Virus record (IMG/VR): IMGVR_UViG_3300043446_003702
Location: 1 to 64,000 of that record
Reading direction: 5' to 3' (one strand)
Length of the DNA: 64,000 nt
Source of the DNA: a virus
Every line of letters starts with the position of its first letter. The stretch's first letter is position 1. The position numbers were made by a program, and so were the translations under genes. Below the pieces are notes generated by a model that did not search any database, had not been told where the DNA came from, and saw only the letters and a list, made by a program, of their open reading frames with translations. This document shows, in pieces, positions 1-64,000 of this stretch.

Positions 1-36
1 AGTGGCAGCAGAAAGCCATAAAATACTATCCACCCC

Positions 37-765
37 ATGATCTTGTATGTCAACGGTGACAGTCATACCGCAGCTGCCGAAGCCGTGAATCCCCATTGTT
101 TTGCTGAAGATGACGGCGCATTGTATCACTTGGGACGACAACCACATCCTGATAACTTGGCAGTGAGTTGGGGTCGCCGACTAGCACACATGCTGTCAGC
201 AGATTTTGTGTGTGATGCTGAATCTGCCTCCAGCAATGCTAGAATTATTCGTACTACTCGTGCATGGATCAAGCACCACATGAATCAACTTGGTCAAGTC
301 TTGATGGTCATACAGTGGTCTACATGGGAGCGTGAAGAATGGCTGTATCAGGATCAATACTGGCAGGTCAATGCATCAGGCATTGATCATGTACCTGAGT
401 CTTTGAGAGATCAATACAAAAATTTTGTCAGCAATGTTGATTGGTCATTGTGTACTGAAAAAGCACATCAAGACATATACAGTTTTCACAAAGAACTAAT
501 GGCGCTGAACATCCCACACATATTTTTCAATGGTAATTCAGATTTTTCCAAAGTCAAAAATCCTGTCGATTGGGATGTATGTTACATGAGTCCTTATGAC
601 CCTGCAATGACCTATACTAAAGTATTACAAGCCACAGGCTTTTCAACACAAAAGCCACACAATTGGCATTTTGGTGCACCAGCCCATAGGTTCTGGGCCG
701 AGATTGTGCTACAATACATCAAACACAACAACTTGGTACCCACACATGCGCTATCTACTGATTGA
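37..765 (+). CDS. SGNH/GDSL-like hydrolase family protein
   Basis: N-terminal NGDSHT and C-terminal WHFG..AH motifs; paralogs at 19276 and 63423. Confidence 0.55.
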   Translation: MILYVNGDSHTAAAEAVNPHCFAEDDGALYHLGRQPHPDNLAVSWGRRLAHMLSADFVCDAESASSNARIIRTTRAWIKHHMNQLGQVLMVIQWSTWEREEWLYQDQYWQVNASGIDHVPESLRDQYKNFVSNVDWSLCTEKAHQDIYSFHKELMALNIPHIFFNGNSDFSKVKNPVDWDVCYMSPYDPAMTYTKVLQATGFSTQKPHNWHFGAPAHRFWAEIVLQYIKHNNLVPTHALSTD

Positions 766-1831
766 TACTTCCAACATGTTTTTCCGTGCACGGCACCAAG
801 CACATCGTGCCGCAGACACATGGACCAAACTGGGCTTTGCCCTGCATCTAACATTGATGAGTGCAAATAAAGTAGCACGTGATTTAGGTGCTGATCACGT
901 GGTGTTCGCACTAGAGGGTCGTAGCTGGCGCAAAGATTACTACAAACCTTACAAAGCCAATCGTGCTGTGGCACGTGGGCAAATGAGTGAGTCAGAAGCA
1001 GAAGAGGACAAACTGTTCTGGGAAACCTATGATGAGCTGACTAAATACTTGTCTACACGAACCAACTGTAGTGTTATCCGTTGTGCCACAGCAGAAGCAG
1101 ATGACATCATTGCACGTTGGATTGCACTACACCCCCAAGACGAACACGTCGTTGTTAGTTCAGATTCTGACTTTGTGCAATTGATTGCTGCCAATGTCAA
1201 ACTATACAATGGCATCAACGATCACTTGTTCAGTGTTTCGGGTGTCACAGACGCAAAAGGCAAAAACTTGGCATTTAGCATTGAGAGCAACTCAAAGATC
1301 AAGGTTGGCAAACCCGACGCTGACTTTGTACCTCCTGTGGACTATCAGAAGTGGGTTTTGTTCCTAAAATGCATGCGTGGCGATCCTGGCGACAATGTGT
1401 TTTCTGCATATCCAGGTGTGCGTGTTCGAGGTACAAAGAATCAAGTTGGACTCACCGAAGCGTTTGAAGATCGTGACCGACGTGGCTATGCTTGGAACAA
1501 TCTCATGTTGCAACGCTGGTTGGACCATGAGCAAGTGGAACGCAAGGTCCTGGATGACTATGAACGTAATCGTGTGTTGATTGATCTCACAGCACAGCCC
1601 GATCACATCAAGGCCACAGTGGACGAAGCCATACGTGAGCAAATCAGTCATAGAGATGTGGGCATGGTGGGTGCGCACTTTTTGAAATTCTGTGGTCGGT
1701 ACGAACTTACCAAACTCAGTGACTATGCAGATGCCATTGGTCGCTGGTTGAATGAAACATACAAAGGAGTATTAGATGATCGAAGCCAAACCTATAGTGG
1801 ACAAAAAGTATTGGATCCTCAAGCAGGATGA
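746..1831 (+). CDS. rnh: T4-like RNase H / 5'-3' exonuclease (FEN family)
   Basis: LLIDTSN, SWRKDYYKPYKANR, EADDII, SSDSDFVQL, GDPGDNV motifs; start moved to ATG 746. Confidence 0.9.
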   Translation: MRYLLIDTSNMFFRARHQAHRAADTWTKLGFALHLTLMSANKVARDLGADHVVFALEGRSWRKDYYKPYKANRAVARGQMSESEAEEDKLFWETYDELTKYLSTRTNCSVIRCATAEADDIIARWIALHPQDEHVVVSSDSDFVQLIAANVKLYNGINDHLFSVSGVTDAKGKNLAFSIESNSKIKVGKPDADFVPPVDYQKWVLFLKCMRGDPGDNVFSAYPGVRVRGTKNQVGLTEAFEDRDRRGYAWNNLMLQRWLDHEQVERKVLDDYERNRVLIDLTAQPDHIKATVDEAIREQISHRDVGMVGAHFLKFCGRYELTKLSDYADAIGRWLNETYKGVLDDRSQTYSGQKVLDPQAG

Positions 1832-2225
1832 TCGCAAGATTGGTGCAGTTGAAGCCGAAAAGGATGGCTACACTGTGCGCATCAATGATCAAGTTGGCAA
1901 GTTCAAAACCATTCCCATGGTTCGTCGACGAGCCAATATTGAATTTGCACCATTAGAAAAAACCACAAAACCAGCACCAGATCAAGTGCATGGATACGAA
2001 ACTGGTTGCAGAGCATTCAATCCCATGTGGGACGTCAAACACCGGCTGCCTCTGTTTACCAAAGAAAACAAAAGCAAATCATGGTTTGCCGCAGGTTGGT
2101 ATGCTGTACGACAACATCGTACTTGGAAACTAATTCGCAATCCAAAACTTATTGTGTTAGAACGTTATCAATACCGAGGTCCATTTCATACTCAGGAGGA
2201 CGCACGTGACCAATCTTTGGGATAG
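1776..2225 (+). CDS. hypothetical phage protein
   Basis: 149 aa ORF with AAGGAG Shine-Dalgarno. Confidence 0.7.
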   Translation: MIEAKPIVDKKYWILKQDDRKIGAVEAEKDGYTVRINDQVGKFKTIPMVRRRANIEFAPLEKTTKPAPDQVHGYETGCRAFNPMWDVKHRLPLFTKENKSKSWFAAGWYAVRQHRTWKLIRNPKLIVLERYQYRGPFHTQEDARDQSLG

Positions 2226-2227
2226 TC

Positions 2228-2860
2228 ATGAACAATTTTAATTTTGCCCCAGATACGCCAATGGTAACTGGTGATCAAAATGATTATTTTTCATACATAA
2301 GTGAAAAATATTTTTGGATATGCAAAGATCACAGCGTGTTAGAAATTGGACCCAATTCTGGTCTACATTCAAAATTTATTGGTGAGGCGGACCCAAAATA
2401 TTTTGAAGTGATCGAAGGTAATGAGGCGGAATATAACACCTTAGTTAATATACCAGGAATTGATAAAATAACTATCAATGATGCACTACTAGAACTACAG
2501 CAACAAAAATTATTTGATGTTTGTATATGCCTTGGTGTATTGTATCATTTGCACAGTCCATTGCACTTACTAGAATTATTGGTCAACAATTGTCAACCTA
2601 AATATATCATGTTAGATAATATTAGCCTCGCAAGCACTGATATATATTTACAACCCGAAAAAATTAATATGCCAGGCAATGCCCAAACTGTAAAAAATTG
2701 GAAAAGTTGTCAATTATCTTTTGTGTTGCCATTTCCAGTGTATAATGAATCTTTGTATAACATGGGGTATGATTTACAATTGGCCAATTATCAATCAGTT
2801 TCGTGGTTTCCCAAAAGCAATGGATGGACCGCATTATGGGTATCAAGGAGTATAAAATGA
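2228..2860 (+). CDS. class I SAM-dependent methyltransferase
   Basis: VLEIGPNSG and FDVCICLGVLYHL motifs; AT-rich. Confidence 0.75.
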   Translation: MNNFNFAPDTPMVTGDQNDYFSYISEKYFWICKDHSVLEIGPNSGLHSKFIGEADPKYFEVIEGNEAEYNTLVNIPGIDKITINDALLELQQQKLFDVCICLGVLYHLHSPLHLLELLVNNCQPKYIMLDNISLASTDIYLQPEKINMPGNAQTVKNWKSCQLSFVLPFPVYNESLYNMGYDLQLANYQSVSWFPKSNGWTALWVSRSIK

Positions 2861-3228
2861 CCAATCCCTTTCGTGATCAAGAAAAATTCATGCGAGCCTG
2901 TGATCAGACCACAGGCGAATTCAACAATGAACAATTCACATTGTATCTAAATCTCATACGTGAAGAATACAACGAACTCATGCAGGCCAATCATGAAGAT
3001 GATCGATTGGAAATGCTGGATGCCATGATTGACATACTTGTGGTCACAATTGGCGCCATACACAGCATGGGTGCAGATGCCGAAGGTGCATGGAAAGAAG
3101 TCATGGCAACTAACTTCAACAAGATTGATAGGCAAACTGGCAAGGTGCGAAAACGCGAAGATGGCAAAGTGCTCAAACCTCAGGGCTGGATACCGCCTAA
3201 TCTTGAACCATTTGTTAAACCAAGATGA
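2857..3228 (+). CDS. MazG-like / PRA-PH NTP pyrophosphohydrolase
   Basis: LIREEYNEL..LDAMIDILVV and REDGKVLKP motifs. Confidence 0.8.
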   Translation: MTNPFRDQEKFMRACDQTTGEFNNEQFTLYLNLIREEYNELMQANHEDDRLEMLDAMIDILVVTIGAIHSMGADAEGAWKEVMATNFNKIDRQTGKVRKREDGKVLKPQGWIPPNLEPFVKPR

Positions 3229-3437
3229 GTTTGCACATACATCGTTTTGTTGATTCAATCAAAGCACACGAAGCACGTGGGCAACGTGACTTTGTAATGA
3301 GCCTGCGTGATGCCAAAGATCTGCATTCGGACATTACCAAATTGTTGGTAACCCTGGAACAGTTACGTGAACAGCAGACTCGGGGTGCAGAAGTTGTAGA
3401 AGTACTTGTCACTGGTGGTAGTTTTAAAAGTGCATAG
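3225..3437 (+). CDS. hypothetical phage protein
   Basis: ATGA-coupled to the upstream gene. Confidence 0.6.
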   Translation: MSLHIHRFVDSIKAHEARGQRDFVMSLRDAKDLHSDITKLLVTLEQLREQQTRGAEVVEVLVTGGSFKSA

Positions 3438-3466
3438 ATATTGGCATAAATAAACATGGAGTTATT

Positions 3467-3763
3467 ATGTCAAGACCAAAGCCCACAGTGCTGATTGAGC
3501 ACACCAACAAGCAAACCTACAAGACCGAACAAGTACTGGCCTCTGAAGGTGTGTGGGCTGTGTTTTTTGACAGCAAACCCATCAATCTAAAAACAAGTAA
3601 TTTGCTCACTCAATTTCCTGGGCCAAAATATAAAAAAGTATCGTTCTCCAACCCCGGACATGCTATAAATTTGGCTCGCAAACTCAACACACAATTTAGA
3701 ACTGACAAATTTTCTGTGGTGCTGTTAAAGCAAGGGGATAAAATATATCCCAATGCTCAATAA
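3467..3763 (+). CDS. hypothetical phage protein
   Basis: TAAATA motif and GGAG SD upstream. Confidence 0.65.
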   Translation: MSRPKPTVLIEHTNKQTYKTEQVLASEGVWAVFFDSKPINLKTSNLLTQFPGPKYKKVSFSNPGHAINLARKLNTQFRTDKFSVVLLKQGDKIYPNAQ

Positions 3764-4112
3764 ACTATCTCTCACAGCCGAACTCATACATCACTATCCA
3801 GATGCTCCTGCCCTAGACGAAGCCCTGCAATCATGGTGGCAGAACATTCGTGAAGATGGCGGCTTGCGATTGACTGATATAGGGTACCATGTGTTCAGTA
3901 ATTATCTGGAACTTAGCAGTTACACTTTTGAATTGCCTGAACGGTTGTTGATTCCAAGAAACTTGATTGCCTTGGACAGACATATGACATCGCCTTACTA
4001 CATTGTCAACAACCGTAAACATAATAAACTAGTGATGTTTGGCAGCAAAGAAGCCATGATGGCTGCCTTGCATGGGGACATGCAAAAGTTTATCACAAGT
4101 TTAACTTATTAG
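3753..4112 (+). CDS. hypothetical phage protein
   Basis: overlapping co-oriented ORF. Confidence 0.6.
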   Translation: MLNKLSLTAELIHHYPDAPALDEALQSWWQNIREDGGLRLTDIGYHVFSNYLELSSYTFELPERLLIPRNLIALDRHMTSPYYIVNNRKHNKLVMFGSKEAMMAALHGDMQKFITSLTY

Positions 4113-5052
4113 CCAAGTGTTCACAATCACGCCGGAATCGTAATTCCATGATGTTGGTGTAATCATCTAACAAAAATTCTCTTTGGGCACGTAGTCGTTC
4201 TTGATATGCGGAGAGATCTATACGTCCTTGTATCAAATCTCGATTGCGTTCCAGTGCTTGAACCAGTCTGATTTCATTGGGTAGATCATCGTAACTGAGG
4301 TCGACCACATCATCAAACATGTCAAAGCCGTGTGTACGTATGCTGCCTACCAATCCTTGCGATCCAATCACAATGGGTATTTGTTGAGCCAACATGGCAA
4401 ACAAGGTTTTTTCACAAAACAGTCCTGGCACCGGATCATACAAGGTTTCGGTCACAATATTTACTGCACAAGATCCATACACTGAGGACAATCTAATGAA
4501 ATTTTCGTTATTTTCTGTGCCGCGGTAGGTGCTGTAGTCCCATTCAGGCAGTGGAATTTTTGTGCCATAGCTCAGCGTACCACCGCCCCACTGAGACAGT
4601 ATGTCTACCACTTGTTTACGATGACTGCACATTCTTCCATTGAGACACTGCCAAGGCTGTGTTTTAGGCTGTTCAACCACGTGTTGCCAATCAGACCAGC
4701 ACTGTCGCATTCTGTGAATTTCTCTGTAGTTGTGACTGCTGAATTCAATTAGATTGATGGGACCATGATACGTTTTTTCCAGTCCAGGGTGCATGTGAGT
4801 AACCAACACACGGTCAGCATGTTCACCGTAATGGGCACTCACACGATCTAGTTCTATGATACCTTGATCAGTTATTGTCACAAAGTCTTGAAAATGTAAC
4901 ACCAGGAGAGAATTTGATATCCAGTCAATTTCTGGCAATCTTAACGGCCATCCTGGTTGCGGATGATAAGGGGGTACAAAAGTATTGGCCTCTATGTAAA
5001 CGTCAAATCCCAGAGTTTCAAGAGTATTTCTAAACAATTGTGAATAATTCAT
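4093..5052 (-). CDS. paralog family X (VTET..EKT..P..GF motif), possibly glycosyltransferase-like
   Basis: NIVTETLY..FCEKTLFAM..IPIV..GFDMFDDVVDLSYD shared with ORFs at 7211, 47768, 48915, 55774 and 60955. Confidence 0.5.
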   Translation of the reverse strand: MNYSQLFRNTLETLGFDVYIEANTFVPPYHPQPGWPLRLPEIDWISNSLLVLHFQDFVTITDQGIIELDRVSAHYGEHADRVLVTHMHPGLEKTYHGPINLIEFSSHNYREIHRMRQCWSDWQHVVEQPKTQPWQCLNGRMCSHRKQVVDILSQWGGGTLSYGTKIPLPEWDYSTYRGTENNENFIRLSSVYGSCAVNIVTETLYDPVPGLFCEKTLFAMLAQQIPIVIGSQGLVGSIRTHGFDMFDDVVDLSYDDLPNEIRLVQALERNRDLIQGRIDLSAYQERLRAQREFLLDDYTNIMELRFRRDCEHLANKLNL

Positions 5053-5074
5053 TGACTATTTAATAAGTAGACGC

Positions 5075-5770
5075 ATGTACTGGAACAATCCCTTGATTAC
5101 ACTGTGCTGGCCTGACACCAGAGACCCCATTGTTGAAAGTTTTCATCAAGGCGCTCACTGTTTGTTTTACAACCCTCACATGCAATTTGATACTGTACAA
5201 ACCAATCAAACCTTGCAAGAATTGTGTGATTGGGCCAATGCCGGTTTGGCTCAAGGATGGAATAGATTTGTCAATGACAGCAACAATCACTATGACATTG
5301 CTAATTTGGTCAAACTCAACATGTGGGTTGCAGACATCCGTGCTCAGGGCATTGTCAAACCCTGGATGATGTTGGATCAAGGAGATGGCACATATCTCGC
5401 AGGCACAGGCGATTCACGACTGCGATGTTTGGAATGCATGCCTGAAATCACTGGAGTTCCAGCTTTTGTCAGCACCAGCATAGACCGTGCACACTTGTAT
5501 AGTGACCTAGAACCCATAGTGAGTTTTGATCAGTTTGCACAACTGTGCCAAGCCGAACATGGACAGCAATTTTTATTTAGGCTCACTGATCCCAAGGCAC
5601 CTTATGGCATATATTGGTACGAGTTTGACTCTACCCGCACTAGATCTGTCACACCCAGTGAATCCTGGTGTGTGCGCACATTTGCCCGCTATGTGCAACA
5701 GCATTCAGATTTGACTATTTCCAAGACTTGGTTTGGTCAACTGCAAAATTGGCAAACATTTGCTGATTGA
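5075..5770 (+). CDS. hypothetical protein with possible ParB/Srx-like domain
   Basis: DIRAQGIVKPWMM..Y..TGDSRL resembles the ParB/sulfiredoxin core. Confidence 0.4.
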   Translation: MYWNNPLITLCWPDTRDPIVESFHQGAHCLFYNPHMQFDTVQTNQTLQELCDWANAGLAQGWNRFVNDSNNHYDIANLVKLNMWVADIRAQGIVKPWMMLDQGDGTYLAGTGDSRLRCLECMPEITGVPAFVSTSIDRAHLYSDLEPIVSFDQFAQLCQAEHGQQFLFRLTDPKAPYGIYWYEFDSTRTRSVTPSESWCVRTFARYVQQHSDLTISKTWFGQLQNWQTFAD

Positions 5771-7211
5771 TCTTTTGCCAATCTTGATACCTATCACCTG
5801 ACAGGGCTATGTCAACGCCCAACCAAGGCAATGAATCATTGGCGTGACCAGTGAATCCTTTTTTGGGCATCAGCAAATCCTGACGCCATGTGCGTAGAAA
5901 GGCTGTGCGCAACAGAGGCTTGCCTTGTTTGAACTTGGCTGGCAGGTTCAGAGCAAATTTCATGATGCATTGATTCATAAAAGGATTACGAACTTCTTTG
6001 CCCCAGGCACCAGCAATTCTATCCTGTCCTGGTGCATCGCATCCCACAATCTGTGACCAGTAGTCAGCCAACAGTGTGGCCTGATAAGCATCACCATGGT
6101 ACACTGCCAAACACCGACGCCAAAGATCAGGGTCACAGTGAGCACTGTAGGGACTGTGACTTTGGTCAACATCATAGTTGATGTCACCATACACATCATA
6201 ACCTCCAAACAGTTCATCAGCAGCCACACCAGACCACAACACACGACTTTGAGTGTGCTGCGCCACAATCCATTTGCCCACAAAACTCCAACTCTGCACT
6301 GGCATCTTGGTGCGGTGTAAAATTGCGTGGTAAGCCTGTGCCCATTGTTCAGCATTGACGTTGATGCATTGTAAATTTTGCTGTTGTTGCTCGGTCAAAA
6401 ACTCTGTGATACGGTCCACAATGGGATCTTTGCCTGTCATGTTGGTGCTGACCAATTCAGCATCAGGCACGCTGTGCAATATCAAACTGCTGTCTACACC
6501 GCCAGAATAACTGATGGCTGTGGCACAATCAGGTATCATAGTTTTAAGCACGCTGGCCCACAAACTGTCAAATTCTTCCTGCGCCGATTCAATGTTGGGA
6601 TAACACACTGGCCGCACCCAGGACCATACACTGTCCAACATCACAGTGGCTTGATGATCCACATACAACTGCCCAGGCTCCAATCGTTCAATACCGCTCC
6701 AGGGTGTGTGTTGTTGTAAGGTCCAGTGTTTGTTTTTGTAGGCCTCAACCAGTGGTTGAGAACGTACATAGGTCAAGATGGGTGCGACTTCTGAGCATAC
6801 CACTGTGATATCATGGTCTTGATAACGATACAAATAGTGTTCACCTTGTGGATCCGATGCATAACTCACTGCGGCACCGTTCCAGTGTATCCAAGCCCAG
6901 GGTCCTTGAAACAAACGAAATAAATCTCGGTCTTGGGTGGCCGCATGCCATGCCAATTCTATATCATTGTTGTAAGCACCATGATCACGATAGTTGTAAA
7001 TTTCACCGTTGTAGGCAAAAAAATCCGCATGAGCAGTGTGGTAGAAATCTTGTGTGCCTGTAATGTGCAACACAGATTGTGCCACAAACACTGTGTCAGT
7101 GTACTGATATCTCACAAAGTCTGGGCCGCGACTGCTCAATACATCCAAGGCCGCAAGATGCTGCTGTAGCGGCCGTGCTGTCTGACTTTGAACAAAGAGA
7201 ACACCACACAT
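5715..7211 (-). CDS. asnB: asparagine synthetase-like amidotransferase (glutamine-hydrolysing)
   Basis: starts MCGV; RGPD, YNGEIYNY, SGGVDSS, ADELFGGY motifs. Confidence 0.85.
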   Translation of the reverse strand: MCGVLFVQSQTARPLQQHLAALDVLSSRGPDFVRYQYTDTVFVAQSVLHITGTQDFYHTAHADFFAYNGEIYNYRDHGAYNNDIELAWHAATQDRDLFRLFQGPWAWIHWNGAAVSYASDPQGEHYLYRYQDHDITVVCSEVAPILTYVRSQPLVEAYKNKHWTLQQHTPWSGIERLEPGQLYVDHQATVMLDSVWSWVRPVCYPNIESAQEEFDSLWASVLKTMIPDCATAISYSGGVDSSLILHSVPDAELVSTNMTGKDPIVDRITEFLTEQQQQNLQCINVNAEQWAQAYHAILHRTKMPVQSWSFVGKWIVAQHTQSRVLWSGVAADELFGGYDVYGDINYDVDQSHSPYSAHCDPDLWRRCLAVYHGDAYQATLLADYWSQIVGCDAPGQDRIAGAWGKEVRNPFMNQCIMKFALNLPAKFKQGKPLLRTAFLRTWRQDLLMPKKGFTGHANDSLPWLGVDIALSGDRYQDWQKINQQMFANFAVDQTKSWK

Positions 7212-8215
7212 CACTGAATCCTTTGGGCCAGCCAGGCGGCCAGGTCTGAGCGCCAGGTCTGTTTCATTGACGCCAACATTGCTTGATTGTGTGTGGCTGC
7301 GGCTTGGCATCGTGCAGCCAATTCAGACCAGTTGTGTTGCTTCAGTCTGTCAATGGTGGTGTGAGCAGTGTTAACAAATGTGGCAGTTTTGTGCTGTGCT
7401 TCTACCACATGATCATAGTTGTGATCTACAATGTCTGGCAGTACGTCAAACCCCAGGCAACGTAATTTGGCAATGGTGTAACGGCTGCAATATGCCACCC
7501 AAGGCACTGGTGTGACCAAACATCTAAATATTTTTTCACTGAGTGAAATTACATTGTCACTGCTGTAGGTTTCTACAGCAATGTTTAACCAACTACGTGT
7601 GTGTGTTTGATCATGATCAATTTCATAATTTTTTAATGGCATCATTTCTTGCAATTGCTCAAAAAATATCAGTTCTTTGTCAGTGGCATAGACCAATTGA
7701 TCGCGAAAGTTTTGCCGAGGATCTGAGTGCCTGTCTCCTGCACAGTTAAAATTTACATAGCCACGGTAAAGGCCCACATACCTATACAGATTAAGCAGTA
7801 TTCGCATGCGTTTGAGATCCACACGATTCACTGCAAATGTGAAATCGCGATCAGGCTGCCAGTTTTGGTTCGCTGGTTGATATGCATATATGCCATGAAA
7901 ACTGTGGGGCACTCGGGCCACAGTGTAAACTGTGGGTGTGTTGATCCAGTTGTCGGTGATCACAGTGGTGTCAGCGTCAAACAAGTAGGGAGTGTCTTGA
8001 TTGCGATCCTTGGCACAGTTCCAAACATCATCCACCAAGCTCACAGCCACGGTCTGTGATCCACGCTGCCAAATGCTTCTAGTGTGGCTGACCACTGCGG
8101 TGGTTTGGTATCCTAGTTCTGCTAGACGTGTGCAAATTGTGTCAACTGCGGCTTCTTCATGTTCCAAGCACAGGCTAGATTGCCAAATTTCGTTGGCATG
8201 GATGATACTGCTCAT
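7211..8215 (-). CDS. paralog family X protein
   Basis: NIAVETY..SEKIFR..P..GFDVLPDIVDHNYD. Confidence 0.5.
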   Translation of the reverse strand: MSSIIHANEIWQSSLCLEHEEAAVDTICTRLAELGYQTTAVVSHTRSIWQRGSQTVAVSLVDDVWNCAKDRNQDTPYLFDADTTVITDNWINTPTVYTVARVPHSFHGIYAYQPANQNWQPDRDFTFAVNRVDLKRMRILLNLYRYVGLYRGYVNFNCAGDRHSDPRQNFRDQLVYATDKELIFFEQLQEMMPLKNYEIDHDQTHTRSWLNIAVETYSSDNVISLSEKIFRCLVTPVPWVAYCSRYTIAKLRCLGFDVLPDIVDHNYDHVVEAQHKTATFVNTAHTTIDRLKQHNWSELAARCQAAATHNQAMLASMKQTWRSDLAAWLAQRIQ

Positions 8216-8289
8216 TGAGTACTTATAGTACCCAAGTATTACCGGACAGAATCCGCAAAAAGTAGTACTTTTGTAGCACTACTTTTTGG

Positions 8290-8318
8290 TTGACCAATAA
8301 TTCCCAAAATGCTATAAT
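8290..8318 (+). promoter_or_regulatory. sigma70-type early promoter
   Basis: TTGACC-N17-TATAAT; same architecture with -35 at 8647, 9164, 11133, 15731, 17962, 27446, 29540, 30244, 30649, 31154, 34894, 37234. Confidence 0.85.
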
Positions 8319-8324
8319 AATGGC

Positions 8325-8657
8325 ATGATGAGAAAGAAACGTACTGATCGAACCCACATTGTGTACATGATCCAGATTGGATTGGAGTACTACATTGGTA
8401 TTACCGCTAAAACTCAGCGCACCATAAACATGTCGCTTCGTAGTCGCATCAACAAACACATCTATCGTAGCCGCACCGAAGACAAGAGCTGGAACCTGTA
8501 CAATGCAATTCGCACGGCAGGCGAAGCCGCTGTTAACTACGCCATCGTGGACACGGTGCGTGGCAAAGATGTTGCACACAAGCTCGAGCGCGAGTTAATA
8601 CGAATGTATGCACCTGCGCTGAACACTGATGTGCGTGTGAAATCGGTTGCCCAATAA
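8325..8657 (+). CDS. GIY-YIG nuclease domain protein
   Basis: IVY..YYIGIT..R..H..LERELI pattern. Confidence 0.7.
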
Positions 8658-8708
8658 TCGCCGTTTTGCTATAATATACACATAGACAGCAACAAATAGG
8701 AGCAAAAA

Positions 8709-9167
8709 GTGAACTACGAAAACATGATGAACACCGCACAAGGACTAGAGCTGATGAAGGGTTTGACTTTCGTCAAGGTCGAAGGATCTGTGGGCTCAGG
8801 CGAGATGCTGTTCGAAACCGCAGAGGGTGCTCGATTTGTGTTTGGTCACTGGCAGAATTGCTGTGAGAGCGTGGACATCAACGACATCACTGGCGACCTT
8901 GAAGACCTCGTAGGTGAGCCGCTCCTGATCGCAGAAGAAGTATCCGGTGAGACTCCCGTAGACTTCGATGAAGACTATCACGAGTCTGTGTCCTGGACCT
9001 TCTACAAGTTTGCTACCCGCAAGGGATACGTGGACGTTCGTTGGTTAGGAGAGTCCAACGGGTACTACAGCGAGAGCGTAGACCTGTTCGTAGAGGGTGT
9101 AACTGTGGCAGAAAAGCCACAGCCCAGCCGTCGGCTGGGCCAATTGTTGCAAGGCAAGATCGGTTGA
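8709..9167 (+). CDS. conserved hypothetical phage early protein
   Basis: QNCCESV and WLGESNGYYSE motifs; own promoter and SD. Confidence 0.75.
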   Translation: MNYENMMNTAQGLELMKGLTFVKVEGSVGSGEMLFETAEGARFVFGHWQNCCESVDINDITGDLEDLVGEPLLIAEEVSGETPVDFDEDYHESVSWTFYKFATRKGYVDVRWLGESNGYYSESVDLFVEGVTVAEKPQPSRRLGQLLQGKIG

Positions 9168-9222
9168 CAGGAAGCTGATTTGGTTGTATAATACACATAT
9201 AGACAGCAACAAGGAGTCAGTA

Positions 9223-9594
9223 ATGGAACAGTTCAAAAGTTGGGAAGAGATGACTGATCTTGAGCAAGCCCAATGCACTTATTGGGACTTGTACAAGGAC
9301 GCCTATGGTTATCGCCCCCGTGGTATTGACACTTCCACCTGGACTCTGGCAGACTTTGAACAGGAGTTTGCCAGCCTTGGCTCTGTTATTGAACGTGAAG
9401 AGGCTGATCGTCAGACAGCCCAGGCCCAGGCCATTGACAAGTTTGAAAGCCGTGTGACCAGTCTCCTGAACACCGGCGCTGATCGTGAGCAGGTGATTGC
9501 CTGGCTCATGGATGCTGAACACGCCAATGGCGATTGGGATTACTTCTGTTTCACCCAGGGTTTGCCCTACGGTTATTTTAGAAAGGCAGCATGA
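9223..9594 (+). CDS. hypothetical early protein
   Basis: promoter at 9164, AAGGAG SD, ATG 9223. Confidence 0.7.
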   Translation: MEQFKSWEEMTDLEQAQCTYWDLYKDAYGYRPRGIDTSTWTLADFEQEFASLGSVIEREEADRQTAQAQAIDKFESRVTSLLNTGADREQVIAWLMDAEHANGDWDYFCFTQGLPYGYFRKAA

Positions 9595-11136
9595 TGAAAT
9601 TCACAGTTGAATGGCATGACAAAATGCATCGTTGGGACGTGGTTCGTTGGGACACCACTGCGGAAGGTGTGTATACTATGTATGCTGGTACCACAGTGGA
9701 CCGGTGTGCTACACTAGATGAGGCAGAAGAAATCTGTGCATACCACACAGACATGATGAACCCTGAGTTGTGGGCAGATCATGGATGTGAATTTGATCGG
9801 GAGACAATGTAATGGCAGGCAAAGCAAAATCAATCTATCTCACAGTCACTGTCAAAGGTCAACTTCGTGCAGTGTTTCGCAAAATGTTTTTCAATGCCAG
9901 TGACTACAATGCCTACGTCAAAACTGACGAGTTCAAGGCTCAGTGGCCCACTACCGAATACGACATAATCAAAGAGGTGTACTGACATGATGCCCGCTGG
10001 ACGATATTACATTGGTGATCTGTGCTATGTCATGCACCCTGAATGGTCGGAGTGCTGTGATTTGTTCTTCCCAAGCCACCACCAGCCCCGAGGTGTTGAG
10101 GGTGAGTTTGTGCTCAAGGATGGACGTAGGTTTGCCAGTTTTAGCACAGCCTATGGCGATGGCACCTACACTTCCAACATTGGTACCGAACACTCAGTAG
10201 ACTCTGGCAGTATTGGTTGCATCCGTGCAGAAGACATTCGCGACACTGAGTACGACTCTGTAACCATTGAGCAATTGGGTGCGTTTGTGGATTTCCCTGA
10301 GCCCTTTGAAGTATCAAACGATGCTGGCATGCTGACATTTGGGCATGTGCAAATTGAAACCAATACCGATTATGATTGGGAGGAAGAATAATGTGGTCAT
10401 TAGTACTCTATACCATTGTACCTATGCAATCTTTGGAAATGCTTGGAGAGATTGGATATTATGCCGCATTCAATAAATGCGTGTATGCCCAGAATCAAGT
10501 GCAATCTAAAGTCACAGCACAAGATCCCAATGGGCTGTTACTTTGCATTAAAGATTTTAAAAACACATATGAGGCAAAAGAAAAATGACCAAAGTTGTGA
10601 TCAACACATGCCACGGTGGCTTTGGGCTCAGTGCCGAAGCCGAGCGCAAATACCGGGAACTGGCTGGCATTGCAGATGCTGATTTTCACAGCCGAAACAT
10701 ACCAAGAGACGATGCACACTTGATTGCTGTGGTTGAACTCATGGGCGAGACAGCCAACAACAGATTTTCAGAGTTGAAGATTGTGGACATACCCGACGAC
10801 GTCAACTGGTATATCGAAGAATATGACGGTAAGGAATGGGTGGCCGAACGTCACCGGACCTGGGATTGATACATGAACAAGCACAACGATGACATAGACT
10901 TGCCCGACATGCCGGTAGAGCCTGACCCACCACCACCAACTGTGGTGGTCATAGCCGAAGATTTACGCCTGGGTCCTGCTGAAGTTAAACCCTATGACCG
11001 CAATGCCTGGATCCGAGAGTTTGGTCCCCGACCGCCCACTGTGGGCATGCGAGTATTGGACTTTGTGATTGTTGGATTGTTTGTCAGCACAGCCGTGGTG
11101 ATCATCAAAGCCTGTACCTGGGCATTTTTTAGTTGA
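9591..11136 (+). CDS. run of small hypothetical early genes (9591-9812, 9812-9985, 9987-10391, 10391-10588, 10585-10869, 10873-11136)
   Basis: tightly packed, stop/start-coupled ORFs; 9812-9985 (57 aa) is absent from the ORF track. Confidence 0.65.
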
Positions 11137-11169
11137 CCATAAATAGATTTCCTGTTACAATTGCATCAC

Positions 11170-11244
11170 AGGCCTGTAGTTAAAAGGTATAACAGTGAAC
11201 TCATAATTCACCAGTTTCTGGTTCGACTCCAGACGGGCCTACCA
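11170..11244 (+). tRNA. tRNA-Ile2/Met (CAT), probably the lysidine-type AUA reader
   Basis: cloverleaf, loop CTCATAA, GGCCTGTAG 5' end typical of Ile2, encoded CCA. Confidence 0.8.
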
Positions 11245-11249
11245 TGTCA

Positions 11250-11324
11250 CTGGGGTTAGTATAATGGATAATACAGTCGGCTTCTACCCGACGAATGTGG
11301 GTTCGATTCCTGCACCCCGGACCA
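11250..11324 (+). tRNA. tRNA-Arg (TCT)
   Basis: GTCGG-CTTCTAC-CCGAC anticodon arm, TTCGATT T loop, CCA. Confidence 0.9.
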
Positions 11325-11337
11325 GTAAATACACCAT

Positions 11338-11421
11338 GCGAGTATGGGGGAATTGGTAGACCCAGTGGATTTAAAATCCACCGCTATATGCGTACCGGTT
11401 CGACTCCGGTTACTCGTACCA
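11338..11421 (+). tRNA. tRNA-Leu (TAA)
   Basis: GTGGA-TTTAAAA-TCCAC arm, long variable arm, CCA. Confidence 0.9.
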
Positions 11422-11431
11422 AAGGACAGCA

Positions 11432-12100
11432 ATGACACAAGAATGGTTCAACTGGCAAAATAAAACACTGATACAAGATCAAGTGTATGTTCTGCATGAC
11501 TTTTTAGATGCTGAAATCTATGATAAGTGCAAAAACGAAATTCGAACCCATGCACATCAATGGCACAATGAGTATGCCAACAGAATAGTGGCTGACAATG
11601 TGCGAAGTCCTGTAATTTTAGAATTGGCTGCACGTTTGTTGCCTTATCTCAACAAGGAATTCAACAACGAATTTTGTGTAACCACTGCAAAGATTTACAC
11701 AGATCTCAGTGGTAGTCAAATGTTTCCGCATTTTGATGCCAGAGATTTTCACATCAGCATGCAGTTGTACATGCCAGATATTGGTAGAGATAAATTAGGG
11801 ACACAATTTTGTTTCAATCAGCATTACAATTCACAAGTTGAAGATCAACCCGATATCTTAATGCGCACAAAAGGTCAATTTGTACCAGATGATCAATATG
11901 TTTCTCCGGTGCCGTTTCGACGAGGATTTGGTTATATCAATTACAACAACAAACTCATTAGAACTTTGCACAAAACTGAACCAGTGCCGCTGGGGTATGT
12001 GAGAGAAAGTGTGCACTTTAACTTCAACATCAAACGCGGTGACCAGTTGGGTTTGGAAAACATACACTATCACAGACTACAAGGAATAGAACTTGGATGA
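11432..12100 (+). CDS. putative 2OG-Fe(II) oxygenase
   Basis: HFD..MQLY..GTQF..TLH..R pattern. Confidence 0.55.
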   Translation: MTQEWFNWQNKTLIQDQVYVLHDFLDAEIYDKCKNEIRTHAHQWHNEYANRIVADNVRSPVILELAARLLPYLNKEFNNEFCVTTAKIYTDLSGSQMFPHFDARDFHISMQLYMPDIGRDKLGTQFCFNQHYNSQVEDQPDILMRTKGQFVPDDQYVSPVPFRRGFGYINYNNKLIRTLHKTEPVPLGYVRESVHFNFNIKRGDQLGLENIHYHRLQGIELG

Positions 12101-12109
12101 GGATCAATC

Positions 12110-12556
12110 ATGACCACCAACATTGACACACTACACGCTTGGCAAAAACACAAAGATCAACTGCACCAGACCGAGGCTTGGACGCACAACAACTTGGAAT
12201 ATGACATGAGTCAAGCCGACTGGTTCTTGGCCAAGGTGCGCGGCAGCAAAACCTATGCTCAAAACTTGTATGCTGCCATGTGCAACAATCAATTTCAAAA
12301 GCAAGATCTCTGGCTGGTGCTGAAAGATGCCACATGGTCATGCACCTGGCGCAGTGCCGGCGGCATTGTGGCCGACTTGGAAGCACAGGGCGGCGACTAC
12401 ATGGATTGGTACTGTTCGGGCATGGGCGAAGGGCTGGGCAACGGCGACGCCGATGGCACTCGTGGTTATGTGAGTGAAAGCACTGTGACAGAAGAAATTG
12501 AGGCAGATTTGGCACTCCTGGGCTGGCGTGTGATTGAAGACCCCGATGCTGATTGA
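12110..12556 (+). CDS. conserved hypothetical phage protein
   Basis: YAQNLYAAMCNN and DYMDWYCSG motifs. Confidence 0.7.
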   Translation: MTTNIDTLHAWQKHKDQLHQTEAWTHNNLEYDMSQADWFLAKVRGSKTYAQNLYAAMCNNQFQKQDLWLVLKDATWSCTWRSAGGIVADLEAQGGDYMDWYCSGMGEGLGNGDADGTRGYVSESTVTEEIEADLALLGWRVIEDPDAD

Positions 12557-12674
12557 CTTGACTCTGCGTGTGTTGTTGTGTATCGTACTCACAGTGACCT
12601 TTGTGAGTTACAGCGATCTCTCAGTAGATATTGCACAGTCATGGTTGTGTAAATAACTCAAACAGGAGATCGCT

Positions 12675-12842
12675 ATGCAACTGGTTAAATATCGCGATGC
12701 TGAGATGATCACACATACATGGTTCTATGTTGATGATCGCACACGTGCCATGGTCAGTCCGTTTTTTGAGACAGAGCAACAGGCACTGGACTGGTTTGAT
12801 CAAGTGTTTGAAGGTGAAGAAGAAGTAGTTATTGCTGTATGA
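12675..12842 (+). CDS. small hypothetical protein (55 aa)
   Basis: TAAATA, AGGAG SD, open frame to TGA 12840-12842. Confidence 0.55.
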   Translation: MQLVKYRDAEMITHTWFYVDDRTRAMVSPFFETEQQALDWFDQVFEGEEEVVIAV

Positions 12843-13138
12843 AGCCGAGAGAAACGGATTCTGGACGGGGGTGCGAATCCCCCCAGGTCCACCATAAACA
12901 TACTAACCTTTGGGTGTAGTCCGTAAGGATCAAGAGATAACTTCAAAGACCCCATATAACCAAGTTAGTATGTTTTTGATGGGCCTGCATAGTTTCGACA
13001 GGGTCAAAAGTAGCGGAGTGGACAGCACATCAGAGTAGATGTTAAAACTAAAACAACGTAAACGCAAACGACGAACTGTTCGCATTGGCAGCCTAAACAC
13101 TGCCTAGGGTAGGAAATACCTCGTAACAGAAACCACCA
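12835..13138 (+). ncRNA. ssrA: circularly permuted (two-piece) tmRNA, tag ANDELFALAA
   Basis: T arm + CAGGTCC-A-CCA (ends 12894) precedes GGGCCTG (12981); G3.U70 pair; tag ORF 13064-13096; outer ends approximate. Confidence 0.9.
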
Positions 13139-13165
13139 AATAGGCTCCCCGGAGCCTATTTCTTT
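13138..13165 (+). terminator. intrinsic terminator after the tmRNA
   Basis: AAATAGGCTCC-CC-GGAGCCTATTT-CTTT. Confidence 0.85.
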
Positions 13166-13223
13166 GCCCGTTGTTGTCAACGCATTGCCAGGTCAAGGCG
13201 TTGTATATGTACAAGGAGGCTTT

Positions 13224-13505
13224 ATGTACAAAGTCTTGATAGCCGGAGCGGTGGCACTGGCCACATTGTCAGCACAGGCACATGGTCCACACGGTCCTTA
13301 TGTGTATTACGAACATCGTCACTATGATCGTGGGTCAGATTGGATTGCACCGGCCATCTTGGGCGGCTTGGTAGTGTATGCTGCCACTAGACCCCCGGTT
13401 GTGGTGCCAGCCCCACAGCCAGTGATTGTAACACCCACTTGTGGTCCTTGGGTGGAAATTCGCAGTGCTGATGGCACAGTGACTCAAACCAGGACCTGTC
13501 AATAA
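13224..13505 (+). CDS. secreted/membrane Pro-Val-rich small protein
   Basis: AGGAGG SD, signal peptide ending AQA, hydrophobic segment. Confidence 0.6.
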   Translation: MYKVLIAGAVALATLSAQAHGPHGPYVYYEHRHYDRGSDWIAPAILGGLVVYAATRPPVVVPAPQPVIVTPTCGPWVEIRSADGTVTQTRTCQ

Positions 13506-13523
13506 TGTTAGCGAGGACAAAAC

Positions 13524-13922
13524 ATGAAACATTTGGCCATTGGCCTGTGCATGGCGATGATAGCAATTCTAAGCCAGGCAAATACGACACAGAGCCACAC
13601 GAAGATTACCGAATGGTCAGCGCGGACTGCGACCAAAAAAGGTTTGGCCATTGCGCCATCCATGATGCGTATTCCCAAACCCAAAATCTTTCGCAGCAAC
13701 CCTTTCCGGCAGGCGTACTTTAACAGTCACTGGGACGAAAACGATGACATTGAAATTGATGACGATAGCAAGATCACCGGGCCCAGACGTGAACAGTATG
13801 GTCGTGTCAAAGCCAATCCCACACCGGCCGACCCCGAAGGCGATGTCACTCCTGACATTGAGTGGCGGTTGTTTTTGATACGTCAGGCTGCTCTTTTTCG
13901 ATATCGTGCGTTACATGCCTGA
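13524..13922 (+). CDS. hypothetical protein with signal peptide
   Basis: GAGG SD; MKHLAIGLCMAMIAILSQA. Confidence 0.55.
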   Translation: MKHLAIGLCMAMIAILSQANTTQSHTKITEWSARTATKKGLAIAPSMMRIPKPKIFRSNPFRQAYFNSHWDENDDIEIDDDSKITGPRREQYGRVKANPTPADPEGDVTPDIEWRLFLIRQAALFRYRALHA

Positions 13923-13948
13923 CCGCCACTGCACCGGTAAATATCCCT

Positions 13949-14545
13949 ATGATAGTTTACATACACGGTGCGTCGGCCACGGCTGAAAGTTTCACACACA
14001 TTAGACAGTACGTTAGAGATTACATTGAAGAGCCTGACATTGCCTTGGAATATCGCAGCGAGGATGGCTTTGACCACAACCTTGCACACATGAAAGGTCA
14101 GTTGGACGACGAGGACCGACTGTTTTTTGTGAGTCACAGCCTGGGCGGCATCTATGCTCTACATTTGGCTAACTATTATCAGGCCACCACTGTGGGCGGT
14201 GTGAGTCTCAGCACACCCTATGGTGGCAGCAAACAGGCTGACTTTGCCAGGTACTTCCTGCCGTTCAATCGACTGATGAAAGACATTGGACCCATGAGTC
14301 GCCCCATGGCCGATGCACAGCGGTTACCAGCACCACCCAACTGGACTCAGGTTGTGAGCACAGTGGGACAGAGTCCTTGGATACACGAGCCCAACGATGG
14401 TGTTGTCACAATCGCCAGCATGAGATATAGGCAGGATTTTGAACTGGTGGAACTGCCCATCAATCACTATGAAGTTGTGATCAGCAACCGAGTGGTGGAC
14501 ATTGTGCTGGAAAGAATTCAACGTGTGATTGCCCAAAGAGGATGA
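13949..14545 (+). CDS. alpha/beta hydrolase (lipase-like)
   Basis: YIHGA, SHSLGG, STPYGGS, NDGVVT motifs and C-terminal His. Confidence 0.85.
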   Translation: MIVYIHGASATAESFTHIRQYVRDYIEEPDIALEYRSEDGFDHNLAHMKGQLDDEDRLFFVSHSLGGIYALHLANYYQATTVGGVSLSTPYGGSKQADFARYFLPFNRLMKDIGPMSRPMADAQRLPAPPNWTQVVSTVGQSPWIHEPNDGVVTIASMRYRQDFELVELPINHYEVVISNRVVDIVLERIQRVIAQRG

Positions 14546-14786
14546 CTCACATACAAAATTAATATACAATACACAAGAGGGAAAAACACACATGAGCAAA
14601 GGATCAAGACCCAGACCCAGCGTGGTAAGCCAACAAGAACTGGCTCAACGACACGAAGCCATCTTTGGCCAGAAGCCGCCACGAGAACCCTATGTGCCAC
14701 CACCACTGCCGCCTGAACTGGCAGGACCCGGTTCCGTTGAACGACTGTTGGGCACTGCAAAACTTCCACCTGGACGGACATAAATC

Positions 14787-15734
14787 TTGATTGACTGGCC
14801 AGTGGCACCTGCTGACGGCAAATATAGTCGTTGGTACCAGCAACTAATTGATCAGGCAAAATCACGCAAATTGGATAAAGGTGCGTACTTTGAACGTCAT
14901 CACATTGTTCCTCGAAGTTTTGGGGGATCAGATGCCGATGAAAATTTAGTGGATTTGACCGCTCGTGAACACTATATCGCGCATGCCTTGTTGTGGAAAA
15001 TGAAATTTCCTGGTGTTTATGGTAGCAAAATGTCTTTTGCATTTAACACGTTTATCAATAGAATGCGAACTAACAAAGCATTACCTAATATTACATACAA
15101 GATAAACAGTCGCATCTACCAATCATTCAAAGTGCATTATGCTGATATGCTTAGTAAACAGATGTCTGGCCAAGGCAATCATTTTTACGGTAAAACTCAC
15201 AGTGAAGAAACAAAAAAGATCATTGGTGAAAAGAGTAAACTAAAAACTTTTAAACGTGGGCCAGAACATTTTAATTACGGCAAGCCGTCATTTGTTACCC
15301 CTGAGGGCAAACAAAGACAACTGGCTGCAATCAACGCACGGTGGGCCGATCCTGACTTCAAAGAATTAATGCGACAAAAAAGGCGGGCATATAATGCCAC
15401 TCCAGAAGGGCAAGCACAAATAAAAGCCAAAGCTGATGCTCGTCGTGGAGTAAAACGTGATCCAGCAGTGATTGAAAAAATGGCCATGACCAAAAGAGGT
15501 AAAACATGGGAAGAGCTGTATACTCCAGAACAAATTGCTAGAATGCGAGCCGCAATAAAAAACAGAGTATTGTCGCCAGAAGCCAAGGCAAAAATGTGGT
15601 TTAAAGGAAAAGGAAAAGGAATTGCCAAAATAAAACATGCATGTCCACATTGTGGCAAATTGTGTGCTGGCAACATGTTGGCCAAATGGCATGGTGATAA
15701 CTGTAAATTCAAATTTCCACCCCAAAATCATTGA
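14787..15734 (+). mobile_element. free-standing HNH homing endonuclease with NUMOD3 repeats
   Basis: ERHHIVPRSFGG..NLVDLTAREHYIAH; NHFYGKTHSEETKKII; C-terminal CPHC. Confidence 0.85.
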
Positions 15735-15759
15735 CTTTCAACTCACTGTCATATATAAT
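15731..15759 (+). promoter_or_regulatory. sigma70 promoter of leader 1
   Basis: TTGACT-N17-TATAAT; ATG at about +1. Confidence 0.8.
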
Positions 15760-15764
15760 AAACT

Positions 15765-15863
15765 ATGATTACGCAATTCGCCCAACTGTCCTTTGAGATA
15801 CCCTCACATGATTATCGTGAGGCGCTGGCCTATACCTTATTCAGCGGGAGCGGTGGTACCTAA
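15765..15863 (+). CDS. putative attenuator leader peptide 1 (MITQFAQLSFEIPSHDYREALAYTLFSGSGGT)
   Basis: leaderless 32-codon ORF between promoter and terminator; absent from the ORF track. Confidence 0.7.
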   Translation: MITQFAQLSFEIPSHDYREALAYTLFSGSGGT

Positions 15864-15883
15864 TACCTAAGTACTACTCAAGC

Positions 15884-15916
15884 AAAAACCCGCTACACAG
15901 GCGGGTTTTTCTTTTT
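15884..15916 (+). terminator. intrinsic terminator / attenuator 1
   Basis: AAAAACCCGC-TACACAG-GCGGGTTTTT-CTTTTT. Confidence 0.85.
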
Positions 15917-15920
15917 GTGC

Positions 15921-15949
15921 TAGACCAATAATGGCAGAAGTGCTATACT
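15921..15949 (+). promoter_or_regulatory. possible second promoter for tRNA array 1
   Basis: TAGACC-N17-TATACT with extended TG. Confidence 0.55.
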
Positions 15950-16135
15950 AGAGGCAAGTTAGAAGACAACACAGTCGATCGAGACTAGTTGAGAGGTTCG
16001 TTAAAAAGATATCTTTCATATAGGCCTGTTCAAATTACAGGCCCTATATGTAAACACATTGCAGTGGGTTCGTAAGTATGAGTCGCATTCCAACGAGTGC
16101 CCGTGGGCTGGATGTAATGTGTTTGCATATAGAAT

Positions 16136-16211
16136 GCACGGTTCGTCTATCGGTTTAGGACACTAGCCTTTCACGTTAGTAAGACGGGTTCGATTCCCGT
16201 ACCGTGTACCA
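16136..16211 (+). tRNA. tRNA-Glu (TTC)
   Basis: cloverleaf, loop CTTTCAC, CCA. Confidence 0.9.
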
Positions 16212-16216
16212 TTTTT

Positions 16217-16302
16217 GGAGACGTGGCAGAGTGGTTGATTGCACCAGACTGTAAATCTGGCCCCTAAAAAGCGCGGTGGTTCGAATCCATCCGTCTCCAC
16301 CA
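16217..16302 (+). tRNA. tRNA-Tyr (GTA)
   Basis: loop CTGTAAA, long variable arm, CCA. Confidence 0.9.
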
Positions 16303-16312
16303 AGTTTGTTTG

Positions 16313-16457
16313 TATAGTTAAGCACCGATAAGGTATCGTGTGGGGACGCCCACACTATTCGGGTCCAAGCGGCCGGCGACGGATCCTGACATAACTGCCT
16401 CGGCTGTGACTGGGAAGCCCCCAACGTCTAAATTGGCATTCTCGGTGCTTAACTATA
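16313..16457 (+). ncRNA. unassigned structured RNA A
   Basis: perfect 16-bp closing stem 16313-16328/16442-16457 with GC-rich internal hairpins. Confidence 0.55.
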
Positions 16458-16463
16458 TGAATT

Positions 16464-16538
16464 GGCTTCATAGTTAAATGGTCATAACGCCGGCTTGTCA
16501 CGCCGGTATTGGGAGTTCGATTCTCCCTGGAGCCGCCA
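16464..16538 (+). tRNA. tRNA-Asp (GTC)
   Basis: loop TTGTCAC, G73, CCA. Confidence 0.9.
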
Positions 16539-16544
16539 AGTTTT

Positions 16545-16623
16545 GCAGACAGTGGATGGGTAGGCGCCCTGTGCGCCGCATTCTAGATTCCCGCAAAGGT
16601 TCGACTCCTTTGGTCTGCGCCCA
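16545..16623 (+). ncRNA. tRNA-like RNA with acceptor and T arm but no normal D/anticodon arm
   Basis: GCAGAC/GTCTGC stem, CAAAGG-TTCGACT-CCTTTG arm, 3' CCA. Confidence 0.6.
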
Positions 16624-16630
16624 GTTTTTT

Positions 16631-16713
16631 GCCCCGGTGGCTAGTGGAAATTGGTACACCTAATGGTTTTAGAAGCCATGCTTTTCCCGGTTCGAGTCCG
16701 GGCTGGGGCACCA
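16631..16713 (+). tRNA. tRNA-Leu (TAG), atypical
   Basis: loop TTTAGAA; extra bases around the D arm; short variable region. Confidence 0.75.
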
Positions 16714-16716
16714 AGT

Positions 16717-16931
16717 TTTGAGAGTGTCAGCAAGAGAAAGACACGCTGTGTAGGTAAGTTCGAACTACCGAAGCAGTAGAAGGTGGCGGGTTCGATGCCC
16801 GGCGGATCGGAAGATCCGTGTACATGGTGGCGTACTATCTGGTCCGGTATCCCAAGTGACGTACCGAGTCCCAGCCGGCTTTATATACTTGGGTGAATGG
16901 TGCCAATAACGATGGTGGCACAACTCTCAAA
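16717..16931 (+). ncRNA. unassigned structured RNA B
   Basis: TTTGAGAGT/ACTCTCAAA closing stem, two GTTCGA T-loop-like hairpins, CGGATC-GGAA-GATCCG hairpin. Confidence 0.55.
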
Positions 16932-16941
16932 TTCAATTCAT

Positions 16942-17016
16942 GCCCCTGTCGTTCAACGGATAGGACACCATGCTACGAACGTGGGGACGGAGGTTCGATT
17001 CCTTCCGGGGGTACCA
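16942..17016 (+). tRNA. tRNA-Arg (ACG)
   Basis: loop CTACGAA, CCA. Confidence 0.9.
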
Positions 17017-17020
17017 ACAT

Positions 17021-17095
17021 GGTGCAGTTAGTTTAGTGGTAAAACCGCGGGTTGTGATTCCGCTGTCACGAGTTCGATTCTCGTACCGCACCCCA
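17021..17095 (+). tRNA. tRNA-His (GTG)
   Basis: G-1:C73, loop TTGTGAT. Confidence 0.9.
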
Positions 17096-17098
17096 AGT

Positions 17099-17300
17099 GT
17101 AACTCAACGGCCTGTGTCAAAAACTCATTGACTATGGGCCCAACTGCCAGGGACTCTACGTATATCCACAACCGCTGACCGGGCGCGAGCCGCGTGGACT
17201 GCTAGTCACAGTCGAAGTCATGTAGGTGGAAGGAAGACAGGGCAACCTTTTTGTTGTGCTGTGTACCTTTAAACATAGGGCAGTAGGCTGTTGAGTTTAC
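17099..17300 (+). ncRNA. unassigned structured RNA C
   Basis: 13-bp closing stem 17101-17113/17285-17297, GNRA-type internal hairpins. Confidence 0.5.
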
Positions 17301-17313
17301 TAAATACACATGA

Positions 17314-17388
17314 CGCAGAGTGGAGAAGTAGTATCTCACCAGGCTCATAACCTGGGGACCGGCGGTGCGAATCCGTCCTCTGCAACCA
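17314..17388 (+). tRNA. initiator tRNA-fMet (CAT)
   Basis: C1:A72 mismatch, loop CTCATAA. Confidence 0.85.
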
Positions 17389-17402
17389 AACACGGAGTAC
17401 AC

Positions 17403-17936
17403 ATGATAGCGATTGATACTTACACTCAACCAATGACAGGCTTTGAAGACACATGCCATGCTCATTTGACGACATTTTTAACCAGCGACGGTGATGAAAA
17501 TTTGTACAATTTTTTCAAAGATTGTGTAAATCAAAATTTGATTAAAAATTTATTTCTTTGGGTACCTTATGAACTGCCTGTGATGTTAAATTGGGGGCTT
17601 ATTCGATACTATTCAGACGATTTGTCAACTGCCACCCTGGTCAAAGAAAAATTTGAGGACATGAACGCGAATTTTTCTGTAAAAAAGTTTTGGAATCAAA
17701 TGAATTTTGAATTCGCCTGTGTTGATCCCAAAGAAATCGTGTTCGATGAGGAGCCGTCAGATTCTTTTTTTCCAGTGATTGACCTAGATGGTAATGGTAT
17801 ATGGGCTTTTGACTTCCCTGTAGTTGATGATCTGACACTGCAAGGATGGCAGCCAGCCATGGAATCTCGACGGTCTTTTTTCCAAAATCTTTCCAATCAA
17901 AAAAACAAATATTTTGCAAATTATTTTGAAAAATAA
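17403..17936 (+). CDS. hypothetical protein (AT-rich)
   Basis: GGAG SD after tRNA-fMet, ATG 17403. Confidence 0.6.
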   Translation: MIAIDTYTQPMTGFEDTCHAHLTTFLTSDGDENLYNFFKDCVNQNLIKNLFLWVPYELPVMLNWGLIRYYSDDLSTATLVKEKFEDMNANFSVKKFWNQMNFEFACVDPKEIVFDEEPSDSFFPVIDLDGNGIWAFDFPVVDDLTLQGWQPAMESRRSFFQNLSNQKNKYFANYFEK

Positions 17937-17961
17937 TTTTGAAGCAAAAATTTCTGATAGG

Positions 17962-17990
17962 TTGACAACAAATGATAAATACACTATAAT
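17962..17990 (+). promoter_or_regulatory. consensus sigma70 promoter of leader 2
   Basis: TTGACA-N17-TATAAT; ATG at about +1. Confidence 0.9.
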
Positions 17991-17997
17991 AGGAACT

Positions 17998-18108
17998 ATG
18001 ATGAAACAACAATTCTGTTCAATGCTCAAGCCCATGACAACCCAGACATCGTTCTGGGTGTTGGCCAATGGCTCAGCAAACAGCATTCCAGGAGACCCGG
18101 GGTTCTGA
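17998..18108 (+). CDS. putative attenuator leader peptide 2 (MMKQQFCSMLKPMTTQTSFWVLANGSANSIPGDPGF)
   Basis: leaderless 36-codon ORF between promoter and terminator. Confidence 0.75.
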   Translation: MMKQQFCSMLKPMTTQTSFWVLANGSANSIPGDPGF

Positions 18109-18134
18109 TTAGACTATATTCGTATACCTAACAT

Positions 18135-18170
18135 GAACCCTGGAACTAAACACTCCAGGGTTTTTCATTT
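18135..18170 (+). terminator. intrinsic terminator / attenuator 2
   Basis: GAACCCTGGA-N9-TCCAGGGTTT-TTCATTT. Confidence 0.85.
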
Positions 18171-18367
18171 AGTGCAACGGCAACGCGAGCCGGTATCACT
18201 CTAAACTACAAATGTGGGCGGCCTCGAGGATGAGAAGACTGTGGCGACAACGCAGTTGGTAAAAGTCGAGCGTATTAAAGCAGATTATGTCAGTGAGGAG
18301 GCACCAAGTTGTGTGCAACGATAGTCTGCTTTAATACACACACTGGTCTCAGTGTGTCAAAATGCAT

Positions 18368-18441
18368 TCCGGTGTAGTATAATGGCAGTGCGGTGGTCTC
18401 CAAAACCACTAGTGGGAGTTCGATTCTCTCCACCGGAGCCA
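18368..18441 (+). tRNA. tRNA-Trp (CCA)
   Basis: loop CTCCAAA, CCA end. Confidence 0.9.
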
Positions 18442-18449
18442 TGAAATTT

Positions 18450-18524
18450 GGGCTGTTAGTGATAATGGGAGCACGAGGCCTTTGCACGGCTTAGGTGGGA
18501 GTTCGATTCTCCCACGGTCCACCA
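18450..18524 (+). tRNA. tRNA-Ala (TGC)
   Basis: G3.U70, loop TTTGCAC. Confidence 0.9.
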
Positions 18525-18546
18525 AACATGATATAAGTATTCACAA

Positions 18547-18636
18547 GGAACGTGGGCCGGATGGTAAGGCACGGGATTGCTAATCCCGCGGTGGTGACGA
18601 GCCGCTGATAGGGTTCGACTCCCTAACGTTCCGCCA
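18547..18636 (+). tRNA. tRNA-Ser (GCT)
   Basis: loop TTGCTAA, long variable arm. Confidence 0.9.
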
Positions 18637-18643
18637 AAGACAT

Positions 18644-18719
18644 TCCTCAGTAGCACAGCGGTAGTTGCACTTGACTGTTAATCAAGGTGTCGGTGGTTCG
18701 ATCCCACCCTGAGGAGCCA
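18644..18719 (+). tRNA. tRNA-Asn (GTT)
   Basis: loop CTGTTAA. Confidence 0.9.
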
Positions 18720-18736
18720 AACACAAAGGAAATACA

Positions 18737-18904
18737 ATGTCTAACACATTTAGAACTACAAACGATCCAATGAAACATCACAGTGGCAAGCCCAGACTGG
18801 GCCCACTGAACGTAGCACAATTGACCAAGATGTTGGAAAGTGCAAGACCAAAAAATCGTGCCAAGATTCAACGTGCAATAGACGCTAGACTCAAAAAGTC
18901 CTAA
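18737..18904 (+). CDS. small basic hypothetical protein (55 aa)
   Basis: AAGGA SD, open frame between tRNAs; absent from the ORF track. Confidence 0.6.
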   Translation: MSNTFRTTNDPMKHHSGKPRLGPLNVAQLTKMLESARPKNRAKIQRAIDARLKKS

Positions 18905-18912
18905 GCACTCAC

Positions 18913-18986
18913 GCCCTATTAGTATAATGGTATTACACCGGTTTTGTAATCCGGGTACGGCAGTTCGATTCTGTCATGGGGCACCA
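18913..18986 (+). tRNA. tRNA-Thr (TGT)
   Basis: loop TTTGTAA. Confidence 0.9.
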
Positions 18987-19039
18987 ATTTTTTTACAAAG
19001 GAGTTCTGTCATGAACAGTGACAAGAGTGGCAAACCTAT

Positions 19040-19114
19040 GGGGGTATAACTTAACGGCTAAAGTAGTGGGCTTTTAACCCATTAATCAGAGTTCGATTCT
19101 CTGTGCCCCTACCA
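19040..19114 (+). tRNA. tRNA-Lys (TTT)
   Basis: loop CTTTTAA. Confidence 0.9.
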
Positions 19115-19190
19115 TATAAAAACACATTTATGATCAGACTGGTACTCCGGCGCCGGGGGGAGACCGCCTCCACTGAGTGTGTTTCTATAT

Positions 19191-19265
19191 GGTAATGTAG
19201 CATAATGGCAGTGCACCACCTTCATACGGTGTCCAGTGAAAGTTCGACTCTTTCCATTACCGCCA
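19191..19265 (+). tRNA. elongator tRNA-Met (CAT)
   Basis: loop TTCATAC, fully paired acceptor. Confidence 0.8.
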
Positions 19266-19275
19266 AAGGAGATTT

Positions 19276-19992
19276 ATGAAAAAGGCAATTATCTTGGGTT
19301 GCAGTCATGCGCTGGGTGCAGAAATGCACAAACAACCAGGTTGGACATTGCAACCAGAATATGACAATGTTGATGCCTATGGCGCCATGAATAGTTATCC
19401 AGTGCTGTTGGCACAAGCCTTGGGCTATACACCATACAATCATGCTATATCTGGTGGCAGCAATGATGCCATGTATCGAATTTTCTGTGATCAGCTGCCA
19501 CAACTCACTGCCAGTGACATTGTGATTGCCTGCTGGACTGGAGGCAACAGAAGTGAAGTATTTTATGAATCCGAGCAGAGATGGTTGCCTATCAGTCACG
19601 GTGACACTCACACGCTTCGAATTCAATCAGACACAGTGTTACAGCAAGGCAGATCTATTCCAGAAAAAATCGCACATGCTGAGCCATTTGAACAATTTGG
19701 TCGACAGTGGTTGATATACGAAGGGCATGATCAGCGCGGTCGACTAAACAAGACAAAAAATATTTTGGCTCTGAACATGTTGGCACAGGCACACCATATA
19801 CCTGTGATCAACATTGACAGTTTTTGGCCAGTTATCGACTACGTATGGCCATCGGCTCTAAGTTGGCCTGTGTCACAAGAGTTTGTGCAGTTCTGTCAAG
19901 AACACAATTTTCCGCACACTGATTGGGGACATTATTTTCTCCCTGCTCATCAAGCATTTGCAAATTACATTTTAAAAAACATAGCCGGATAG
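19276..19992 (+). CDS. SGNH/GDSL-like hydrolase family protein
   Basis: LGCSHA, NHAISGGSN, GHYF..AH; 3' end overlaps tRNA-Ile. Confidence 0.6.
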   Translation: MKKAIILGCSHALGAEMHKQPGWTLQPEYDNVDAYGAMNSYPVLLAQALGYTPYNHAISGGSNDAMYRIFCDQLPQLTASDIVIACWTGGNRSEVFYESEQRWLPISHGDTHTLRIQSDTVLQQGRSIPEKIAHAEPFEQFGRQWLIYEGHDQRGRLNKTKNILALNMLAQAHHIPVINIDSFWPVIDYVWPSALSWPVSQEFVQFCQEHNFPHTDWGHYFLPAHQAFANYILKNIAG

Positions 19993-20056
19993 TTAAATGG
20001 TATAACGGTCGCTTGATAAGCGATTATCGCAAGTTCAATTCTTGCTCTGGCTACCA
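19983..20056 (+). tRNA. tRNA-Ile (GAT)
   Basis: loop TTGATAA. Confidence 0.9.
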
Positions 20057-20061
20057 GTCAT

Positions 20062-20136
20062 TGGGGGTTCGCCAAGTGGTAAGGCCTCGGATTTTGATTC
20101 CGACATGCATAGGTTCGAATCCTATACCCCCTGCCA
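20062..20136 (+). tRNA. tRNA-Gln (TTG)
   Basis: loop TTTTGAT, weak 1:72 pair. Confidence 0.9.
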
Positions 20137-20143
20137 AATTCCG

Positions 20144-20172
20144 TAGACATGTAGTGATACATGTTGTATAAT
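20144..20172 (+). promoter_or_regulatory. internal sigma70-like promoter before tRNA-Gly
   Basis: TAGACA-N17-TATAAT overlapping the ACATGTA-GTGA-TACATGT inverted repeat. Confidence 0.6.
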
Positions 20173-20181
20173 TACAGTATT

Positions 20182-20259
20182 GCGGGTAGACAGGTGATGG
20201 GGCCACCAGCAGCCTTCCAAGCTGAAGATCGCGGAGTTCGACTCTCCCTACCCGCTCCA
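20182..20259 (+). tRNA. tRNA-Gly (TCC), 8/4 fold
   Basis: loop CTTCCAA, U73; 8-bp acceptor and 4-bp T stem. Confidence 0.75.
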
Positions 20260-20278
20260 CTCTTTAGAAAGAACTGAC

Positions 20279-20497
20279 ATGGGGATTGAAAGTGCCGCAA
20301 CGTTTTTGATTTGTACAATTTTACTGGGCTCGGGTGCCACAGTGATTGTGGGTGTGATACTGTTGATCAACAACATGTTGCATCGTTACTGGAAAAACCT
20401 GCATTGGAACTTGCCAGAAAGTCTCAGAGCCATGCGTGATCCTTACCCATATCAGACTGTGGATCGCAGTCAAGAACCTCCTTTGGACCGGAAGTAA
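20279..20497 (+). CDS. small membrane protein
   Basis: hydrophobic N-terminal half; followed by hairpin 20486-20506. Confidence 0.55.
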   Translation: MGIESAATFLICTILLGSGATVIVGVILLINNMLHRYWKNLHWNLPESLRAMRDPYPYQTVDRSQEPPLDRK

Positions 20498-20518
20498 CTT
20501 CCGGTCTATCCTTTTTAT

Positions 20519-20597
20519 CCGAGTGTAGGAAAGTCTGGTTTAATCCGTCTGCTTTGGGAGCAGAAGATCGGGAGTTCGAATCTCTCTACTCGGACCA
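20519..20597 (+). tRNA. tRNA-Pro (TGG)
   Basis: loop TTTGGGA. Confidence 0.9.
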
Positions 20598-20602
20598 AAC
20601 AT

Positions 20603-20680
20603 GCAACGGTGGCGGAGTGGCCCAACGCATGGGATTGCAAATCCCAAAAACCGTCAGTTCGAATCTGACCCGTTGCTCCA
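20603..20680 (+). tRNA. tRNA-Cys (GCA)
   Basis: loop TTGCAAA, U73. Confidence 0.9.
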
Positions 20681-20704
20681 GAAATCAAGAAAAAATAAAG
20701 AACT

Positions 20705-21364
20705 ATGAAACTTTTAAACAACGTCTTAAGTGCGAAACAAATTGAATTATTCAAACAATACTGGGACAATAATCCCGATCAACGCTATGTAAATTGGAGA
20801 ATTGGTGATGAAGTATTAGATTATAGGTTAGAAGTCATGCATGACCCTGTGTTATGGAAAATTATCACTGATATAGTAAGTCAAGATTTTTCATCTACTG
20901 TACAAATTTGGAGTGCATTACAAAGTCAAAAATTTGCACATCACATTCATGTTGATGATTATGGTGTAGAAAAATATCCCGATATTCCAATGTACACTTA
21001 TATTTTTGCACTAGATACTGTGCCAGAATTTAAGACTATTGTGTGGAGGGAAGTTGTGAAAAGCAATGCAGACATACCAAACTATTTAAAACTTTGGAAT
21101 TTGAAGCGACACAAGTTGCCAAAAACTTCAACTATTAGCACTGAGCAAGATCTTGAACACACATATGATGAAAACGCACAGGCCTATTTGTGTGATTATT
21201 TAACATTGGATGATATTTTTGAGTATCAGGCCGGAAGTGGTGTACTGTTTAATGGTCGACAATTGCATTGTACCAGTAACTGGTTAAAATATAAAAAATT
21301 TGAAAGTCGAGAATTGTTACAAATACATGTCGTATCTCATGATTTGAAAACGTTATTGACGTAA
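20705..21364 (+). CDS. possible 2OG-Fe(II) oxygenase-like protein
   Basis: HIHVD..GVLFNGRQLHCT..R. Confidence 0.45.
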   Translation: MKLLNNVLSAKQIELFKQYWDNNPDQRYVNWRIGDEVLDYRLEVMHDPVLWKIITDIVSQDFSSTVQIWSALQSQKFAHHIHVDDYGVEKYPDIPMYTYIFALDTVPEFKTIVWREVVKSNADIPNYLKLWNLKRHKLPKTSTISTEQDLEHTYDENAQAYLCDYLTLDDIFEYQAGSGVLFNGRQLHCTSNWLKYKKFESRELLQIHVVSHDLKTLLT

Positions 21365-22527
21365 GGCTCAATAAGTTCGTAGAATTCTGGAAACGTATCT
21401 TCAAAACTCTGTCCTCGCAGTTTATCAAGGTCCTTGGTATGTTGCCAAAACTTAGGCCAGTAGGTATCGCATCCTGGCACTGTTTGCATTATAAAATTTG
21501 CAACACTGGGGTTGCGATTGGCAATAATCTTTCGCACTGATAACGGGATATGTCGTATATCATATTCCCCTGGCGAGGTCACTAAATTTAAGTTAGTTGA
21601 CAATCTATGCTTTGTTAAGTTAGTTCTAATTTTTGTTATGTCAAACACATTTATTGGACTAACTGTAATATTAATAGCCAAGTTAATGTTGGGATATTGT
21701 TGATGTATTTGTTTGAATTTTTCTAAGTTGTCAAACAACAAGTCAGCTTTGACTGGATATCTAATATATTCTAATTCTTTAATTTGATCACTATCAATGC
21801 TTAATCCAATTTGCACTGATTTAAATTTTGAAAGTATTTCTAAATATTTTGAATTAAATATTGTAATATTAGTATGTAACTGTAATGCAGTATTTTGAGA
21901 TTGTCCTGCGGCAGCAACACGTTCTAGTGCATTAAACAGCGCAGGATTCAAAAAAGGTTCGCCGCCGTAAATGTCAACATACACCATGTTGGGCAACCAT
22001 TCAACAAATGTGTCCCAAAATTCTATGTTGTCTTGATTGAAACTGTTGCGTATGTGCTCAAACGTTTGAGAATATTCAGTAGCGGTGCCAACAAAGCCTT
22101 CGTTTTTTACCGCTAGTTGGTAGGCATCTTTGTACCATCCACTACTAGTCGCTGGATTACACATACGGCATGCAAGATTACAAGTATTTCCAGGTTTAAT
22201 GATAAAAACTTGTGGTTGAGTTGTTAAATTTGGCAATGCGCCAAATTTATTGTTAAATTGTTTTCTTGGACTATTGCTGTTAGATTGTTCTAAATCAAAG
22301 CAATGACTACAGGCTGGTAGTTCTCGATCTCTATCAAGAGCGGCTGCAACCATTCGTCGTGTATGGCTATTCCATGCATCCTTGAGACTGGTGCTGTGTG
22401 CATACATAACTTCTCGAGTTTTGGTTTCAAAACTCATGTTGTTGATATTACAAACACAAAAATCGCCGTTGTTTTGTATTGCCAATGCTTTGTGCGGCAT
22501 CACGCAGTGAGTTTTTGATTGGTCCAT
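21337..22527 (-). CDS. radical SAM protein with N-terminal Cys-rich (SPASM/Twitch-like) region
   Basis: CNLACRMC and GGEPF motifs. Confidence 0.85.
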   Translation of the reverse strand: MDQSKTHCVMPHKALAIQNNGDFCVCNINNMSFETKTREVMYAHSTSLKDAWNSHTRRMVAAALDRDRELPACSHCFDLEQSNSNSPRKQFNNKFGALPNLTTQPQVFIIKPGNTCNLACRMCNPATSSGWYKDAYQLAVKNEGFVGTATEYSQTFEHIRNSFNQDNIEFWDTFVEWLPNMVYVDIYGGEPFLNPALFNALERVAAAGQSQNTALQLHTNITIFNSKYLEILSKFKSVQIGLSIDSDQIKELEYIRYPVKADLLFDNLEKFKQIHQQYPNINLAINITVSPINVFDITKIRTNLTKHRLSTNLNLVTSPGEYDIRHIPLSVRKIIANRNPSVANFIMQTVPGCDTYWPKFWQHTKDLDKLRGQSFEDTFPEFYELIEPYVNNVFKS

Positions 22528-22565
22528 GTGGACTGATATTTATATATGGAATTTTGATTTAAAAT

Positions 22566-22657
22566 GGAAGATGATGCAGGTGCGATGGTGCGCCGACTGG
22601 CCTTGAAAACCAGGTTCCGAGAAATCGGATGGGGTTCGACTCCTCCGTCTTCCGCCA
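22566..22657 (+). tRNA. tRNA-Ser (TGA), 8/4 tRNA-Sec-like fold
   Basis: loop CTTGAAA, 8-bp acceptor, 6-bp D stem, long variable arm, G73. Confidence 0.8.
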
Positions 22658-22681
22658 AATAAGTACATAGAGGAGATAAAA

Positions 22682-22843
22682 ATGAAGCCAATCCAGTTTG
22701 AAAACAAAATTACTCGAGAAAGATTCATTTGCGATGACATCAGATTCCGGCGAGTGTTTGAAGGTGTTGAGTATATCTCTGTGCATCGACCCAATGAAAC
22801 TCGTCAATTGCTCATGCGCCTAGATGCATTACAACAAATTTAA
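22682..22843 (+). CDS. small hypothetical protein (53 aa)
   Basis: GAGGAG SD; absent from the ORF track. Confidence 0.6.
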   Translation: MKPIQFENKITRERFICDDIRFRRVFEGVEYISVHRPNETRQLLMRLDALQQI

Positions 22844-22845
22844 AA

Positions 22846-22919
22846 GCCTCGTTCGTCTAATGGTAGGGCCGCGCTTTTACACAGCGCAGACGGCAGTTCG
22901 ATTCTGTCACGAGGTACCA
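22846..22919 (+). tRNA. tRNA-Val (TAC)
   Basis: loop TTTACAC. Confidence 0.9.
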
Positions 22920-22995
22920 GCCACTATAGCAAAGATGGTCTATGCACCGGACTGAAAATCCGAGGATCCTGGTTCGATACCCGGTGGTGGCACCA
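22920..22995 (+). tRNA. tRNA-Phe (GAA)
   Basis: loop CTGAAAA; abuts tRNA-Val. Confidence 0.9.
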
Positions 22996-23191
22996 AACTA
23001 CAATCCAATGCAAAATCTTTTTTCGGTGGCTTAACATCAGGTACAAACTCAGGTTTTTTACTTTGATACAGAAGATTCACCAGGAAACCACGATCTGTGG
23101 TCCAGTAGGCCGCAGGCACGTATGGCTGATGTGAAAAGTTTTGATACAAAACTTCAACTCGTAATTCATTGGATTGCATAATGTATTTACT

Positions 23192-23269
23192 GCCCCCATG
23201 GACAAATTGGCAAAGTCGCTTCTCTCAAAAGGAAGAGCATTCTCTGTTCGAATCAGAGTGGGGGTACCA
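23192..23269 (+). tRNA. tRNA-Leu (CAA), short variable arm
   Basis: loop CTCAAAA, A73. Confidence 0.85.
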
Positions 23270-23277
23270 AGTATCAA

Positions 23278-23354
23278 GCCCTGGTGGCGCAATTGGTAGA
23301 CGCACCACTTTGAGGGGGTGTAAAGTGTGAGTTCGAATCTCACCCAGGGCACCA
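23278..23354 (+). tRNA. tRNA-Leu (GAG), short variable arm
   Basis: loop TTGAGGG, A73. Confidence 0.85.
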
Positions 23355-23359
23355 CTCTA

Positions 23360-23437
23360 CTCTGTATGGCGCAGCCTGGTCAGCGCACTGGTCTGGGGGA
23401 CCAGGGGTCGCAAGTTCAAATCTTGCTACAGAGACCA
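23360..23437 (+). tRNA. tRNA-Pro (GGG)
   Basis: loop CTGGGGG. Confidence 0.9.
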
Positions 23438-23459
23438 ATGATAACTAAAGAAAGCACTT

Positions 23460-23930
23460 ATGAAAAAACTAGATCTAGCACAAGTCACAGAATTCATCCA
23501 GGCTCAGACGCCTGAAACACGCATCTACCTGGGCTGTGATTCAGAACGCATCAGAATAGACGGACGCTGGTATGCTGACTATGTGCTGGCCATTGTAGTA
23601 CACATCAATGGCAACAACGGTTGTCGAATCTTTGGCGAAGTGCAACGCGAACCTGTGTGGGATCAAAAAGTCAACAAGCCTGCCATGCGTCTCATGACCG
23701 AAGTGTACAAGGTGTCAGAACTGTACTTGCAGTTGGCTGATGTGCTGGAAGATAGACTGGTGGAAGTTCACTTGGACATCAACCCCGACGAACACTATGG
23801 TTCAAGTTGTGTGGTCAGTCAAGCCATAGGCTACATCAAAGGCACATGTAATGTCATACCTTTCGTGAAACCACACGCCTTTGCCGCAAGTTACGCTGCT
23901 GATAGATTCAAAGGCTTGCAGGCGGCATAG
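23460..23930 (+). CDS. RNase H-like YkuK/DUF458 family protein
   Basis: IYLGCDS, RLMTEV, EVHLDIN, KPHAFAASYAAD motifs. Confidence 0.75.
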   Translation: MKKLDLAQVTEFIQAQTPETRIYLGCDSERIRIDGRWYADYVLAIVVHINGNNGCRIFGEVQREPVWDQKVNKPAMRLMTEVYKVSELYLQLADVLEDRLVEVHLDINPDEHYGSSCVVSQAIGYIKGTCNVIPFVKPHAFAASYAADRFKGLQAA

Positions 23931-23936
23931 AATATT

Positions 23937-24010
23937 GCGGGATTAGTTTAATGGCAAAACGGAACCTTGCCAAGGTTCATACACCAGTTCGATTCTGGTA
24001 TTCCGCTCCA
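23937..24010 (+). tRNA. tRNA-Gly (GCC)
   Basis: loop TTGCCAA, U73. Confidence 0.9.
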
Positions 24011-24013
24011 ATT

Positions 24014-24087
24014 GCTCTTGTAGTTAAGTGGCATAACGGCTCCATGGTAAGGAGCAGTCGACAGTTCGATTCTGTACTTGAGCACCA
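24014..24087 (+). tRNA. tRNA-Thr (GGT)
   Basis: loop ATGGTAA; mismatches in the acceptor stem. Confidence 0.8.
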
Positions 24088-24162
24088 CGGCCTTTAGTTC
24101 AATGGATAGAATACCGGGCTTCGAACCCGGGGGTGGCGGTTCGATCCCGTCAGGGCCGGCCA
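24088..24162 (+). tRNA. tRNA-Arg (TCG)
   Basis: loop CTTCGAA. Confidence 0.9.
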
Positions 24163-25391
24163 TTCAATAGTATAGGCTTGCTGGCAAAAGTTTTGTAGTT
24201 TAACACTGTGTAATTGTCGTACAGTGTTTTGTCAACCCAAGGAGTTAGTCCACTATTGGTGATATCTCCAATCAACAAAGATGTTTCGCCAACACAATTG
24301 GCAACTTCATTTAGTACCTCGCCTAATACAGCGCGAACATGAGGGTGCTGTTCTTCTAAAACACGCAATATTGGTAGTTCAAACTGCATGAAAAATCCAT
24401 AGTCGCTTTGCTTGTCTGCTTGCCATGCCCTAGCATCAAACCCTGGGTACAAATGTCTACGCATGGCATCCTGTACGTATCTGCTGAATTTAAGTTCAGT
24501 TCGCAAGTCTTCTATTGTGGAAATGTTGTGTGCCTTTGCCACCGTGGCGTCTTTACGGCATAAATCTATAAGTTCATACCAACCGCGTATGGCTAATTCA
24601 GGCAAGTCGGGAGTCCAATAAAATGGTTCCCAGATTACATTGTCTGGAAATCCATTGCTTCGGGTACAATAAGTGTAATTACGTATCAGACCTTCAGGAA
24701 AGAAGCCTTGATAGTTGTTGCCTGTTTGCATCACACAAGGTTTATCCAGTCCCACCAGTAATGCAGCACGTTGATTGCCAATGCGGCGTTGCAATTGCGC
24801 ATTGGTGGCAACACTGAGCCAACGACCAAAGAACACACCAGGCTTGGGTCTGCTGTCCAGGAACACTTGTTCAGCATCTCTATATGATTCAGCCACACGA
24901 TCCAACCACTCTATTTTGATCACACCTGTACCTGGATGCTCGTGTGCATAGCGTTCAGCATAGGGCACAGCATGGTACATGATCTCGCCATACCAATTGT
25001 CAGGATTTAGATTGTTGAATGGGGTTGAATTTTCCAACTCAGGTGTGACGAACACAATGATGTCATCTATGCGCAGGCCTTGTGCGGCAAAACTTTCAAT
25101 GATGTTGCGACTATCCCACCCACCACTGAACATCACTGCCACGTAGTCATACTGCTCACGTAGCTGTCTGGCTCTAGCATAGTACAATTCTTTAAGACTC
25201 TGATTGCGCCAATGTCCTGCTGCATGCGCCGAGGTCCATACATCATCGTAGTAATGCCAGGCCACAGGTTCACCGGTACGGTGACTGGCTTCTAGCGCAT
25301 CTCTGTTGGAGTAAAACCAACTATTGCCCACGGTGTAGTGCCCCAGTGGACTGTACAATACCTCGCCTACTGAATCTGGAACATATATCAT
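24150..25391 (-). CDS. PP-loop (adenine nucleotide alpha hydrolase-like) protein
   Basis: VMFSGGWDS motif. Confidence 0.55.
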   Translation of the reverse strand: MIYVPDSVGEVLYSPLGHYTVGNSWFYSNRDALEASHRTGEPVAWHYYDDVWTSAHAAGHWRNQSLKELYYARARQLREQYDYVAVMFSGGWDSRNIIESFAAQGLRIDDIIVFVTPELENSTPFNNLNPDNWYGEIMYHAVPYAERYAHEHPGTGVIKIEWLDRVAESYRDAEQVFLDSRPKPGVFFGRWLSVATNAQLQRRIGNQRAALLVGLDKPCVMQTGNNYQGFFPEGLIRNYTYCTRSNGFPDNVIWEPFYWTPDLPELAIRGWYELIDLCRKDATVAKAHNISTIEDLRTELKFSRYVQDAMRRHLYPGFDARAWQADKQSDYGFFMQFELPILRVLEEQHPHVRAVLGEVLNEVANCVGETSLLIGDITNSGLTPWVDKTLYDNYTVLNYKTFASKPILLNGRP

Positions 25392-26299
25392 GTTAGTAAA
25401 AATTCCGCAACACGATCTATTGCTGCTTGATAGCCATGTTCCCACAGTGCAAAATGTGTGACATCAGGTATGGTATAAGTTTCAATGTCACCGTTGGAAA
25501 AATAATCTACGGCACGGTGTAGCCATGACGCAGGCACTTCTACGTCATGTTCACCGCGTGTGAACAACATGCGCTTGCCATTCAACTGGGCTGTATCAAA
25601 TCCTGGATTGTCATGTGACATGGGCCAGTATATGCGATCCAGCCACCAGGTTCTGGGGGCTGACCACGAATCAAAATTGAATGAAGTATAGCCTTGTGTG
25701 AGTCTGCGCATTTCGCTGTGCCAAGTTGGCACACGTTGTGGCTCACCTATTTCTGTGTCACTGATGGCATTTAATTGTTTTTCAATTAATTGTTCAAGAC
25801 TGGTGCTCCAAAAACCAGACTCGGTGGCTGTGCGTTGCCACAATCGAACCAGTGATGCATTGTCCGCACACCAGGCTCGATCAAACACTGTGGGACTCAT
25901 GACCACAGCACTGTCCACCCATCCCTGTGCCAAAAGCACCAAAGGCACCATGGTTGTATTGCAGAAACCCAGTGCAGATACCTTGTGATATCTTGGCATG
26001 TGGTACAAAACAGTTGATATTTGTTCTGCAAAGTACAGCCTATCATAGTGAGTTTGTGGTACACCTGTGCTGTTACCAAAGCCCAAGGCATCAATCATGT
26101 ATACATTTATACCACCAGCAGCCAACTGTTCAGCATGTGTGACACCAGTACCTGGGTCAAAATGCCAAAAGTTTCTGGCACTCATGCTTCGTCCTGGCAA
26201 AATTACCACAGCATGATCATTGCCGGGTTGTGTAACTGAATGCACATAGATGCGCCCAGATTCAAATGGTACAAAGTAAGGAACGGAGAGCAAATTCAT
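25388..26299 (-). CDS. alpha/beta hydrolase fold protein
   Basis: ILPGRS, DALGFGNS, RGEHD, THF motifs; nucleophile elbow GFCNT. Confidence 0.7.
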   Translation of the reverse strand: MNLLSVPYFVPFESGRIYVHSVTQPGNDHAVVILPGRSMSARNFWHFDPGTGVTHAEQLAAGGINVYMIDALGFGNSTGVPQTHYDRLYFAEQISTVLYHMPRYHKVSALGFCNTTMVPLVLLAQGWVDSAVVMSPTVFDRAWCADNASLVRLWQRTATESGFWSTSLEQLIEKQLNAISDTEIGEPQRVPTWHSEMRRLTQGYTSFNFDSWSAPRTWWLDRIYWPMSHDNPGFDTAQLNGKRMLFTRGEHDVEVPASWLHRAVDYFSNGDIETYTIPDVTHFALWEHGYQAAIDRVAEFLLT

Positions 26300-26436
26300 T
26301 GTGTATTGTACTATAATTTAGTTGACTTTGCAATAGATTGTACCAAACAACGACATTAAAAAATACAATGGCAAAATAGCTTGACATAGGTGGTTTCTAT
26401 ACTATATACTAGTGATGTCACTAATAGGAGGAACAC

Positions 26437-26874
26437 ATGACACAATCCGTAAAAGGAACCCGTACCGAATTGAATTTGAAAGAAGCATTTGCTGGCGAAT
26501 CACAGGCTAATCGTAGATACCTGTATTTTGCAAACATGGCCGACGTGGCCGGCGACAACGATGTGGCTGCGTTGTTTCGCAGCACTGCCGAAGGTGAAAC
26601 TGGACATGCACATGGACACATGGAGTACTTGATCGAAGGTGGCGCCGGAGATCCTGGCACAGGCATGAGCGCACGTACAGTGACCGAAGCCTTGGAAAGT
26701 GCTATCCACGGTGAAACACACGAGTACACTGACATGTATCCTGGCATGGCCAAAACAGCACGTGACGAAGGATTTGACGAAGTTGCCGACTGGTTTGAAA
26801 CTCTGGCCAAAGCCGAACGTAGTCATGCCAATCGCTTCTCCAAGGCCTTAGAAGCGCATAAAGCCGCACAATAA
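26437..26874 (+). CDS. rbr: rubrerythrin (short erythrin type)
   Basis: [37 protein letters not shown] diiron motifs. Confidence 0.92.
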
Positions 26875-26884
26875 GGAGATGACC

Positions 26885-27019
26885 ATGCAACAATACATGT
26901 GCTCAGTTTGTGGTCATATTCATGACGAAGCCGTAGATGGTGTGTTTGCTGAATTGGACAAATACCACATCTGTCCCGAGTGTGGTTGCGGCAAGGAAGA
27001 GTACCAATTGGTACAATAA
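26885..27019 (+). CDS. rubredoxin (44 aa)
   Basis: MQQYMCSVCGHIHDE..CPECGCGKEEY with two CxxCG motifs; AAGGAG SD; absent from the ORF track. Confidence 0.85.
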   Translation: MQQYMCSVCGHIHDEAVDGVFAELDKYHICPECGCGKEEYQLVQ

Positions 27020-27062
27020 ATACACCGGCCCTGCACCGCAGGGCTTTTTTTTAGGACAACAA

Positions 27063-27263
27063 ATGACAGAAACACACAAAAGAACCATAGTAAGAGCCAT
27101 TGTTTGGCGTGTGATTGCCACCTTGGTCACTGCTATTTGGGCTGGATGGAGTGGTGCTATCATGGCCAATATTGTACTGACAGTGTTGCACTACGTTCAT
27201 GAGCGGGTGTGGTTAAAGGTCCACTGGGGCAAAGTCAGTAGTACTACTGACTCAGAATCATGA
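27063..27263 (+). CDS. DUF2061-like small membrane protein
   Basis: ETHKRTIVRAIVWRVIAT..HYVHERVW. Confidence 0.7.
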   Translation: MTETHKRTIVRAIVWRVIATLVTAIWAGWSGAIMANIVLTVLHYVHERVWLKVHWGKVSSTTDSES

Positions 27264-27342
27264 TATTCAGTATGTGATCTTGGTGGTTTGTGTAGTACAA
27301 TGATCATACATACAATTGTATGTTTAATCAAAGGAGACTACT

Positions 27343-27417
27343 ATGAAATGGACTACACCATCAGCAAGCGACATGCGTTTCGGTTTTGAAATCACCATGT
27401 ACATTGCAAATCGTTAA
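27343..27417 (+). CDS. pqqA: pyrroloquinoline quinone precursor peptide PqqA (MKWTTPSASDMRFGFEITMYIANR)
   Basis: W..P..D.RFGFE-x-x-x-Y signature, AAGGAG SD, own terminator; absent from the ORF track. Confidence 0.93.
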   Translation: MKWTTPSASDMRFGFEITMYIANR

Positions 27418-27419
27418 AC

Positions 27420-27443
27420 AAAAAGGGCCTTGCAGCCCTTTTT
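27420..27443 (+). terminator. terminator after pqqA
   Basis: AAAAAGGGC-CTTGCA-GCCCTTTTT. Confidence 0.85.
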
Positions 27444-27499
27444 CATTGACACACAAAGGAATCTTTGTTATACTGTGATCCAAGGACGTAAATAACAGT

Positions 27500-27990
27500 A
27501 TGACTGACACAACTGAACCCAAAAAATTTACCGATGCATTGAAAGATGCATTAGCCCGAAAACATGCCGCTGCTCATCCTGATGCCAAGACCAAAAAAGG
27601 CAAAGACGGCAAAGCCAAACGATCTGGCACTCCCGTGATTGCGGGTAGACCAGTGCAACGAGCAGTGGGACGCGGTGGATGAGCAACGAACAGGCCCGAT
27701 TCATCAACAGTAGACGCAGACACAAAAATGATGTGGCTGTGGCCCGACAACTCAAAATTGCCAAAAATGCGCATTGGCCTGGTGCTGTACCCAGTCCTGT
27801 GATCCGGCAGCCGCACAGACTTAACAAACATCATGCCATGGACTGTGGCAATCCCCGATGTTTCCTGTGTGGTAACCCAAGAAAAACACACAAAGAACGA
27901 CTCACACAGCAAGAACGTAGACTATTTCAAGATTTAGAACAGCAACGAGACAGACACTCAAACGGACTATCAACCAAGGACCAAGAATGA
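27500..27990 (+). CDS. two small basic hypothetical proteins (27500-27682; 27679-27990 with CGNPRCFLCGNPR)
   Basis: ATGA-coupled ORFs behind the promoter at 27446. Confidence 0.6.
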
Positions 27991-28253
27991 AACACCCAGC
28001 AGACAGAACAGCCGGCCTCAACTCAGAACTAGCAGTGGAGATGATCGGTAACCGATACAACTTGATTTTAGCCGGAGCTCGCCGCATGCGCGAACTCAGC
28101 CGAGGTGACTTACCTAGAATTACTTTGAAATTTCCACACAGCGCAGGGGTAACTGCACTGTTAGAAATTGAAGCTGGCAAAATTGGTCAAGACTACATCT
28201 ATCGTGAAACTGAAGTACAACCACGTAGACGCAACAAACAAGAAAGATTTTAA
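27987..28253 (+). CDS. rpoZ: RNA polymerase omega subunit homolog
   Basis: [30 protein letters not shown] matches the omega motifs. Confidence 0.8.
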
Positions 28254-29539
28254 TGGATTACAAAGTAAAAGACATTGGCCTGGCAGCCTGGGGTCACAAA
28301 GAAATTGCCATAGCCAAAAATGAAATGCCAGGCTTGGTGGCTGTGTGTAAAGAACTTGCAGGCCAAAAACCCTTGGCCGGGGCAAGAATTGCTGGCAGTT
28401 TGCACATGACCATTCAGACAGCAGTGTTGGTGGAATCACTGATCGAACTTGGCGCCACAGTGCGTTGGAGCAGTTGTAATATCTTCAGCACTCAAGATCA
28501 TGCTGCCGCTGCCTTGGCCGAGCAAGGCATTCCGGTGTTTGCCTGGAAAGGCGAAACCGAAGAGGAATACTGGTGGTGCATTGAACAAACCTTGCAGGGT
28601 CCTGATGGCTGGCGTCCCAATATGTTGCTAGATGATGGTCATGACCTTACTGGTTATGTACATGATCGTCGACCAGAATTGCTGCCTGATATCTTGGGCG
28701 TGACTGAAGAAACCACCACAGGTATTCACAAATTGTTAGAACGTATTTCTGCAGGTACACTGAAATTGCCAGCCATCAATGTCAACGACTCAGTGACCAA
28801 GGCCAAGTTTGACAATTTGTATGGCTGTAGAGAAAGCCTGGTAGATGGTATCAAACGTGCCACCGACGTCATGATTGCCGGTAAAATTGCTGTGGTTGCA
28901 GGTTATGGTGATGTGGGCAAAGGATCCGCACAGGCCTTGAGAGCTTTGTCAGCCCAAGTGTGGGTCACGGAAATTGATCCTATTTGTGCATTGCAGGCTG
29001 CCATGGAAGGCTATCGTGTTGTCACCATGGACTATGCCGCAGACAAAGCTGATATTTTTGTCACTGCCACTGGCAACATTGATGTGATCACACGAGCACA
29101 CATGGAAAAGATGAAACACAATGCCATTGTGTGCAACATTGGACACTTTGATAGCGAAATTGACATTGCCGGCCTGGCCGACTGTGAGTGGGACGAAATC
29201 AAACCACAGGTTGATCATGTGACCATGAGCAGTGGTCGTAAAATCATTGTGCTGGCCCGTGGTAGATTGGTAAACTTAGGCTGTGCCACTGGACACCCCA
29301 GCTATGTGATGTCAAACAGTTTTACCAACCAAGTGCTGGCACAAATTGAGTTATGGCAAAATCACAGTGAATACAAACGAGGCCAACTGTACCTATTGCC
29401 CAAACACATTGATGAAAAAGTTGCACGATTACATCTGGGTCAAATTGGTGCAGAATTGACTGAGCTAACCTCTGCACAAGCGGCATACATTAGTGTTAAA
29501 ATTGACGGGCCTTACAAAGCAGATACCTACAGATATTGA
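28253..29539 (+). CDS. ahcY: S-adenosylhomocysteine hydrolase
   Basis: [43 protein letters not shown] motifs. Confidence 0.97.
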
Positions 29540-29594
29540 TTGACCAAAATTTACCTTTCTGCTAAAATTACAACTACAAAGAAAGGAGTGACGT

Positions 29595-30200
29595 ATGCCA
29601 GCAGTATTTTTAGTCAGTGACACACACTTTGGCCATGCCGGCGTGTGTCGCTTCACACACCCCGATGATGCCACTGTGAAGTTGCGTCCCTGGGACGATC
29701 CCGCAGAGATGGATGAGGAAATGATCCGTCGTTGGAATGATCGTGTGCGTCCCTCGGACAAGGTATACCATTTGGGTGATGTTGTGATCAACCGCCGAGC
29801 ATTGCCCACATTGGCACGACTGAACGGGGACAAAGTATTGATCCGTGGCAACCATGACATTTTTCGTGATGACGAATACAGACAGTATTTTCGTGAGTTG
29901 CGGGCATATCATGTCATGAACGGAATGATCTTGAGTCACATTCCTGTGCACGAGGCTTCGTTGGGTCGCTTTGGGGTGAACATTCATGGACACTTGCATG
30001 CCAGTCGTGTGAAAAAGCCACGTGGGTATGATATCAAGACTGGTACCATGTTGTACAGCACGGAAATTGACCCAAGATACCATTGTGTGTGCGTAGAGCA
30101 GACAGACTTTGCACCTATCTTGTTGGATGATGTATACAAGCGCATTGAAGCAGAAGGCGGCAGTGTAGGCTTCAAAAATGGCAACGGTCCCACAATGTAA
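29595..30200 (+). CDS. calcineurin-like metallophosphoesterase
   Basis: SDTHFGH, HLGD, RGNHD, HGHLH motifs. Confidence 0.9.
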   Translation: MPAVFLVSDTHFGHAGVCRFTHPDDATVKLRPWDDPAEMDEEMIRRWNDRVRPSDKVYHLGDVVINRRALPTLARLNGDKVLIRGNHDIFRDDEYRQYFRELRAYHVMNGMILSHIPVHEASLGRFGVNIHGHLHASRVKKPRGYDIKTGTMLYSTEIDPRYHCVCVEQTDFAPILLDDVYKRIEAEGGSVGFKNGNGPTM

Positions 30201-30214
30201 TACTCAAGTATTAC
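30197..30214 (+). promoter_or_regulatory. palindromic operator-like motif GTAATACT-CA-AGTATTAC
   Basis: identical copy at 34875; variants at 30631, 8226, 8262, 15861. Confidence 0.6.
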
Positions 30215-30302
30215 TCTTAACCCTGCCCTGTGCAGGGTTTTTCTTGACCAGAAATTTCCAATATGCTATACTACACACATATTGAAATAACAAGGAGCCA
30301 AG

Positions 30303-31157
30303 ATGAAAGCACAAGAACTCGAAACAAAAAGCGCCGGCTATTATGCTTATGCGGCAGCACGTGATGCCAGTATGCGGGCCGTGGCCATGTGGAGCCACTA
30401 CACTGACCGACAGCGTGTTCGTGCCGAGCGCATGAAGCTGGGACTGGAACAAGTGTATGCTGGCAGAATCTTTATTAACCCACGTGGCAAATTCATTGCT
30501 GTCAAAATAGACAGTGCTCAGGTGCGTGATCGCAAAATGCTGGCACTGTTGGAACAAGACTATGTAGCAGAAGGTATTAAAAAAGTAGTAACCGAGCAGG
30601 GCGTTACATATAGAATCCCTAAAGCCCAAAGTAATACTTGAGTAGTACTTGACCAAAAATTCCCAATTTGCTATAATATAGGCATAGTTTGAAACAAAGG
30701 AGCCAGAGATGAGATACACAGATTTAACAGAACAAGAACAACGCCAAGTTCGCATGTACGGCGTCACAGAAGCAGGCATGCGTGAAGCAGTGGAGTCTAG
30801 TGCAACATTTCGTTTTTCAGGACCTGCCATGGTTGTGGCGTCAATGATGAGTGATGCACAAGAAATGATGGCATACGAACAGCCCGACTTCAACACCATC
30901 GAAGATCAGCGTCAACTGTTGAACCGTGCCAAATTTGTTTTGATGAATTATATTATGGACAAGGAGACTGTATAATGGGAATGATGAAAGAACTTTACAC
31001 TGACATTCAAGAAATGATCAGTATGAACTGCACCGAAGAACAGGTCATTGACTTTGTTGTAAACGAGTACGGCTTCAGCCGCAGTGAGGCACAAGAACTC
31101 ATTGCTGAATTTATCTATGAAGAAGAACGTATGATTTTAGCCACAGGCTACAATTGA
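30303..31157 (+). CDS. three small early proteins (30303-30641, 30709-30975, 30975-31157)
   Basis: promoters at 30244 and 30649, AAGGAG SDs. Confidence 0.7.
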
Positions 31158-31222
31158 CAACAAATTCAACTTCAAATACAATAACGACTTAACTTATTTT
31201 AACCCCCGAAAGGAAACAGCCC

Positions 31223-32314
31223 ATGTCAGCAGTGTCAGACGCACGTACAGTCACCAGTTCGCAGGCCCGCAAAGGCATCATGCGAGCATTTGAAAAACAA
31301 CGCCCACTATTTTTGTGGGGTCCTCCCGGCATCGGCAAGTCGGAACTGGTGCAAGAAATTGCCGACGAACTGGGCGGTGTCATGATTGACCTTCGCTTGG
31401 GTCAGATGGAGCCCACAGACATTCGTGGTATCCCGTACTACAACAAGGACTCGGGCAAGATGGATTGGGCTCCGCCTGTGGAGATGCCCGATGAAGAATT
31501 GGCAAGCCAGTATCCTGTGGTGGTGCTGTTCTTGGACGAGATGAACTCGGCTCCAGCGTCAGTGCAGAGTGCCGCATATCAACTTATTTTGAATCGACGC
31601 ATTGGCAAGTACCGACTGCCCGACAATGTGGTGATGATTGCGGCTGGTAATCGTGAGTCGGACAAAGGTGTAACCTTCCGCATGCCAACACCCTTGGCAA
31701 ATCGTTTTGTTCACTTGGAAATGCGAGTGGACTTCCCCAGTTGGCAAGAGTGGGCCGTGAACCACAACATTCACAAAGACGTTGTGGGTTACTTGAGTTA
31801 TGCCAAACAAGACTTGTATGACTTTGATGCCAAGTCCAGTTCACGTGCGTTTGCCACACCGCGTTCTTGGAGTTTTGTCAGTGAGTTGCTGGCAGATGAG
31901 ACCATGGATGATGACACTGCAACCAATTTGCTTGCAGGTACTGTGGGCGAAGGCTTGGCAGTGAAGTTCATGGCTCACCGCAAGGTAGCAGGACGCATGC
32001 CCAAACCCATAGACATCTTGACAGGCAAAGTCACAGACTTGAATGTCAAAGAAGTCAGTGCCATGTACAGCCTGGTAATCTCCATGTGCTACGAACTCAA
32101 AGACGCTGTGGAGAAAAAAGTTGGTGACAAAGAGTTCCATGAAATGAGCAACAACTTTTTGACATACATGATGAAGAACTTTGAAACTGAACTGGTGGTG
32201 TTGGGTGCACGAATTGCCCTGACAACTTACATGTTGCCGATCCAGCCCACCAAGATCAAGTGCTTTGACGAGTTCCACAGTCGCTACGGCAAATACATCT
32301 TGGCCGCTAACTGA
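31223..32314 (+). CDS. MoxR-like AAA+ ATPase
   Basis: GPPGIGKS, LFLDE, AAGN, LANRF motifs. Confidence 0.9.
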   Translation: MSAVSDARTVTSSQARKGIMRAFEKQRPLFLWGPPGIGKSELVQEIADELGGVMIDLRLGQMEPTDIRGIPYYNKDSGKMDWAPPVEMPDEELASQYPVVVLFLDEMNSAPASVQSAAYQLILNRRIGKYRLPDNVVMIAAGNRESDKGVTFRMPTPLANRFVHLEMRVDFPSWQEWAVNHNIHKDVVGYLSYAKQDLYDFDAKSSSRAFATPRSWSFVSELLADETMDDDTATNLLAGTVGEGLAVKFMAHRKVAGRMPKPIDILTGKVTDLNVKEVSAMYSLVISMCYELKDAVEKKVGDKEFHEMSNNFLTYMMKNFETELVVLGARIALTTYMLPIQPTKIKCFDEFHSRYGKYILAAN

Positions 32315-32367
32315 TTGGGGGTGGGTGGTGCAGTCTACATGGGCTGTGGCTGTACCACCCTTTTTCT

Positions 32368-33372
32368 ATGATTCCTATCCTATTTTACCCAGGTACACAC
32401 GGAAATTATATTGAGTTTACACTCAATAAAGCCATCCATGGTGACAAAATTCACAGGGTCAGCCCATTAGGTAGTCTTGGTACCAGTCATGCTCAGCGAG
32501 ATGACGAAAATTATCTAATGCACCGTTCGTTTGGTGCTGTGACAATAGATCAGCAACCGGTCATAAACAAAGACCAACCGGTGATAAAGATAGATTTTGA
32601 TTCAAGCGAAGACATTTTTGTAATACAACTAAATTTAAAAAGATCAGAAGATCTCAATATTGATGTTGATACGTTAGAACACATGACCTATCAAAAATTG
32701 TTTGGAAAATATGGGCCTTACGGAAAAGAATATCACGGTCCAGACAAAATGATAGACGATATAAACAAGTTTACTGACCTATCACCTTATTTGAATATTA
32801 AAGATGAATCTTGGCCTGCAATCAACTCAGTTGATGATTTTTATAATTTGCCAAAACACATCTTAGACGAATGCATAAATGTATTTGGTTTCGAGCCAGT
32901 ACAAATAACCGAGTCTCGACCTGATGCTCCTAGATGGGTATTGCGAAGTTTATTTAAATCTTGGTTTTACAACCAATTGAGTCGTCCGTCAAGTGCTATG
33001 GTAGACCTTGATCAATACAATTATGTTTATAAACTGCCAATTAGAAAGTTGTATGGCGTTGACACTTTTAGGCAAGAAATTGTCAATATAGAAAAATTTT
33101 TCAATATTAAAATGAATCTAGACAACTTTTCGAGTCAAGTGCATCAACAATTTATAGACATGGTTCCATACAAGCAATCAAAATCAAATTGTGAAAGAAT
33201 TATAAATTCAATTGATTCTCTTGAACATTTTCAAATCAAATTGAATGTCTTGGAAGAAGCTTATGTGAATTATTGTCTTGAACAGCGGTATGGTGTACTA
33301 ATGCCAGAAGAAGCAAAACATTATTTTAAGGACACAAGTGAATTATTGGACTACGTAAAAAATGCACTATAA
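32368..33372 (+). CDS. hypothetical protein (AT-rich)
   Basis: 334 aa ORF. Confidence 0.6.
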   Translation: MIPILFYPGTHGNYIEFTLNKAIHGDKIHRVSPLGSLGTSHAQRDDENYLMHRSFGAVTIDQQPVINKDQPVIKIDFDSSEDIFVIQLNLKRSEDLNIDVDTLEHMTYQKLFGKYGPYGKEYHGPDKMIDDINKFTDLSPYLNIKDESWPAINSVDDFYNLPKHILDECINVFGFEPVQITESRPDAPRWVLRSLFKSWFYNQLSRPSSAMVDLDQYNYVYKLPIRKLYGVDTFRQEIVNIEKFFNIKMNLDNFSSQVHQQFIDMVPYKQSKSNCERIINSIDSLEHFQIKLNVLEEAYVNYCLEQRYGVLMPEEAKHYFKDTSELLDYVKNAL

Positions 33373-34177
33373 AATTGTTCGACTAGATAATCGTCACAAC
33401 TACAACAAGATCTACCGATATTCCATTGAGTTCTCCAAGAGCACATACAGCAGTGGTGTGCTGGATTTTGACCGGGCCCGACGTTGGTTCAACCGCACAT
33501 ATGGTTGGAGTCAAGATGTTAAAACACAGAATGACATCGCTGGCCAACTCAATATCCAAGAATACAAAAACCACCAACAGGAAGACTTGAACCTGGCCTG
33601 GGCCTACTGCACCGAATACCGAAACTATCGTATCTACGTGGCTTCAGACCGGGAGCTCATGATGTTTGAACTAGTTCATGCAGGCACCCAATGACACGCT
33701 GGCGACACGAATATCATATCCAGGTCGATGGCACAGATCGGGTGCGTTGGTGCAGGAAGCATTTGGGTGAACGTGGTCAACGTTGGGAGTTTTGGGGTAG
33801 TAAAAAGGCAATGGTGATATACATCATGAGCGATGAGGATGCTGTGTTGTACGACCGGCACTGGAGATTTTGGAATGTCTTACAGGGTAACAGTCAAGAA
33901 GAATCTCATTATTTTTCACAGTCCCGATGAGTGGGAGCAGGTGCTGGATCGCATTGCCCAAGACTTTGGCGAGCGATACAGAATGCGGCACATCATGAAA
34001 CGTGAACTGGGCTTTACTGCCAGAGACCACATGGGACTTGAACCCAATAGCCGACTGGGTCCAACCGAAATCATCACCACTCGAGAGTATGACCGAGGCT
34101 ACCACTACCAAGCACAGGTGCACCTGGACTTTTACAGTGAGCCTGCACAGTCATGGTTCATACTTAAATATTTATAG
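33362..34177 (+). CDS. three small hypothetical proteins (33362-33694, 33691-33930, 33875-34177)
   Basis: coupled ORFs. Confidence 0.55.
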
Positions 34178-34185
34178 GACGAAAA

Positions 34186-34878
34186 ATGAAAAATATTAAT
34201 GAATACAACAAAGAAGTTTTTTTACAAAGTTTTAGTAAAACAGATACCTATGCAAGACTTATCAAAGATTTTGATATTGTAACATTTGGCCGGGTCGCCG
34301 ATTTTTTACTAGATCGCCAAGTCACCCCAAGACAACACCTGGCCAGGTGTTCGTCTCTACCAAGTCAATTTTCGGCTGCACCGTTCTACTACATTAATTA
34401 TTTATTGGAAAAAAATCCAGAGCATATCTATGATTTAGGATGTGGGTGGAATATCTTTAAAAGATACATTCCTAATATCATAGGCATTGGTGCCGAGACT
34501 CCAAACAGTGCGTATTTTTTTGCAGATATACACGATTTTGTTGATGATGATTTTGTTGCAGGGCATCAAGAATATTTTGATTCCGTGTTTGCAATAAACA
34601 GTTTACATTTTCATCCATTGTCAAGTTTTTCAAAAATTGTTGGTGATTTTTTCTCTATGTTGAAGCCGCAAGGTCGGGGATTTTTGACTTTAAACTTGCA
34701 AAGAATGAAAGAGTGCGATCTTAAATTTATGACGTCTACACATGACACTGTAGAACAATTTTGCCGAGATGAGTTAGCAAAACTCACGCATATAAATTTT
34801 TTAGTGGTTGATATTTTCACTGACCCAATTGACGAACATCTGGATGGCAATGTAAGATTAGTCATAGAAAAAAAGTAA
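34186..34878 (+). CDS. class I SAM-dependent methyltransferase
   Basis: YDLGCG, FDSVFAINSLHF, LKPQG motifs. Confidence 0.7.
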   Translation: MKNINEYNKEVFLQSFSKTDTYARLIKDFDIVTFGRVADFLLDRQVTPRQHLARCSSLPSQFSAAPFYYINYLLEKNPEHIYDLGCGWNIFKRYIPNIIGIGAETPNSAYFFADIHDFVDDDFVAGHQEYFDSVFAINSLHFHPLSSFSKIVGDFFSMLKPQGRGFLTLNLQRMKECDLKFMTSTHDTVEQFCRDELAKLTHINFLVVDIFTDPIDEHLDGNVRLVIEKK

Positions 34879-34945
34879 TACTCAAGTATTACATTGACCA
34901 ATAATTCAAAAAGTCGTATAATACATGAAACAAACAAGGAATCGC

Positions 34946-36241
34946 ATGCAATATTTTAACCCTGACATCTTACATGCCACAGCCGGCACCACTGCCACAA
35001 AAGAGGACGCCAAGAAGTTTGCCAACTTGATCGGTGCCACAGATCCCAAACTGGATCGCGTGGTGCGTGAAAAATTGGTCACTGCTCGTGTGGGCCTGTT
35101 GCTTCGTGCTAGTTTCTTTGGCAACCTGGCCACCCGACTGCGACTGATCAATGCTGATGAGTGGTGTCCCACTGCGGCAACAGATGGACGTAATTTTTAC
35201 TACAACACTCGCTTCATTGAGATGTTGCGTCCCAAAGAAATTGAGTTCTTGTTTGGACACGAGGTCCTGCATTGTGTGTATGATCACTTTGGACGTCGCG
35301 GAGACCGTGATCCACAGTTGTGGAACATTGCCAATGACTTCTGTGTCAACGGTGACCTCGTCAAACACAATGTGGGTGAAAAGATCACTTCAGTGCCGTG
35401 TTTGTATGATCGCAAGTATGACGGCATGAGTTCAGAAGAAGTCTACGATGCCCTGTATGAAAAGGCTGACAAGATTGACATGGGCAAACTGCTAGATCAA
35501 ATGATCGACGAGCACTTGGACGGCGACGGCGACGGCGATGAAGACAGTGAAGGCTCGGGTCGCCCCCGACTCAGTGCCGAAGAACGTCAAGCCATCAAGG
35601 ACGAGATCAAAGAAGCCATGTTGGCGGCTGCCGCTACTGTGGACGGTGCTGGCAACTTGCCCGCAGGCGTCAAACGCCTGATCCAACAACTCACCGAACC
35701 CCAGATGAACTGGCGTGAACTGTTGCGCATGAACTTGGAGAGCACCATCAAAGCCGACTACACTTGGATGCGAGCCAGCCGCAAAGGTTGGCACATGGAT
35801 GCAGTGATGCCAGGTGCCAAGCCCGATGAAATGATTGACATTGCAGTGGCTCTGGATGCATCAGGGTCGATCTCAGAGACTATGTTGCGTGACTTCCTGA
35901 GTGAGATTCAAGGCATCATGGACTCGTTCCCTGCGTTCAAGATCCATGTTGTGACCTTTGACACTGACTGCTACAACCCTGCACAATACGACTCAGACAA
36001 TCTTGACAGCATGATTGACTATGATGTCAAAGGTGGTGGTGGCACAGACTTTGATTGTATCTTCAAGTATTTGAAAGACGAAGAAATTGTACCACGCCGA
36101 CTCATAGTGTTCACAGACGGCTACCCGTTTGGGTCATGGGGTGACGCTGAATACTGCGACACTACATGGATCTTGCATGGTACAACAACCATTGTTCCAC
36201 CCTGGGGCACACATGCCTACTATGACGAAAACAAGAAATGA
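34946..36241 (+). CDS. metallopeptidase-like (HExxH) plus vWA domain protein (DUF2201 type)
   Basis: TAATDG, HEVLH, DASGS, GGGTDF, FTDG motifs. Confidence 0.85.
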   Translation: MQYFNPDILHATAGTTATKEDAKKFANLIGATDPKLDRVVREKLVTARVGLLLRASFFGNLATRLRLINADEWCPTAATDGRNFYYNTRFIEMLRPKEIEFLFGHEVLHCVYDHFGRRGDRDPQLWNIANDFCVNGDLVKHNVGEKITSVPCLYDRKYDGMSSEEVYDALYEKADKIDMGKLLDQMIDEHLDGDGDGDEDSEGSGRPRLSAEERQAIKDEIKEAMLAAAATVDGAGNLPAGVKRLIQQLTEPQMNWRELLRMNLESTIKADYTWMRASRKGWHMDAVMPGAKPDEMIDIAVALDASGSISETMLRDFLSEIQGIMDSFPAFKIHVVTFDTDCYNPAQYDSDNLDSMIDYDVKGGGGTDFDCIFKYLKDEEIVPRRLIVFTDGYPFGSWGDAEYCDTTWILHGTTTIVPPWGTHAYYDENKK

Positions 36242-36286
36242 AACCCAACACTGCCGAGTGGCGAGCATGGATGCTGGAGATCTACT

Positions 36287-37237
36287 ATGAATGAACACAC
36301 TAAAAAACTATTTGATCAAGCATTGGATCAAGCAGTGCCTGAAACATGGACCCAGTTGAGCCATGAACAAATGATCAAACTCTCCACAGTGTTCGCCGAG
36401 TTGATTGTGCGGGAATGTGCCTTGGTCATTAATAAAAAGACTGGACCAAAGTCTGCATTAGATGTATTAGAACATTTTGGAGTTGAAGAATGAACGAACG
36501 AATTAAAGAACTTGCTAAACAAACAGGATACATTTGGCATGCCAGCGGTGATCCGCAAATCTATGAATTTACTCCAGAGAAATTGAAAAAGTTCGCCGAG
36601 TTGATTGTTGCTGACTGTCTGAAACAAATCAAGGCGGGCTTGGTTGACGAAAGTGAACTGTTGTATGAACATGAAGAAACTACTGAATGTGTCAATGAAG
36701 CGTTGATGGATGCACACCACAACATCGCACTACATTTTGGATTTGCAGAACGGTTCGGAGTTGAAGAATGAAAGAAACTGGTCGCTACTATCGCTCCTCA
36801 TTTGATCAAATGCGAGAGCGTGGTTGGACTGTTATTCCTTGGGAATCAGGGCAACCCGATCAGGCACAAGTTTTAGATTGGTTGCGTAAAAATGGCTCAG
36901 GTGAGTTTTACTATTCGGCAGAAGCAAACAAACTTAACTTTAGTATTGTAATCAAAGATGCCACCGATGCTATGACATTCAGACAACATTTCGGAGTTGA
37001 AGAATGAACGAACGTATTGAGACACTGGCAAAGGCTGTTGGCTATGACATGATAAACAAGGCGGCGATGAGAGCCCTTGGATTTGATGTAGAAAAGTTCG
37101 CCGAGTTGATTGTAGGGGAATGTATGGCGTGTTCCTCCTGGGTTGGTCGGGCCAATACCACGGCCATAGAACCCATGCATACTGCTCACGCTATCAATCA
37201 GCGTATCACAGAACATTTTGAACTGACAAAAACTTGA
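36287..37237 (+). repeat. four tandem small ORFs joined by repeated GGAGTTGAAGAATGAA junctions
   Basis: junction repeats at 36471, 36754, 36985; GTTCGCCGAGTTGATTGT at 36391, 36591, 37096. Confidence 0.8.
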
Positions 37238-37303
37238 CAAGTCACTGTGATCTGCATATAATACACAATGCTGGCCTTGTCCAGTGACTACCAAGGAGAC
37301 TGT

Positions 37304-38464
37304 ATGGCTGGACGTAATTTTTTATTTGTGCCTGGGCCCACCAATGTGCCAGATCGTGTGCAACGTGCAATGATGGTGTCAATGGAGGATCATAGATCCC
37401 CGGATTTCCCCCAACTCACTCATGACATCTTGCATGGGTTGCAAAGTGTGTTTCGAACCCAAACAGGAGTGCCCTTTATGTTCCCTTCATCGGGCACAGG
37501 CTGTTGGGAAGCCGCACTGACCAATACTCTCAGTCCGGGAGACCGAGTGCTCACAGCAACATTTGGACAGTTCAGTCACTTATGGTGTGACATGTGCCGG
37601 CGACTGGGACTGGATGTGATCAATGTGGACTGTGACTGGGGCATCGGAGTGCCATATCTTCAGTTTGAACAGGCCTTGGCCGCAGATCCCACCATTCGTG
37701 CTGTGTTGGTCACACACAATGAAACAGCCACTGGCGTGGCCAGTGATGTGGCCAGAGTAAGACAGATCTTGGATCGCTTGGGTCATTCAGCACTGTTGTT
37801 TGTGGACACTGTGAGCAGCCTGGCCTGTTTGGAGTTTGATTTTGATGGCTGGGGTGTGGACGTGGCTGTGAGTGGTTCACAAAAAGGTCTTATGACTCCG
37901 GCAGGCATTGGTTTACTGTGCATGAGTCCGCGGGCCCTGGCAGCCGGACAATCAGCCCTATTGCCAAGATGCTATTTTGACCTCAACGACATGTTGAACA
38001 GCAACCGCACCGGTTACTTTCCCTATACACCTCCCTTGACCTTGATGTACGGACTACGTGAAGGCATGAAGATGCTGGAAGAAGAAGGTCTTGACAATGT
38101 CATAGCAAGACACCACAGACTGGCCGAGGGTGTGCGTCGGGCTGTGACACAGGGCTGGCAACTTGAATTGTGTGCTCAGGCTCCTGAGTGGTATTCAGAC
38201 ACTGTGTCAGCAGTGATGTTGCCCGAGGGCATCAACGGTGCTGATGTGATCCGACGTGCTTACACACAATACAATCTTTCACTGGGTGCAGGTTTGAGCC
38301 GCATGGCCGGACGCCTGTTCCGCATTGGACACCTGGGTGACATGAACGAGATACATCTAATGGCAGCCATTGCCGGGGCCGAAATGGCCATGCAAGACTG
38401 CGGTGTCAACATCCGGTCTGGCAGTGGCATGGCAGCTGCCAGTGACTACTGGAGAGCAACATGA
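37304..38464 (+). CDS. sgaA: serine/alanine-glyoxylate aminotransferase (class V PLP)
   Basis: GRNFLFVPGPTN, HNETATGV, VDTVSS, GSQKGLM, FRIGHLG motifs. Confidence 0.88.
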   Translation: MAGRNFLFVPGPTNVPDRVQRAMMVSMEDHRSPDFPQLTHDILHGLQSVFRTQTGVPFMFPSSGTGCWEAALTNTLSPGDRVLTATFGQFSHLWCDMCRRLGLDVINVDCDWGIGVPYLQFEQALAADPTIRAVLVTHNETATGVASDVARVRQILDRLGHSALLFVDTVSSLACLEFDFDGWGVDVAVSGSQKGLMTPAGIGLLCMSPRALAAGQSALLPRCYFDLNDMLNSNRTGYFPYTPPLTLMYGLREGMKMLEEEGLDNVIARHHRLAEGVRRAVTQGWQLELCAQAPEWYSDTVSAVMLPEGINGADVIRRAYTQYNLSLGAGLSRMAGRLFRIGHLGDMNEIHLMAAIAGAEMAMQDCGVNIRSGSGMAAASDYWRAT

Positions 38465-39987
38465 CAGTGGCTCAACGCAATGCTGACCTACTGTGTGAAA
38501 TCAAACACATACATGGGGTACCTTATCACACTGTGAGGCCCACAGCGGTCATGCGTATTGAATCCTGGACGGATCTGTTGTTCTATGCCGAGTCAGAGTT
38601 TGGCAAGGTCACGTCTTTTGAACGCAGTATTGTGGGCACTGTTGGGCGTCCTCCTGTGTTGGGCCAGCGTGTGTATGTTGACAACACAAGATTTTGGTTC
38701 AAACACAAAGCAGACTGTGATAGATTTATAGAATATTGGAGTTGATATGTGGACACTGATCATTGCACTGTGGCTTGACACAACCCCGCCAGAAATCAAA
38801 TACACCGAACTGGCCAGAGTCAAGACCTATCAAGAATGTCGTGAACTGGCCGCGGTGTTGAAACGTCGCGGCCTAGAAGCACCACTGTGGTGCGTGGAAC
38901 GTCAATGATATTTGCACTGGGCATGATAGTGGGCATTGTGATAGGCATTGCAGTGGTGCTGTTGTGGCGGAGATGACATGGGCAGTCAAACAGAATACTT
39001 CAACCGCACAGGATACCGGCCCGAGTATTCAATAGGTGATCATGTGTTTGGTCACTGGAATGGTATTCCGTTCGCTGGCACAGTGGGCAATGACACACTG
39101 ATCAGTCCCTTGGAGGGTCCAAGAATTTCAGTGCATTTATGTTTGCCTATCCGGTATGAAGGTGTTGTAAAAACTGCTATAATTGTCCGACACAAAGACA
39201 TCCGACGCATGAAAGAAATCAAATGAAACCAGCACGAGGCATACGAGGTTGCATCATTGATAGTTTTGATGGCAACCATTATTTCCGTGTGTACAATGAC
39301 GATCACACATTTGTGGACTATGACTTGCGGCATTGTGATCTGCAGGTCATAGTAGACGATGATGATGCTGTGTTGTACGATGACGAACTGGGACAGCGAT
39401 TGGATCATTCACCTGAAACACTTGGCAAGGAGACTTAAATGGCCACAATATACACCGAAGTAGAAGTTGATGTAGATCTCAACGATTTTGACACTGACGA
39501 TTTGTTGGAAGAGTTGGAACGTCGTGGCAACTTGCCCATTGAAGGCAGTGAGGATGCCAAGGCCATTTTGGAACAGATCTACTACCTGCGTAGACAAGGC
39601 CAAGCCTACGAACACCTACTGGATGGGTTGATCTACGCCGCGCTGGGACGAGTAGCATGATTCAATTTGAGTGGTTTGTTTACGGTGCCATGGCAGGCCT
39701 AGTGGCTCCTTATGCTTGGCCCTTGATACGTACCTGCATTGAAGAATTTCAGATTGCACGCCGCGATTGGAAAAAGCATGATTGACACTGTGCGGCAGGT
39801 CATAGACCGAATCAAAGGCTTGAAACAGTTTGTGGTGAGAGTGCCTGTTCCTGAAGAATTTCGCTTCACAGGTGCAGTGCCCTTTGACATGGAGATCACA
39901 GGCTCCGTGGCCATGGTCACTGTGTGGGCTCACACTGAAGCAGAAGCACAGCAACGTGCTGAGGAATTTTTCCAAAATACACCATAA
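38461..39987 (+). CDS. run of small hypothetical genes (e.g. 38461-38745, 39223-39438, 39439-39660, ending 39987)
   Basis: packed co-oriented ORFs. Confidence 0.55.
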
Positions 39988-40024
39988 AATATTCACTGGT
40001 GTTTTTTAGGCAGTAAATATCTGC

Positions 40025-41230
40025 ATGGAAAACACATCACTTACCCTAGCCGATATGGCATCCCTAAAAAATCTAATCGAAGCTGCCACTGCACGTGGCG
40101 CTTTCCGTGCCAATGAAATGACCACTGTGGGCAGCATCTATGACAAACTGGATGCTTTCTTAACAGCCACTCAAGCACAGTTGGCACAACAGGCTGAAGC
40201 ACAACAACCAGCCCAACCCACACAAGGAGAATGACAATGTTGAAACACATAGGCCGACACGGTGACCGCAAGGTTGCAATCATATTTAGAGAACTACCTG
40301 GCGAAGAACACATGTGCTTGGTGATCTATCCTGAAACATTGCCCACTCACATACACAACACCATCATGAACATCTTGGAATCAGCTCCAGGACAACAAAG
40401 CCCCAACTTGGCTGATGTACTACATCGTAACTTGTTGCCTGATGGCAGAGTGATCTTACAGGCCTTGCACAACGAAGGCATGTTGAAGAAAATTCAAACC
40501 AACCAGGTCATTGTCACACCCACAGCACAGAGTTCGGTCAAACTGGATGAACTAAACAGGATTGTGAAAGAAATGGAAAGCGGTGCCGAAGCACTGAAAC
40601 GCATGCAAGAACTTGATGCCAGTGCTGGCATTGTTGATCCCGCTACCAAACGCAAAGCAGAGAAAGCATTCAAAGAAGGTCGACTCGCTGACGCAGAGGC
40701 CTTGGTAGCCCCATTGGCTGCGCCACAGACTGGTGCCTTGGATGACAAAGCTCTTGCGGCCAACATGTTGGCACAGGCCAAAAAGATGGAAGCAGATGCC
40801 AAAGGACTCATAGCTGAAGCGGCTAGAATGAAAAAGGAAGCACAAAAAATGTTTCCCACTGTGAACATGAAATCAGCCTCAGCACCCGTGGAAAGCACAC
40901 GTGGTCGTAAGAAAGCGGCCACAGCAGATGCAATTCAGTGATGAATTTTTGGCACGTTGGGAACACATCATCGACGAAGTAGACATCACTGATGTGCCGC
41001 TTGAGTGTATCAAAAAAGTCATAGTCAAGTTGGTAGGCAAGCGTCAGCGCACCATCAATCTTGATCTGCTGAGACGTCAAGGTCTAAGCATTGACGAAAT
41101 AGAAACTGTGATGACTCGTACTCTCACTGATCTTGGCCCAGCAGTGCGCGACGTTGATTTTATTCTTGACGTTGGCGCCATTGCCACTATTGTACAACCC
41201 GAAACAGATAAACTATTAAAAGATCTATGA
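40025..41230 (+). CDS. three conserved hypothetical proteins (40025-40234, 40231-40941, 40928-41230)
   Basis: TAAATA upstream, coupled starts. Confidence 0.65.
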
Positions 41231-41907
41231 ATGTTCGCTTACTCAGCTATAGTCAACCTACCCAGGAATTTGCAACTCAAGGCATTGGCGATGCACAGGA
41301 ACTCATTGCATACTGCGCCCGTGTCAGCAATCCCTCAAACCAATTCAACACAGACACTTCAGAAAAACTCATCAGGTATCTTGTTCGACACCAGCACTGG
41401 AGTCCCCTTGAAATGGTCAGTGCTTGCATGGAAATTACGACAACAAGAGATATTGCACGACAGATCCTACGCCACAGAAGTTTCTCCTTCCAAGAGTTTT
41501 CGCAACGTTATGCTGACCCAACAAAGGATCTTGAATTCGTACTCAGAGAAGCACGACTACAAGACCCCAAGAACCGACAGAACAGCATAGAACTCATACC
41601 CGACACACCACAGAGTCGCAACCTGGCCACAGGCTGGGAACGTGCTCAACAGCGAGTGCAATTGGCCGCAGTTGAAGCATACAACTGGGCCATCAACAAT
41701 GGCATTGCCAAAGAACAGGCCCGTGCTGTGTTGCCCGAAGGCATGATGAGTAGTCGTCTGTACATGAATGGTACCTTGAGATCATGGATTCACTTTATCG
41801 AACTGCGCAGTGCCAATGGCACACAGAAAGAGCATCAAGCAGTGGCCCGAGCCTGTGCTGAAGCCATTGCAGCAATCTTTCCAATGGCATCGACACTGGC
41901 AGACTAA
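41227..41907 (+). CDS. thyX: flavin-dependent thymidylate synthase
   Basis: HWSPLE, QILRHRSFSFQEFSQRY, EQARAVLP motifs. Confidence 0.96.
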   Translation: MNVRLLSYSQPTQEFATQGIGDAQELIAYCARVSNPSNQFNTDTSEKLIRYLVRHQHWSPLEMVSACMEITTTRDIARQILRHRSFSFQEFSQRYADPTKDLEFVLREARLQDPKNRQNSIELIPDTPQSRNLATGWERAQQRVQLAAVEAYNWAINNGIAKEQARAVLPEGMMSSRLYMNGTLRSWIHFIELRSANGTQKEHQAVARACAEAIAAIFPMASTLAD

Positions 41908-41923
41908 TCTGCTACAATGTGTG

Positions 41924-42244
41924 ATGGCATTGCATAACGATCCAATCAATTCCACACATTATCAAAAACCAGAATACCAAATCATCGACAACTGTGTTGT
42001 GCGCTTCAGTGACATCTGTGTGCACGAGTTCACCATGGGCGATGTTGAAGATCCAGACTTGTACGCAGCCGACCCACTGTGGAAGTGGCAAAACAGCGAA
42101 GCAGGTAAATGGGTAATGGAACATGCGGTAGAACAACCTTACTGGATTCGCCAAGTCGATCAACACAGTTATGGATACAGGTACAAAATTGTAGCCAGAC
42201 TCAGCGAACCAATGCAAACATTTTTTAAATTGAAATTTCAATAA
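41924..42244 (+). CDS. hypothetical phage protein
   Basis: MGDVEDPDLYAA motif. Confidence 0.55.
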   Translation: MALHNDPINSTHYQKPEYQIIDNCVVRFSDICVHEFTMGDVEDPDLYAADPLWKWQNSEAGKWVMEHAVEQPYWIRQVDQHSYGYRYKIVARLSEPMQTFFKLKFQ

Positions 42245-42275
42245 ATATCAAACACCCCCAACACAAACTCCCACT

Positions 42276-43781
42276 ATGTTTAATCAAAAAATCTTGTGCA
42301 TAGGCAACGAGACTGAAGATACTGACCATCAGGTTTCTCGGTTGTCAGAAGATCAACAAACTATAAATCATGGACTCATATGTAACAAATCGTTTGTTCC
42401 TGTTGAGTCTGGATACTATCATGTCAGCGTAGCAGACATGCCACCCGGTGCAATTGCACACATGGCCTTGAATTTTGATCAAATAATTATGTTAGATCAA
42501 CCCAAAGAATCTTATCCACATTGGAAGTCATTTGTTGGAACATTTAGACTAATGTATGATCTAGAACAAACTGGGCACAATGTGGTTTATCGTAACAACA
42601 AGTGCAACAAGGACATTGGTTTTTGGCACACTCTGTTAAGAGAAAACAAAAGTGTTTGCTTCTATCCATTTTTAGGATTAATAGACAATCTTGGAAGCAC
42701 AGGGATCTGTCCCAAAAATTTTGACGGATTTACTCATATAAACAATATTGAAGATTGGCGCAGTAGCCACAAATATAATATGATGCGTGAAAAAATGCTG
42801 CGCGGAGAATTGGTGACAGAATGGTGTCAAGATTGCTATCAACAAGAATCACTTGGGCAAGAAAGCACGAGACAATTTGAAACTCTTGAATGGATGACAA
42901 GATTAAATTTTACTTCTATTGATGACTTAAGAAAAATTAATGCTCCAGCATACTATGAGATTCGTCCCAGCAATAAATGCAACATCATGTGCCGTACTTG
43001 TGACAATGGTCGTAGTCATTTGATTGAAAAAGAATGGAAAACCATCAACATTCCATTATGGCATTGGCAACCCGCTAACATTACTTTTGAACATGTTGAT
43101 TTTGACACTGTAAAAAGAATATATGTTGGAGGTGGTGAACCAACTGTGATGGCAGAGTTTTATGATTTTTTAAACAAGTGTATTGCCAATGGTCACACTG
43201 ATTTTGAATTGGTTATCGGAACCAATGGTGTGAAATTCAGTGACAAGATCATGCGTTTGTTCAGTCACTTCAGCGACGTTTGTTTTTCAGTCAGTTTTGA
43301 TGGATACAAACAAGTAGGAGACTACATTCGTTGGGGCAGCAACTTTGACACTGTGGTTGCAAACACTCACATGCTGCTGAATCATGGACACAAAGTAGGT
43401 TTACAAACTGTTTTTTCTGTTTACAATGCTACACGAATGCATGAAATTTTTGAATTTTATGATCAAGAATTTCCTACCTCAGGCCTGCTGGTGCAAACTG
43501 CAGGATTTCGTGATGACATAATGGATTGCTACAATAATCCCTGTCCTGAGCTGGTGATAGACTCCATGAAAAGATGTACACAAACAAAGATTTACTATTC
43601 AAACGGAAGATCTTGCAAAACGCAAGTGGATGCAATGTTAAATTGGTATTCAAATCAATATCAACTCGACACAAAAAAATTAAACAAGTTTTATGAACTC
43701 AATGATAAATTGGATAAGGCACGTGGCAGCCGTCTGATTGATTACATTCCAGAACTGGCGCAAGCAAGGAGCATGTCATGA
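42276..43781 (+). CDS. radical SAM protein
   Basis: CNIMCRTC, GGGEP, YIRWG motifs. Confidence 0.85.
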   Translation: MFNQKILCIGNETEDTDHQVSRLSEDQQTINHGLICNKSFVPVESGYYHVSVADMPPGAIAHMALNFDQIIMLDQPKESYPHWKSFVGTFRLMYDLEQTGHNVVYRNNKCNKDIGFWHTLLRENKSVCFYPFLGLIDNLGSTGICPKNFDGFTHINNIEDWRSSHKYNMMREKMLRGELVTEWCQDCYQQESLGQESTRQFETLEWMTRLNFTSIDDLRKINAPAYYEIRPSNKCNIMCRTCDNGRSHLIEKEWKTINIPLWHWQPANITFEHVDFDTVKRIYVGGGEPTVMAEFYDFLNKCIANGHTDFELVIGTNGVKFSDKIMRLFSHFSDVCFSVSFDGYKQVGDYIRWGSNFDTVVANTHMLLNHGHKVGLQTVFSVYNATRMHEIFEFYDQEFPTSGLLVQTAGFRDDIMDCYNNPCPELVIDSMKRCTQTKIYYSNGRSCKTQVDAMLNWYSNQYQLDTKKLNKFYELNDKLDKARGSRLIDYIPELAQARSMS

Positions 43782-44749
43782 CATTTTTAGTAACCGGCGG
43801 TCTAGGTCTTATTGGGCACAACGTTGTGGCACGGCTACAAGCACGTGAAGAAAAAGTTGTGGTTGTAGACACCAAGACCACGTATGGTATCATCCCGCAA
43901 GCAGAGATTGACTACTTGATGGAGGAACGGCAGAAAAAGATTGCTCCAGACACACCCATCTACCCTTACGATATCACAGATGAGTCGGATATGGATTTTG
44001 TAATAGGTGAGCACCGACCCCGGGTGATCATTCACTGTGCCAGTTTTCCCCGGCAGAAAGTTGTCAATGCCAACCCTGCTCACGGCGCAGACGTCATGAT
44101 GCGGGGTTTGATCAACCTGCTTGAGAGTGCCAAAAAACATGGCATTGAAAGGTTTGTGTACATCAGTTCAAGCATGGTGTACGGAGACTTTGAAGATGAT
44201 GTGCTGGAAGATGATGAGTGTAATCCGCAAGGACAGTATGGCATTATGAAACTGGCCGGAGAGTGGCTGGTCAAGGACTATACACGTCGTTGTGGGTTTG
44301 AGTATGTGATCATTCGCCCATCAGCAGTGTACGGACCACTGGATGTGGAAGATCGTGTGGTGGCCAAATTCATGCTCACAGCCCGGCGTGGTGGTGTGCT
44401 CAAGGTAAATGGTGCTAGTGAAACCTTGGACTTTACCTATGTGGATGATGCTGCCGACGGCATTGTGGCAGCAGCCACACGCATCATGTGCCGCAATATG
44501 ACATTCAACATCACCAAGTCACATAGTGTAAGCCTGCTGGAAGCCGCTGAAATGATTGTGAAGATTGTGGGTCAGGGCACAATTGAAGTACGTGACAAAG
44601 ACGCAGACTTTCCCAGCCGCGGTGCCTTAAATATTGATCGAGCAAGAACAATATTAGGTTACGATCCAAAGGTAGATGTTGAAGAAGGATTTCAAAAGTA
44701 TCATGAGTGGCTTGAAAATTCCATTTACTGGAATCCAAAGGCAGTATAA
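43778..44749 (+). CDS. NAD-dependent sugar epimerase/dehydratase
   Basis: TGGLGLIG and YGIMK (YxxxK) motifs. Confidence 0.92.
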   Translation: MTFLVTGGLGLIGHNVVARLQAREEKVVVVDTKTTYGIIPQAEIDYLMEERQKKIAPDTPIYPYDITDESDMDFVIGEHRPRVIIHCASFPRQKVVNANPAHGADVMMRGLINLLESAKKHGIERFVYISSSMVYGDFEDDVLEDDECNPQGQYGIMKLAGEWLVKDYTRRCGFEYVIIRPSAVYGPLDVEDRVVAKFMLTARRGGVLKVNGASETLDFTYVDDAADGIVAAATRIMCRNMTFNITKSHSVSLLEAAEMIVKIVGQGTIEVRDKDADFPSRGALNIDRARTILGYDPKVDVEEGFQKYHEWLENSIYWNPKAV

Positions 44750-45794
44750 CAACCTACGCACTGAGATTCTGGATGCAACCGATACTGTGTTGCGTTCAGG
44801 ACGACTCATGGATGGCAATTCGACCTTTGAGTTTGAACGTTGGTTGGCTCGACGCAACAGTGTTGACTATGCCGTGACCTGTCATTCAGGCACACAGGCC
44901 TTGGAAATCATTGCTGCCTATTACTACCTAGAACTTGTCACAGCATGGGGTACTCGTCAACCCGTGGTAGTGGTGCCGGCCATGACTTATCCCGCAACAC
45001 TGAATGCATTTGCCAGAGCCGGCTGGCAGTTGATCATTGCTGACACAGACAGATATGGACAACTAGACATCAATCGCATACCAGATGAATCAGTGGACAT
45101 GCTGTGTGCTGTTGGACTGTATGGACAAAGCATCACCAACATGCTTCGTAATGCCAACAAACCCATTGCCAGAGTTGTAGAAGATGCTGCACAACATTGG
45201 CTGGCAGATCATTGCATACGCACCGGAGACACTGCCATCAGTTTTGATCCCACAAAAAACTTAGCCAACTACGGCAATGGTGGCGCTGTGATCACCGGTT
45301 CAAGACGTCTGATGGAGTTTGCTAGAAACTGGATCAGCAATGGCAAGCGAACCAATCACGGTGAATTGGGCACCAACAGTCGCATGAGCGAAACTGACTG
45401 TGCGCAGATGTTGGTAAAAACGCGGCACATTGATGCTTGGCAAGCACGACGTAGAAAGATTGCTGAACACTGGTGCCAAGGTCTGCGTGACCGGGAAGGC
45501 ATTGTGTGCTTGATAGATGACTCAAACATGCGTGATCATTGTTTTCACAAGTTTGTGATCACAGTGGACAATCGTGATGCTGTGGTGAAAAATTTAGCCC
45601 TGCGTGGGGTGGAAACACGAGTACACTATGCCACACCCATGCATGAATTGCCAGCGTATCAACACTATGTAGGTCCAGACTTGTTGAGTGCGGCGTCTAG
45701 TTTGGCACGTAGATGTCTAAGCCTACCTATGTATCCTGAACTCACAGATTCAGAAGTAGAGTATGTTATTGATGCGGTGTTAGATTCCGTTTGA
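44703..45794 (+). CDS. DegT/DnrJ/EryC1 sugar aminotransferase
   Basis: SGTQAL, EDAAQ, SFDPTKNL, SLPMYP motifs. Confidence 0.92.
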   Translation: MSGLKIPFTGIQRQYNNLRTEILDATDTVLRSGRLMDGNSTFEFERWLARRNSVDYAVTCHSGTQALEIIAAYYYLELVTAWGTRQPVVVVPAMTYPATLNAFARAGWQLIIADTDRYGQLDINRIPDESVDMLCAVGLYGQSITNMLRNANKPIARVVEDAAQHWLADHCIRTGDTAISFDPTKNLANYGNGGAVITGSRRLMEFARNWISNGKRTNHGELGTNSRMSETDCAQMLVKTRHIDAWQARRRKIAEHWCQGLRDREGIVCLIDDSNMRDHCFHKFVITVDNRDAVVKNLALRGVETRVHYATPMHELPAYQHYVGPDLLSAASSLARRCLSLPMYPELTDSEVEYVIDAVLDSV

Positions 45795-47769
45795 CAAACG
45801 CATAAGTGGCCAACCACTCCCACTCATAACTCTTTTTCAACTCATCGAAGTTGCCTGCCACACTGTCCCAATACTCTATGCCATCTTGGGCACCCTTGAT
45901 GCTCCACTGATCTGCACTGTGGTCCACCGTAAGCCATTTGTCTAGTCTATAAGCACTTTCAACATCAGGCAGGCTGGATTTCAACTTGATCACTTCTCTA
46001 AACGCAGTGCGCCAGGCCATCCAAGGCGTGCGATCATAGAATGCCTGCCCAGAAACAATGGGCACTACTTCGTGTGGCTGGTCCAAGGTAAAGTCTAATC
46101 CTGGTCCTGTGTTAGCCAGCACCAATCGTTTGTTGTAGGCAATCATGGCCTGATGTCCATACACCAAGCCATTGACTGGATTGTGTGCATGAAATATGTA
46201 GTGCTTGGGTTGTTGCATGCGATCTGGCTGCCATGACCAATCAAAACGATCACTGACTTCCAGTTTGGCAAACACAGCAAAGAACCATGGGGTAGTGCTG
46301 GCTCTGGCAGCAGCATGATAAGCAGCCACTCGGCCTTGTACATTTTTTATGTGATGAATTTTATTGGCACCATTGTGTTTGCGTACTGTACAGGCTAGAT
46401 GATTTAGATTGTAGTCAGCCATGCGTTCACCATTTTCAATGAACACAATGTCCAAGGGTGGGTCTTGTAAGATTCTCTGTGTTCGGTCTATGTAGGCATA
46501 GTCATACAACTGTGTTTTTATATGCGGTACAGCAGTGCGTGGCACTATCACTGTGCCAGCACCTGAACTCACAGGCACAATGGCTTTGGTTTGTTCGCGC
46601 CACAGTGGCACAGTGATCATGTTACCGGGCACATAGTCCAAGTTAGTGAATGTGGCCAAGGGCCCAGCCCAGGCAGTGTTTTTTACTGCATCTACTTGGC
46701 TGTCGTTGTCATGCAAGATCACAGGCATAGCACGTCGTGGCACAGAGGTGCTGATAAAGTTCACCTCGGTCCATTCCAATAGCTCTTTCTTTTCTGCGCG
46801 AGCCGCAAATGAAGGCACATGCATGAAAAATGTGTCGCCAAACTTTTGATCATTGCTGGCAAACACATGCAACATTGTGGCCTGCCACTGTTCAGGATGC
46901 CACGAAAAGTCAAAATTGCTGTAGTCACAGATGCTGCTACAGATCCACACAAACTCATGTTCAGTGCCTATGCTCCGGGCAATGCGAATCAAGGTGTCTC
47001 TGTAGTTGTCAAAGTAGCGTACAGTGCGTGTGGTGTTGGCGATCTTGCCTGCGTTGCCGCACAAGTGATCTATTTCGTATATGGCAGTGGCCACGCGGTT
47101 GGTTGTAGCACGTATTTGATCCACGTACTTGATGTCTGTGGCACCAGGCACAGTATATCTAGGTCCGCCTGTGCGTTGATGCTGTGTGCCAAACTGATAG
47201 ATGTATGGCGGATCAAAGGGATTTGGGTGCCAAGACTGATCAACTGGCTCTACGCCTGCTGGCACAGTCCACAACTTTTTGGTAGGCCGTGCTACAGCAT
47301 ATTGCGCTGTTTCTAGTTTAATTTTGTCAACATTAGGATTATAAACTGGCCCACCTGCTGGTTGCCATTGTGTGGGAAAATGATGTTGATAGTGATCGCT
47401 GGGCAATGGATGCCATGAAAAGTCAAAACTGTCTGTGTCTATGTTTGGGGGTATACACCAACCATCACGACTGCTCAGTCTCTTAATCACACGGTCGGTA
47501 TGATAATTGGTGGTTTCATAGCCTGCTCGTGGCACGAGATAGGTACCCGAATCTGACTGCCATTGACTGGCCCATGCATGCCGTTGTTTGGACTCCCAGG
47601 GCACCGGCTCCCAAAGAAAATTCCAATCATTGTAATCCGCTAAGTAGTGCACAATCCAAAAAAAACGTGTGCCACTCAACTTTTGTGCATGCTGGAATGA
47701 ATCTACCCGCCGCTCGTGCGGGAACAAATTTGGCTTACCTCCATCACTGAAATAAAATACGTCAAACAT
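45766..47769 (-). CDS. glycosyltransferase-like protein with repeated FDFSWHP modules
   Basis: five W(H/E/Q)P repeats; AWRTAFREV C-terminal motif. Confidence 0.5.
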   Translation of the reverse strand: MFDVFYFSDGGKPNLFPHERRVDSFQHAQKLSGTRFFWIVHYLADYNDWNFLWEPVPWESKQRHAWASQWQSDSGTYLVPRAGYETTNYHTDRVIKRLSSRDGWCIPPNIDTDSFDFSWHPLPSDHYQHHFPTQWQPAGGPVYNPNVDKIKLETAQYAVARPTKKLWTVPAGVEPVDQSWHPNPFDPPYIYQFGTQHQRTGGPRYTVPGATDIKYVDQIRATTNRVATAIYEIDHLCGNAGKIANTTRTVRYFDNYRDTLIRIARSIGTEHEFVWICSSICDYSNFDFSWHPEQWQATMLHVFASNDQKFGDTFFMHVPSFAARAEKKELLEWTEVNFISTSVPRRAMPVILHDNDSQVDAVKNTAWAGPLATFTNLDYVPGNMITVPLWREQTKAIVPVSSGAGTVIVPRTAVPHIKTQLYDYAYIDRTQRILQDPPLDIVFIENGERMADYNLNHLACTVRKHNGANKIHHIKNVQGRVAAYHAAARASTTPWFFAVFAKLEVSDRFDWSWQPDRMQQPKHYIFHAHNPVNGLVYGHQAMIAYNKRLVLANTGPGLDFTLDQPHEVVPIVSGQAFYDRTPWMAWRTAFREVIKLKSSLPDVESAYRLDKWLTVDHSADQWSIKGAQDGIEYWDSVAGNFDELKKSYEWEWLATYAFVKRNLTPHQ

Positions 47770-48955
47770 GATTAGAATAGATGAAATTTATGATAATACA
47801 ATCTGGCCTTGGATAAAACGTCATCATCCTGGTGTAAGGCTTTGGTGGTGCGAACCATTTGGTAGAACAGATCCTGACAGCTTAGTTAATTATGGCAGTG
47901 ACGACTTAATCGAACACAATTATACACTATTATGGGACCAAGAGCCTATTCATTTGAATTTGCATTTGCCCACATTTGAACGAGTTGTTAGCAACAATAA
48001 AAATTTGCATTTAACAGTAAATTACCGTAACCGACTTAATCAATTAGCAATTAACAATGGATATAGCAAACCACTCAATGTCAATTTACAAGTGGGTGCA
48101 ATTATTACCAGCGAACGCGACAGTGACACAGTTGATACAGTGTGCAAACAGTTTGGCTGGCGCAGTTACTATTATTTTTTTCATGGCTGGGCCGCATTGG
48201 ATTGGTATCGTGGATATGACCGAACTTTTTTAATCAAGCCTTGGACTGAAAGAACAATTAATCAAACATTTTTAGCACCAAATCGTATAGTAGCAGGAGA
48301 ACGCAAGCATAGATTGGAAATGCTATATTGGATATTCAAACTTAAAATGAGCAACAATCACGTATCATGTCCTGCTGTGTGCCCTGCCGAAAACATTGCT
48401 ATACTAGATGCTATAAAACCGCTAAAAGCCAAGTATGCAGACATAGAAACAGTTTTTTCCCAACAATCATTGCCCATGAACTTCAAAGACGAAACTGGTC
48501 ACCCCATGCAATCTTGCTGGCTTGATTTGTTTGATCAATCAGCTGAAAGTTTGTTATACTTGGTGACTGAAACCGTGGCCACTGGTCGTAGACATCATTT
48601 GACTGAAAAAACTTTCAAGCCCATTGCCATGGGCATGCCATTTATCATTGTGGGCACACAAGGCAGCTTGCGTTATTTGCGCAGTTACGGTTTCCGGACA
48701 TTTGGTGACCTGTGGGATGAAAGTTATGATGATGAACCTGATGACTCAAAGCGTATAGAAAAAATTGCACGAGTATTGTCGCTGTTGGAGAGCTTGGAAG
48801 AAGATCGTCAGGCCATATTTGAAAGTGCCTGGGATATCATCCAACACAACTGGAATCATTTTTATAACGGTGGCTTTGAAGCAGTACTATGGGAAGAACT
48901 AAAGGACATGTTGAATGAGCTTGAATTTGATAGCAGATCGAGTAATCAAGGGTAG
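47768..48955 (+). CDS. paralog family X protein
   Basis: LVTET..TEKTFKPI..GFRTF..WDESYD. Confidence 0.55.
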   Translation: MIRIDEIYDNTIWPWIKRHHPGVRLWWCEPFGRTDPDSLVNYGSDDLIEHNYTLLWDQEPIHLNLHLPTFERVVSNNKNLHLTVNYRNRLNQLAINNGYSKPLNVNLQVGAIITSERDSDTVDTVCKQFGWRSYYYFFHGWAALDWYRGYDRTFLIKPWTERTINQTFLAPNRIVAGERKHRLEMLYWIFKLKMSNNHVSCPAVCPAENIAILDAIKPLKAKYADIETVFSQQSLPMNFKDETGHPMQSCWLDLFDQSAESLLYLVTETVATGRRHHLTEKTFKPIAMGMPFIIVGTQGSLRYLRSYGFRTFGDLWDESYDDEPDDSKRIEKIARVLSLLESLEEDRQAIFESAWDIIQHNWNHFYNGGFEAVLWEELKDMLNELEFDSRSSNQG

Positions 48956-50090
48956 AATATATCCTGCCTTGGCTCGTCACGAAGCATATCCCTACACACA
49001 AGGTTGGCGTGAGTTTGGTCAACACTGGCCACACACCACACCATTACGATTGCAAGAATACTGTGACCATCATGGTGTCAAACTCAACATCATTAACATT
49101 GATGCTGAATGGCCCACTGATGCATTTTATCCTGTGGGCTTGGGTTTCTTTGACTTTGGCATTGATTATTTTGAACTAATGCCTGAGCGCATACGTAAAG
49201 GATTGTTCAATAGCAAAGTGCGTGTGTTGTTTTATTATCACGAAGGTGACAATCCTGAACGAATCAAGTCCAGACTAGACCAACTATGCATCAAACACAA
49301 TTTGAGCAACAATTGCTATGTGTTTGTAAGCTCTAATTCGACAGCCAGCAACATTCCAGGATTTGTGGCGTTCCAAGACAGTGAACTTTGGTACTGGCAA
49401 CGCAATCATTATTCTCCGCCATTGGCCATACACAATCAACCAAGAGAACGTGATTTTACAGTGCTCAACAGATTGCACAAATCTTGGCGTGCCATGGCCA
49501 TGGCTGATTTGCACCACAATGGCATATTAGACAACTCTTATTGGAGTTATTGCCAACCAGGCGAGTTTGTGGATGCAGACTGCCCTATTGAAATTGACAG
49601 TATTCCAAAATTGCGGGCAAGAACTGCCAAATTTCTTCAGTCAGCACCTTATGAGAGTGATACGCTTGATAACGATCAGCGAAACAATCATAGCATGTTG
49701 GTATCTAAGTATCATATCAACAGTTATTGTAATATTGTAATGGAAACACATTTTGACATAGGTGGCGGGATACTCTTGAGTGAAAAAACATTCAAACCTA
49801 TTAAACATGGTCAAATGTTTTTTGTAGCAGGTGCTGCGGGAAGTTTACAAGTTCTACGAGATTTGGGATACCGTGTATTTGATGGTATTTTAAACAACAG
49901 ATATGATTTAGAAATTGATGCTACCAAACGATGGATGGCCTTGATTAGATCTATTTTTTTTGCTCGATTGGATTTGCCGCAACTATTTGAATTGTGCCGT
50001 GCCGATATAGAACATAATCAACAGTTATTTCAAACCCGCAAGGCTGAACGTTTAAATAATCTTATCAAGGAAATCAATGAATCTCATTAA
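48915..50090 (+). CDS. paralog family X protein
   Basis: IVMET..SEKTFKPI..GYRVF. Confidence 0.55.
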   Translation: MSLNLIADRVIKGRIYPALARHEAYPYTQGWREFGQHWPHTTPLRLQEYCDHHGVKLNIINIDAEWPTDAFYPVGLGFFDFGIDYFELMPERIRKGLFNSKVRVLFYYHEGDNPERIKSRLDQLCIKHNLSNNCYVFVSSNSTASNIPGFVAFQDSELWYWQRNHYSPPLAIHNQPRERDFTVLNRLHKSWRAMAMADLHHNGILDNSYWSYCQPGEFVDADCPIEIDSIPKLRARTAKFLQSAPYESDTLDNDQRNNHSMLVSKYHINSYCNIVMETHFDIGGGILLSEKTFKPIKHGQMFFVAGAAGSLQVLRDLGYRVFDGILNNRYDLEIDATKRWMALIRSIFFARLDLPQLFELCRADIEHNQQLFQTRKAERLNNLIKEINESH

Positions 50091-51117
50091 CTCGTATACC
50101 AGTTGGCAACCACTAGAAGAAGTCATTGTGGGCCGTGCCTACGCACCAGACTATTTTGATTTTATTGAAAATGCGCAAGTGCGTAATCAACTACAACAGA
50201 TTCTTGCGGAAACAGAAGAAGATTTGGCTAACTTGCAAAAAACCATTGAAATGTTTGGGGCTCAAGTTCGTCGACCTAATTTACCCAACAAGCATCGTTT
50301 TCAACAAGAACAGATCAAAGGTCACGGTGCTCCACTGCCACCACTTACCCCAAGAGATTGGCAAATTACCTTGGGAGATCGATTGCTACGTGTTTTAGCA
50401 GTACAAGAACTTGATCAACTGTGTAATGAGTATGAAACTGCACAACCCGGCTCGGTGGTAAACCCACACGGTTCCTCAGGCTGGGACGAAACTTGTATAC
50501 TCAACGGCGCATCTGCCAGTTGTATAGTACGGGTGGGCCGTGATGTGTTTTTTGATAATTCAGATTTTTTAAGACCCGATCAAACACGTTGGATTGTAGA
50601 CAATGTGTTGGGATCAGAATACAGAATTCACGAAGCCATCACTGATGGACATGGCGATGCTGTATTTGCCATACTTAAACCAGGGGTACTGTTGAGTTCA
50701 AAACACGATGTAAATTTGAATCTGTCTGCTGACTTTCCTGGTTGGGACGTTTGTAAAATTTGGGATAGTTCAATATGGGCTGCCATGGAGGTAGGTAAGT
50801 TTAAGTATGAACAAAGCCCCGGTGCTTGGTATGTACAGGGACAAACACCCACACCTGAATTCACAGACTTTGTCAACACTTATCTAACTAAATGGACTGG
50901 CTTTGTTGCTGAAACTGTTTTTGATGTCAACTGCCTTGTACTGGACGAATCACATGTGATATTCAGTGCCTACAACCGAGAAGTATTTGATTATTGTCGC
51001 AAGCATAAAATTGAACCTATTATTAGTGAACTAAGGCACAGTTATTTCTGGGATGGTGGCATCAGTTGCTGCACCCAAGATATTCGCCGTCGTGGTGGAT
51101 TAGAAACTTATCTCTAG
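50077..51117 (+). CDS. amidinotransferase (pentein family)
   Basis: SWQPLEEVIVG, PRD, HGD, DVN, GGISCCTQD motifs. Confidence 0.8.
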   Translation: MNLINSYTSWQPLEEVIVGRAYAPDYFDFIENAQVRNQLQQILAETEEDLANLQKTIEMFGAQVRRPNLPNKHRFQQEQIKGHGAPLPPLTPRDWQITLGDRLLRVLAVQELDQLCNEYETAQPGSVVNPHGSSGWDETCILNGASASCIVRVGRDVFFDNSDFLRPDQTRWIVDNVLGSEYRIHEAITDGHGDAVFAILKPGVLLSSKHDVNLNLSADFPGWDVCKIWDSSIWAAMEVGKFKYEQSPGAWYVQGQTPTPEFTDFVNTYLTKWTGFVAETVFDVNCLVLDESHVIFSAYNREVFDYCRKHKIEPIISELRHSYFWDGGISCCTQDIRRRGGLETYL

Positions 51118-51899
51118 GGCCGACCGCCTACGTAAAATTTGGCTACAGAATCATCAGGACCTGTTACAGGTGTCAAGGACAAGTCAGGTAAAAACTTAGG
51201 CCATGCCAGAATACTCATTAATCCCGAAGCACCAAAAATATTTTTAGCATTATTTTTAAAGTTGTTGGGGTTGTAGTTATTGACCTGCGCCCAATAAAAT
51301 TTGTATCTTTCAGGTGACAGCAAGTTGTATATTTCTTTCAAATGTTTAGATTCATGTGCCTCATAATATATCACTGGTGACCTTGAGGCAATGATATTTT
51401 TACAACCCTGAAGCACAGATAATTCATGACCTTCAACGTCAATTTTGATAAAGTCTGGCGGCGGCAAATCTGCGGTGTCTAATTCCACAGCAGGCACAGC
51501 AATGCCTAACTCGTCCTCTACTATACATACATTACCAAAATTGCCAAATGTATTTTCGTCATAATCATTGATGTAACATGTGGCCCAGTGATTTGAAACA
51601 GCACACTGAGCAATATCTACGTTGTCAAAAGGTGCTGTGTTTTTTTCTAATAGTGCAAAGTTTTTTGGATGGGGCTCAAATGCATAGACCTTTTTTACTT
51701 TTGAGGCAAAAGCAGTGGTATGATATCCAATATTGGCACCAACATCATAGACCACACAGTTGGCATTTAAAAAACTCAACATCAAGTCCACTTCGGCCTG
51801 ACCATACTCCCCATAATGATCCAGACTGGCACCAATCATTTCATCTGTGTCATAAAACCAAAAGTCTTGAACATATCTTGTGGTAGTTGATTTTAACAT
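51114..51899 (-). CDS. FkbM family methyltransferase
   Basis: DVGANIG, AFEP, KIDVEGHE motifs. Confidence 0.9.
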   Translation of the reverse strand: MLKSTTTRYVQDFWFYDTDEMIGASLDHYGEYGQAEVDLMLSFLNANCVVYDVGANIGYHTTAFASKVKKVYAFEPHPKNFALLEKNTAPFDNVDIAQCAVSNHWATCYINDYDENTFGNFGNVCIVEDELGIAVPAVELDTADLPPPDFIKIDVEGHELSVLQGCKNIIASRSPVIYYEAHESKHLKEIYNLLSPERYKFYWAQVNNYNPNNFKNNAKNIFGASGLMSILAWPKFLPDLSLTPVTGPDDSVAKFYVGGRP

Positions 51900-53387
51900 T
51901 TAACTTACAACCTTTACATCATACAGTGCTTGAAATCTGTCAGCATCGTTTCTATCATTGACCATGGGCTCGCCGCGTATGTTCAAACTGGTGTTAAGCA
52001 ACATAGGACAACCTGTACGAGCGTACCATGCTTCTAGCAGTCGTCGGATCCCTGATCCATCTGCCGCCACCGTCTGTACTCGACTGGTGCCATCAACATG
52101 ACATATACTAGGGTAAATGCCAGGTTGGCGACAAGCAGCGACTGATTGCATGTAAGCATGAGTATGCCAGCCAGGCTTGATGTCAAAGTACTCATCAGCC
52201 AACTCAGCCAATATGACAGGGGCGAAGGGTCTAAACTTTTGTCTGCGTTTGATTTCATTGACTTGATCTTTTATGTTAGGCCTACGTGGGTCTGCCAGTA
52301 GGCTGCGGTTTCCTAGTGCCCTAGGTCCGAATTCTGCTCGACCACTCGCAATACCAACAATGCCAGTGCCACAGAGATGATCAAGGGCATCATCAACAGG
52401 ATACCCACCAGGGATGTCATGACCCAAAAAAGCGTTAGTCCAATTAATCCTGCCACGATAGGCAAGGGCTGCGGCGCCAAGGCTACTGCCAGCATCACCA
52501 GGACAAGGCATAATCCAAATATCATCGAAAAATCTCCTTAATTTTCTATTGGCCAGGCAGTTGAGGGCCACACCACCTTGATACACAAGATTGGTTGACC
52601 ACTCAAAGTCTCTGGCCCTACGCATGACGTTGCCGATCAAGCGTTCCAACATTCGCTGCGCACTGGCAGCAATATCTACATCCTCAAGTCCCGGCATGAA
52701 TTTATTGCTTAGACCTGTGTGTAAATTTTGTTTGAACTCTACGAGATCAGGGTCATTGACCAAAATTAATTCCATGAGTTCATGATAATGATCGTCGCCG
52801 TAGGCACTCATGCCCATGGTGATGTATTCTTCGTCTAGTGGGTGTAGGCCCACACGCTGAGTAATTGCACTATAAAACAGACCCAGGCTGTGCGGATATC
52901 GTTGTGCCCACAATCGTTGATACTTTGCTCTTCCTTTTCCATCATATTCGGCTCCCCAGATTGTAATAGTGTCCCACTCACCTATGGCATCAATCACAAC
53001 CACAGTGGCACGGTCATATGGTGAAGTTTGAAAACCACTGGCTGCATGTGATAGGTGATGATTGTAATTATGATAATTTCTTACATCTTGCCAACACCTT
53101 TGACCAATTTGATCATGTACAATGCGTTTGACCGACAACTTGTTCCACTCGACACCTTGTCCTGCATACCACTGGCGCAGTTGTTTGGCCCAAGGACGTT
53201 CATAGTAGGCCACAGTGTCTATGGGATTATACTGTTCTAGCTCTTGGATCAACCCTGTGTCGATATTGGCATCATTCTTGATTCGGCTGTAGCGTTCGCT
53301 ATGGCCGGCAAACAAGATATCGCCTGATCGATTGATCACAGTGGCAGCAGCATCATGAAATCCGGCCGAGATGCCTAAAATATTCAT
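51900..53387 (-). CDS. carbamoyltransferase (NodU/CmcH family)
   Basis: HDAAA, HHLSHA, GGVALNC, EFGPRALGNRS, LNTSLN motifs. Confidence 0.93.
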   Translation of the reverse strand: MNILGISAGFHDAAATVINRSGDILFAGHSERYSRIKNDANIDTGLIQELEQYNPIDTVAYYERPWAKQLRQWYAGQGVEWNKLSVKRIVHDQIGQRCWQDVRNYHNYNHHLSHAASGFQTSPYDRATVVVIDAIGEWDTITIWGAEYDGKGRAKYQRLWAQRYPHSLGLFYSAITQRVGLHPLDEEYITMGMSAYGDDHYHELMELILVNDPDLVEFKQNLHTGLSNKFMPGLEDVDIAASAQRMLERLIGNVMRRARDFEWSTNLVYQGGVALNCLANRKLRRFFDDIWIMPCPGDAGSSLGAAALAYRGRINWTNAFLGHDIPGGYPVDDALDHLCGTGIVGIASGRAEFGPRALGNRSLLADPRRPNIKDQVNEIKRRQKFRPFAPVILAELADEYFDIKPGWHTHAYMQSVAACRQPGIYPSICHVDGTSRVQTVAADGSGIRRLLEAWYARTGCPMLLNTSLNIRGEPMVNDRNDADRFQALYDVKVVS

Positions 53388-53485
53388 TTGTAAATAAATG
53401 GATCTCGTTTGCGAAGTTCGCGTAATTTTTTACGATAGCGTATTTCCAGTGTTACTCTAGCCCAAAGTTTGCGTATCCAATTCAT
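53384..53485 (-). CDS. 33-aa basic peptide ending RDPFIYK
   Basis: AAGGAG SD, ATGA-coupled on both sides; absent from the ORF track. Confidence 0.7.
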   Translation of the reverse strand: MNWIRKLWARVTLEIRYRKKLRELRKRDPFIYK

Positions 53486-54507
53486 CTCAATCTCCTTATT
53501 TGCTGTTCAGCATAGTCTGGATCGCTCCAGCAATATTCATATGTAGCCTCAGCGTCGCTAGTACGTATTTTATGTACATCAAGGTGAGCAGTAATCTGTT
53601 GCCAAATTTGATTGTAATCTAATGTGCCAAATGACTTGGATAAATTTACCTGTGCTACCTTTGGGTGCCCTATTGTAAGATTTGGATCTGCAGGATCAAA
53701 TCCGTTTTCAGTAAGCCAGGACTTAAACTCGGCAATTTTCTTAATTTGCCATTCATATGCTCCTGGATTTCTGGCCCACTCAATGTCAAAATCTCCTGCA
53801 GCCTCAGTCTGGCAACGCATATTGGTAGTTATCAATTCATCAACACTGCGCCCTTCGTCATTGAATACTTCCCAATGAGTTTTACCTACTGCTTTGTTTA
53901 CACCCACATATACTGCACCCATTTGACGATTGATGGTATCTATGCCAAACAATTCAAAATCTTCCTGATTCAATGTGAATCTTGGTGCGTTAAGCCAACA
54001 CATCAGCTGACTGGGTCTGCGCCACTCAGGTGCCTGTAGGACCTTGCGCATGCTCAGCACAAGACTTTCATACTCATGACACAACAAGTTGAGTTGACGA
54101 ATATGCCAGCGTATCCTGGCATCGGCTTGCTGCCAATAGGGACTCATGTGCCCAGAATGCCCTTGTAGATCTTCAAAGTATTTGTGTAACCAATTTAAAC
54201 GCTCATGATTAATGCCTAAATTGTCCTGTATTGTGTCGGCCACTGTGAAATGATCATTTATAATGTAACCCAAATTGGCTGCATTGATTGCGCCAATGCT
54301 GGTGTTGATTTGATCAATGATGTATTCAGCATTGCGTTTGCTTTCAGTCCAGCCCAACCAACAGTAATTTTTCTCTAGATGTAAATCATGTCGTAAAATA
54401 TCATTCAATGCAGTCAGCCATTTACGACTGAGACTGTTGTCCTCTACATCAATGTACAATGTCAGCGTGTCTGCGCCACGCAGATCTATTTCAATTCTAT
54501 CAAGCAA
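53482..54507 (-). CDS. hypothetical protein
   Basis: 341 aa ORF within the operon. Confidence 0.65.
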   Translation of the reverse strand: MLDRIEIDLRGADTLTLYIDVEDNSLSRKWLTALNDILRHDLHLEKNYCWLGWTESKRNAEYIIDQINTSIGAINAANLGYIINDHFTVADTIQDNLGINHERLNWLHKYFEDLQGHSGHMSPYWQQADARIRWHIRQLNLLCHEYESLVLSMRKVLQAPEWRRPSQLMCWLNAPRFTLNQEDFELFGIDTINRQMGAVYVGVNKAVGKTHWEVFNDEGRSVDELITTNMRCQTEAAGDFDIEWARNPGAYEWQIKKIAEFKSWLTENGFDPADPNLTIGHPKVAQVNLSKSFGTLDYNQIWQQITAHLDVHKIRTSDAEATYEYCWSDPDYAEQQIRRLR

Positions 54508-55777
54508 TGTTGTTCCACCATTCTAGCACCCGGGGTCTGGTTGCCAATATTTCAGCCATGACCGTGGGTTGTGTTCGGATGCTTTCTAATTGTAACACAC
54601 GTGCCTTGCCTTTTGCAAGACCTGCACGATATTGATCAGGCCACTGCTGTTCAAATGTGGGCCGCGTTTTTAATTGTGTCAGTACATCGCGCAGTGCACC
54701 ATCTACCTCAGGTATCAGTTCATCTATCCATTCATGCAACAGGTGTTTTGGCAATGCCAAGGGACTCATTACAATGTCTGGCGAAAATGCAAAAATTACC
54801 TTGGCCAGTACGTCGACTCCGTGGGCTCTGGCGAGATGTTTAATTCGTGTAACTTCGAACATTCCGGGCAGAGTGAGCGTAAAGTCAATTCTGACTTGAC
54901 GTCGGTGACGTTGGATCTCAATTGCTTTACCAAAATTGTCAAGCCAGCGATGATACTCGAGACCTGTTCTAATGTATTCACCAATTGGGCCTGTACCGTC
55001 GAGGCTTGCACATATCTGCCAATCCCTAAGCCGCACAAGAATATCACGAAATAAATTAGTGCCTCGATAATCAACTCGGGAAAGATTTGTATTGTATCTA
55101 GCATAAACTTTGGGCCCATCTCCTAGTTCAACAATCCTGCGCATGTACCGCCAATGTTGCTCGTACATCAAGGGTTCACCACCTACCCAGTATATCTCTT
55201 CAACTCTGTGTTGTTCTACAGCGTCAGAGAATTCTTTTTCAATCACTGTGTCTTGAAATGCTGAAATATCCTGACGTATTTCTGGTTTCATCCAGGCATT
55301 TTTGAGATTGGACCAGTCAACCATTGAGTGTTGTCGCTGTTCGGTTTCCCAGGCACTGCTCAGCATATCGCCGCAGGTTCTACATTTGAAGTTACATAGG
55401 TTTGAAAATCTGTAGTCCCAACTCACAGGCAACATGGTGGTATGGCCTGTGTCGTCGGTGGTTTCCCAGATGTCAGGGTACTTATGCTTGAACAATTGCC
55501 AAAAATACGTGCGGTAAACGTCAGTGTTCAGCAACCGGTCATTGCACACTTCGCACTCAGGCAAGGTTTCGCCGGCCATCATCCTACGACGTACACTGCG
55601 CATGTGTTCACTGTTCCAATGTTCCTCCAAAGAAATAGGAATGTATCTACCAGTGCCTGCTGCTGTGTCTATGTACTGCTCAAAATTCTGTGCAGGTTCT
55701 CTTGACGCACAGCACATGCGTCGTTCGGTTTGTGGACTCAAGTATGTATGAACCCATGGTGCCATACACAAACTCAT
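54500..55777 (-). CDS. radical SAM protein (Twitch-like N-terminus)
   Basis: CMAPW, CNFKCRTC, GGEP motifs. Confidence 0.88.
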   Translation of the reverse strand: MSLCMAPWVHTYLSPQTERRMCCASREPAQNFEQYIDTAAGTGRYIPISLEEHWNSEHMRSVRRRMMAGETLPECEVCNDRLLNTDVYRTYFWQLFKHKYPDIWETTDDTGHTTMLPVSWDYRFSNLCNFKCRTCGDMLSSAWETEQRQHSMVDWSNLKNAWMKPEIRQDISAFQDTVIEKEFSDAVEQHRVEEIYWVGGEPLMYEQHWRYMRRIVELGDGPKVYARYNTNLSRVDYRGTNLFRDILVRLRDWQICASLDGTGPIGEYIRTGLEYHRWLDNFGKAIEIQRHRRQVRIDFTLTLPGMFEVTRIKHLARAHGVDVLAKVIFAFSPDIVMSPLALPKHLLHEWIDELIPEVDGALRDVLTQLKTRPTFEQQWPDQYRAGLAKGKARVLQLESIRTQPTVMAEILATRPRVLEWWNNIA

Positions 55778-56781
55778 TGGACAAATTTCAATATTGGTTC
55801 AAGCACAGTTTCTTGCCAGAATTTTTTAGTTAATTCTTTATCAAAAAATCTAGCACGATTATGTTCGAGCTTTTGTTTTACTATGTTTTGATTGAAACTT
55901 GATTTGTCAAACTTTATTACGATATCTGCGATGAGATTTATTCTGCGTTGAAAATCTCGTTCATTGTCATAGCTTTCGTCCCATAGCTCAGGAAAAGTTT
56001 CAAATCCTTGACTACGCAAATAAGAAAGATTGCTATGTGTACCAGCTAATATAAACGGGTGATGCGCCGCAATGGCTTTGTAAGATTTCTCAGACAAAAA
56101 CCAACTGTCGCATTCCGTCAAACTTTCGCCAACATTTTCTAAGCCGTCATCCATGTAAGTTTCTACTGTGAGTGAAAAACAAGTTTGATTGATCCAGTCA
56201 AAATTCATGTATCGTTGCCAATTACCAAAACCATAGCGATCATTGGGCAAGTATACACCGCGATTTCGATAGCTATGTAAGCTGTCGTGCAACACTGGCT
56301 TTAATTTTTCATACAAGGCATCTCTATCAGGCCTGTCATTTTGTATTTGCATAAAAAATTTATGTTGATTTGTGGGCTCTGGCACAAAAGTGTGATATCC
56401 AAAATCACGATAAGTCATTTGTTCTAATATCCAATACCAATAAGGAGTGGCCTGTATAGTTACTCCTGGGATAGTTTGTGGTTTGTGTCCTGAAATTAAA
56501 AACATACCTTGACCTGGGTGTTGCATAAATTCTTTTACTATCCATTTGTATGTCAGTGGAATATAGTGTTCGTTTTTGTCGTCATATATGATTTGATGTC
56601 CACGGTCAAGTTTATCAACTATGGTGTCATGATAAGGGCCATAATGATCATAATAAAATACTGTGTCTTGGGTATAATTACGGTTGGAATCATAGAAACT
56701 TCTAGGATAGTCTGGTGGAAACAATTGATTGATCCAGTTAGGGGCAGTATCTAATTTGTACATGAAAACTATCTCACGCAT
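55774..56781 (-). CDS. paralog family X protein
   Basis: TVET..SEKSYK..GFETF..WDESYD. Confidence 0.55.
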   Translation of the reverse strand: MREIVFMYKLDTAPNWINQLFPPDYPRSFYDSNRNYTQDTVFYYDHYGPYHDTIVDKLDRGHQIIYDDKNEHYIPLTYKWIVKEFMQHPGQGMFLISGHKPQTIPGVTIQATPYWYWILEQMTYRDFGYHTFVPEPTNQHKFFMQIQNDRPDRDALYEKLKPVLHDSLHSYRNRGVYLPNDRYGFGNWQRYMNFDWINQTCFSLTVETYMDDGLENVGESLTECDSWFLSEKSYKAIAAHHPFILAGTHSNLSYLRSQGFETFPELWDESYDNERDFQRRINLIADIVIKFDKSSFNQNIVKQKLEHNRARFFDKELTKKFWQETVLEPILKFVQ

Positions 56782-57988
56782 TTTTAACGTATCCTAATAT
56801 TTCAGCGAGTTCAGGTGCCACCTCACGCAAGTCTTGATTGCGCTTGCGATCTAGATCTGCAATCTTCATGCGTGTGATGAATCCGTCAGTTGATGCACCT
56901 GTGTTCATAAAATCAACAATATGATCAAACTCCTCACGATATTCGGGCGGCACCGTTGCTGTGCGCAAATGTTCAGTGATCACAGCCTTGGCAGAGTCAG
57001 GCAGTGTGGCAATGGAAAAGTACCATGCATCATGCATCATGTTCCAGTACACAAAATCAAACTGTTGCAGTGCTATCCAATGAGCCAGTTCGTCAATGTA
57101 GCGTACATTGAACACGTTCACAGTCGAGCAGCATTGTAACTGCAGGTTGGGCATCTTAGTTTTCAAGTATTGAAAATTTGTGATGTTGTCTAGTACCACA
57201 GCCCAATCTGCATTGGTTCGTTGATATTCAAATCTTGCACCTACATCGTCAATTGAGAATGCTACTTCTACAGTTTTGAAATGCCGCCATATTGCTTCGC
57301 CACGGGCAGGATATTGTGTACCATTGGTGTTGTAATGTATTTCAACTTGGTGAGCAATGCCACGATCAATGATGCCTTGCAACATGTCAAAGTGCTCATC
57401 AATCATGAATGGTTCGCCGCCGGTGAATTCAATATATCTAATGTATGTTAGAACACTATCAATCTGTTGCCAAAACTGAGCATTTTCTCTGGGCCATGCG
57501 CCAGCACGTAGCATTTGATATGCATGGCTGGACTTCTGTTGCTCACGTGGCAATTGATTGATTTCTTCTGTGGCAAATTGACTTGAACTCCATGAGCCGC
57601 AGATACGACATTTTAAGTTACAGATGTTGCCCAGTTTCAAATCCAAAAACATCAAAGGTTTGGCATCTGCTGTCCACTTAGTGTCCTTAATTGAATGTTT
57701 GAGTCTGTCCAAAGTGTGCATGCGTTTGCTGACTCGGCCACCACGTTCTTCATTCCAACACTTACGACAAGTTTGTGGTCGCTCACCTGCTAGAAATTGC
57801 TCACGTAGTCTACGCATGTGATTGGAGTTTTGTATGCCTGCAAAGTCAGCAGTGCTCAATTCAAACTTGTTGCCCTCATTGTCTAAGATTTCATCGTCAG
57901 CAAGACAACACGGACGCACAGTGCCAATGGGTGAGGCTTCAATGCTGATCCAAGGTAGCACACAGAATTGGCCGTGTGGTATATTCAT
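56774..57988 (-). CDS. radical SAM protein (Twitch-like N-terminus)
   Basis: CVLPW, CNLKCRIC, GGEP motifs. Confidence 0.88.
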   Translation of the reverse strand: MNIPHGQFCVLPWISIEASPIGTVRPCCLADDEILDNEGNKFELSTADFAGIQNSNHMRRLREQFLAGERPQTCRKCWNEERGGRVSKRMHTLDRLKHSIKDTKWTADAKPLMFLDLKLGNICNLKCRICGSWSSSQFATEEINQLPREQQKSSHAYQMLRAGAWPRENAQFWQQIDSVLTYIRYIEFTGGEPFMIDEHFDMLQGIIDRGIAHQVEIHYNTNGTQYPARGEAIWRHFKTVEVAFSIDDVGARFEYQRTNADWAVVLDNITNFQYLKTKMPNLQLQCCSTVNVFNVRYIDELAHWIALQQFDFVYWNMMHDAWYFSIATLPDSAKAVITEHLRTATVPPEYREEFDHIVDFMNTGASTDGFITRMKIADLDRKRNQDLREVAPELAEILGYVKNA

Positions 57989-59634
57989 TTCAATGCTGCC
58001 AATTCTGGAATTACATCCAAGATGTTTTCTTTTCTGATTGCATCCAACTCGTGTGTCTTGCGCCAGAATGTATCTACTAAGTGTGTGTTGTCTGTGGCCA
58101 TCATAAAAGTTATAGCTGACTCAAATCCTTGTGTGGCTCGACCCAATGAGTCGCGGTCACGTAACCACAAGATGTGATCAAAATATTTTGTAGCCAGATG
58201 TTGTTTGTATTCAGCGGGTGCAATGTCTATCCTATAATGTAAGGGATCTTGCAAGATATTTACGTTCAAATCCTGTGCACGTATCAATCCGCGTTCAACC
58301 CAGTCTCTATGAAAGTCAGGTAGGTGCCAGGCATTCATTATGCTCAGCGTTGGTGAAATATAAAAATCTACCCCAGGGCATACCTGCATCATTTCCCGGC
58401 GATTTTGTTCTACCACTGCCCAGTCTGTGCCTTTACGAATGTACTCACCACGTGCACCAGAATCATCCAAACTGGCACCCACTGCCACTGAGTCAAACTG
58501 TTGCCAATACTCAAACACACTGCGACCTTTGAGATCCGTGTGTGTAAAGTTGGTATTGTAAATCAAACGCACATCAAATTTTTTCCTATGCACCAACTCG
58601 TCCAAGATACGATAGTGTTCTTCCATCAGCAAGGGTTCACCACCAGCAAAGTATATTTGCTCTACATAATCCAAATGCGGTTCTAACTGTTCCCACATGT
58701 CTAGTTCGGTTCGACCAGCATAGTTCAACACTGTGTTGCGATCTCGCCAGTCTTCACCGGCTAAACGAGCCTGGTCCTGGTACCATTGACTGCTGAATAT
58801 ATGACCGCAACTGCGGCATTTTAAGTTGCACAGGTTTGAAAAACGAATGTCCCAATATGTCATTTCAAACTTGTTCAAGGTACCATCTGTCTGTGTTTGT
58901 GCCACACGACTGATATTATGTCCATGGTGCTTGTTTGCACTGCGTCTTCCACTGAAAAATCCATTGTCCTCTTGTTCATAACAGCGTCCACATGTGGAGT
59001 TAAATGTTTCTCTTAGCATATCTTGACGCAGTTGTTTTTGTTTGTCTGAGTTCCAAATTTCTGCAAGTGTATTAGTGCGACAATTGCCTATCAGCCCAAC
59101 CCCCATTTCTGCGTGACAACAAGGATATGCTTCACCAGTGGGATAAGCATGTAAATGTATCCAGGGATACATGCAAAATGTTTTTGATTCAGTCAACAAA
59201 AATTGTTCACGCATGGTTAAATCTGTAGCACGAACCAAATCAGTACTGTTGTATTGATATATAGACAGTTGGTCAGCAATGTATTCTTCACTGTGATACA
59301 CATCAAAAGTTATGTCAGAGGTATCAGGCCCCGATTGCCAATTTGTGCGCACATCAGGATCGTTTGTTAATACTACAGCAAAAAAATTAGAAATATCTAT
59401 TTTAAATAACCAATGCTGTAGTCGGTTCAATATTGTCGCAATGTCTTTACATCGCGTAATTCTGAATAATATGCGCTGATTGTTTTGATATGCAGGTTGA
59501 TACAATCTATGCAACTGGCTACGCAACCAAGGATCACGTTGATATATTGTTAACTGGTGCCAGTGATCAAGGTCAACTAATGCCAATACGTCAAATTGGC
59601 CTTTGTACTCAGCAATTTTGTCATCTAGTGTCAT
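57985..59634 (-). CDS. radical SAM protein (Twitch-like domain)
   Basis: CMYPW, CNLKCRSC, GGEP motifs. Confidence 0.88.
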   Translation of the reverse strand: MTLDDKIAEYKGQFDVLALVDLDHWHQLTIYQRDPWLRSQLHRLYQPAYQNNQRILFRITRCKDIATILNRLQHWLFKIDISNFFAVVLTNDPDVRTNWQSGPDTSDITFDVYHSEEYIADQLSIYQYNSTDLVRATDLTMREQFLLTESKTFCMYPWIHLHAYPTGEAYPCCHAEMGVGLIGNCRTNTLAEIWNSDKQKQLRQDMLRETFNSTCGRCYEQEDNGFFSGRRSANKHHGHNISRVAQTQTDGTLNKFEMTYWDIRFSNLCNLKCRSCGHIFSSQWYQDQARLAGEDWRDRNTVLNYAGRTELDMWEQLEPHLDYVEQIYFAGGEPLLMEEHYRILDELVHRKKFDVRLIYNTNFTHTDLKGRSVFEYWQQFDSVAVGASLDDSGARGEYIRKGTDWAVVEQNRREMMQVCPGVDFYISPTLSIMNAWHLPDFHRDWVERGLIRAQDLNVNILQDPLHYRIDIAPAEYKQHLATKYFDHILWLRDRDSLGRATQGFESAITFMMATDNTHLVDTFWRKTHELDAIRKENILDVIPELAALK

Positions 59635-60962
59635 AAACTGTTGTACCATTCGCTTAGTGCAGGAAAACACTGCATGAAATTTTTACCACGACGTTGATCA
59701 TATTGTGTGTAAAACTGTCGGAAATCATTCAACAGTTTGGGCCGATCAAAGGCTTCAGAGTGTGGAGTTTTGACCATATCAAGATAGTCTATCAAACGTT
59801 GCAGGTGATTGACTTCGTGCTCGTGCAAACCAGGATTGTGTTGATTGCGGTACAACCATTCTTGTAATTCTACTCTATACCGATTACGCAAACTATCAGG
59901 TAACACCAATGCACTTTGGAAACTAGGGAAGCGTAAGATATTTAATGTAAAACTCAATGCATCTCTACCGTACTCAATTTTCCACTGCAACATACATTCA
60001 AGAAAGTCTACTAGGCTATCCAAACACAGTGCATTTATGGTGCACATAACATGTATGCCACGGAACTGTGCCGAATCCAACAGTCGTTCTACATTGTTGG
60101 CCCAGTCGTCCCACACAAGGCCATCACGTATGTATTCGGCTTGCAGGCCCATGCTTTCGTTGCTGGTGTAAAGATCTATTGCCATGCCACGTGTGCTTGA
60201 CAACAGTTTATCTATGTCAACTGCGCTGCCAAGATTTGAGTTTATGGCCAGTCGTGTGGTTGACTTGCCCCGGTTGTTTTTAAACCAATCTATAAGTTGC
60301 CAGGTGTAACCTGACATCAAGGGTTCACCGCCGGTTATTCGGAGTTCTTGCAGTGTTCTGTGGAGGTCTCGTTCCCACCAGTCGAAGAAGGCCTCCACAT
60401 ACGGATTAGTCTCACCGAATTTATAAAGTTGACTATGATCATGAGTGTGAGTAAAATGGTTCCTACCATCGCTAACCAACCCGACATAGGGTCCATGCTT
60501 GCGTATATCATTGACCCAAGTGGAACTAAAAGCAGGATTGCAGTAAGAACAAGCAAATTGACAAGTACGATCGAAACTAATTTCGAGAGTTCTAAGATTG
60601 ACATCAGTTGTGACAGGAGTTTGTTTTGCTTCATGCAGGGCCTCTATGGGATAAATTTTACTTTTGTACACACGATCAGATATGGCATCACGATCCATGT
60701 CTTCTATCTTCCAGCAGTACTCACAGCCAGCGGGACGCTCACCACGGATCATCTGATCGCGATCTGCTTTTTTCTGATCAGTATTGTGCAACAGCCTAGA
60801 GTTGTTAGAGACTTTATCAATGTCAATCAAATGGGCTGGCGGGTGATGGCAACTTGTGGTCTGCCCACTTCCTAACCAAATGGTAGCGTTATACCATTTC
60901 GCTGCACAAAAACTGGCTGAGAGTTGGTCTAATACAGTGTGTTTAAATTCTAAGTCATTCAT
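59631..60962 (-). CDS. radical SAM protein
   Basis: CAAKW, CQFACSYC, GGEP motifs. Confidence 0.88.
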   Translation of the reverse strand: MNDLEFKHTVLDQLSASFCAAKWYNATIWLGSGQTTSCHHPPAHLIDIDKVSNNSRLLHNTDQKKADRDQMIRGERPAGCEYCWKIEDMDRDAISDRVYKSKIYPIEALHEAKQTPVTTDVNLRTLEISFDRTCQFACSYCNPAFSSTWVNDIRKHGPYVGLVSDGRNHFTHTHDHSQLYKFGETNPYVEAFFDWWERDLHRTLQELRITGGEPLMSGYTWQLIDWFKNNRGKSTTRLAINSNLGSAVDIDKLLSSTRGMAIDLYTSNESMGLQAEYIRDGLVWDDWANNVERLLDSAQFRGIHVMCTINALCLDSLVDFLECMLQWKIEYGRDALSFTLNILRFPSFQSALVLPDSLRNRYRVELQEWLYRNQHNPGLHEHEVNHLQRLIDYLDMVKTPHSEAFDRPKLLNDFRQFYTQYDQRRGKNFMQCFPALSEWYNSL

Positions 60963-62055
60963 TTATGTACTGTGCCAATCTTGCAGGCAATTCTGCTCGT
61001 TCCCTGCGATTGTGTTCACGCAGTTGTTGATAGTTGTGTTTGCATACCGATCGTGCAGCCTGTAAAAAATCAGCAGCACCATTGTAACATATATCGTTGA
61101 CTGTGTCAACTATTCTATCTGCACGTGAGGTGGGATCATCTATTTGGTCAAATGATTCGTCTATCAAATGTCCAAATGTTTGAAATCCTGACTCGTGTAA
61201 ATCTCTGTAATATCCGCGATTGGCCGCTGCCACAAATGGGTGTCCCATGATCATGGGCTTCCAAATTTTTTCTGTGCGAAATGTATATGGGTAATCAAAT
61301 ATTGTTTCTGTGACCACTGAAAAATATGTGTCAATATATGGCGCAGGATTGACTTCAGCATCACCCCAGGTGTTGCCAAACAAGTGATGTTTTATAAATC
61401 CTGTGGGCACGTTTTGCATGTTGGGCAGTGCACGATCAATTTCGTATTCTGGGGGCAATAATCTAATGGGTTCTAAATCGCCAGTTTGTAAGCAACTACT
61501 CCAGGCCATTTCCACACGATCATTGAGGTTTGTCCACAGTGCTCGATCCAACAGCCCACGCGATCTAAATGCATCTATCAAGTATTTGCGATGTGGTCGT
61601 AGTCTGCCGTTTAGGAACAAAAAATCATAGGGTTTGTTTTGTTTATGATACACCTGCGGATAAGATTCATGTGCACGTATGTTTTCCAGATACTCTACAA
61701 TGTTGGAGAAGTAACAGTCTGTTTTACAATAGTTCCAACCAGGTTCTAAATCACCTGATGTCAACAATCCAATACGGCCATCACGCACATAGTCAGTGAT
61801 TACCAGTCTGCGCAGTTGTAACAATATTGTTTCACTGCCTTCAGCAGGATTTGAAAAAACAATATGTCCAGGATATTTGGTAGCCCAGTCAGTGATGGCT
61901 ACCCAGTTTTCTTTTAGTACCACTCGGCCTACAATGTAAATTGCTTGAGGGTCTAATTCATTGGGCCATTGCCAAAAACTGCCATCTGCTGAAGACTTGA
62001 GTAGATCCCAAACTTCGGCCCATTCATCCACGATGATTTTACGATTGCCTAGCAT
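60955..62055 (-). CDS. paralog family X protein
   Basis: VVTET..TEKIWKP..GFQTF..DESFD. Confidence 0.55.
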   Translation of the reverse strand: MLGNRKIIVDEWAEVWDLLKSSADGSFWQWPNELDPQAIYIVGRVVLKENWVAITDWATKYPGHIVFSNPAEGSETILLQLRRLVITDYVRDGRIGLLTSGDLEPGWNYCKTDCYFSNIVEYLENIRAHESYPQVYHKQNKPYDFLFLNGRLRPHRKYLIDAFRSRGLLDRALWTNLNDRVEMAWSSCLQTGDLEPIRLLPPEYEIDRALPNMQNVPTGFIKHHLFGNTWGDAEVNPAPYIDTYFSVVTETIFDYPYTFRTEKIWKPMIMGHPFVAAANRGYYRDLHESGFQTFGHLIDESFDQIDDPTSRADRIVDTVNDICYNGAADFLQAARSVCKHNYQQLREHNRRERAELPARLAQYINE

Positions 62056-63436
62056 GGTATGCACACTCCTCCCACCAGCTGCGCATTTCTGGAAATGTCT
62101 TTAAAAAATCTGTGCCACGTCTGCTATCATGTTCATAGAAAAAACGATAAAAGTCTGCTTTGGCTGCGGCATGGTCCATATGTTGTTGCGACCTCATCCA
62201 AGCAATGTCACGATCCAGTCTGTGCAGTTCATAGTCTTTGAATCCTTTAAACGGCGCCTCGTCAGTTTCAATTTGTCGTATCATCCATGCCCATAATAGT
62301 TCCAATCGATCAGCATAACTTTCAGGCAAGATTTGTAGACTTTGCCAAGCAGGCTCACGCAACACCGGTGTGTCAAACCACACACGTTGATAGGTGTTGC
62401 TGTAGACTTTTCTCAAACCCAGGATACCTGCAAACAACTGATCTAATGTTGTCACATTGAGATTGTTCATTGTGACAATAAATGTAAGGCTTGAATAATT
62501 AGGAACTTCAGTCAAAAATTGATTTACTCTGTCCCACAGCAAGTTGAAATCCAATCCATGTCTGATGTACTCTGCCTGCGCACCCCATGCATCCAAACTC
62601 ACATACTGCATGAAGTGTTCGATACGTCCGTCACATATTTGTTTGACATACCCCAAATACTTTTGCCATGATTTTTCGTCTACCGAAAAGTTACTGGTCA
62701 CATTCAAATGTAACTTAGGACTGGGATTTTCAATCACGTAATCAAACACACGATAGGTGTTTTTATCCAACAGTGGTTCTCCACCGGTCATGCGAAAATG
62801 TTCTAGGTGAGGGTACAGGTCTGGCCACCATTGCCAGAAGGCCTCAACATAAGGATTTGTTTCTCTTGATGGAATAGTTCTACGACTACCCACAAAGTGC
62901 TCAGGAGCATTGTGTGGCACAGCAGTAGGGTAAGCACCCAGGCGTGATACTTCATCTGCCCACGAACTTGAAAACTGAGGGCTGCAATAACTGCACTGGA
63001 GATTGCAAGCATGATTAAAATTAACTTCAACATAAGTGGGAATGACATTTTCTTCTCCTGTGCTATTTTTAATTGATTCAAAGTCTATGGCTGCCCAAGG
63101 TTCGCCTGATCTGTAGTGCCTATCACTTAGTTTGTTCTGGTCTTCCATGTTCCAGCAATATTGACATTCTGAGGGACGCTCACCTGCCAACATCAATCGA
63201 CGTTGTTGTTTTTTATAATCAGTATTGTGTAGCGCAGAAACATCTATAGCAATTTCCGCAGGATCAATTGGGTGTAGTGGAGGATGATAACATGAATTGT
63301 TCATGCCTGTGGTAAGATGTAGGCTCACCTGCTTCCATTTGGCCAGGCATAGAGCAGGGCCCAATTGAGTTTTCATATGTTCGGCAGAGCTAAGAAATTT
63401 GCTCTTGTTATACACTGACTTATCACCTTTGTTCAT
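62039..63436 (-). CDS. radical SAM protein
   Basis: CLAKW, CNLQCSYC, GGEP motifs. Confidence 0.88.
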   Translation of the reverse strand: MNKGDKSVYNKSKFLSSAEHMKTQLGPALCLAKWKQVSLHLTTGMNNSCYHPPLHPIDPAEIAIDVSALHNTDYKKQQRRLMLAGERPSECQYCWNMEDQNKLSDRHYRSGEPWAAIDFESIKNSTGEENVIPTYVEVNFNHACNLQCSYCSPQFSSSWADEVSRLGAYPTAVPHNAPEHFVGSRRTIPSRETNPYVEAFWQWWPDLYPHLEHFRMTGGEPLLDKNTYRVFDYVIENPSPKLHLNVTSNFSVDEKSWQKYLGYVKQICDGRIEHFMQYVSLDAWGAQAEYIRHGLDFNLLWDRVNQFLTEVPNYSSLTFIVTMNNLNVTTLDQLFAGILGLRKVYSNTYQRVWFDTPVLREPAWQSLQILPESYADRLELLWAWMIRQIETDEAPFKGFKDYELHRLDRDIAWMRSQQHMDHAAAKADFYRFFYEHDSRRGTDFLKTFPEMRSWWEECAYHARQS

Positions 63437-63998
63437 ATATCATTTGTTGTATGTTATTAAAAAGATGTTGCATACCATGGCTGTTAAGATGACCGTCAGA
63501 CAATCGCATTCGTGGATGTATTACAGGATAATACATATTGGCATCAACTGCTCTTCTTTCCCAAGAGAAAAACACAGAAATCTTATTGTATTTTTCACAC
63601 ATTGACTTTAAACTAGACACTAAAAAATCACTGTAAAGGCCAGCAAATTTAGTATCATGAATCGCATAAAACAATTTGTGAAAATCAGTGTAAATGTCTG
63701 ACAAAATTTTTGTGTCCTTTTCAAAAGGCAGTTCTGTCACAGTCCTGAAAGGCAACAAATCTATATCATAATTGCCATATTTTAAATAACTTCTAGATGA
63801 GTATGTCCAACCCAATACAATGACGTCACATTCCTGAAAATTCTGGTAGGTGTCAAGTGCAATGGCTAAATTAGATTTGCCCGGACGAGCTTTATTCACT
63901 ACCTCATACTCATTTTGCCATAATGCGGCCAGTGTTTCTGATTGTTGCAATCCTAGACCATAGGTAAAACTACATCCATCAAGATATAATTTCTTCAT
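63423..63998 (-). CDS. SGNH/GDSL-like hydrolase family protein
   Basis: DGCSFTYG, GKSN, DGHL motifs. Confidence 0.6.
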   Translation of the reverse strand: MKKLYLDGCSFTYGLGLQQSETLAALWQNEYEVVNKARPGKSNLAIALDTYQNFQECDVIVLGWTYSSRSYLKYGNYDIDLLPFRTVTELPFEKDTKILSDIYTDFHKLFYAIHDTKFAGLYSDFLVSSLKSMCEKYNKISVFFSWERRAVDANMYYPVIHPRMRLSDGHLNSHGMQHLFNNIQQMIYEQR

Positions 63999-64000
63999 TA

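Follow-up and report, generated by a model that had tools for sequence, protein, structure and literature searches.

Leader-peptide attenuation is familiar from the trp, his, leu and phe leaders of enterobacteria, and exists in multivalent form in the leaders of ilvGMEDA, with Ile, Val and Leu codons, and of thr, with Thr and Ile codons. In E. coli, a leader-peptide attenuator with a run of Phe codons also controls pheST, which encodes phenylalanyl-tRNA synthetase. T-box riboswitches, which are not translated, sense uncharged tRNA by binding it directly. The tRNA genes of phages are usually treated as constitutive add-ons, which serve codon bias or replace tRNAs destroyed by host defences. The theory of leader-peptide attenuation has been treated (PMC1183508). 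In full-text searches, leader-peptide control was found for amino-acid and synthetase genes only, and not for tRNA genes or phage tRNA arrays.

The source of the locus described here is an uncultured giant freshwater phage. The window, meaning the whole stretch of DNA that was analysed, consists of the initial 64 kb of an IMG/VR viral record that is 148 kb long and has an estimated completeness of 43%. The major head protein shares 66% identity with the one from Pseudomonas phage PA5oct and 62% with those from Rak2-like jumbo phages. Twenty-nine tRNA genes and a permuted tmRNA are found within 11-24 kb of the window. The first group of them is

16136..17388, plus strand: tRNA array 1, with Glu-TTC, Tyr-GTA, Asp-GTC, Leu(TAG), Arg-ACG and His-GTG, then Met-CAT, and with structured RNAs interspersed.

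The six elongator tRNAs (Glu, Tyr, Asp, Leu, Arg and His) that the preliminary description had placed downstream of leader 1 are all present, and it was right about Leu-TAG. ARAGORN reports 16631-16713 as "Ile-aat," which is a register error, since the anticodon loop reads TT-TAG-AA and the gene aligns with a relative's tRNA-Leu(TAG).

The segment in front of this array probably acts as a ribosome-mediated transcription attenuator, a reading to which we give a probability of roughly 0.6 and which is drawn from the sequence and its relatives. Its parts are as follows.

15731..15759, plus strand: promoter P1, TTGACT-N17-TATAAT, agreeing with 11 of 12 consensus positions
15765..15863, plus strand: leader ORF of 32 codons, with ATG at 15765 and TAA at 15861-15863
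15802..15822, plus strand: hairpin A (CCUCAC / GUGAGG), with the His-Asp-Tyr codons in the loop and Arg-Glu in the 3' arm
15807..15827, plus strand: codon block His-Asp-Tyr-Arg-Glu-Ala-Leu, the candidate regulatory codons
15823..15827, plus strand: segment 1, CGCUG, which can pair with CAGCG at 15842-15846
15843..15848, plus strand: segment 2, AGCGGG, the putative antiterminator 5' strand, which can pair with CCCGCT at 15889-15894
15852..15878, plus strand: hairpin B (GTGGTAC 15853-15859 / GTACTAC 15871-15877), which encloses the stop codon and is nested inside the antiterminator
15884..15916, plus strand: intrinsic terminator, with an 11-bp stem at 15884-15910, a 5-nt loop and a T-run to 15916
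15921..15949, plus strand: promoter-like site P2, TAGACC-N17-TATACT, matching 9 of 12 consensus positions plus a TG before the -10 box
15950..16135, plus strand: structured spacer from P2 to the first tRNA, with 80-88% identity to relatives over its first ~110 nt

Both promoters, the 32-codon ORF and the terminator lie exactly where the preliminary description had put them, and the consecutive codons CAT GAT TAT CGT GAG (15807-15821) and the CTG at 15825-15827 are found as it gave them. The three pairings that it proposed (CGCTG/CAGCG, AGCGGG/CCCGCT and GTGGTAC/GTACTAC) can be read directly from the sequence and appear in folds. Directly upstream of the module lies the ORF of an HNH/NUMOD3 homing endonuclease; it ends at 15734, and its stop codon overlaps the -35 box of P1.

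Relatives of the module were recovered with several patterns. A back-translated pattern of nine residues of the codon block leads to seven viral contigs, and further patterns combined the terminator tail with the second promoter, or used the alternative pairing found in the divergent types. In all, these searches of lake viral and metagenome contigs yield more than 60 distinct leader variants, and in them the module always precedes a tRNA array that opens with Glu, Tyr and Asp in some order. P1 is retained by all relatives. Across the 29 unique sequences of the main group, conservation sets in exactly at the -35 box, and the DNA 5' of it differs. The terminator is likewise conserved in all variants, with a loop sequence that varies freely, and P2 is kept in relatives recovered by BLAST without requiring P2. 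In the divergent types the peptides, of 23-35 residues, are almost unrelated, but both promoters, the ORF and the terminator are retained, together with an ACT-ATG-like start 5-6 nt past the -10 box. The stop codon and the terminator are separated by 23 nt in nearly all variants, and by about 23 nt in the divergent types.

The module is absent from the more distant relatives G009 and G001 and from Cronobacter phage GAP32, in which promoters or genes stand directly before the tRNAs, and it is therefore regarded as specific to this clade. DNA searches for close and remote matches in the cultured-phage collection returned terminator-like fragments only, and an exact search for the tRNA-junction pattern gave no match. 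Within the 148-kb record, a scan for a near-consensus promoter followed 4-8 nt later by an ATG, a short ORF and a strong terminator finds only two loci, and both of them precede tRNA arrays.

The leader ORF appears to be translated, as judged from its pattern of change. From the ATG to the shared TAA, a single frame of 31-36 codons stays open in each of the 29 main-group variants, and the nucleotide alignment of the ORF contains gaps of 3, 3 and 9 nt only. The control is the 170-nt spacer after P2 in the same elements, which shows 23 distinct gap runs, most of them of 1-2 nt and only 3 of the 23 a multiple of three. With length changes only in multiples of three, compared with 3/23 in the neighbouring spacer, the ORF is constrained in its frame. 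The RNA itself is constrained as well, because many synonymous sites in the main group, including many around the codon block, are invariant. Initiation would presumably be leaderless: the ATG lies only 5 nt past the -10 box, which leaves no room for a Shine-Dalgarno site. A 398-aa ORF at 37268 was considered as a leaderless precedent in this phage and rejected, as it has an AAGGAG site with an ATG at 37305 and its Pfam match begins at residue 19.

These data also bear on the proposal that the module is a non-coding regulatory RNA, either a small RNA of ~150 nt or a T-box-like switch that binds a ligand or tRNA, with an ORF that is never translated. The transcript from P1 to the terminator is indeed ~150 nt long, has a folding z-score of -3.35 and contains covarying hairpins, and the missing Shine-Dalgarno site would be expected of such an RNA. 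An untranslated ORF, however, gives no account of length changes in steps of three next to a spacer that changes mostly by 1-2 nt, nor of an ATG and a stop codon that stay fixed in more than 60 variants, and no Rfam family, including the T-box, matches here at E up to 1. Taken together, this makes a purely non-coding RNA very improbable.

The pairing between segment 2 and the 5' arm of the terminator is the core of the proposed attenuator. In the window sequence it comprises 6 bp, and the duplex has an energy of -11.3 kcal/mol against -7.4 kcal/mol in shuffles (p = 0.054). Every type of leader contains a segment, 6-12 nt before the stop codon, that is complementary to the 5' arm of its own terminator, and the sequences differ by type. 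The window has the solution AGCGGG:CCCGCU, types B, C and E have GGGUCUUUG:CAAAGACCC, and further solutions are a GGAGG-containing form and GCGGGU:ACCCGC. Compared with dinucleotide shuffles, the individual solutions have p values from 0 to about 0.05, with one exception at 0.23, and Fisher's combination over six solutions gives p = 5.7e-6. The neighbouring hairpins covary as well. Hairpin A does so perfectly, with A-U in 22 and G-C in 6 unique sequences and no mixed pair, and the outer pair of hairpin B is G-C in 22, G-U in 2 and A-U in 5 unique sequences.

The alternative between a 2:3 antiterminator and a 3:4 terminator, first read from the window only, is thus upheld in divergent variants, where different sequence pairs preserve it. 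As at least four sequence solutions keep the pairing, a terminator/antiterminator switch is well supported, and it is quite likely, on comparative sequence grounds, that a translation-sensitive switch of this kind stands before the tRNA array. The proposed 1:2 pairing is weak. CGCUG:CAGCG is present in the consensus fold of full-length leaders, but it is only 5 bp long, is invariant, is absent from the pre-terminator minimum-energy fold and loses to 2:3 in the pre-terminator folds.

The second of the two loci found in the record scan has the same organization.

17962..18170, plus strand: leader 2 module before array 2, with a perfect promoter, a 36-codon ORF and a terminator

Its antiterminator of 9-10 bp gives p values that range from 0/1000 shuffles to 0.03, and its variants show a compensatory exchange of UUC/GAA for UCC/GGA. 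Neither a promoter scan nor reading of the sequence finds a promoter between the leader 2 terminator and array 2, so that array 2 seems to depend on readthrough.

The leader might instead be an ordinary early gene for a 32-residue micropeptide that carries its own terminator, with the tRNAs transcribed from P2 and its position before them incidental. Its frame is conserved, as are the central residues in the main group, and a strong promoter, a strong terminator and a conserved P2 are what such a gene would have; P2 could indeed make array 1 independent of the terminator. Yet the peptide differs almost completely between types, whereas the promoter, the spacing, the position of the stop codon and the terminator stay constant, and searches of Pfam and PHROG with the 32-residue peptide give no family at E up to 1. 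The invariant synonymous sites speak for constraint on the RNA, and in a peptide gene nothing would make segment 2 change along with the terminator arm. Leader 2, with no promoter between its terminator and array 2, and the restriction of such modules to two places in 148 kb, both before tRNA arrays, also argue against a micropeptide gene, which we hold at long odds.

The behaviour of the attenuator was predicted by folding the transcript as it would be before the 3' arm of the terminator is made, with a ribosome footprint masked at each codon in turn. In these folds the antiterminator forms when no ribosome is present and when one sits at any position 5' of a certain boundary; with the A site beyond this boundary, it no longer forms. 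In the window the boundary follows the second Tyr codon (15831-15833), whereas it comes right after a Glu-x-Asp motif in the divergent types and after Asn-Ser-Ile in leader 2. A ribosome that keeps up with the polymerase would thus bring about termination, and a lagging ribosome readthrough. The untranslated state is also predicted to read through, unlike that of trp, because 1:2 loses to 2:3. The position of the His-Asp-Tyr-Arg-Glu block is such that a ribosome stalled on it would not yet cover segment 2. The suggestion that a ribosome stalled on this block allows antitermination agrees with the predicted folds.

On this basis, the attenuator may work as follows. Host RNA polymerase would start at P1, at or beside the AUG, and a ribosome would translate the 32-codon leader behind the advancing polymerase. 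When segment 2 (15843-15848) pairs with the terminator 5' arm (15889-15894), with hairpin B nested inside, the terminator hairpin would be blocked. A ribosome in pace would reach the last ~9 codons or the stop codon and cover segment 2, so that the terminator could form and the transcript would end at ~15916. If the ribosome lags, segment 2 would remain free and transcription would continue into Glu-Tyr-Asp-Leu-Arg-His. Such a lag would be likeliest at the block of His, Asp, Tyr, Arg and Glu codons that occupies hairpin A and the sequence after it, shortly before the boundary, and hairpin A is itself a candidate pause or sensor hairpin. P2 would provide a basal supply of array 1. Ribosome-polymerase coupling and stalling at the block are the presumed steps of this scheme.

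The same folds allow a second interpretation, in which the switch is real and depends on translation but reports the general speed of translation, the codon match being due to descent and chance. The predicted result is the same whichever codon before the boundary the ribosome stalls on. The Asp, Tyr and Glu codons would then be kept for the sake of hairpin A and the neighbouring structure; the block does lie inside a covarying hairpin, and the invariant synonymous sites nearby point to constraint on the RNA. A choice between a speed sensor and tuning to particular tRNAs rests on how closely the leader codons follow the content of the array.

In the window alone, the codon match is suggestive, not decisive. 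Among random 31-codon ORFs with the amino-acid usage of the phage, a run of at least five array-cognate codons occurs in 4.1% and one with five different amino acids in 0.4%; after shuffling of the real leader the figure is 3.3%. The statement that the two leaders partition the amino acids as the arrays do is borne out by the block, which matches array 1, but not by leader 1 as a whole, in which 14/31 codons are cognate to array 2 against 10/31 to array 1. This excess of array-2 codons is what a sensor of general speed would allow.

Comparison among relatives adds evidence in both directions. In all leaders, codons for Asp, Tyr and Glu are grouped directly in front of the boundary. His and Arg are represented in the main type both by codons in the leader and by tRNAs in the array; it is precisely these two that type B is missing, as codons in the leader and as tRNA-Arg(ACG) and tRNA-His in the array. 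Sister lineages repeat this pattern. L205 has the block T-C-E-R-E-Y-D and an array of Glu, Tyr, Asp, Asp and Cys, whereas its sisters L157 and L209 have T-S-E-R-E-D-D and an array of Glu, Asp and Asp, with neither Tyr nor Cys, so that leader and array differ at Cys and Tyr alike. Leu in the block goes together with Leu tRNAs in L120, L155, L198 and L204, and their sister L199 has neither. The extra codons of main-group leaders are all inserted in the loop of hairpin A, and 10/13 of them are array-cognate. Local duplication explains part of these array-cognate insertions. The precise loss of His and Arg in type B, the joint change at Cys and Tyr and the mostly cognate insertions all speak against a leader that senses speed only.

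Permutation points the same way, although its p values are inflated. When arrays are shuffled among 20 lineage points, 109 cognate codons are observed against 94.0 expected (p = 2e-5; p = 9e-4 in a collapsed set of 16), and agreement in presence and absence of Tyr, Cys, Leu, His and Arg has p = 1.7e-4 (0.018 in the collapsed set), in tests that ignore shared ancestry although leader and array are inherited together. The 0.018 is the conservative figure for the association, and the 9e-4 of the collapsed set counts against a pure speed sensor. With a sensor window of 8 codons defined automatically, the per-lineage p values run from 0.006 to 1, and are modest and dependent on the definition.

Other lineages fit a speed sensor better. 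Arg is in the block without a tRNA-Arg at 9/20 points, and Cys without a tRNA-Cys at 8/20. The Leu codon CTG is fixed whether tRNA-Leu(TAG) is present or absent. In three cases the array has changed and the leader has not: L142 has lost its Tyr, Arg and His tRNAs, L160 has gained Leu(TAA), and the array of L184 is much longer than that of L174. The expectation that the block is conserved together with array content accordingly has a divided outcome, as Asp, Tyr and Glu are kept and several sister lineages change in concert, but Arg and Cys often go unmatched and these three leaders stand still. Unmatched Arg and Cys codons, unchanged leaders, shared ancestry and modest window p values hold the rating of codon tuning down; if the switch exists, the odds that its leader codons are adjusted to the tRNA content of the array are put a little short of even. 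A pure sensor of translation speed, with the codon match inherited or fortuitous, is considered unlikely.

Should the module act as an attenuator tuned in this way, the supply of viral tRNAs would be governed by the decoding speed of the codons that those tRNAs read. Attenuation of the trp and his type would extend to tRNA genes and to leaderless messages, in a sensor of ~190 nt, and the division of the arrays of this clade into blocks that have separate promoters and terminators would be explained. The module would also be a sequence signature by which such switches may be located in other phages. A more speculative picture, and a distinctly unlikely one at present, is that the arrays are feedback loops, whose leaderless test peptides are tuned to the tRNAs that follow and re-tuned as tRNA genes come and go. 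On that view the switch could double as an alarm, since the tRNAs that it would sense (His, Asp and Tyr, with shared GUN anticodons, and Arg and Glu) overlap with the targets of known anticodon nucleases, and it might raise the supply of replacement tRNAs while a host defence is depleting them.

The module shares with classical attenuators a short ORF near the promoter, an intrinsic terminator and an antiterminator that uses the 5' arm of the terminator. The logic is also shared, in that a stall on the candidate regulatory codons would leave segment 2 free and a ribosome at the stop codon would cover it. However, classical attenuators regulate biosynthetic enzymes, whereas the phage module precedes tRNA genes. 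Its ORF is apparently leaderless, and five or six amino acids are represented in it, mostly by one codon each; having one codon per amino acid, without the classical runs, counts against the attenuator reading. The phage module also differs in its weak 1:2 anti-antiterminator, with an untranslated state that is predicted to read through, and in its second promoter after the terminator.

T-box elements (RF00230) likewise make a terminator/antiterminator decision on the status of tRNA and present a codon-like triplet in a hairpin loop, but the phage leader differs in that its frame is constrained, and RF00230 has no match in 10000-25500 at E up to 1. With pheST the module would share leader-peptide attenuation of a part of the translation apparatus, in which charged tRNA is sensed through leader codons, although pheST controls a synthetase, contains a run of Phe codons and is cellular rather than viral. 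By analogy, the closest known systems would be the multivalent ilv and thr leaders in logic, and pheST in target.

The upstream edge of leader 1 is occupied in the window by an HNH/NUMOD3 homing-endonuclease gene (14787-15734), which ends at the leader 1 promoter and whose stop codon overlaps the -35 box of P1. Since the DNA upstream of the leader 1 module differs in the relatives, the gene is, judging by the sequence, an insertion at the module edge. Downstream of the leader 2 terminator, the sequence at window 18171-18367 is kept across all leader-2 variants and is closed, immediately before the first tRNA, by a long stem and a small hairpin. A similar structure precedes an array in G001, a more distant relative that lacks the leader module.

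A third gate is possible at window 20144-20680, where tRNA-Pro and tRNA-Cys come after the following elements:

Within 20144-20680: promoter matching 11/12 consensus positions
20182-20255: tRNA-Gly(UCC)-like gene after this promoter, missed by ARAGORN
3' of the tRNA-Gly(UCC)-like gene: 72-codon ORF with a Pro-rich tail
20484-20508: terminator, the loop of which contains the stop codon of the 72-codon ORF

A leaderless aminotransferase gene at window 37234-37310 was rejected. This interval includes a perfect sigma-70-type promoter with an ATG 5 nt beyond the -10 box; the gene is not leaderless, because its real start, at 37305, is preceded by an AAGGAG site.

Within array 1, tRNA-Leu and tRNA-Arg are separated by a structured stretch of ~245 nt (window 16711-16955), which shows 78% identity to positions 15200-15441 of L104, a complete 374-kb relative in which the neighbouring tRNA is different (Trp). 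The stretch seems to be a conserved, unassigned RNA. Some relatives also contain a tRNA with the amber-reading anticodon CTA (“Pyl” according to ARAGORN), and an odd tRNA-like element lies close to tRNA-Asp in the window:

L135:4544-4622: tRNA(CTA), immediately 3' of tRNA-Asp
L146: tRNA(CTA), immediately 3' of tRNA-Asp
L123:4704-4780: tRNA(CTA), upstream of the leader module
Window 16545-16623: odd tRNA-like element, immediately 3' of tRNA-Asp and followed by Leu(TAG)

No GOLLD RNA was detected in the window between 10 and 25.5 kb. The tRNA arrays of several relatives include this RNA (RF02032, 193-213 bits), in every case with an embedded tRNA:

L142:3485-3949: GOLLD RNA, RF02032 match
L176:5745-6204: GOLLD RNA, RF02032 match
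L138:5356-5822: GOLLD RNA, RF02032 match
L137:9451-9914: GOLLD RNA, RF02032 match

The window further encodes a permuted tmRNA (12794-13187; tag ANDELFALAA), which the relatives also keep upstream of the leader. It is of the betaproteobacterial type, hinting at a betaproteobacterial host.

Follow-up and report, generated by a model that had tools for sequence, protein, structure and literature searches.

A putative ribosome-mediated attenuator ahead of a tRNA array in an uncultured giant freshwater phage

The role of tRNA genes in phages has been debated for fifty years, with codon compensation set against the replacement of cleaved or decaying host tRNAs, and to our knowledge almost nothing is known of how such genes are controlled. 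The locus described here, from an uncultured giant freshwater phage (the window, 64,000 nucleotides, is positions 1 to 64,000 of IMG/VR record IMGVR_UViG_3300043446_003702), has a promoter, a short open reading frame (ORF) and an intrinsic terminator in front of a long series of tRNA genes. Three studies treat large phage tRNA sets as counter-defense or host-independence modules that may substitute for host tRNAs cleaved or depleted in infection (PMC10264068, PMC11555353, PMC12409363); their topic is tRNA function, to which the element analyzed here would add the missing regulatory input. A sequence-only reading had proposed that the tRNAs are transcribed when decoding of the ORF slows. Ribosome-masked folding and co-variation among relatives both favor this proposal, and we consider it probable that the element is a ribosome-mediated transcription attenuator that makes synthesis of the tRNAs depend on how fast codons are decoded.

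Promoter, leader ORF and two exclusive hairpins

The promoter is of the sigma-70 type and spans 17962-17990, with the -35 hexamer at 17962-17967, a 17-nt spacer and the -10 hexamer at 17985-17990 (+ strand, as are the other parts of the element and the tRNA genes discussed below). The perfect TTGACA-N17-TATAAT promoter of the sequence-only reading was borne out: the site agrees with the consensus at 12 of 12 positions and ranks top among 36 promoter-like sites in 16 kb, and its hexamers and spacing are retained in all relatives despite differing sequence upstream. The leader ORF (17998-18108) is composed of 36 codons and a TGA stop codon. Since its ATG is positioned 7 nt past the -10 hexamer, the leader mRNA is probably leaderless; the ATG lies 5-9 nt past this hexamer in six of eight families. 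The ORF itself was described correctly; its leaderless start is deduced from the ATG-to-hexamer distance only.

One scan for relatives, by the spacer motif, was loose and returned about 90 loci, mostly by chance, from which the true relatives were selected by blastn. The leader ORF is open, of equal length and without indels in 43 of 43 distinct relatives, in all of which the position of the stop codon (TGA or TAA) is constant, and the homologues in clade B have 35, 36 or 37 codons, always in frame. A sister leader in the window (leader 1, 15765-15863) shows five in-frame indels across 11 relatives. This preservation of frame argues that the leader ORF is translated. Changes at conserved residues are nearly all synonymous (AAG/AAA, AGC/AGT, CTG/TTG, CCG/CCA), and 11 positions in clade A are hypervariable yet confined to amino acids of the array. 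Neither the array-2 leader peptide nor that of sister leader 1 matched a Pfam family. Mean column identity over the leader region is 90% in 43 sequences, with diverging flanks; the invariance of the first 20 nt of the ORF among metagenome relatives is by construction, because the search pattern fixed them.

The intrinsic terminator proposed at 18135-18170 was confirmed, with a 10-bp stem, a 9-nt loop, a U tract and a stem energy of -15.0 kcal/mol; a simple scan had missed it because the loop limit of the scan was 8. In the 43 sequences 99.5% of its cells are paired, and one pair covaries (CG in 21, UA in 21). A pairing of 18097-18105 with 18135-18143 that excludes the terminator had also been proposed, and it was recovered as part of a longer, 19-bp antiterminator hairpin (18097-18143). 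The 5' arm of this hairpin (18097-18112) is formed by codons 34-36, the stop codon and four further bases, and the final part of its 3' arm is the first 9 nt of the terminator 5' arm (18135-18143), making the two folds mutually exclusive. When the full transcript was folded with RNAfold, the antiterminator was part of the minimum-free-energy structure (-18.7 kcal/mol versus -15.0 for the terminator) and took up 0.90 of the ensemble. In the 43 sequences 97% of its cells are paired. Direct covariation support is thin, consisting essentially of one UA-to-CG double change, which both the L010/L032 lineage and clade B show, and of pair 102-144, which is GC, GU or AU with one mismatch. A second antiterminator strand (18086-18092 with 18139-18145) was considered and dropped, as position 18141 covaries with the terminator 3' arm; its would-be partner is invariant, so that this pairing would be mismatched in half of the relatives.

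The masked folding that had been proposed as a check was run with a 30-nt ribosome footprint. When the leader carries no ribosome, or one placed at codons 11-29, the antiterminator is for the most part the dominant fold, the equilibrium exceptions being codons 16 and 23, which favor the terminator; with the A site at codon 30 or beyond, the terminator probability is 1.0. The fold flips in silico once the A site reaches codon 30; the sequence-only reading had carried the caveat that ribosomes stalled at about codons 29-36 would themselves mask the antiterminator strand. The model predicts that the position of the ribosome on the leader sets which helix forms. No upstream partner was predicted for 18097-18112, such as segment 1 provides in attenuators of the trp/his type, and the layout is a simpler two-state one, attenuator-like in its predicted working, rather than a four-segment one (1:2, 2:3, 3:4). 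In 14 of 14 leaders tested from other families, folded with the transcript ended before the terminator 3' arm, the final 3-12 codons of the ORF are the pairing partner of the terminator 5' arm.

A further hairpin, P1 (18042-18057), lies within the ORF at codons 15-20 and has a 5-bp stem, extended by a sixth pair in some relatives. Its fifth pair covaries (GC in 23, AU in 15, GU in 3, UA in 2) and is unpaired in none; P1 might possibly serve as a pause hairpin for RNA polymerase. Nucleotide conservation and this covarying hairpin prompted the idea that the leader is a purely non-coding structured RNA, which was rejected on the grounds of in-frame length variation, the synonymous pattern and the presence of unrelated ORFs at the same site.

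Leader codons and the tRNA genes behind the terminator

Nineteen tRNAs in 18368-24162 were confirmed with ARAGORN and Rfam. Two further ones match only the tRNA-Sec model, below threshold (Gly-UCC at 20182-20255, 29.7 bits; Ser-UGA at 22566-22653, 38 bits), with Gly-TCC and Ser-TGA called by ARAGORN at the corresponding places in relatives. The array of 21 tRNAs that had been read from the sequence holds in this sense, but not as one clear operon, as four features interrupt it. Between the leader and the distal tRNAs are a promoter at 20144, a strong terminator (20484-20508) directly preceding tRNA-Pro, and a minus-strand radical-SAM/SPASM gene (21337-22527), and the region also holds further + strand protein genes. 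The internal promoter at 20144 and a hairpin at 20486 had been foreseen as features that may uncouple the distal tRNAs; both are present, together with the minus-strand gene. Only the first nine tRNAs (Trp, Ala, Ser-GCT, Asn, Thr-TGT, Lys, Met, Ile and Gln; 18368-20136, ARAGORN and Rfam) are plainly behind terminator 18135-18170. A cognate leader codon is present for 9 of 9 of these proximal tRNAs and for 11 of the 12 distal ones (20144-24162), and in the relative G001 the same distal tRNAs form a far more compact run.

The terminator is joined to tRNA-Trp by a conserved structured spacer RNA of ~200 nt (18168-18367; z-score -3.2), in which several helices show compensatory changes across 36 relatives and which occurs only once in the window. 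No promoter-like site matching at least 9 of 12 positions was found in 18171-18353, between terminator and tRNA-Trp, and clades A and B likewise have none there. A search of 17900-18400 against Rfam gave no match at the gathering threshold, and only chance matches at E up to 10.

With plain wobble rules the leader covers 20 of the 21 downstream tRNAs, Arg-TCG alone being without a cognate codon, and 35/36 of its codons specify amino acids of array 2, reproducing both counts of the sequence-only reading; 34/36 are read by an array-2 tRNA, the exceptions being GAC and GCC. Coverage in 50,000 36-codon windows drawn from the phage's own long ORFs is 13.1 +/- 1.7 of the 21 tRNAs with a maximum of 19, and none of these windows reaches 20. 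When synonymous codons were drawn anew for an unchanged peptide, the codon match had P = 0.008, and all 28 core codons specify array-2 amino acids (28/28, P = 0.002). Leaders of relatives cover 21/24 tRNAs in G001 (P = 0.0016), 16/18 in G004 (P = 0.0085) and 17/21 in G002 (P = 0.017). Codons for Glu, His, Tyr and Arg are absent from the leader of the window, as had been claimed, but the absence of Glu is not conserved, since Glu occupies codon 33, outside the sensing zone, in 23 of the 43 leaders.

Co-variation of leaders and arrays among relatives

The comparison of leader codon sets with array content that had been suggested as a test speaks in favor of the attenuator reading. Clade A has no Tyr, His, Glu, Asp or Arg-ACG tRNA downstream, and its 43 distinct leaders contain no Tyr, His or Arg codon and have Glu or Asp only at codon 33. 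In clade B, where tRNA-Tyr, -His and -Arg(ACG) are now among the downstream tRNAs, TAT, CAC/CAT and CGC codons are present in the homologous leader, and the motif WLLANGS has become WSHAYGR. The leader of L148, in this same clade, contains all amino acids but Asp and Glu in front of an array with all isotypes but Asp and Glu, and the leader of L135 is without Cys and His, as is the array seen behind it. Arg-TCG is sampled by no leader, most clade-A leaders lack Val, and a cross table of clade-A leaders against arrays showed no pair-specific fit, so that the idea of clade-A leaders fitted pair by pair to their own arrays was dropped.

Unrelated leaders of 36-47 codons are found in families D, E and F, each with all 20 amino acids and each in front of a complete or nearly complete array (null probabilities 1.8e-3, 5.6e-3 and 2.4e-2, respectively). 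Phage G008 has two arrays and two leaders, and the amino acids are shared out between the leaders in the same way as between the arrays. Within the first 20 codons of leader beta, all 10 amino acids of array beta occur and no others, and 27/30 core codons and 11/11 types of leader alpha belong to array alpha. Altogether, at least seven mutually unalignable families of leader peptide occupy the same position with the same terminator overlap. In families D and E and in G008 alpha the terminator is followed by a consensus promoter ahead of the spacer or array, so that in these cases the attenuator could do no more than supplement a basal supply. The sister leader 1 of the window has a weak antiterminator and no overall enrichment for array-1 amino acids, and its clade B homologue keeps His, Trp, Cys and Arg codons with only Glu and Asp tRNAs directly behind.

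Proposed mechanism, alternatives and known systems

RNA polymerase starting at or beside the ATG would make it possible for a ribosome to load on the 5' end at once and to trail the polymerase, with the two presumably coupled kinetically. At full decoding speed the ribosome would be on codons 30-36 or the stop codon while the polymerase makes 18135-18170; it would there cover the 5' strand of the antiterminator, the terminator would fold and transcription would end. If the ribosome lagged in codons 1-29, or had never loaded, the stronger antiterminator (18097-18143) would form first and take up the terminator 5' arm, and the polymerase would continue via the spacer RNA into the tRNA genes. Because the sensing codons are those for the amino acids of the downstream tRNAs, nearly all of which are covered, the delay would report the supply of exactly the decoders that the array encodes, providing negative feedback on phage tRNA output. 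That an anticodon nuclease or starvation is the trigger is speculation.

Close parallels are the multivalent leader-peptide attenuators of the enterobacterial trp, his, thr and ilvGMEDA operons. There, as proposed here, a short leader ORF (translated in those operons, and probably in the phage) is followed by a terminator and an antiterminator that share a strand, the position of the ribosome decides which hairpin forms, and the regulatory codons match what the operon supplies. Those operons encode biosynthetic enzymes rather than tRNAs, and their leaders have runs of one to three kinds of amino acid, whereas 15-20 kinds are sampled here, once or a few times each. The phage mRNA is, in addition, probably leaderless, and there is no sequence relation. 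Unlike trp, in which an untranslated leader terminates, the untranslated phage leader is predicted by folding to read through, because no segment 1 pairs with the antiterminator strand. T-box riboswitches (Rfam RF00230) are also leader RNAs in which a choice between terminator and antiterminator reports tRNA status and controls translation-related genes, but their recognition of a single uncharged tRNA is by direct binding and involves no translation; in the phage element what is conserved is an open reading frame, and the T-box covariance model did not match 17900-18400 even at E up to 10. Another close system is the uORF attenuator of whiB7 (wblC) in mycobacteria, in which a stall anywhere in the uORF leads to antitermination, the coding sequence sets the response to particular amino-acid, tRNA and synthetase shortages, and the sequence varies among species with its composition kept (PMC10274678). 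These three features resemble those proposed for the phage element, which differs in that its output is the decoders themselves rather than a transcription factor (for drug tolerance and alanine supply) and in that its composition mirrors the downstream tRNAs rather than being enriched for one amino acid; the phage element has no homology to it.

The breadth of codons could also mean that the leader reports only whether ribosomes keep pace with RNA polymerase. As a general sensor of translation activity or infection stage, it would answer to any slowdown, including host shut-off, ribosome-targeting toxins and global starvation, much as knock-down of many amino-acid, tRNA and synthetase genes switches on the whiB7 uORF attenuator (PMC10274678). 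Folding in silico is compatible with this, as the untranslated leader forms the antiterminator and would be read through on any loss of translation, and both the all-20 leaders in front of complete arrays, which would be non-specific by design, and the missing leader-specific fit in clade A can be read in the same way. A general sensor need not avoid any amino acid, though, and yet Tyr, His and Arg are absent from all 43 clade-A leaders, in which Glu and Asp are confined to codon 33, clade B gains precisely the three amino acids whose tRNAs moved downstream, and the division of amino acids between the two G008 leaders follows that between their arrays. We consider a general sensor unlikely on this account.

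Two other explanations would dispense with decoding as the signal. The cassette might be an independent gene for a functional 36-residue peptide, driven by its own promoter and followed by an ordinary terminator that leaks, in which case the hairpin would stabilize the RNA or aid termination, and tRNA synthesis would depend on constitutive readthrough or on promoters elsewhere. That conserved residue blocks change mostly synonymously would fit such a gene, the promoter behind the terminator in families D and E and in G008 alpha implies that the cassette can stand alone, and terminator 20484-20508, in front of tRNA-Pro and without any leader logic, indicates that leaky terminators occur in tRNA regions here. 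These blocks are, however, mostly paired RNA, and in the L010/L032 lineage and clade B the C-terminal residues change while compensation keeps the helix. The 11 hypervariable positions stay among the array's amino acids, the unalignable peptide families share position and terminator overlap, and no Pfam family was matched; co-variation with tRNA gene content would not be predicted, and we judge this explanation quite improbable. The terminated leader transcript of ~170 nt might instead be a trans-acting small RNA, possibly besides attenuation, as suggested by the strong promoter and terminator, the 90% column identity bounded by diverging flanks, and RNA-library contigs over 17962-18187 and 17992-18105; the attenuator-derived rnTrpL of Sinorhizobium supplies a precedent (PMC6614838). 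This has very little probability in our estimate, as the transcript has no known target, the leaders of other families at this place are unrelated in sequence, the in-frame length changes and synonymous pattern indicate that the reading frame is what is kept, and the codon match would be left unexplained.

If the attenuator reading is correct, the phage measures decoding speed and responds with tRNA supply, attenuation integrates 15-20 different codons instead of one to three, and tRNA sub-arrays are regulatory groupings. A wider proposal, to which we give somewhat less than even credence, is a modular tRNA homeostat, in which each tRNA sub-array of a giant phage would be headed by a leaderless 'test' ORF written in its own codons and switched on only when its decoders run short (for instance through host anticodon nucleases, tRNA-degrading defenses or host tRNA decay), with the 36-codon leader of a complete array, holding all 20 amino acids, acting as a whole-pool sensor. 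Such a homeostat would be the first known sensor-actuator loop for viral translation genes and the first attenuator to read many tRNAs at once. The promoter, ORF and switch would also make a compact natural part of about 210 nt that converts the availability of chosen tRNAs into transcriptional output. The idea is unusually testable for an element known from metagenomes only, owing to a threefold comparative signal: Tyr, His and Arg codons appear in the leader where their tRNAs have moved downstream, all-20 leaders precede complete arrays, and paired leaders split the amino acids.

Attenuator-like leaders may precede the E. coli tRNA-Phe genes, and small ORFs may lie in the T5 tRNA region. A full-text search covering phages, E. 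coli pheU/pheV and T5 gave no description of attenuation of tRNA genes or operons, and a full-text search for a sensor or attenuator upstream of phage tRNA genes likewise found none described. Among 50,697 phage records searched by blastn for cultured relatives, only tRNA-Met was matched, in Agrobacterium phage Atu_ph07 and one uncultured phage; the matching region of Atu_ph07 has just two tRNAs and no cassette, and no tractable isolate with the cassette was found among these records. The 177-residue protein encoded upstream retrieved no relatives from viral contigs and one homologue from Logan, on a contig that ends within the leader. Relatives are also found in four metatranscriptome runs, as assembled contigs from which starts, ends and levels are not readable and in which DNA carry-over is possible; one contig runs across the terminator (18082-18255), one covers 17962-18187 and one 17992-18105. 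One RNA-library contig joins 18010 to 18179.

A predicted attenuator upstream of array 2

The window covers the first 64 kb of an IMG/VR virus record of 148 kb whose completeness is estimated at 43%, implying a phage of about 350 kb, and it encodes one tmRNA and 29 tRNAs (ARAGORN), the tRNAs falling into three groups. The plus-strand cassette that precedes array 2 begins with a sigma-70 promoter (17962-17990), the sole 12/12 consensus match within 16 kb, followed by a 36-codon leader ORF (17998-18108) whose ATG lies 7 bases past the -10 hexamer. A long hairpin (18097-18143; RNAfold -18.7 kcal/mol) is positioned to act as an antiterminator, and it is followed by an intrinsic terminator (18135-18170; -15.0 kcal/mol), a 200-nt spacer and tRNA-Trp, the first tRNA past the spacer, which starts at 18368. 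Nucleotides 18135-18143 are common to the hairpin and the terminator, so the two structures are mutually exclusive; the hairpin is present in the minimum-free-energy fold of the whole transcript (z-score -2.7). Coordinates and folding energies thus bear out the anatomy of promoter, ORF, hairpin, terminator and tRNAs described in the sequence-only reading. The ATG is found 5-9 nt past the -10 hexamer in six of eight leader families, and from this position the mRNA is probably leaderless.

The effect of translation was modeled by making a 30-nt ribosome footprint unpairable and shifting it codon by codon. With no ribosome on the transcript the antiterminator forms with a probability of 0.90, and it remains mostly dominant while the A site occupies codons 11-29. 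Once the A site reaches codon 30 the fold flips, and the terminator has a probability of 1.0 from there to the stop codon. The stop codon is 27 nt from the terminator stem, a distance at which a terminating ribosome would mask the antiterminator strand and spare the terminator. The folding model therefore predicts that an untranslated leader reads through the terminator, unlike the trp and his attenuators.

RNA-library contigs cover the leader and one spans the terminator, though such contigs are uninformative on transcript ends or levels. One metatranscriptome contig (run X6) joins 18010 to 18179, omitting 168 nt, the bulk of the leader plus the terminator; either a relative lacking the cassette or a misassembly could account for it. 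A 177-residue ORF (17403-17936) occupies the interval from tRNA-Met to the leader promoter, and a search of 5.8 billion clusters yielded one homologue of it (64% identity); the ORF has no counterpart in the relative contigs L007 and L009, where the promoter lies within ~50 nt of tRNA-Met.

Conservation of the reading frame and the RNA structures

A first relative was located among Logan contigs via the protein encoded upstream of the leader, and comparison with it showed that the promoter and ORF start are far better preserved than that protein. Exact-word scans then yielded 8 viral contigs and 50 metagenome contigs, mostly from lakes, which contain 43 distinct versions of the element (clade A); the metagenome search pattern specified ORF nucleotides 1-20, which makes their invariance in those matches meaningless. 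All 43 frames are open, span 36 codons and end at the same position with TGA or TAA, with zero indels; one indel occurs one base past the stop, and indels are abundant in the spacer. Eleven leader positions are hypervariable, while differences at conserved residues are almost all synonymous (AAG/AAA, AGC/AGT, CTG/TTG, CCG/CCA).

Hairpin P1, within codons 15-20, contains one fully covarying pair (GC 23, AU 15, GU 3 and UA 2), and one terminator pair is CG in 21 clade-A sequences and UA in 21. The antiterminator is 97% paired; there is one UA-to-CG double change, and another pair varies among GC, GU and AU with one mismatch. The near-invariance of the sequence within clade A leaves direct covariation thin here. 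In the diverged homologues of clade B, both the apical and the lower stems have changed in sequence with pairing retained. The C-terminal residues change from PGF to SGS, RGS or TGS with the helix preserved, which argues that the RNA and not the peptide is constrained at that end. When transcripts were cut before the 3' arm of the terminator and folded, the 5' arm paired with the last 3-12 ORF codons in all 14 leaders, drawn from several families.

Leader codons and the tRNAs that follow

Using plain wobble rules we reproduced the cognate leader codons for 20 of the 21 downstream tRNAs, the tRNA never sampled being Arg-TCG. In 36-codon windows taken from long ORFs of this phage the coverage is 13.1 +/- 1.7 tRNAs, and none of 50,000 reaches 20. 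Redrawing synonymous codons from phage usage with the peptide held fixed gave P = 0.008, indicating that the leader samples both isoacceptors for each of Leu, Pro, Thr, Gly and Ser more than expected. All 28 core codons (2-29) specify array-2 amino acids (P = 0.002), and the window leader has a single codon for Asp, Glu, His and Tyr combined (P = 0.005). Codons for Tyr, His or Arg are found nowhere in the 43 clade-A leaders, and Glu or Asp is confined to codon 33, already within the masking zone.

Diverged homologues, and unrelated leaders before the same spacer RNA, were collected with a spacer-motif scan and a blastn filter, and their amino acids track array content across clades and families, the co-variation that the sequence-only reading had proposed to test. 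In clade B (L083/84/148, L111, L143 and L077), where the downstream array includes tRNA-Tyr, -His and -Arg(ACG), WLLANGS is replaced by WSHAYGR, with TAT, CAC/CAT and CGC codons. The L148 leader uses all amino acids except Asp and Glu, the isotypes missing from its array, and the L135 leader has neither Cys nor His, both absent from the visible part of its array. Three unrelated families precede complete or nearly complete arrays, namely D (four diverged members, 36-38 codons), E (40 codons) and F (47 codons), and their leaders hold all 20 amino acids; the null probabilities are 1.8e-3 for 36 residues, 5.6e-3 for 40 and 2.4e-2 for 47. The relative G008 carries two leaders and two arrays, the same duality as in the window. 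The first 20 codons of its beta leader specify only the 10 amino-acid types of the beta array and use all 10, and in its alpha leader 27 of the 30 core codons specify amino acids of the alpha array, all 11 types of which occur; each fits the other's array poorly (8/25 and 5/30). Within clade A, by contrast, a leader matches the arrays of other members no less well than its own.

The sister cassette in the window (15731-15916; promoter, 32-codon ORF and terminator) precedes the Glu/Tyr/Asp/Arg/His array 1. Its ORF (15765-15863) opens 5 nt past the -10 hexamer and presents His-Asp-Tyr-Arg-Glu in five consecutive codons, matching the five elongator tRNAs that follow (0 of 100,000 null windows match). 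The frame survives five in-frame indels in relatives (+3, +9, +12, -3). Its antiterminator is weak, with 5-6 GC pairs, and the clade-B homologue of this leader, whose array has only Glu and Asp, retains codons for His, Trp, Cys and Arg.

In every structural respect testable here the array-2 element resembles a leader-peptide attenuator, and it is predicted to work like one. The original observation is confirmed, and mask folding, codon match and co-variation lend its interpretation in silico support; we consider it likely that the element is a ribosome-mediated attenuator of tRNA genes, with the mechanism as predicted computationally. Weighing against this reading are the interruptions of array 2, the promoter past the terminator in some relatives, the equal fit of clade-A leaders to one another's arrays, the unsampled Arg-TCG, and the weak antiterminator of the sister leader together with the codons kept by its clade-B homologue. 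It is neither a four-segment attenuator of the trp/his type nor a T-box. The nearest functional analogue is the whiB7 upstream ORF, in which a stall anywhere leads to antitermination and the composition of the ORF determines which shortages are sensed (PMC10274678). Within ribosome-mediated attenuation the element would be distinct in its target, tRNA genes, in sampling 15-20 codon types and in its probably leaderless start. Full-text literature searches found no attenuator or leader peptide linked to phage tRNA genes and no account of attenuation of tRNA genes generally; phage-tRNA counter-defence papers, by their abstracts, treat tRNA function (PMC10264068, PMC11555353, PMC12409363).

The spacer RNA and the organization of the arrays

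Between the terminator and tRNA-Trp lies a conserved, closed multi-helix RNA of ~200 nt (18168-18367), in which at least four helices show compensatory changes among 36 relatives and a central insert is variable. No Rfam family matches this RNA, of which the window has a single copy; it may act as a pre-tRNA leader or be a stable RNA comparable to species 1 and 2 of T4. Its distribution is wider than that of the array-2 leader, and it heads tRNA arrays behind several unrelated leader families. The spacer RNA begins right past its own promoter in families D and E; these families and G008 alpha have a consensus promoter downstream of the terminator, so attenuation there would only modulate expression above a basal level. 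In the clade-B phages L143 (~8600-8670, minus strand) and L077 (~1060-1130), a Shine-Dalgarno sequence and an ORF of 15 codons, many of them for Glu, Tyr, Trp, His and Asp, lie between the terminator and the spacer RNA and are followed by a 7-bp hairpin; this may be a second small sensing ORF.

The count of 21 tRNAs in array 2 stands with a qualification, since Gly-UCC (20182-20255) and Ser-UGA (22566-22653) are atypical: in the window they match only the tRNA-Sec model, below threshold (29.7 and 38 bits), and are called by neither ARAGORN nor the general Rfam tRNA model. ARAGORN calls Gly-TCC and Ser-TGA at matching places in relatives. The tRNAs past 20136 are separated from the leader by a second promoter at 20144, a strong terminator at 20484-20508 and a gene on the minus strand (21337-22527). 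The stem of this terminator is 11 bp; the terminator coincides in part with the end of a membrane-like ORF of 72 residues and stops 11 nt short of tRNA-Pro, and neither tRNA-Pro nor tRNA-Cys has its own promoter. The antisense gene encodes a 396-residue radical-SAM/SPASM protein, is missing from the corresponding gap in the relative G001 and has the look of an insertion dividing the array. G001 carries the same tRNAs in a compact run, and the leader therefore seems matched to the ancestral array.

One array-1 slot is occupied by an unusual tRNA that differs from phage to phage (window 16631-16713; L004 1637-1715; L009 11429-11505). ARAGORN calls it Ile-AAT in the window, where Rfam does not find it; in G001 the anticodon is CTA, predicted to decode amber, and in L009 it is Leu-TAG. 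The tmRNA (12794-13187) is permuted, as in betaproteobacteria, and carries the tag ANDELFALAA, variants of which occur in relatives; it hints at a betaproteobacterial host.
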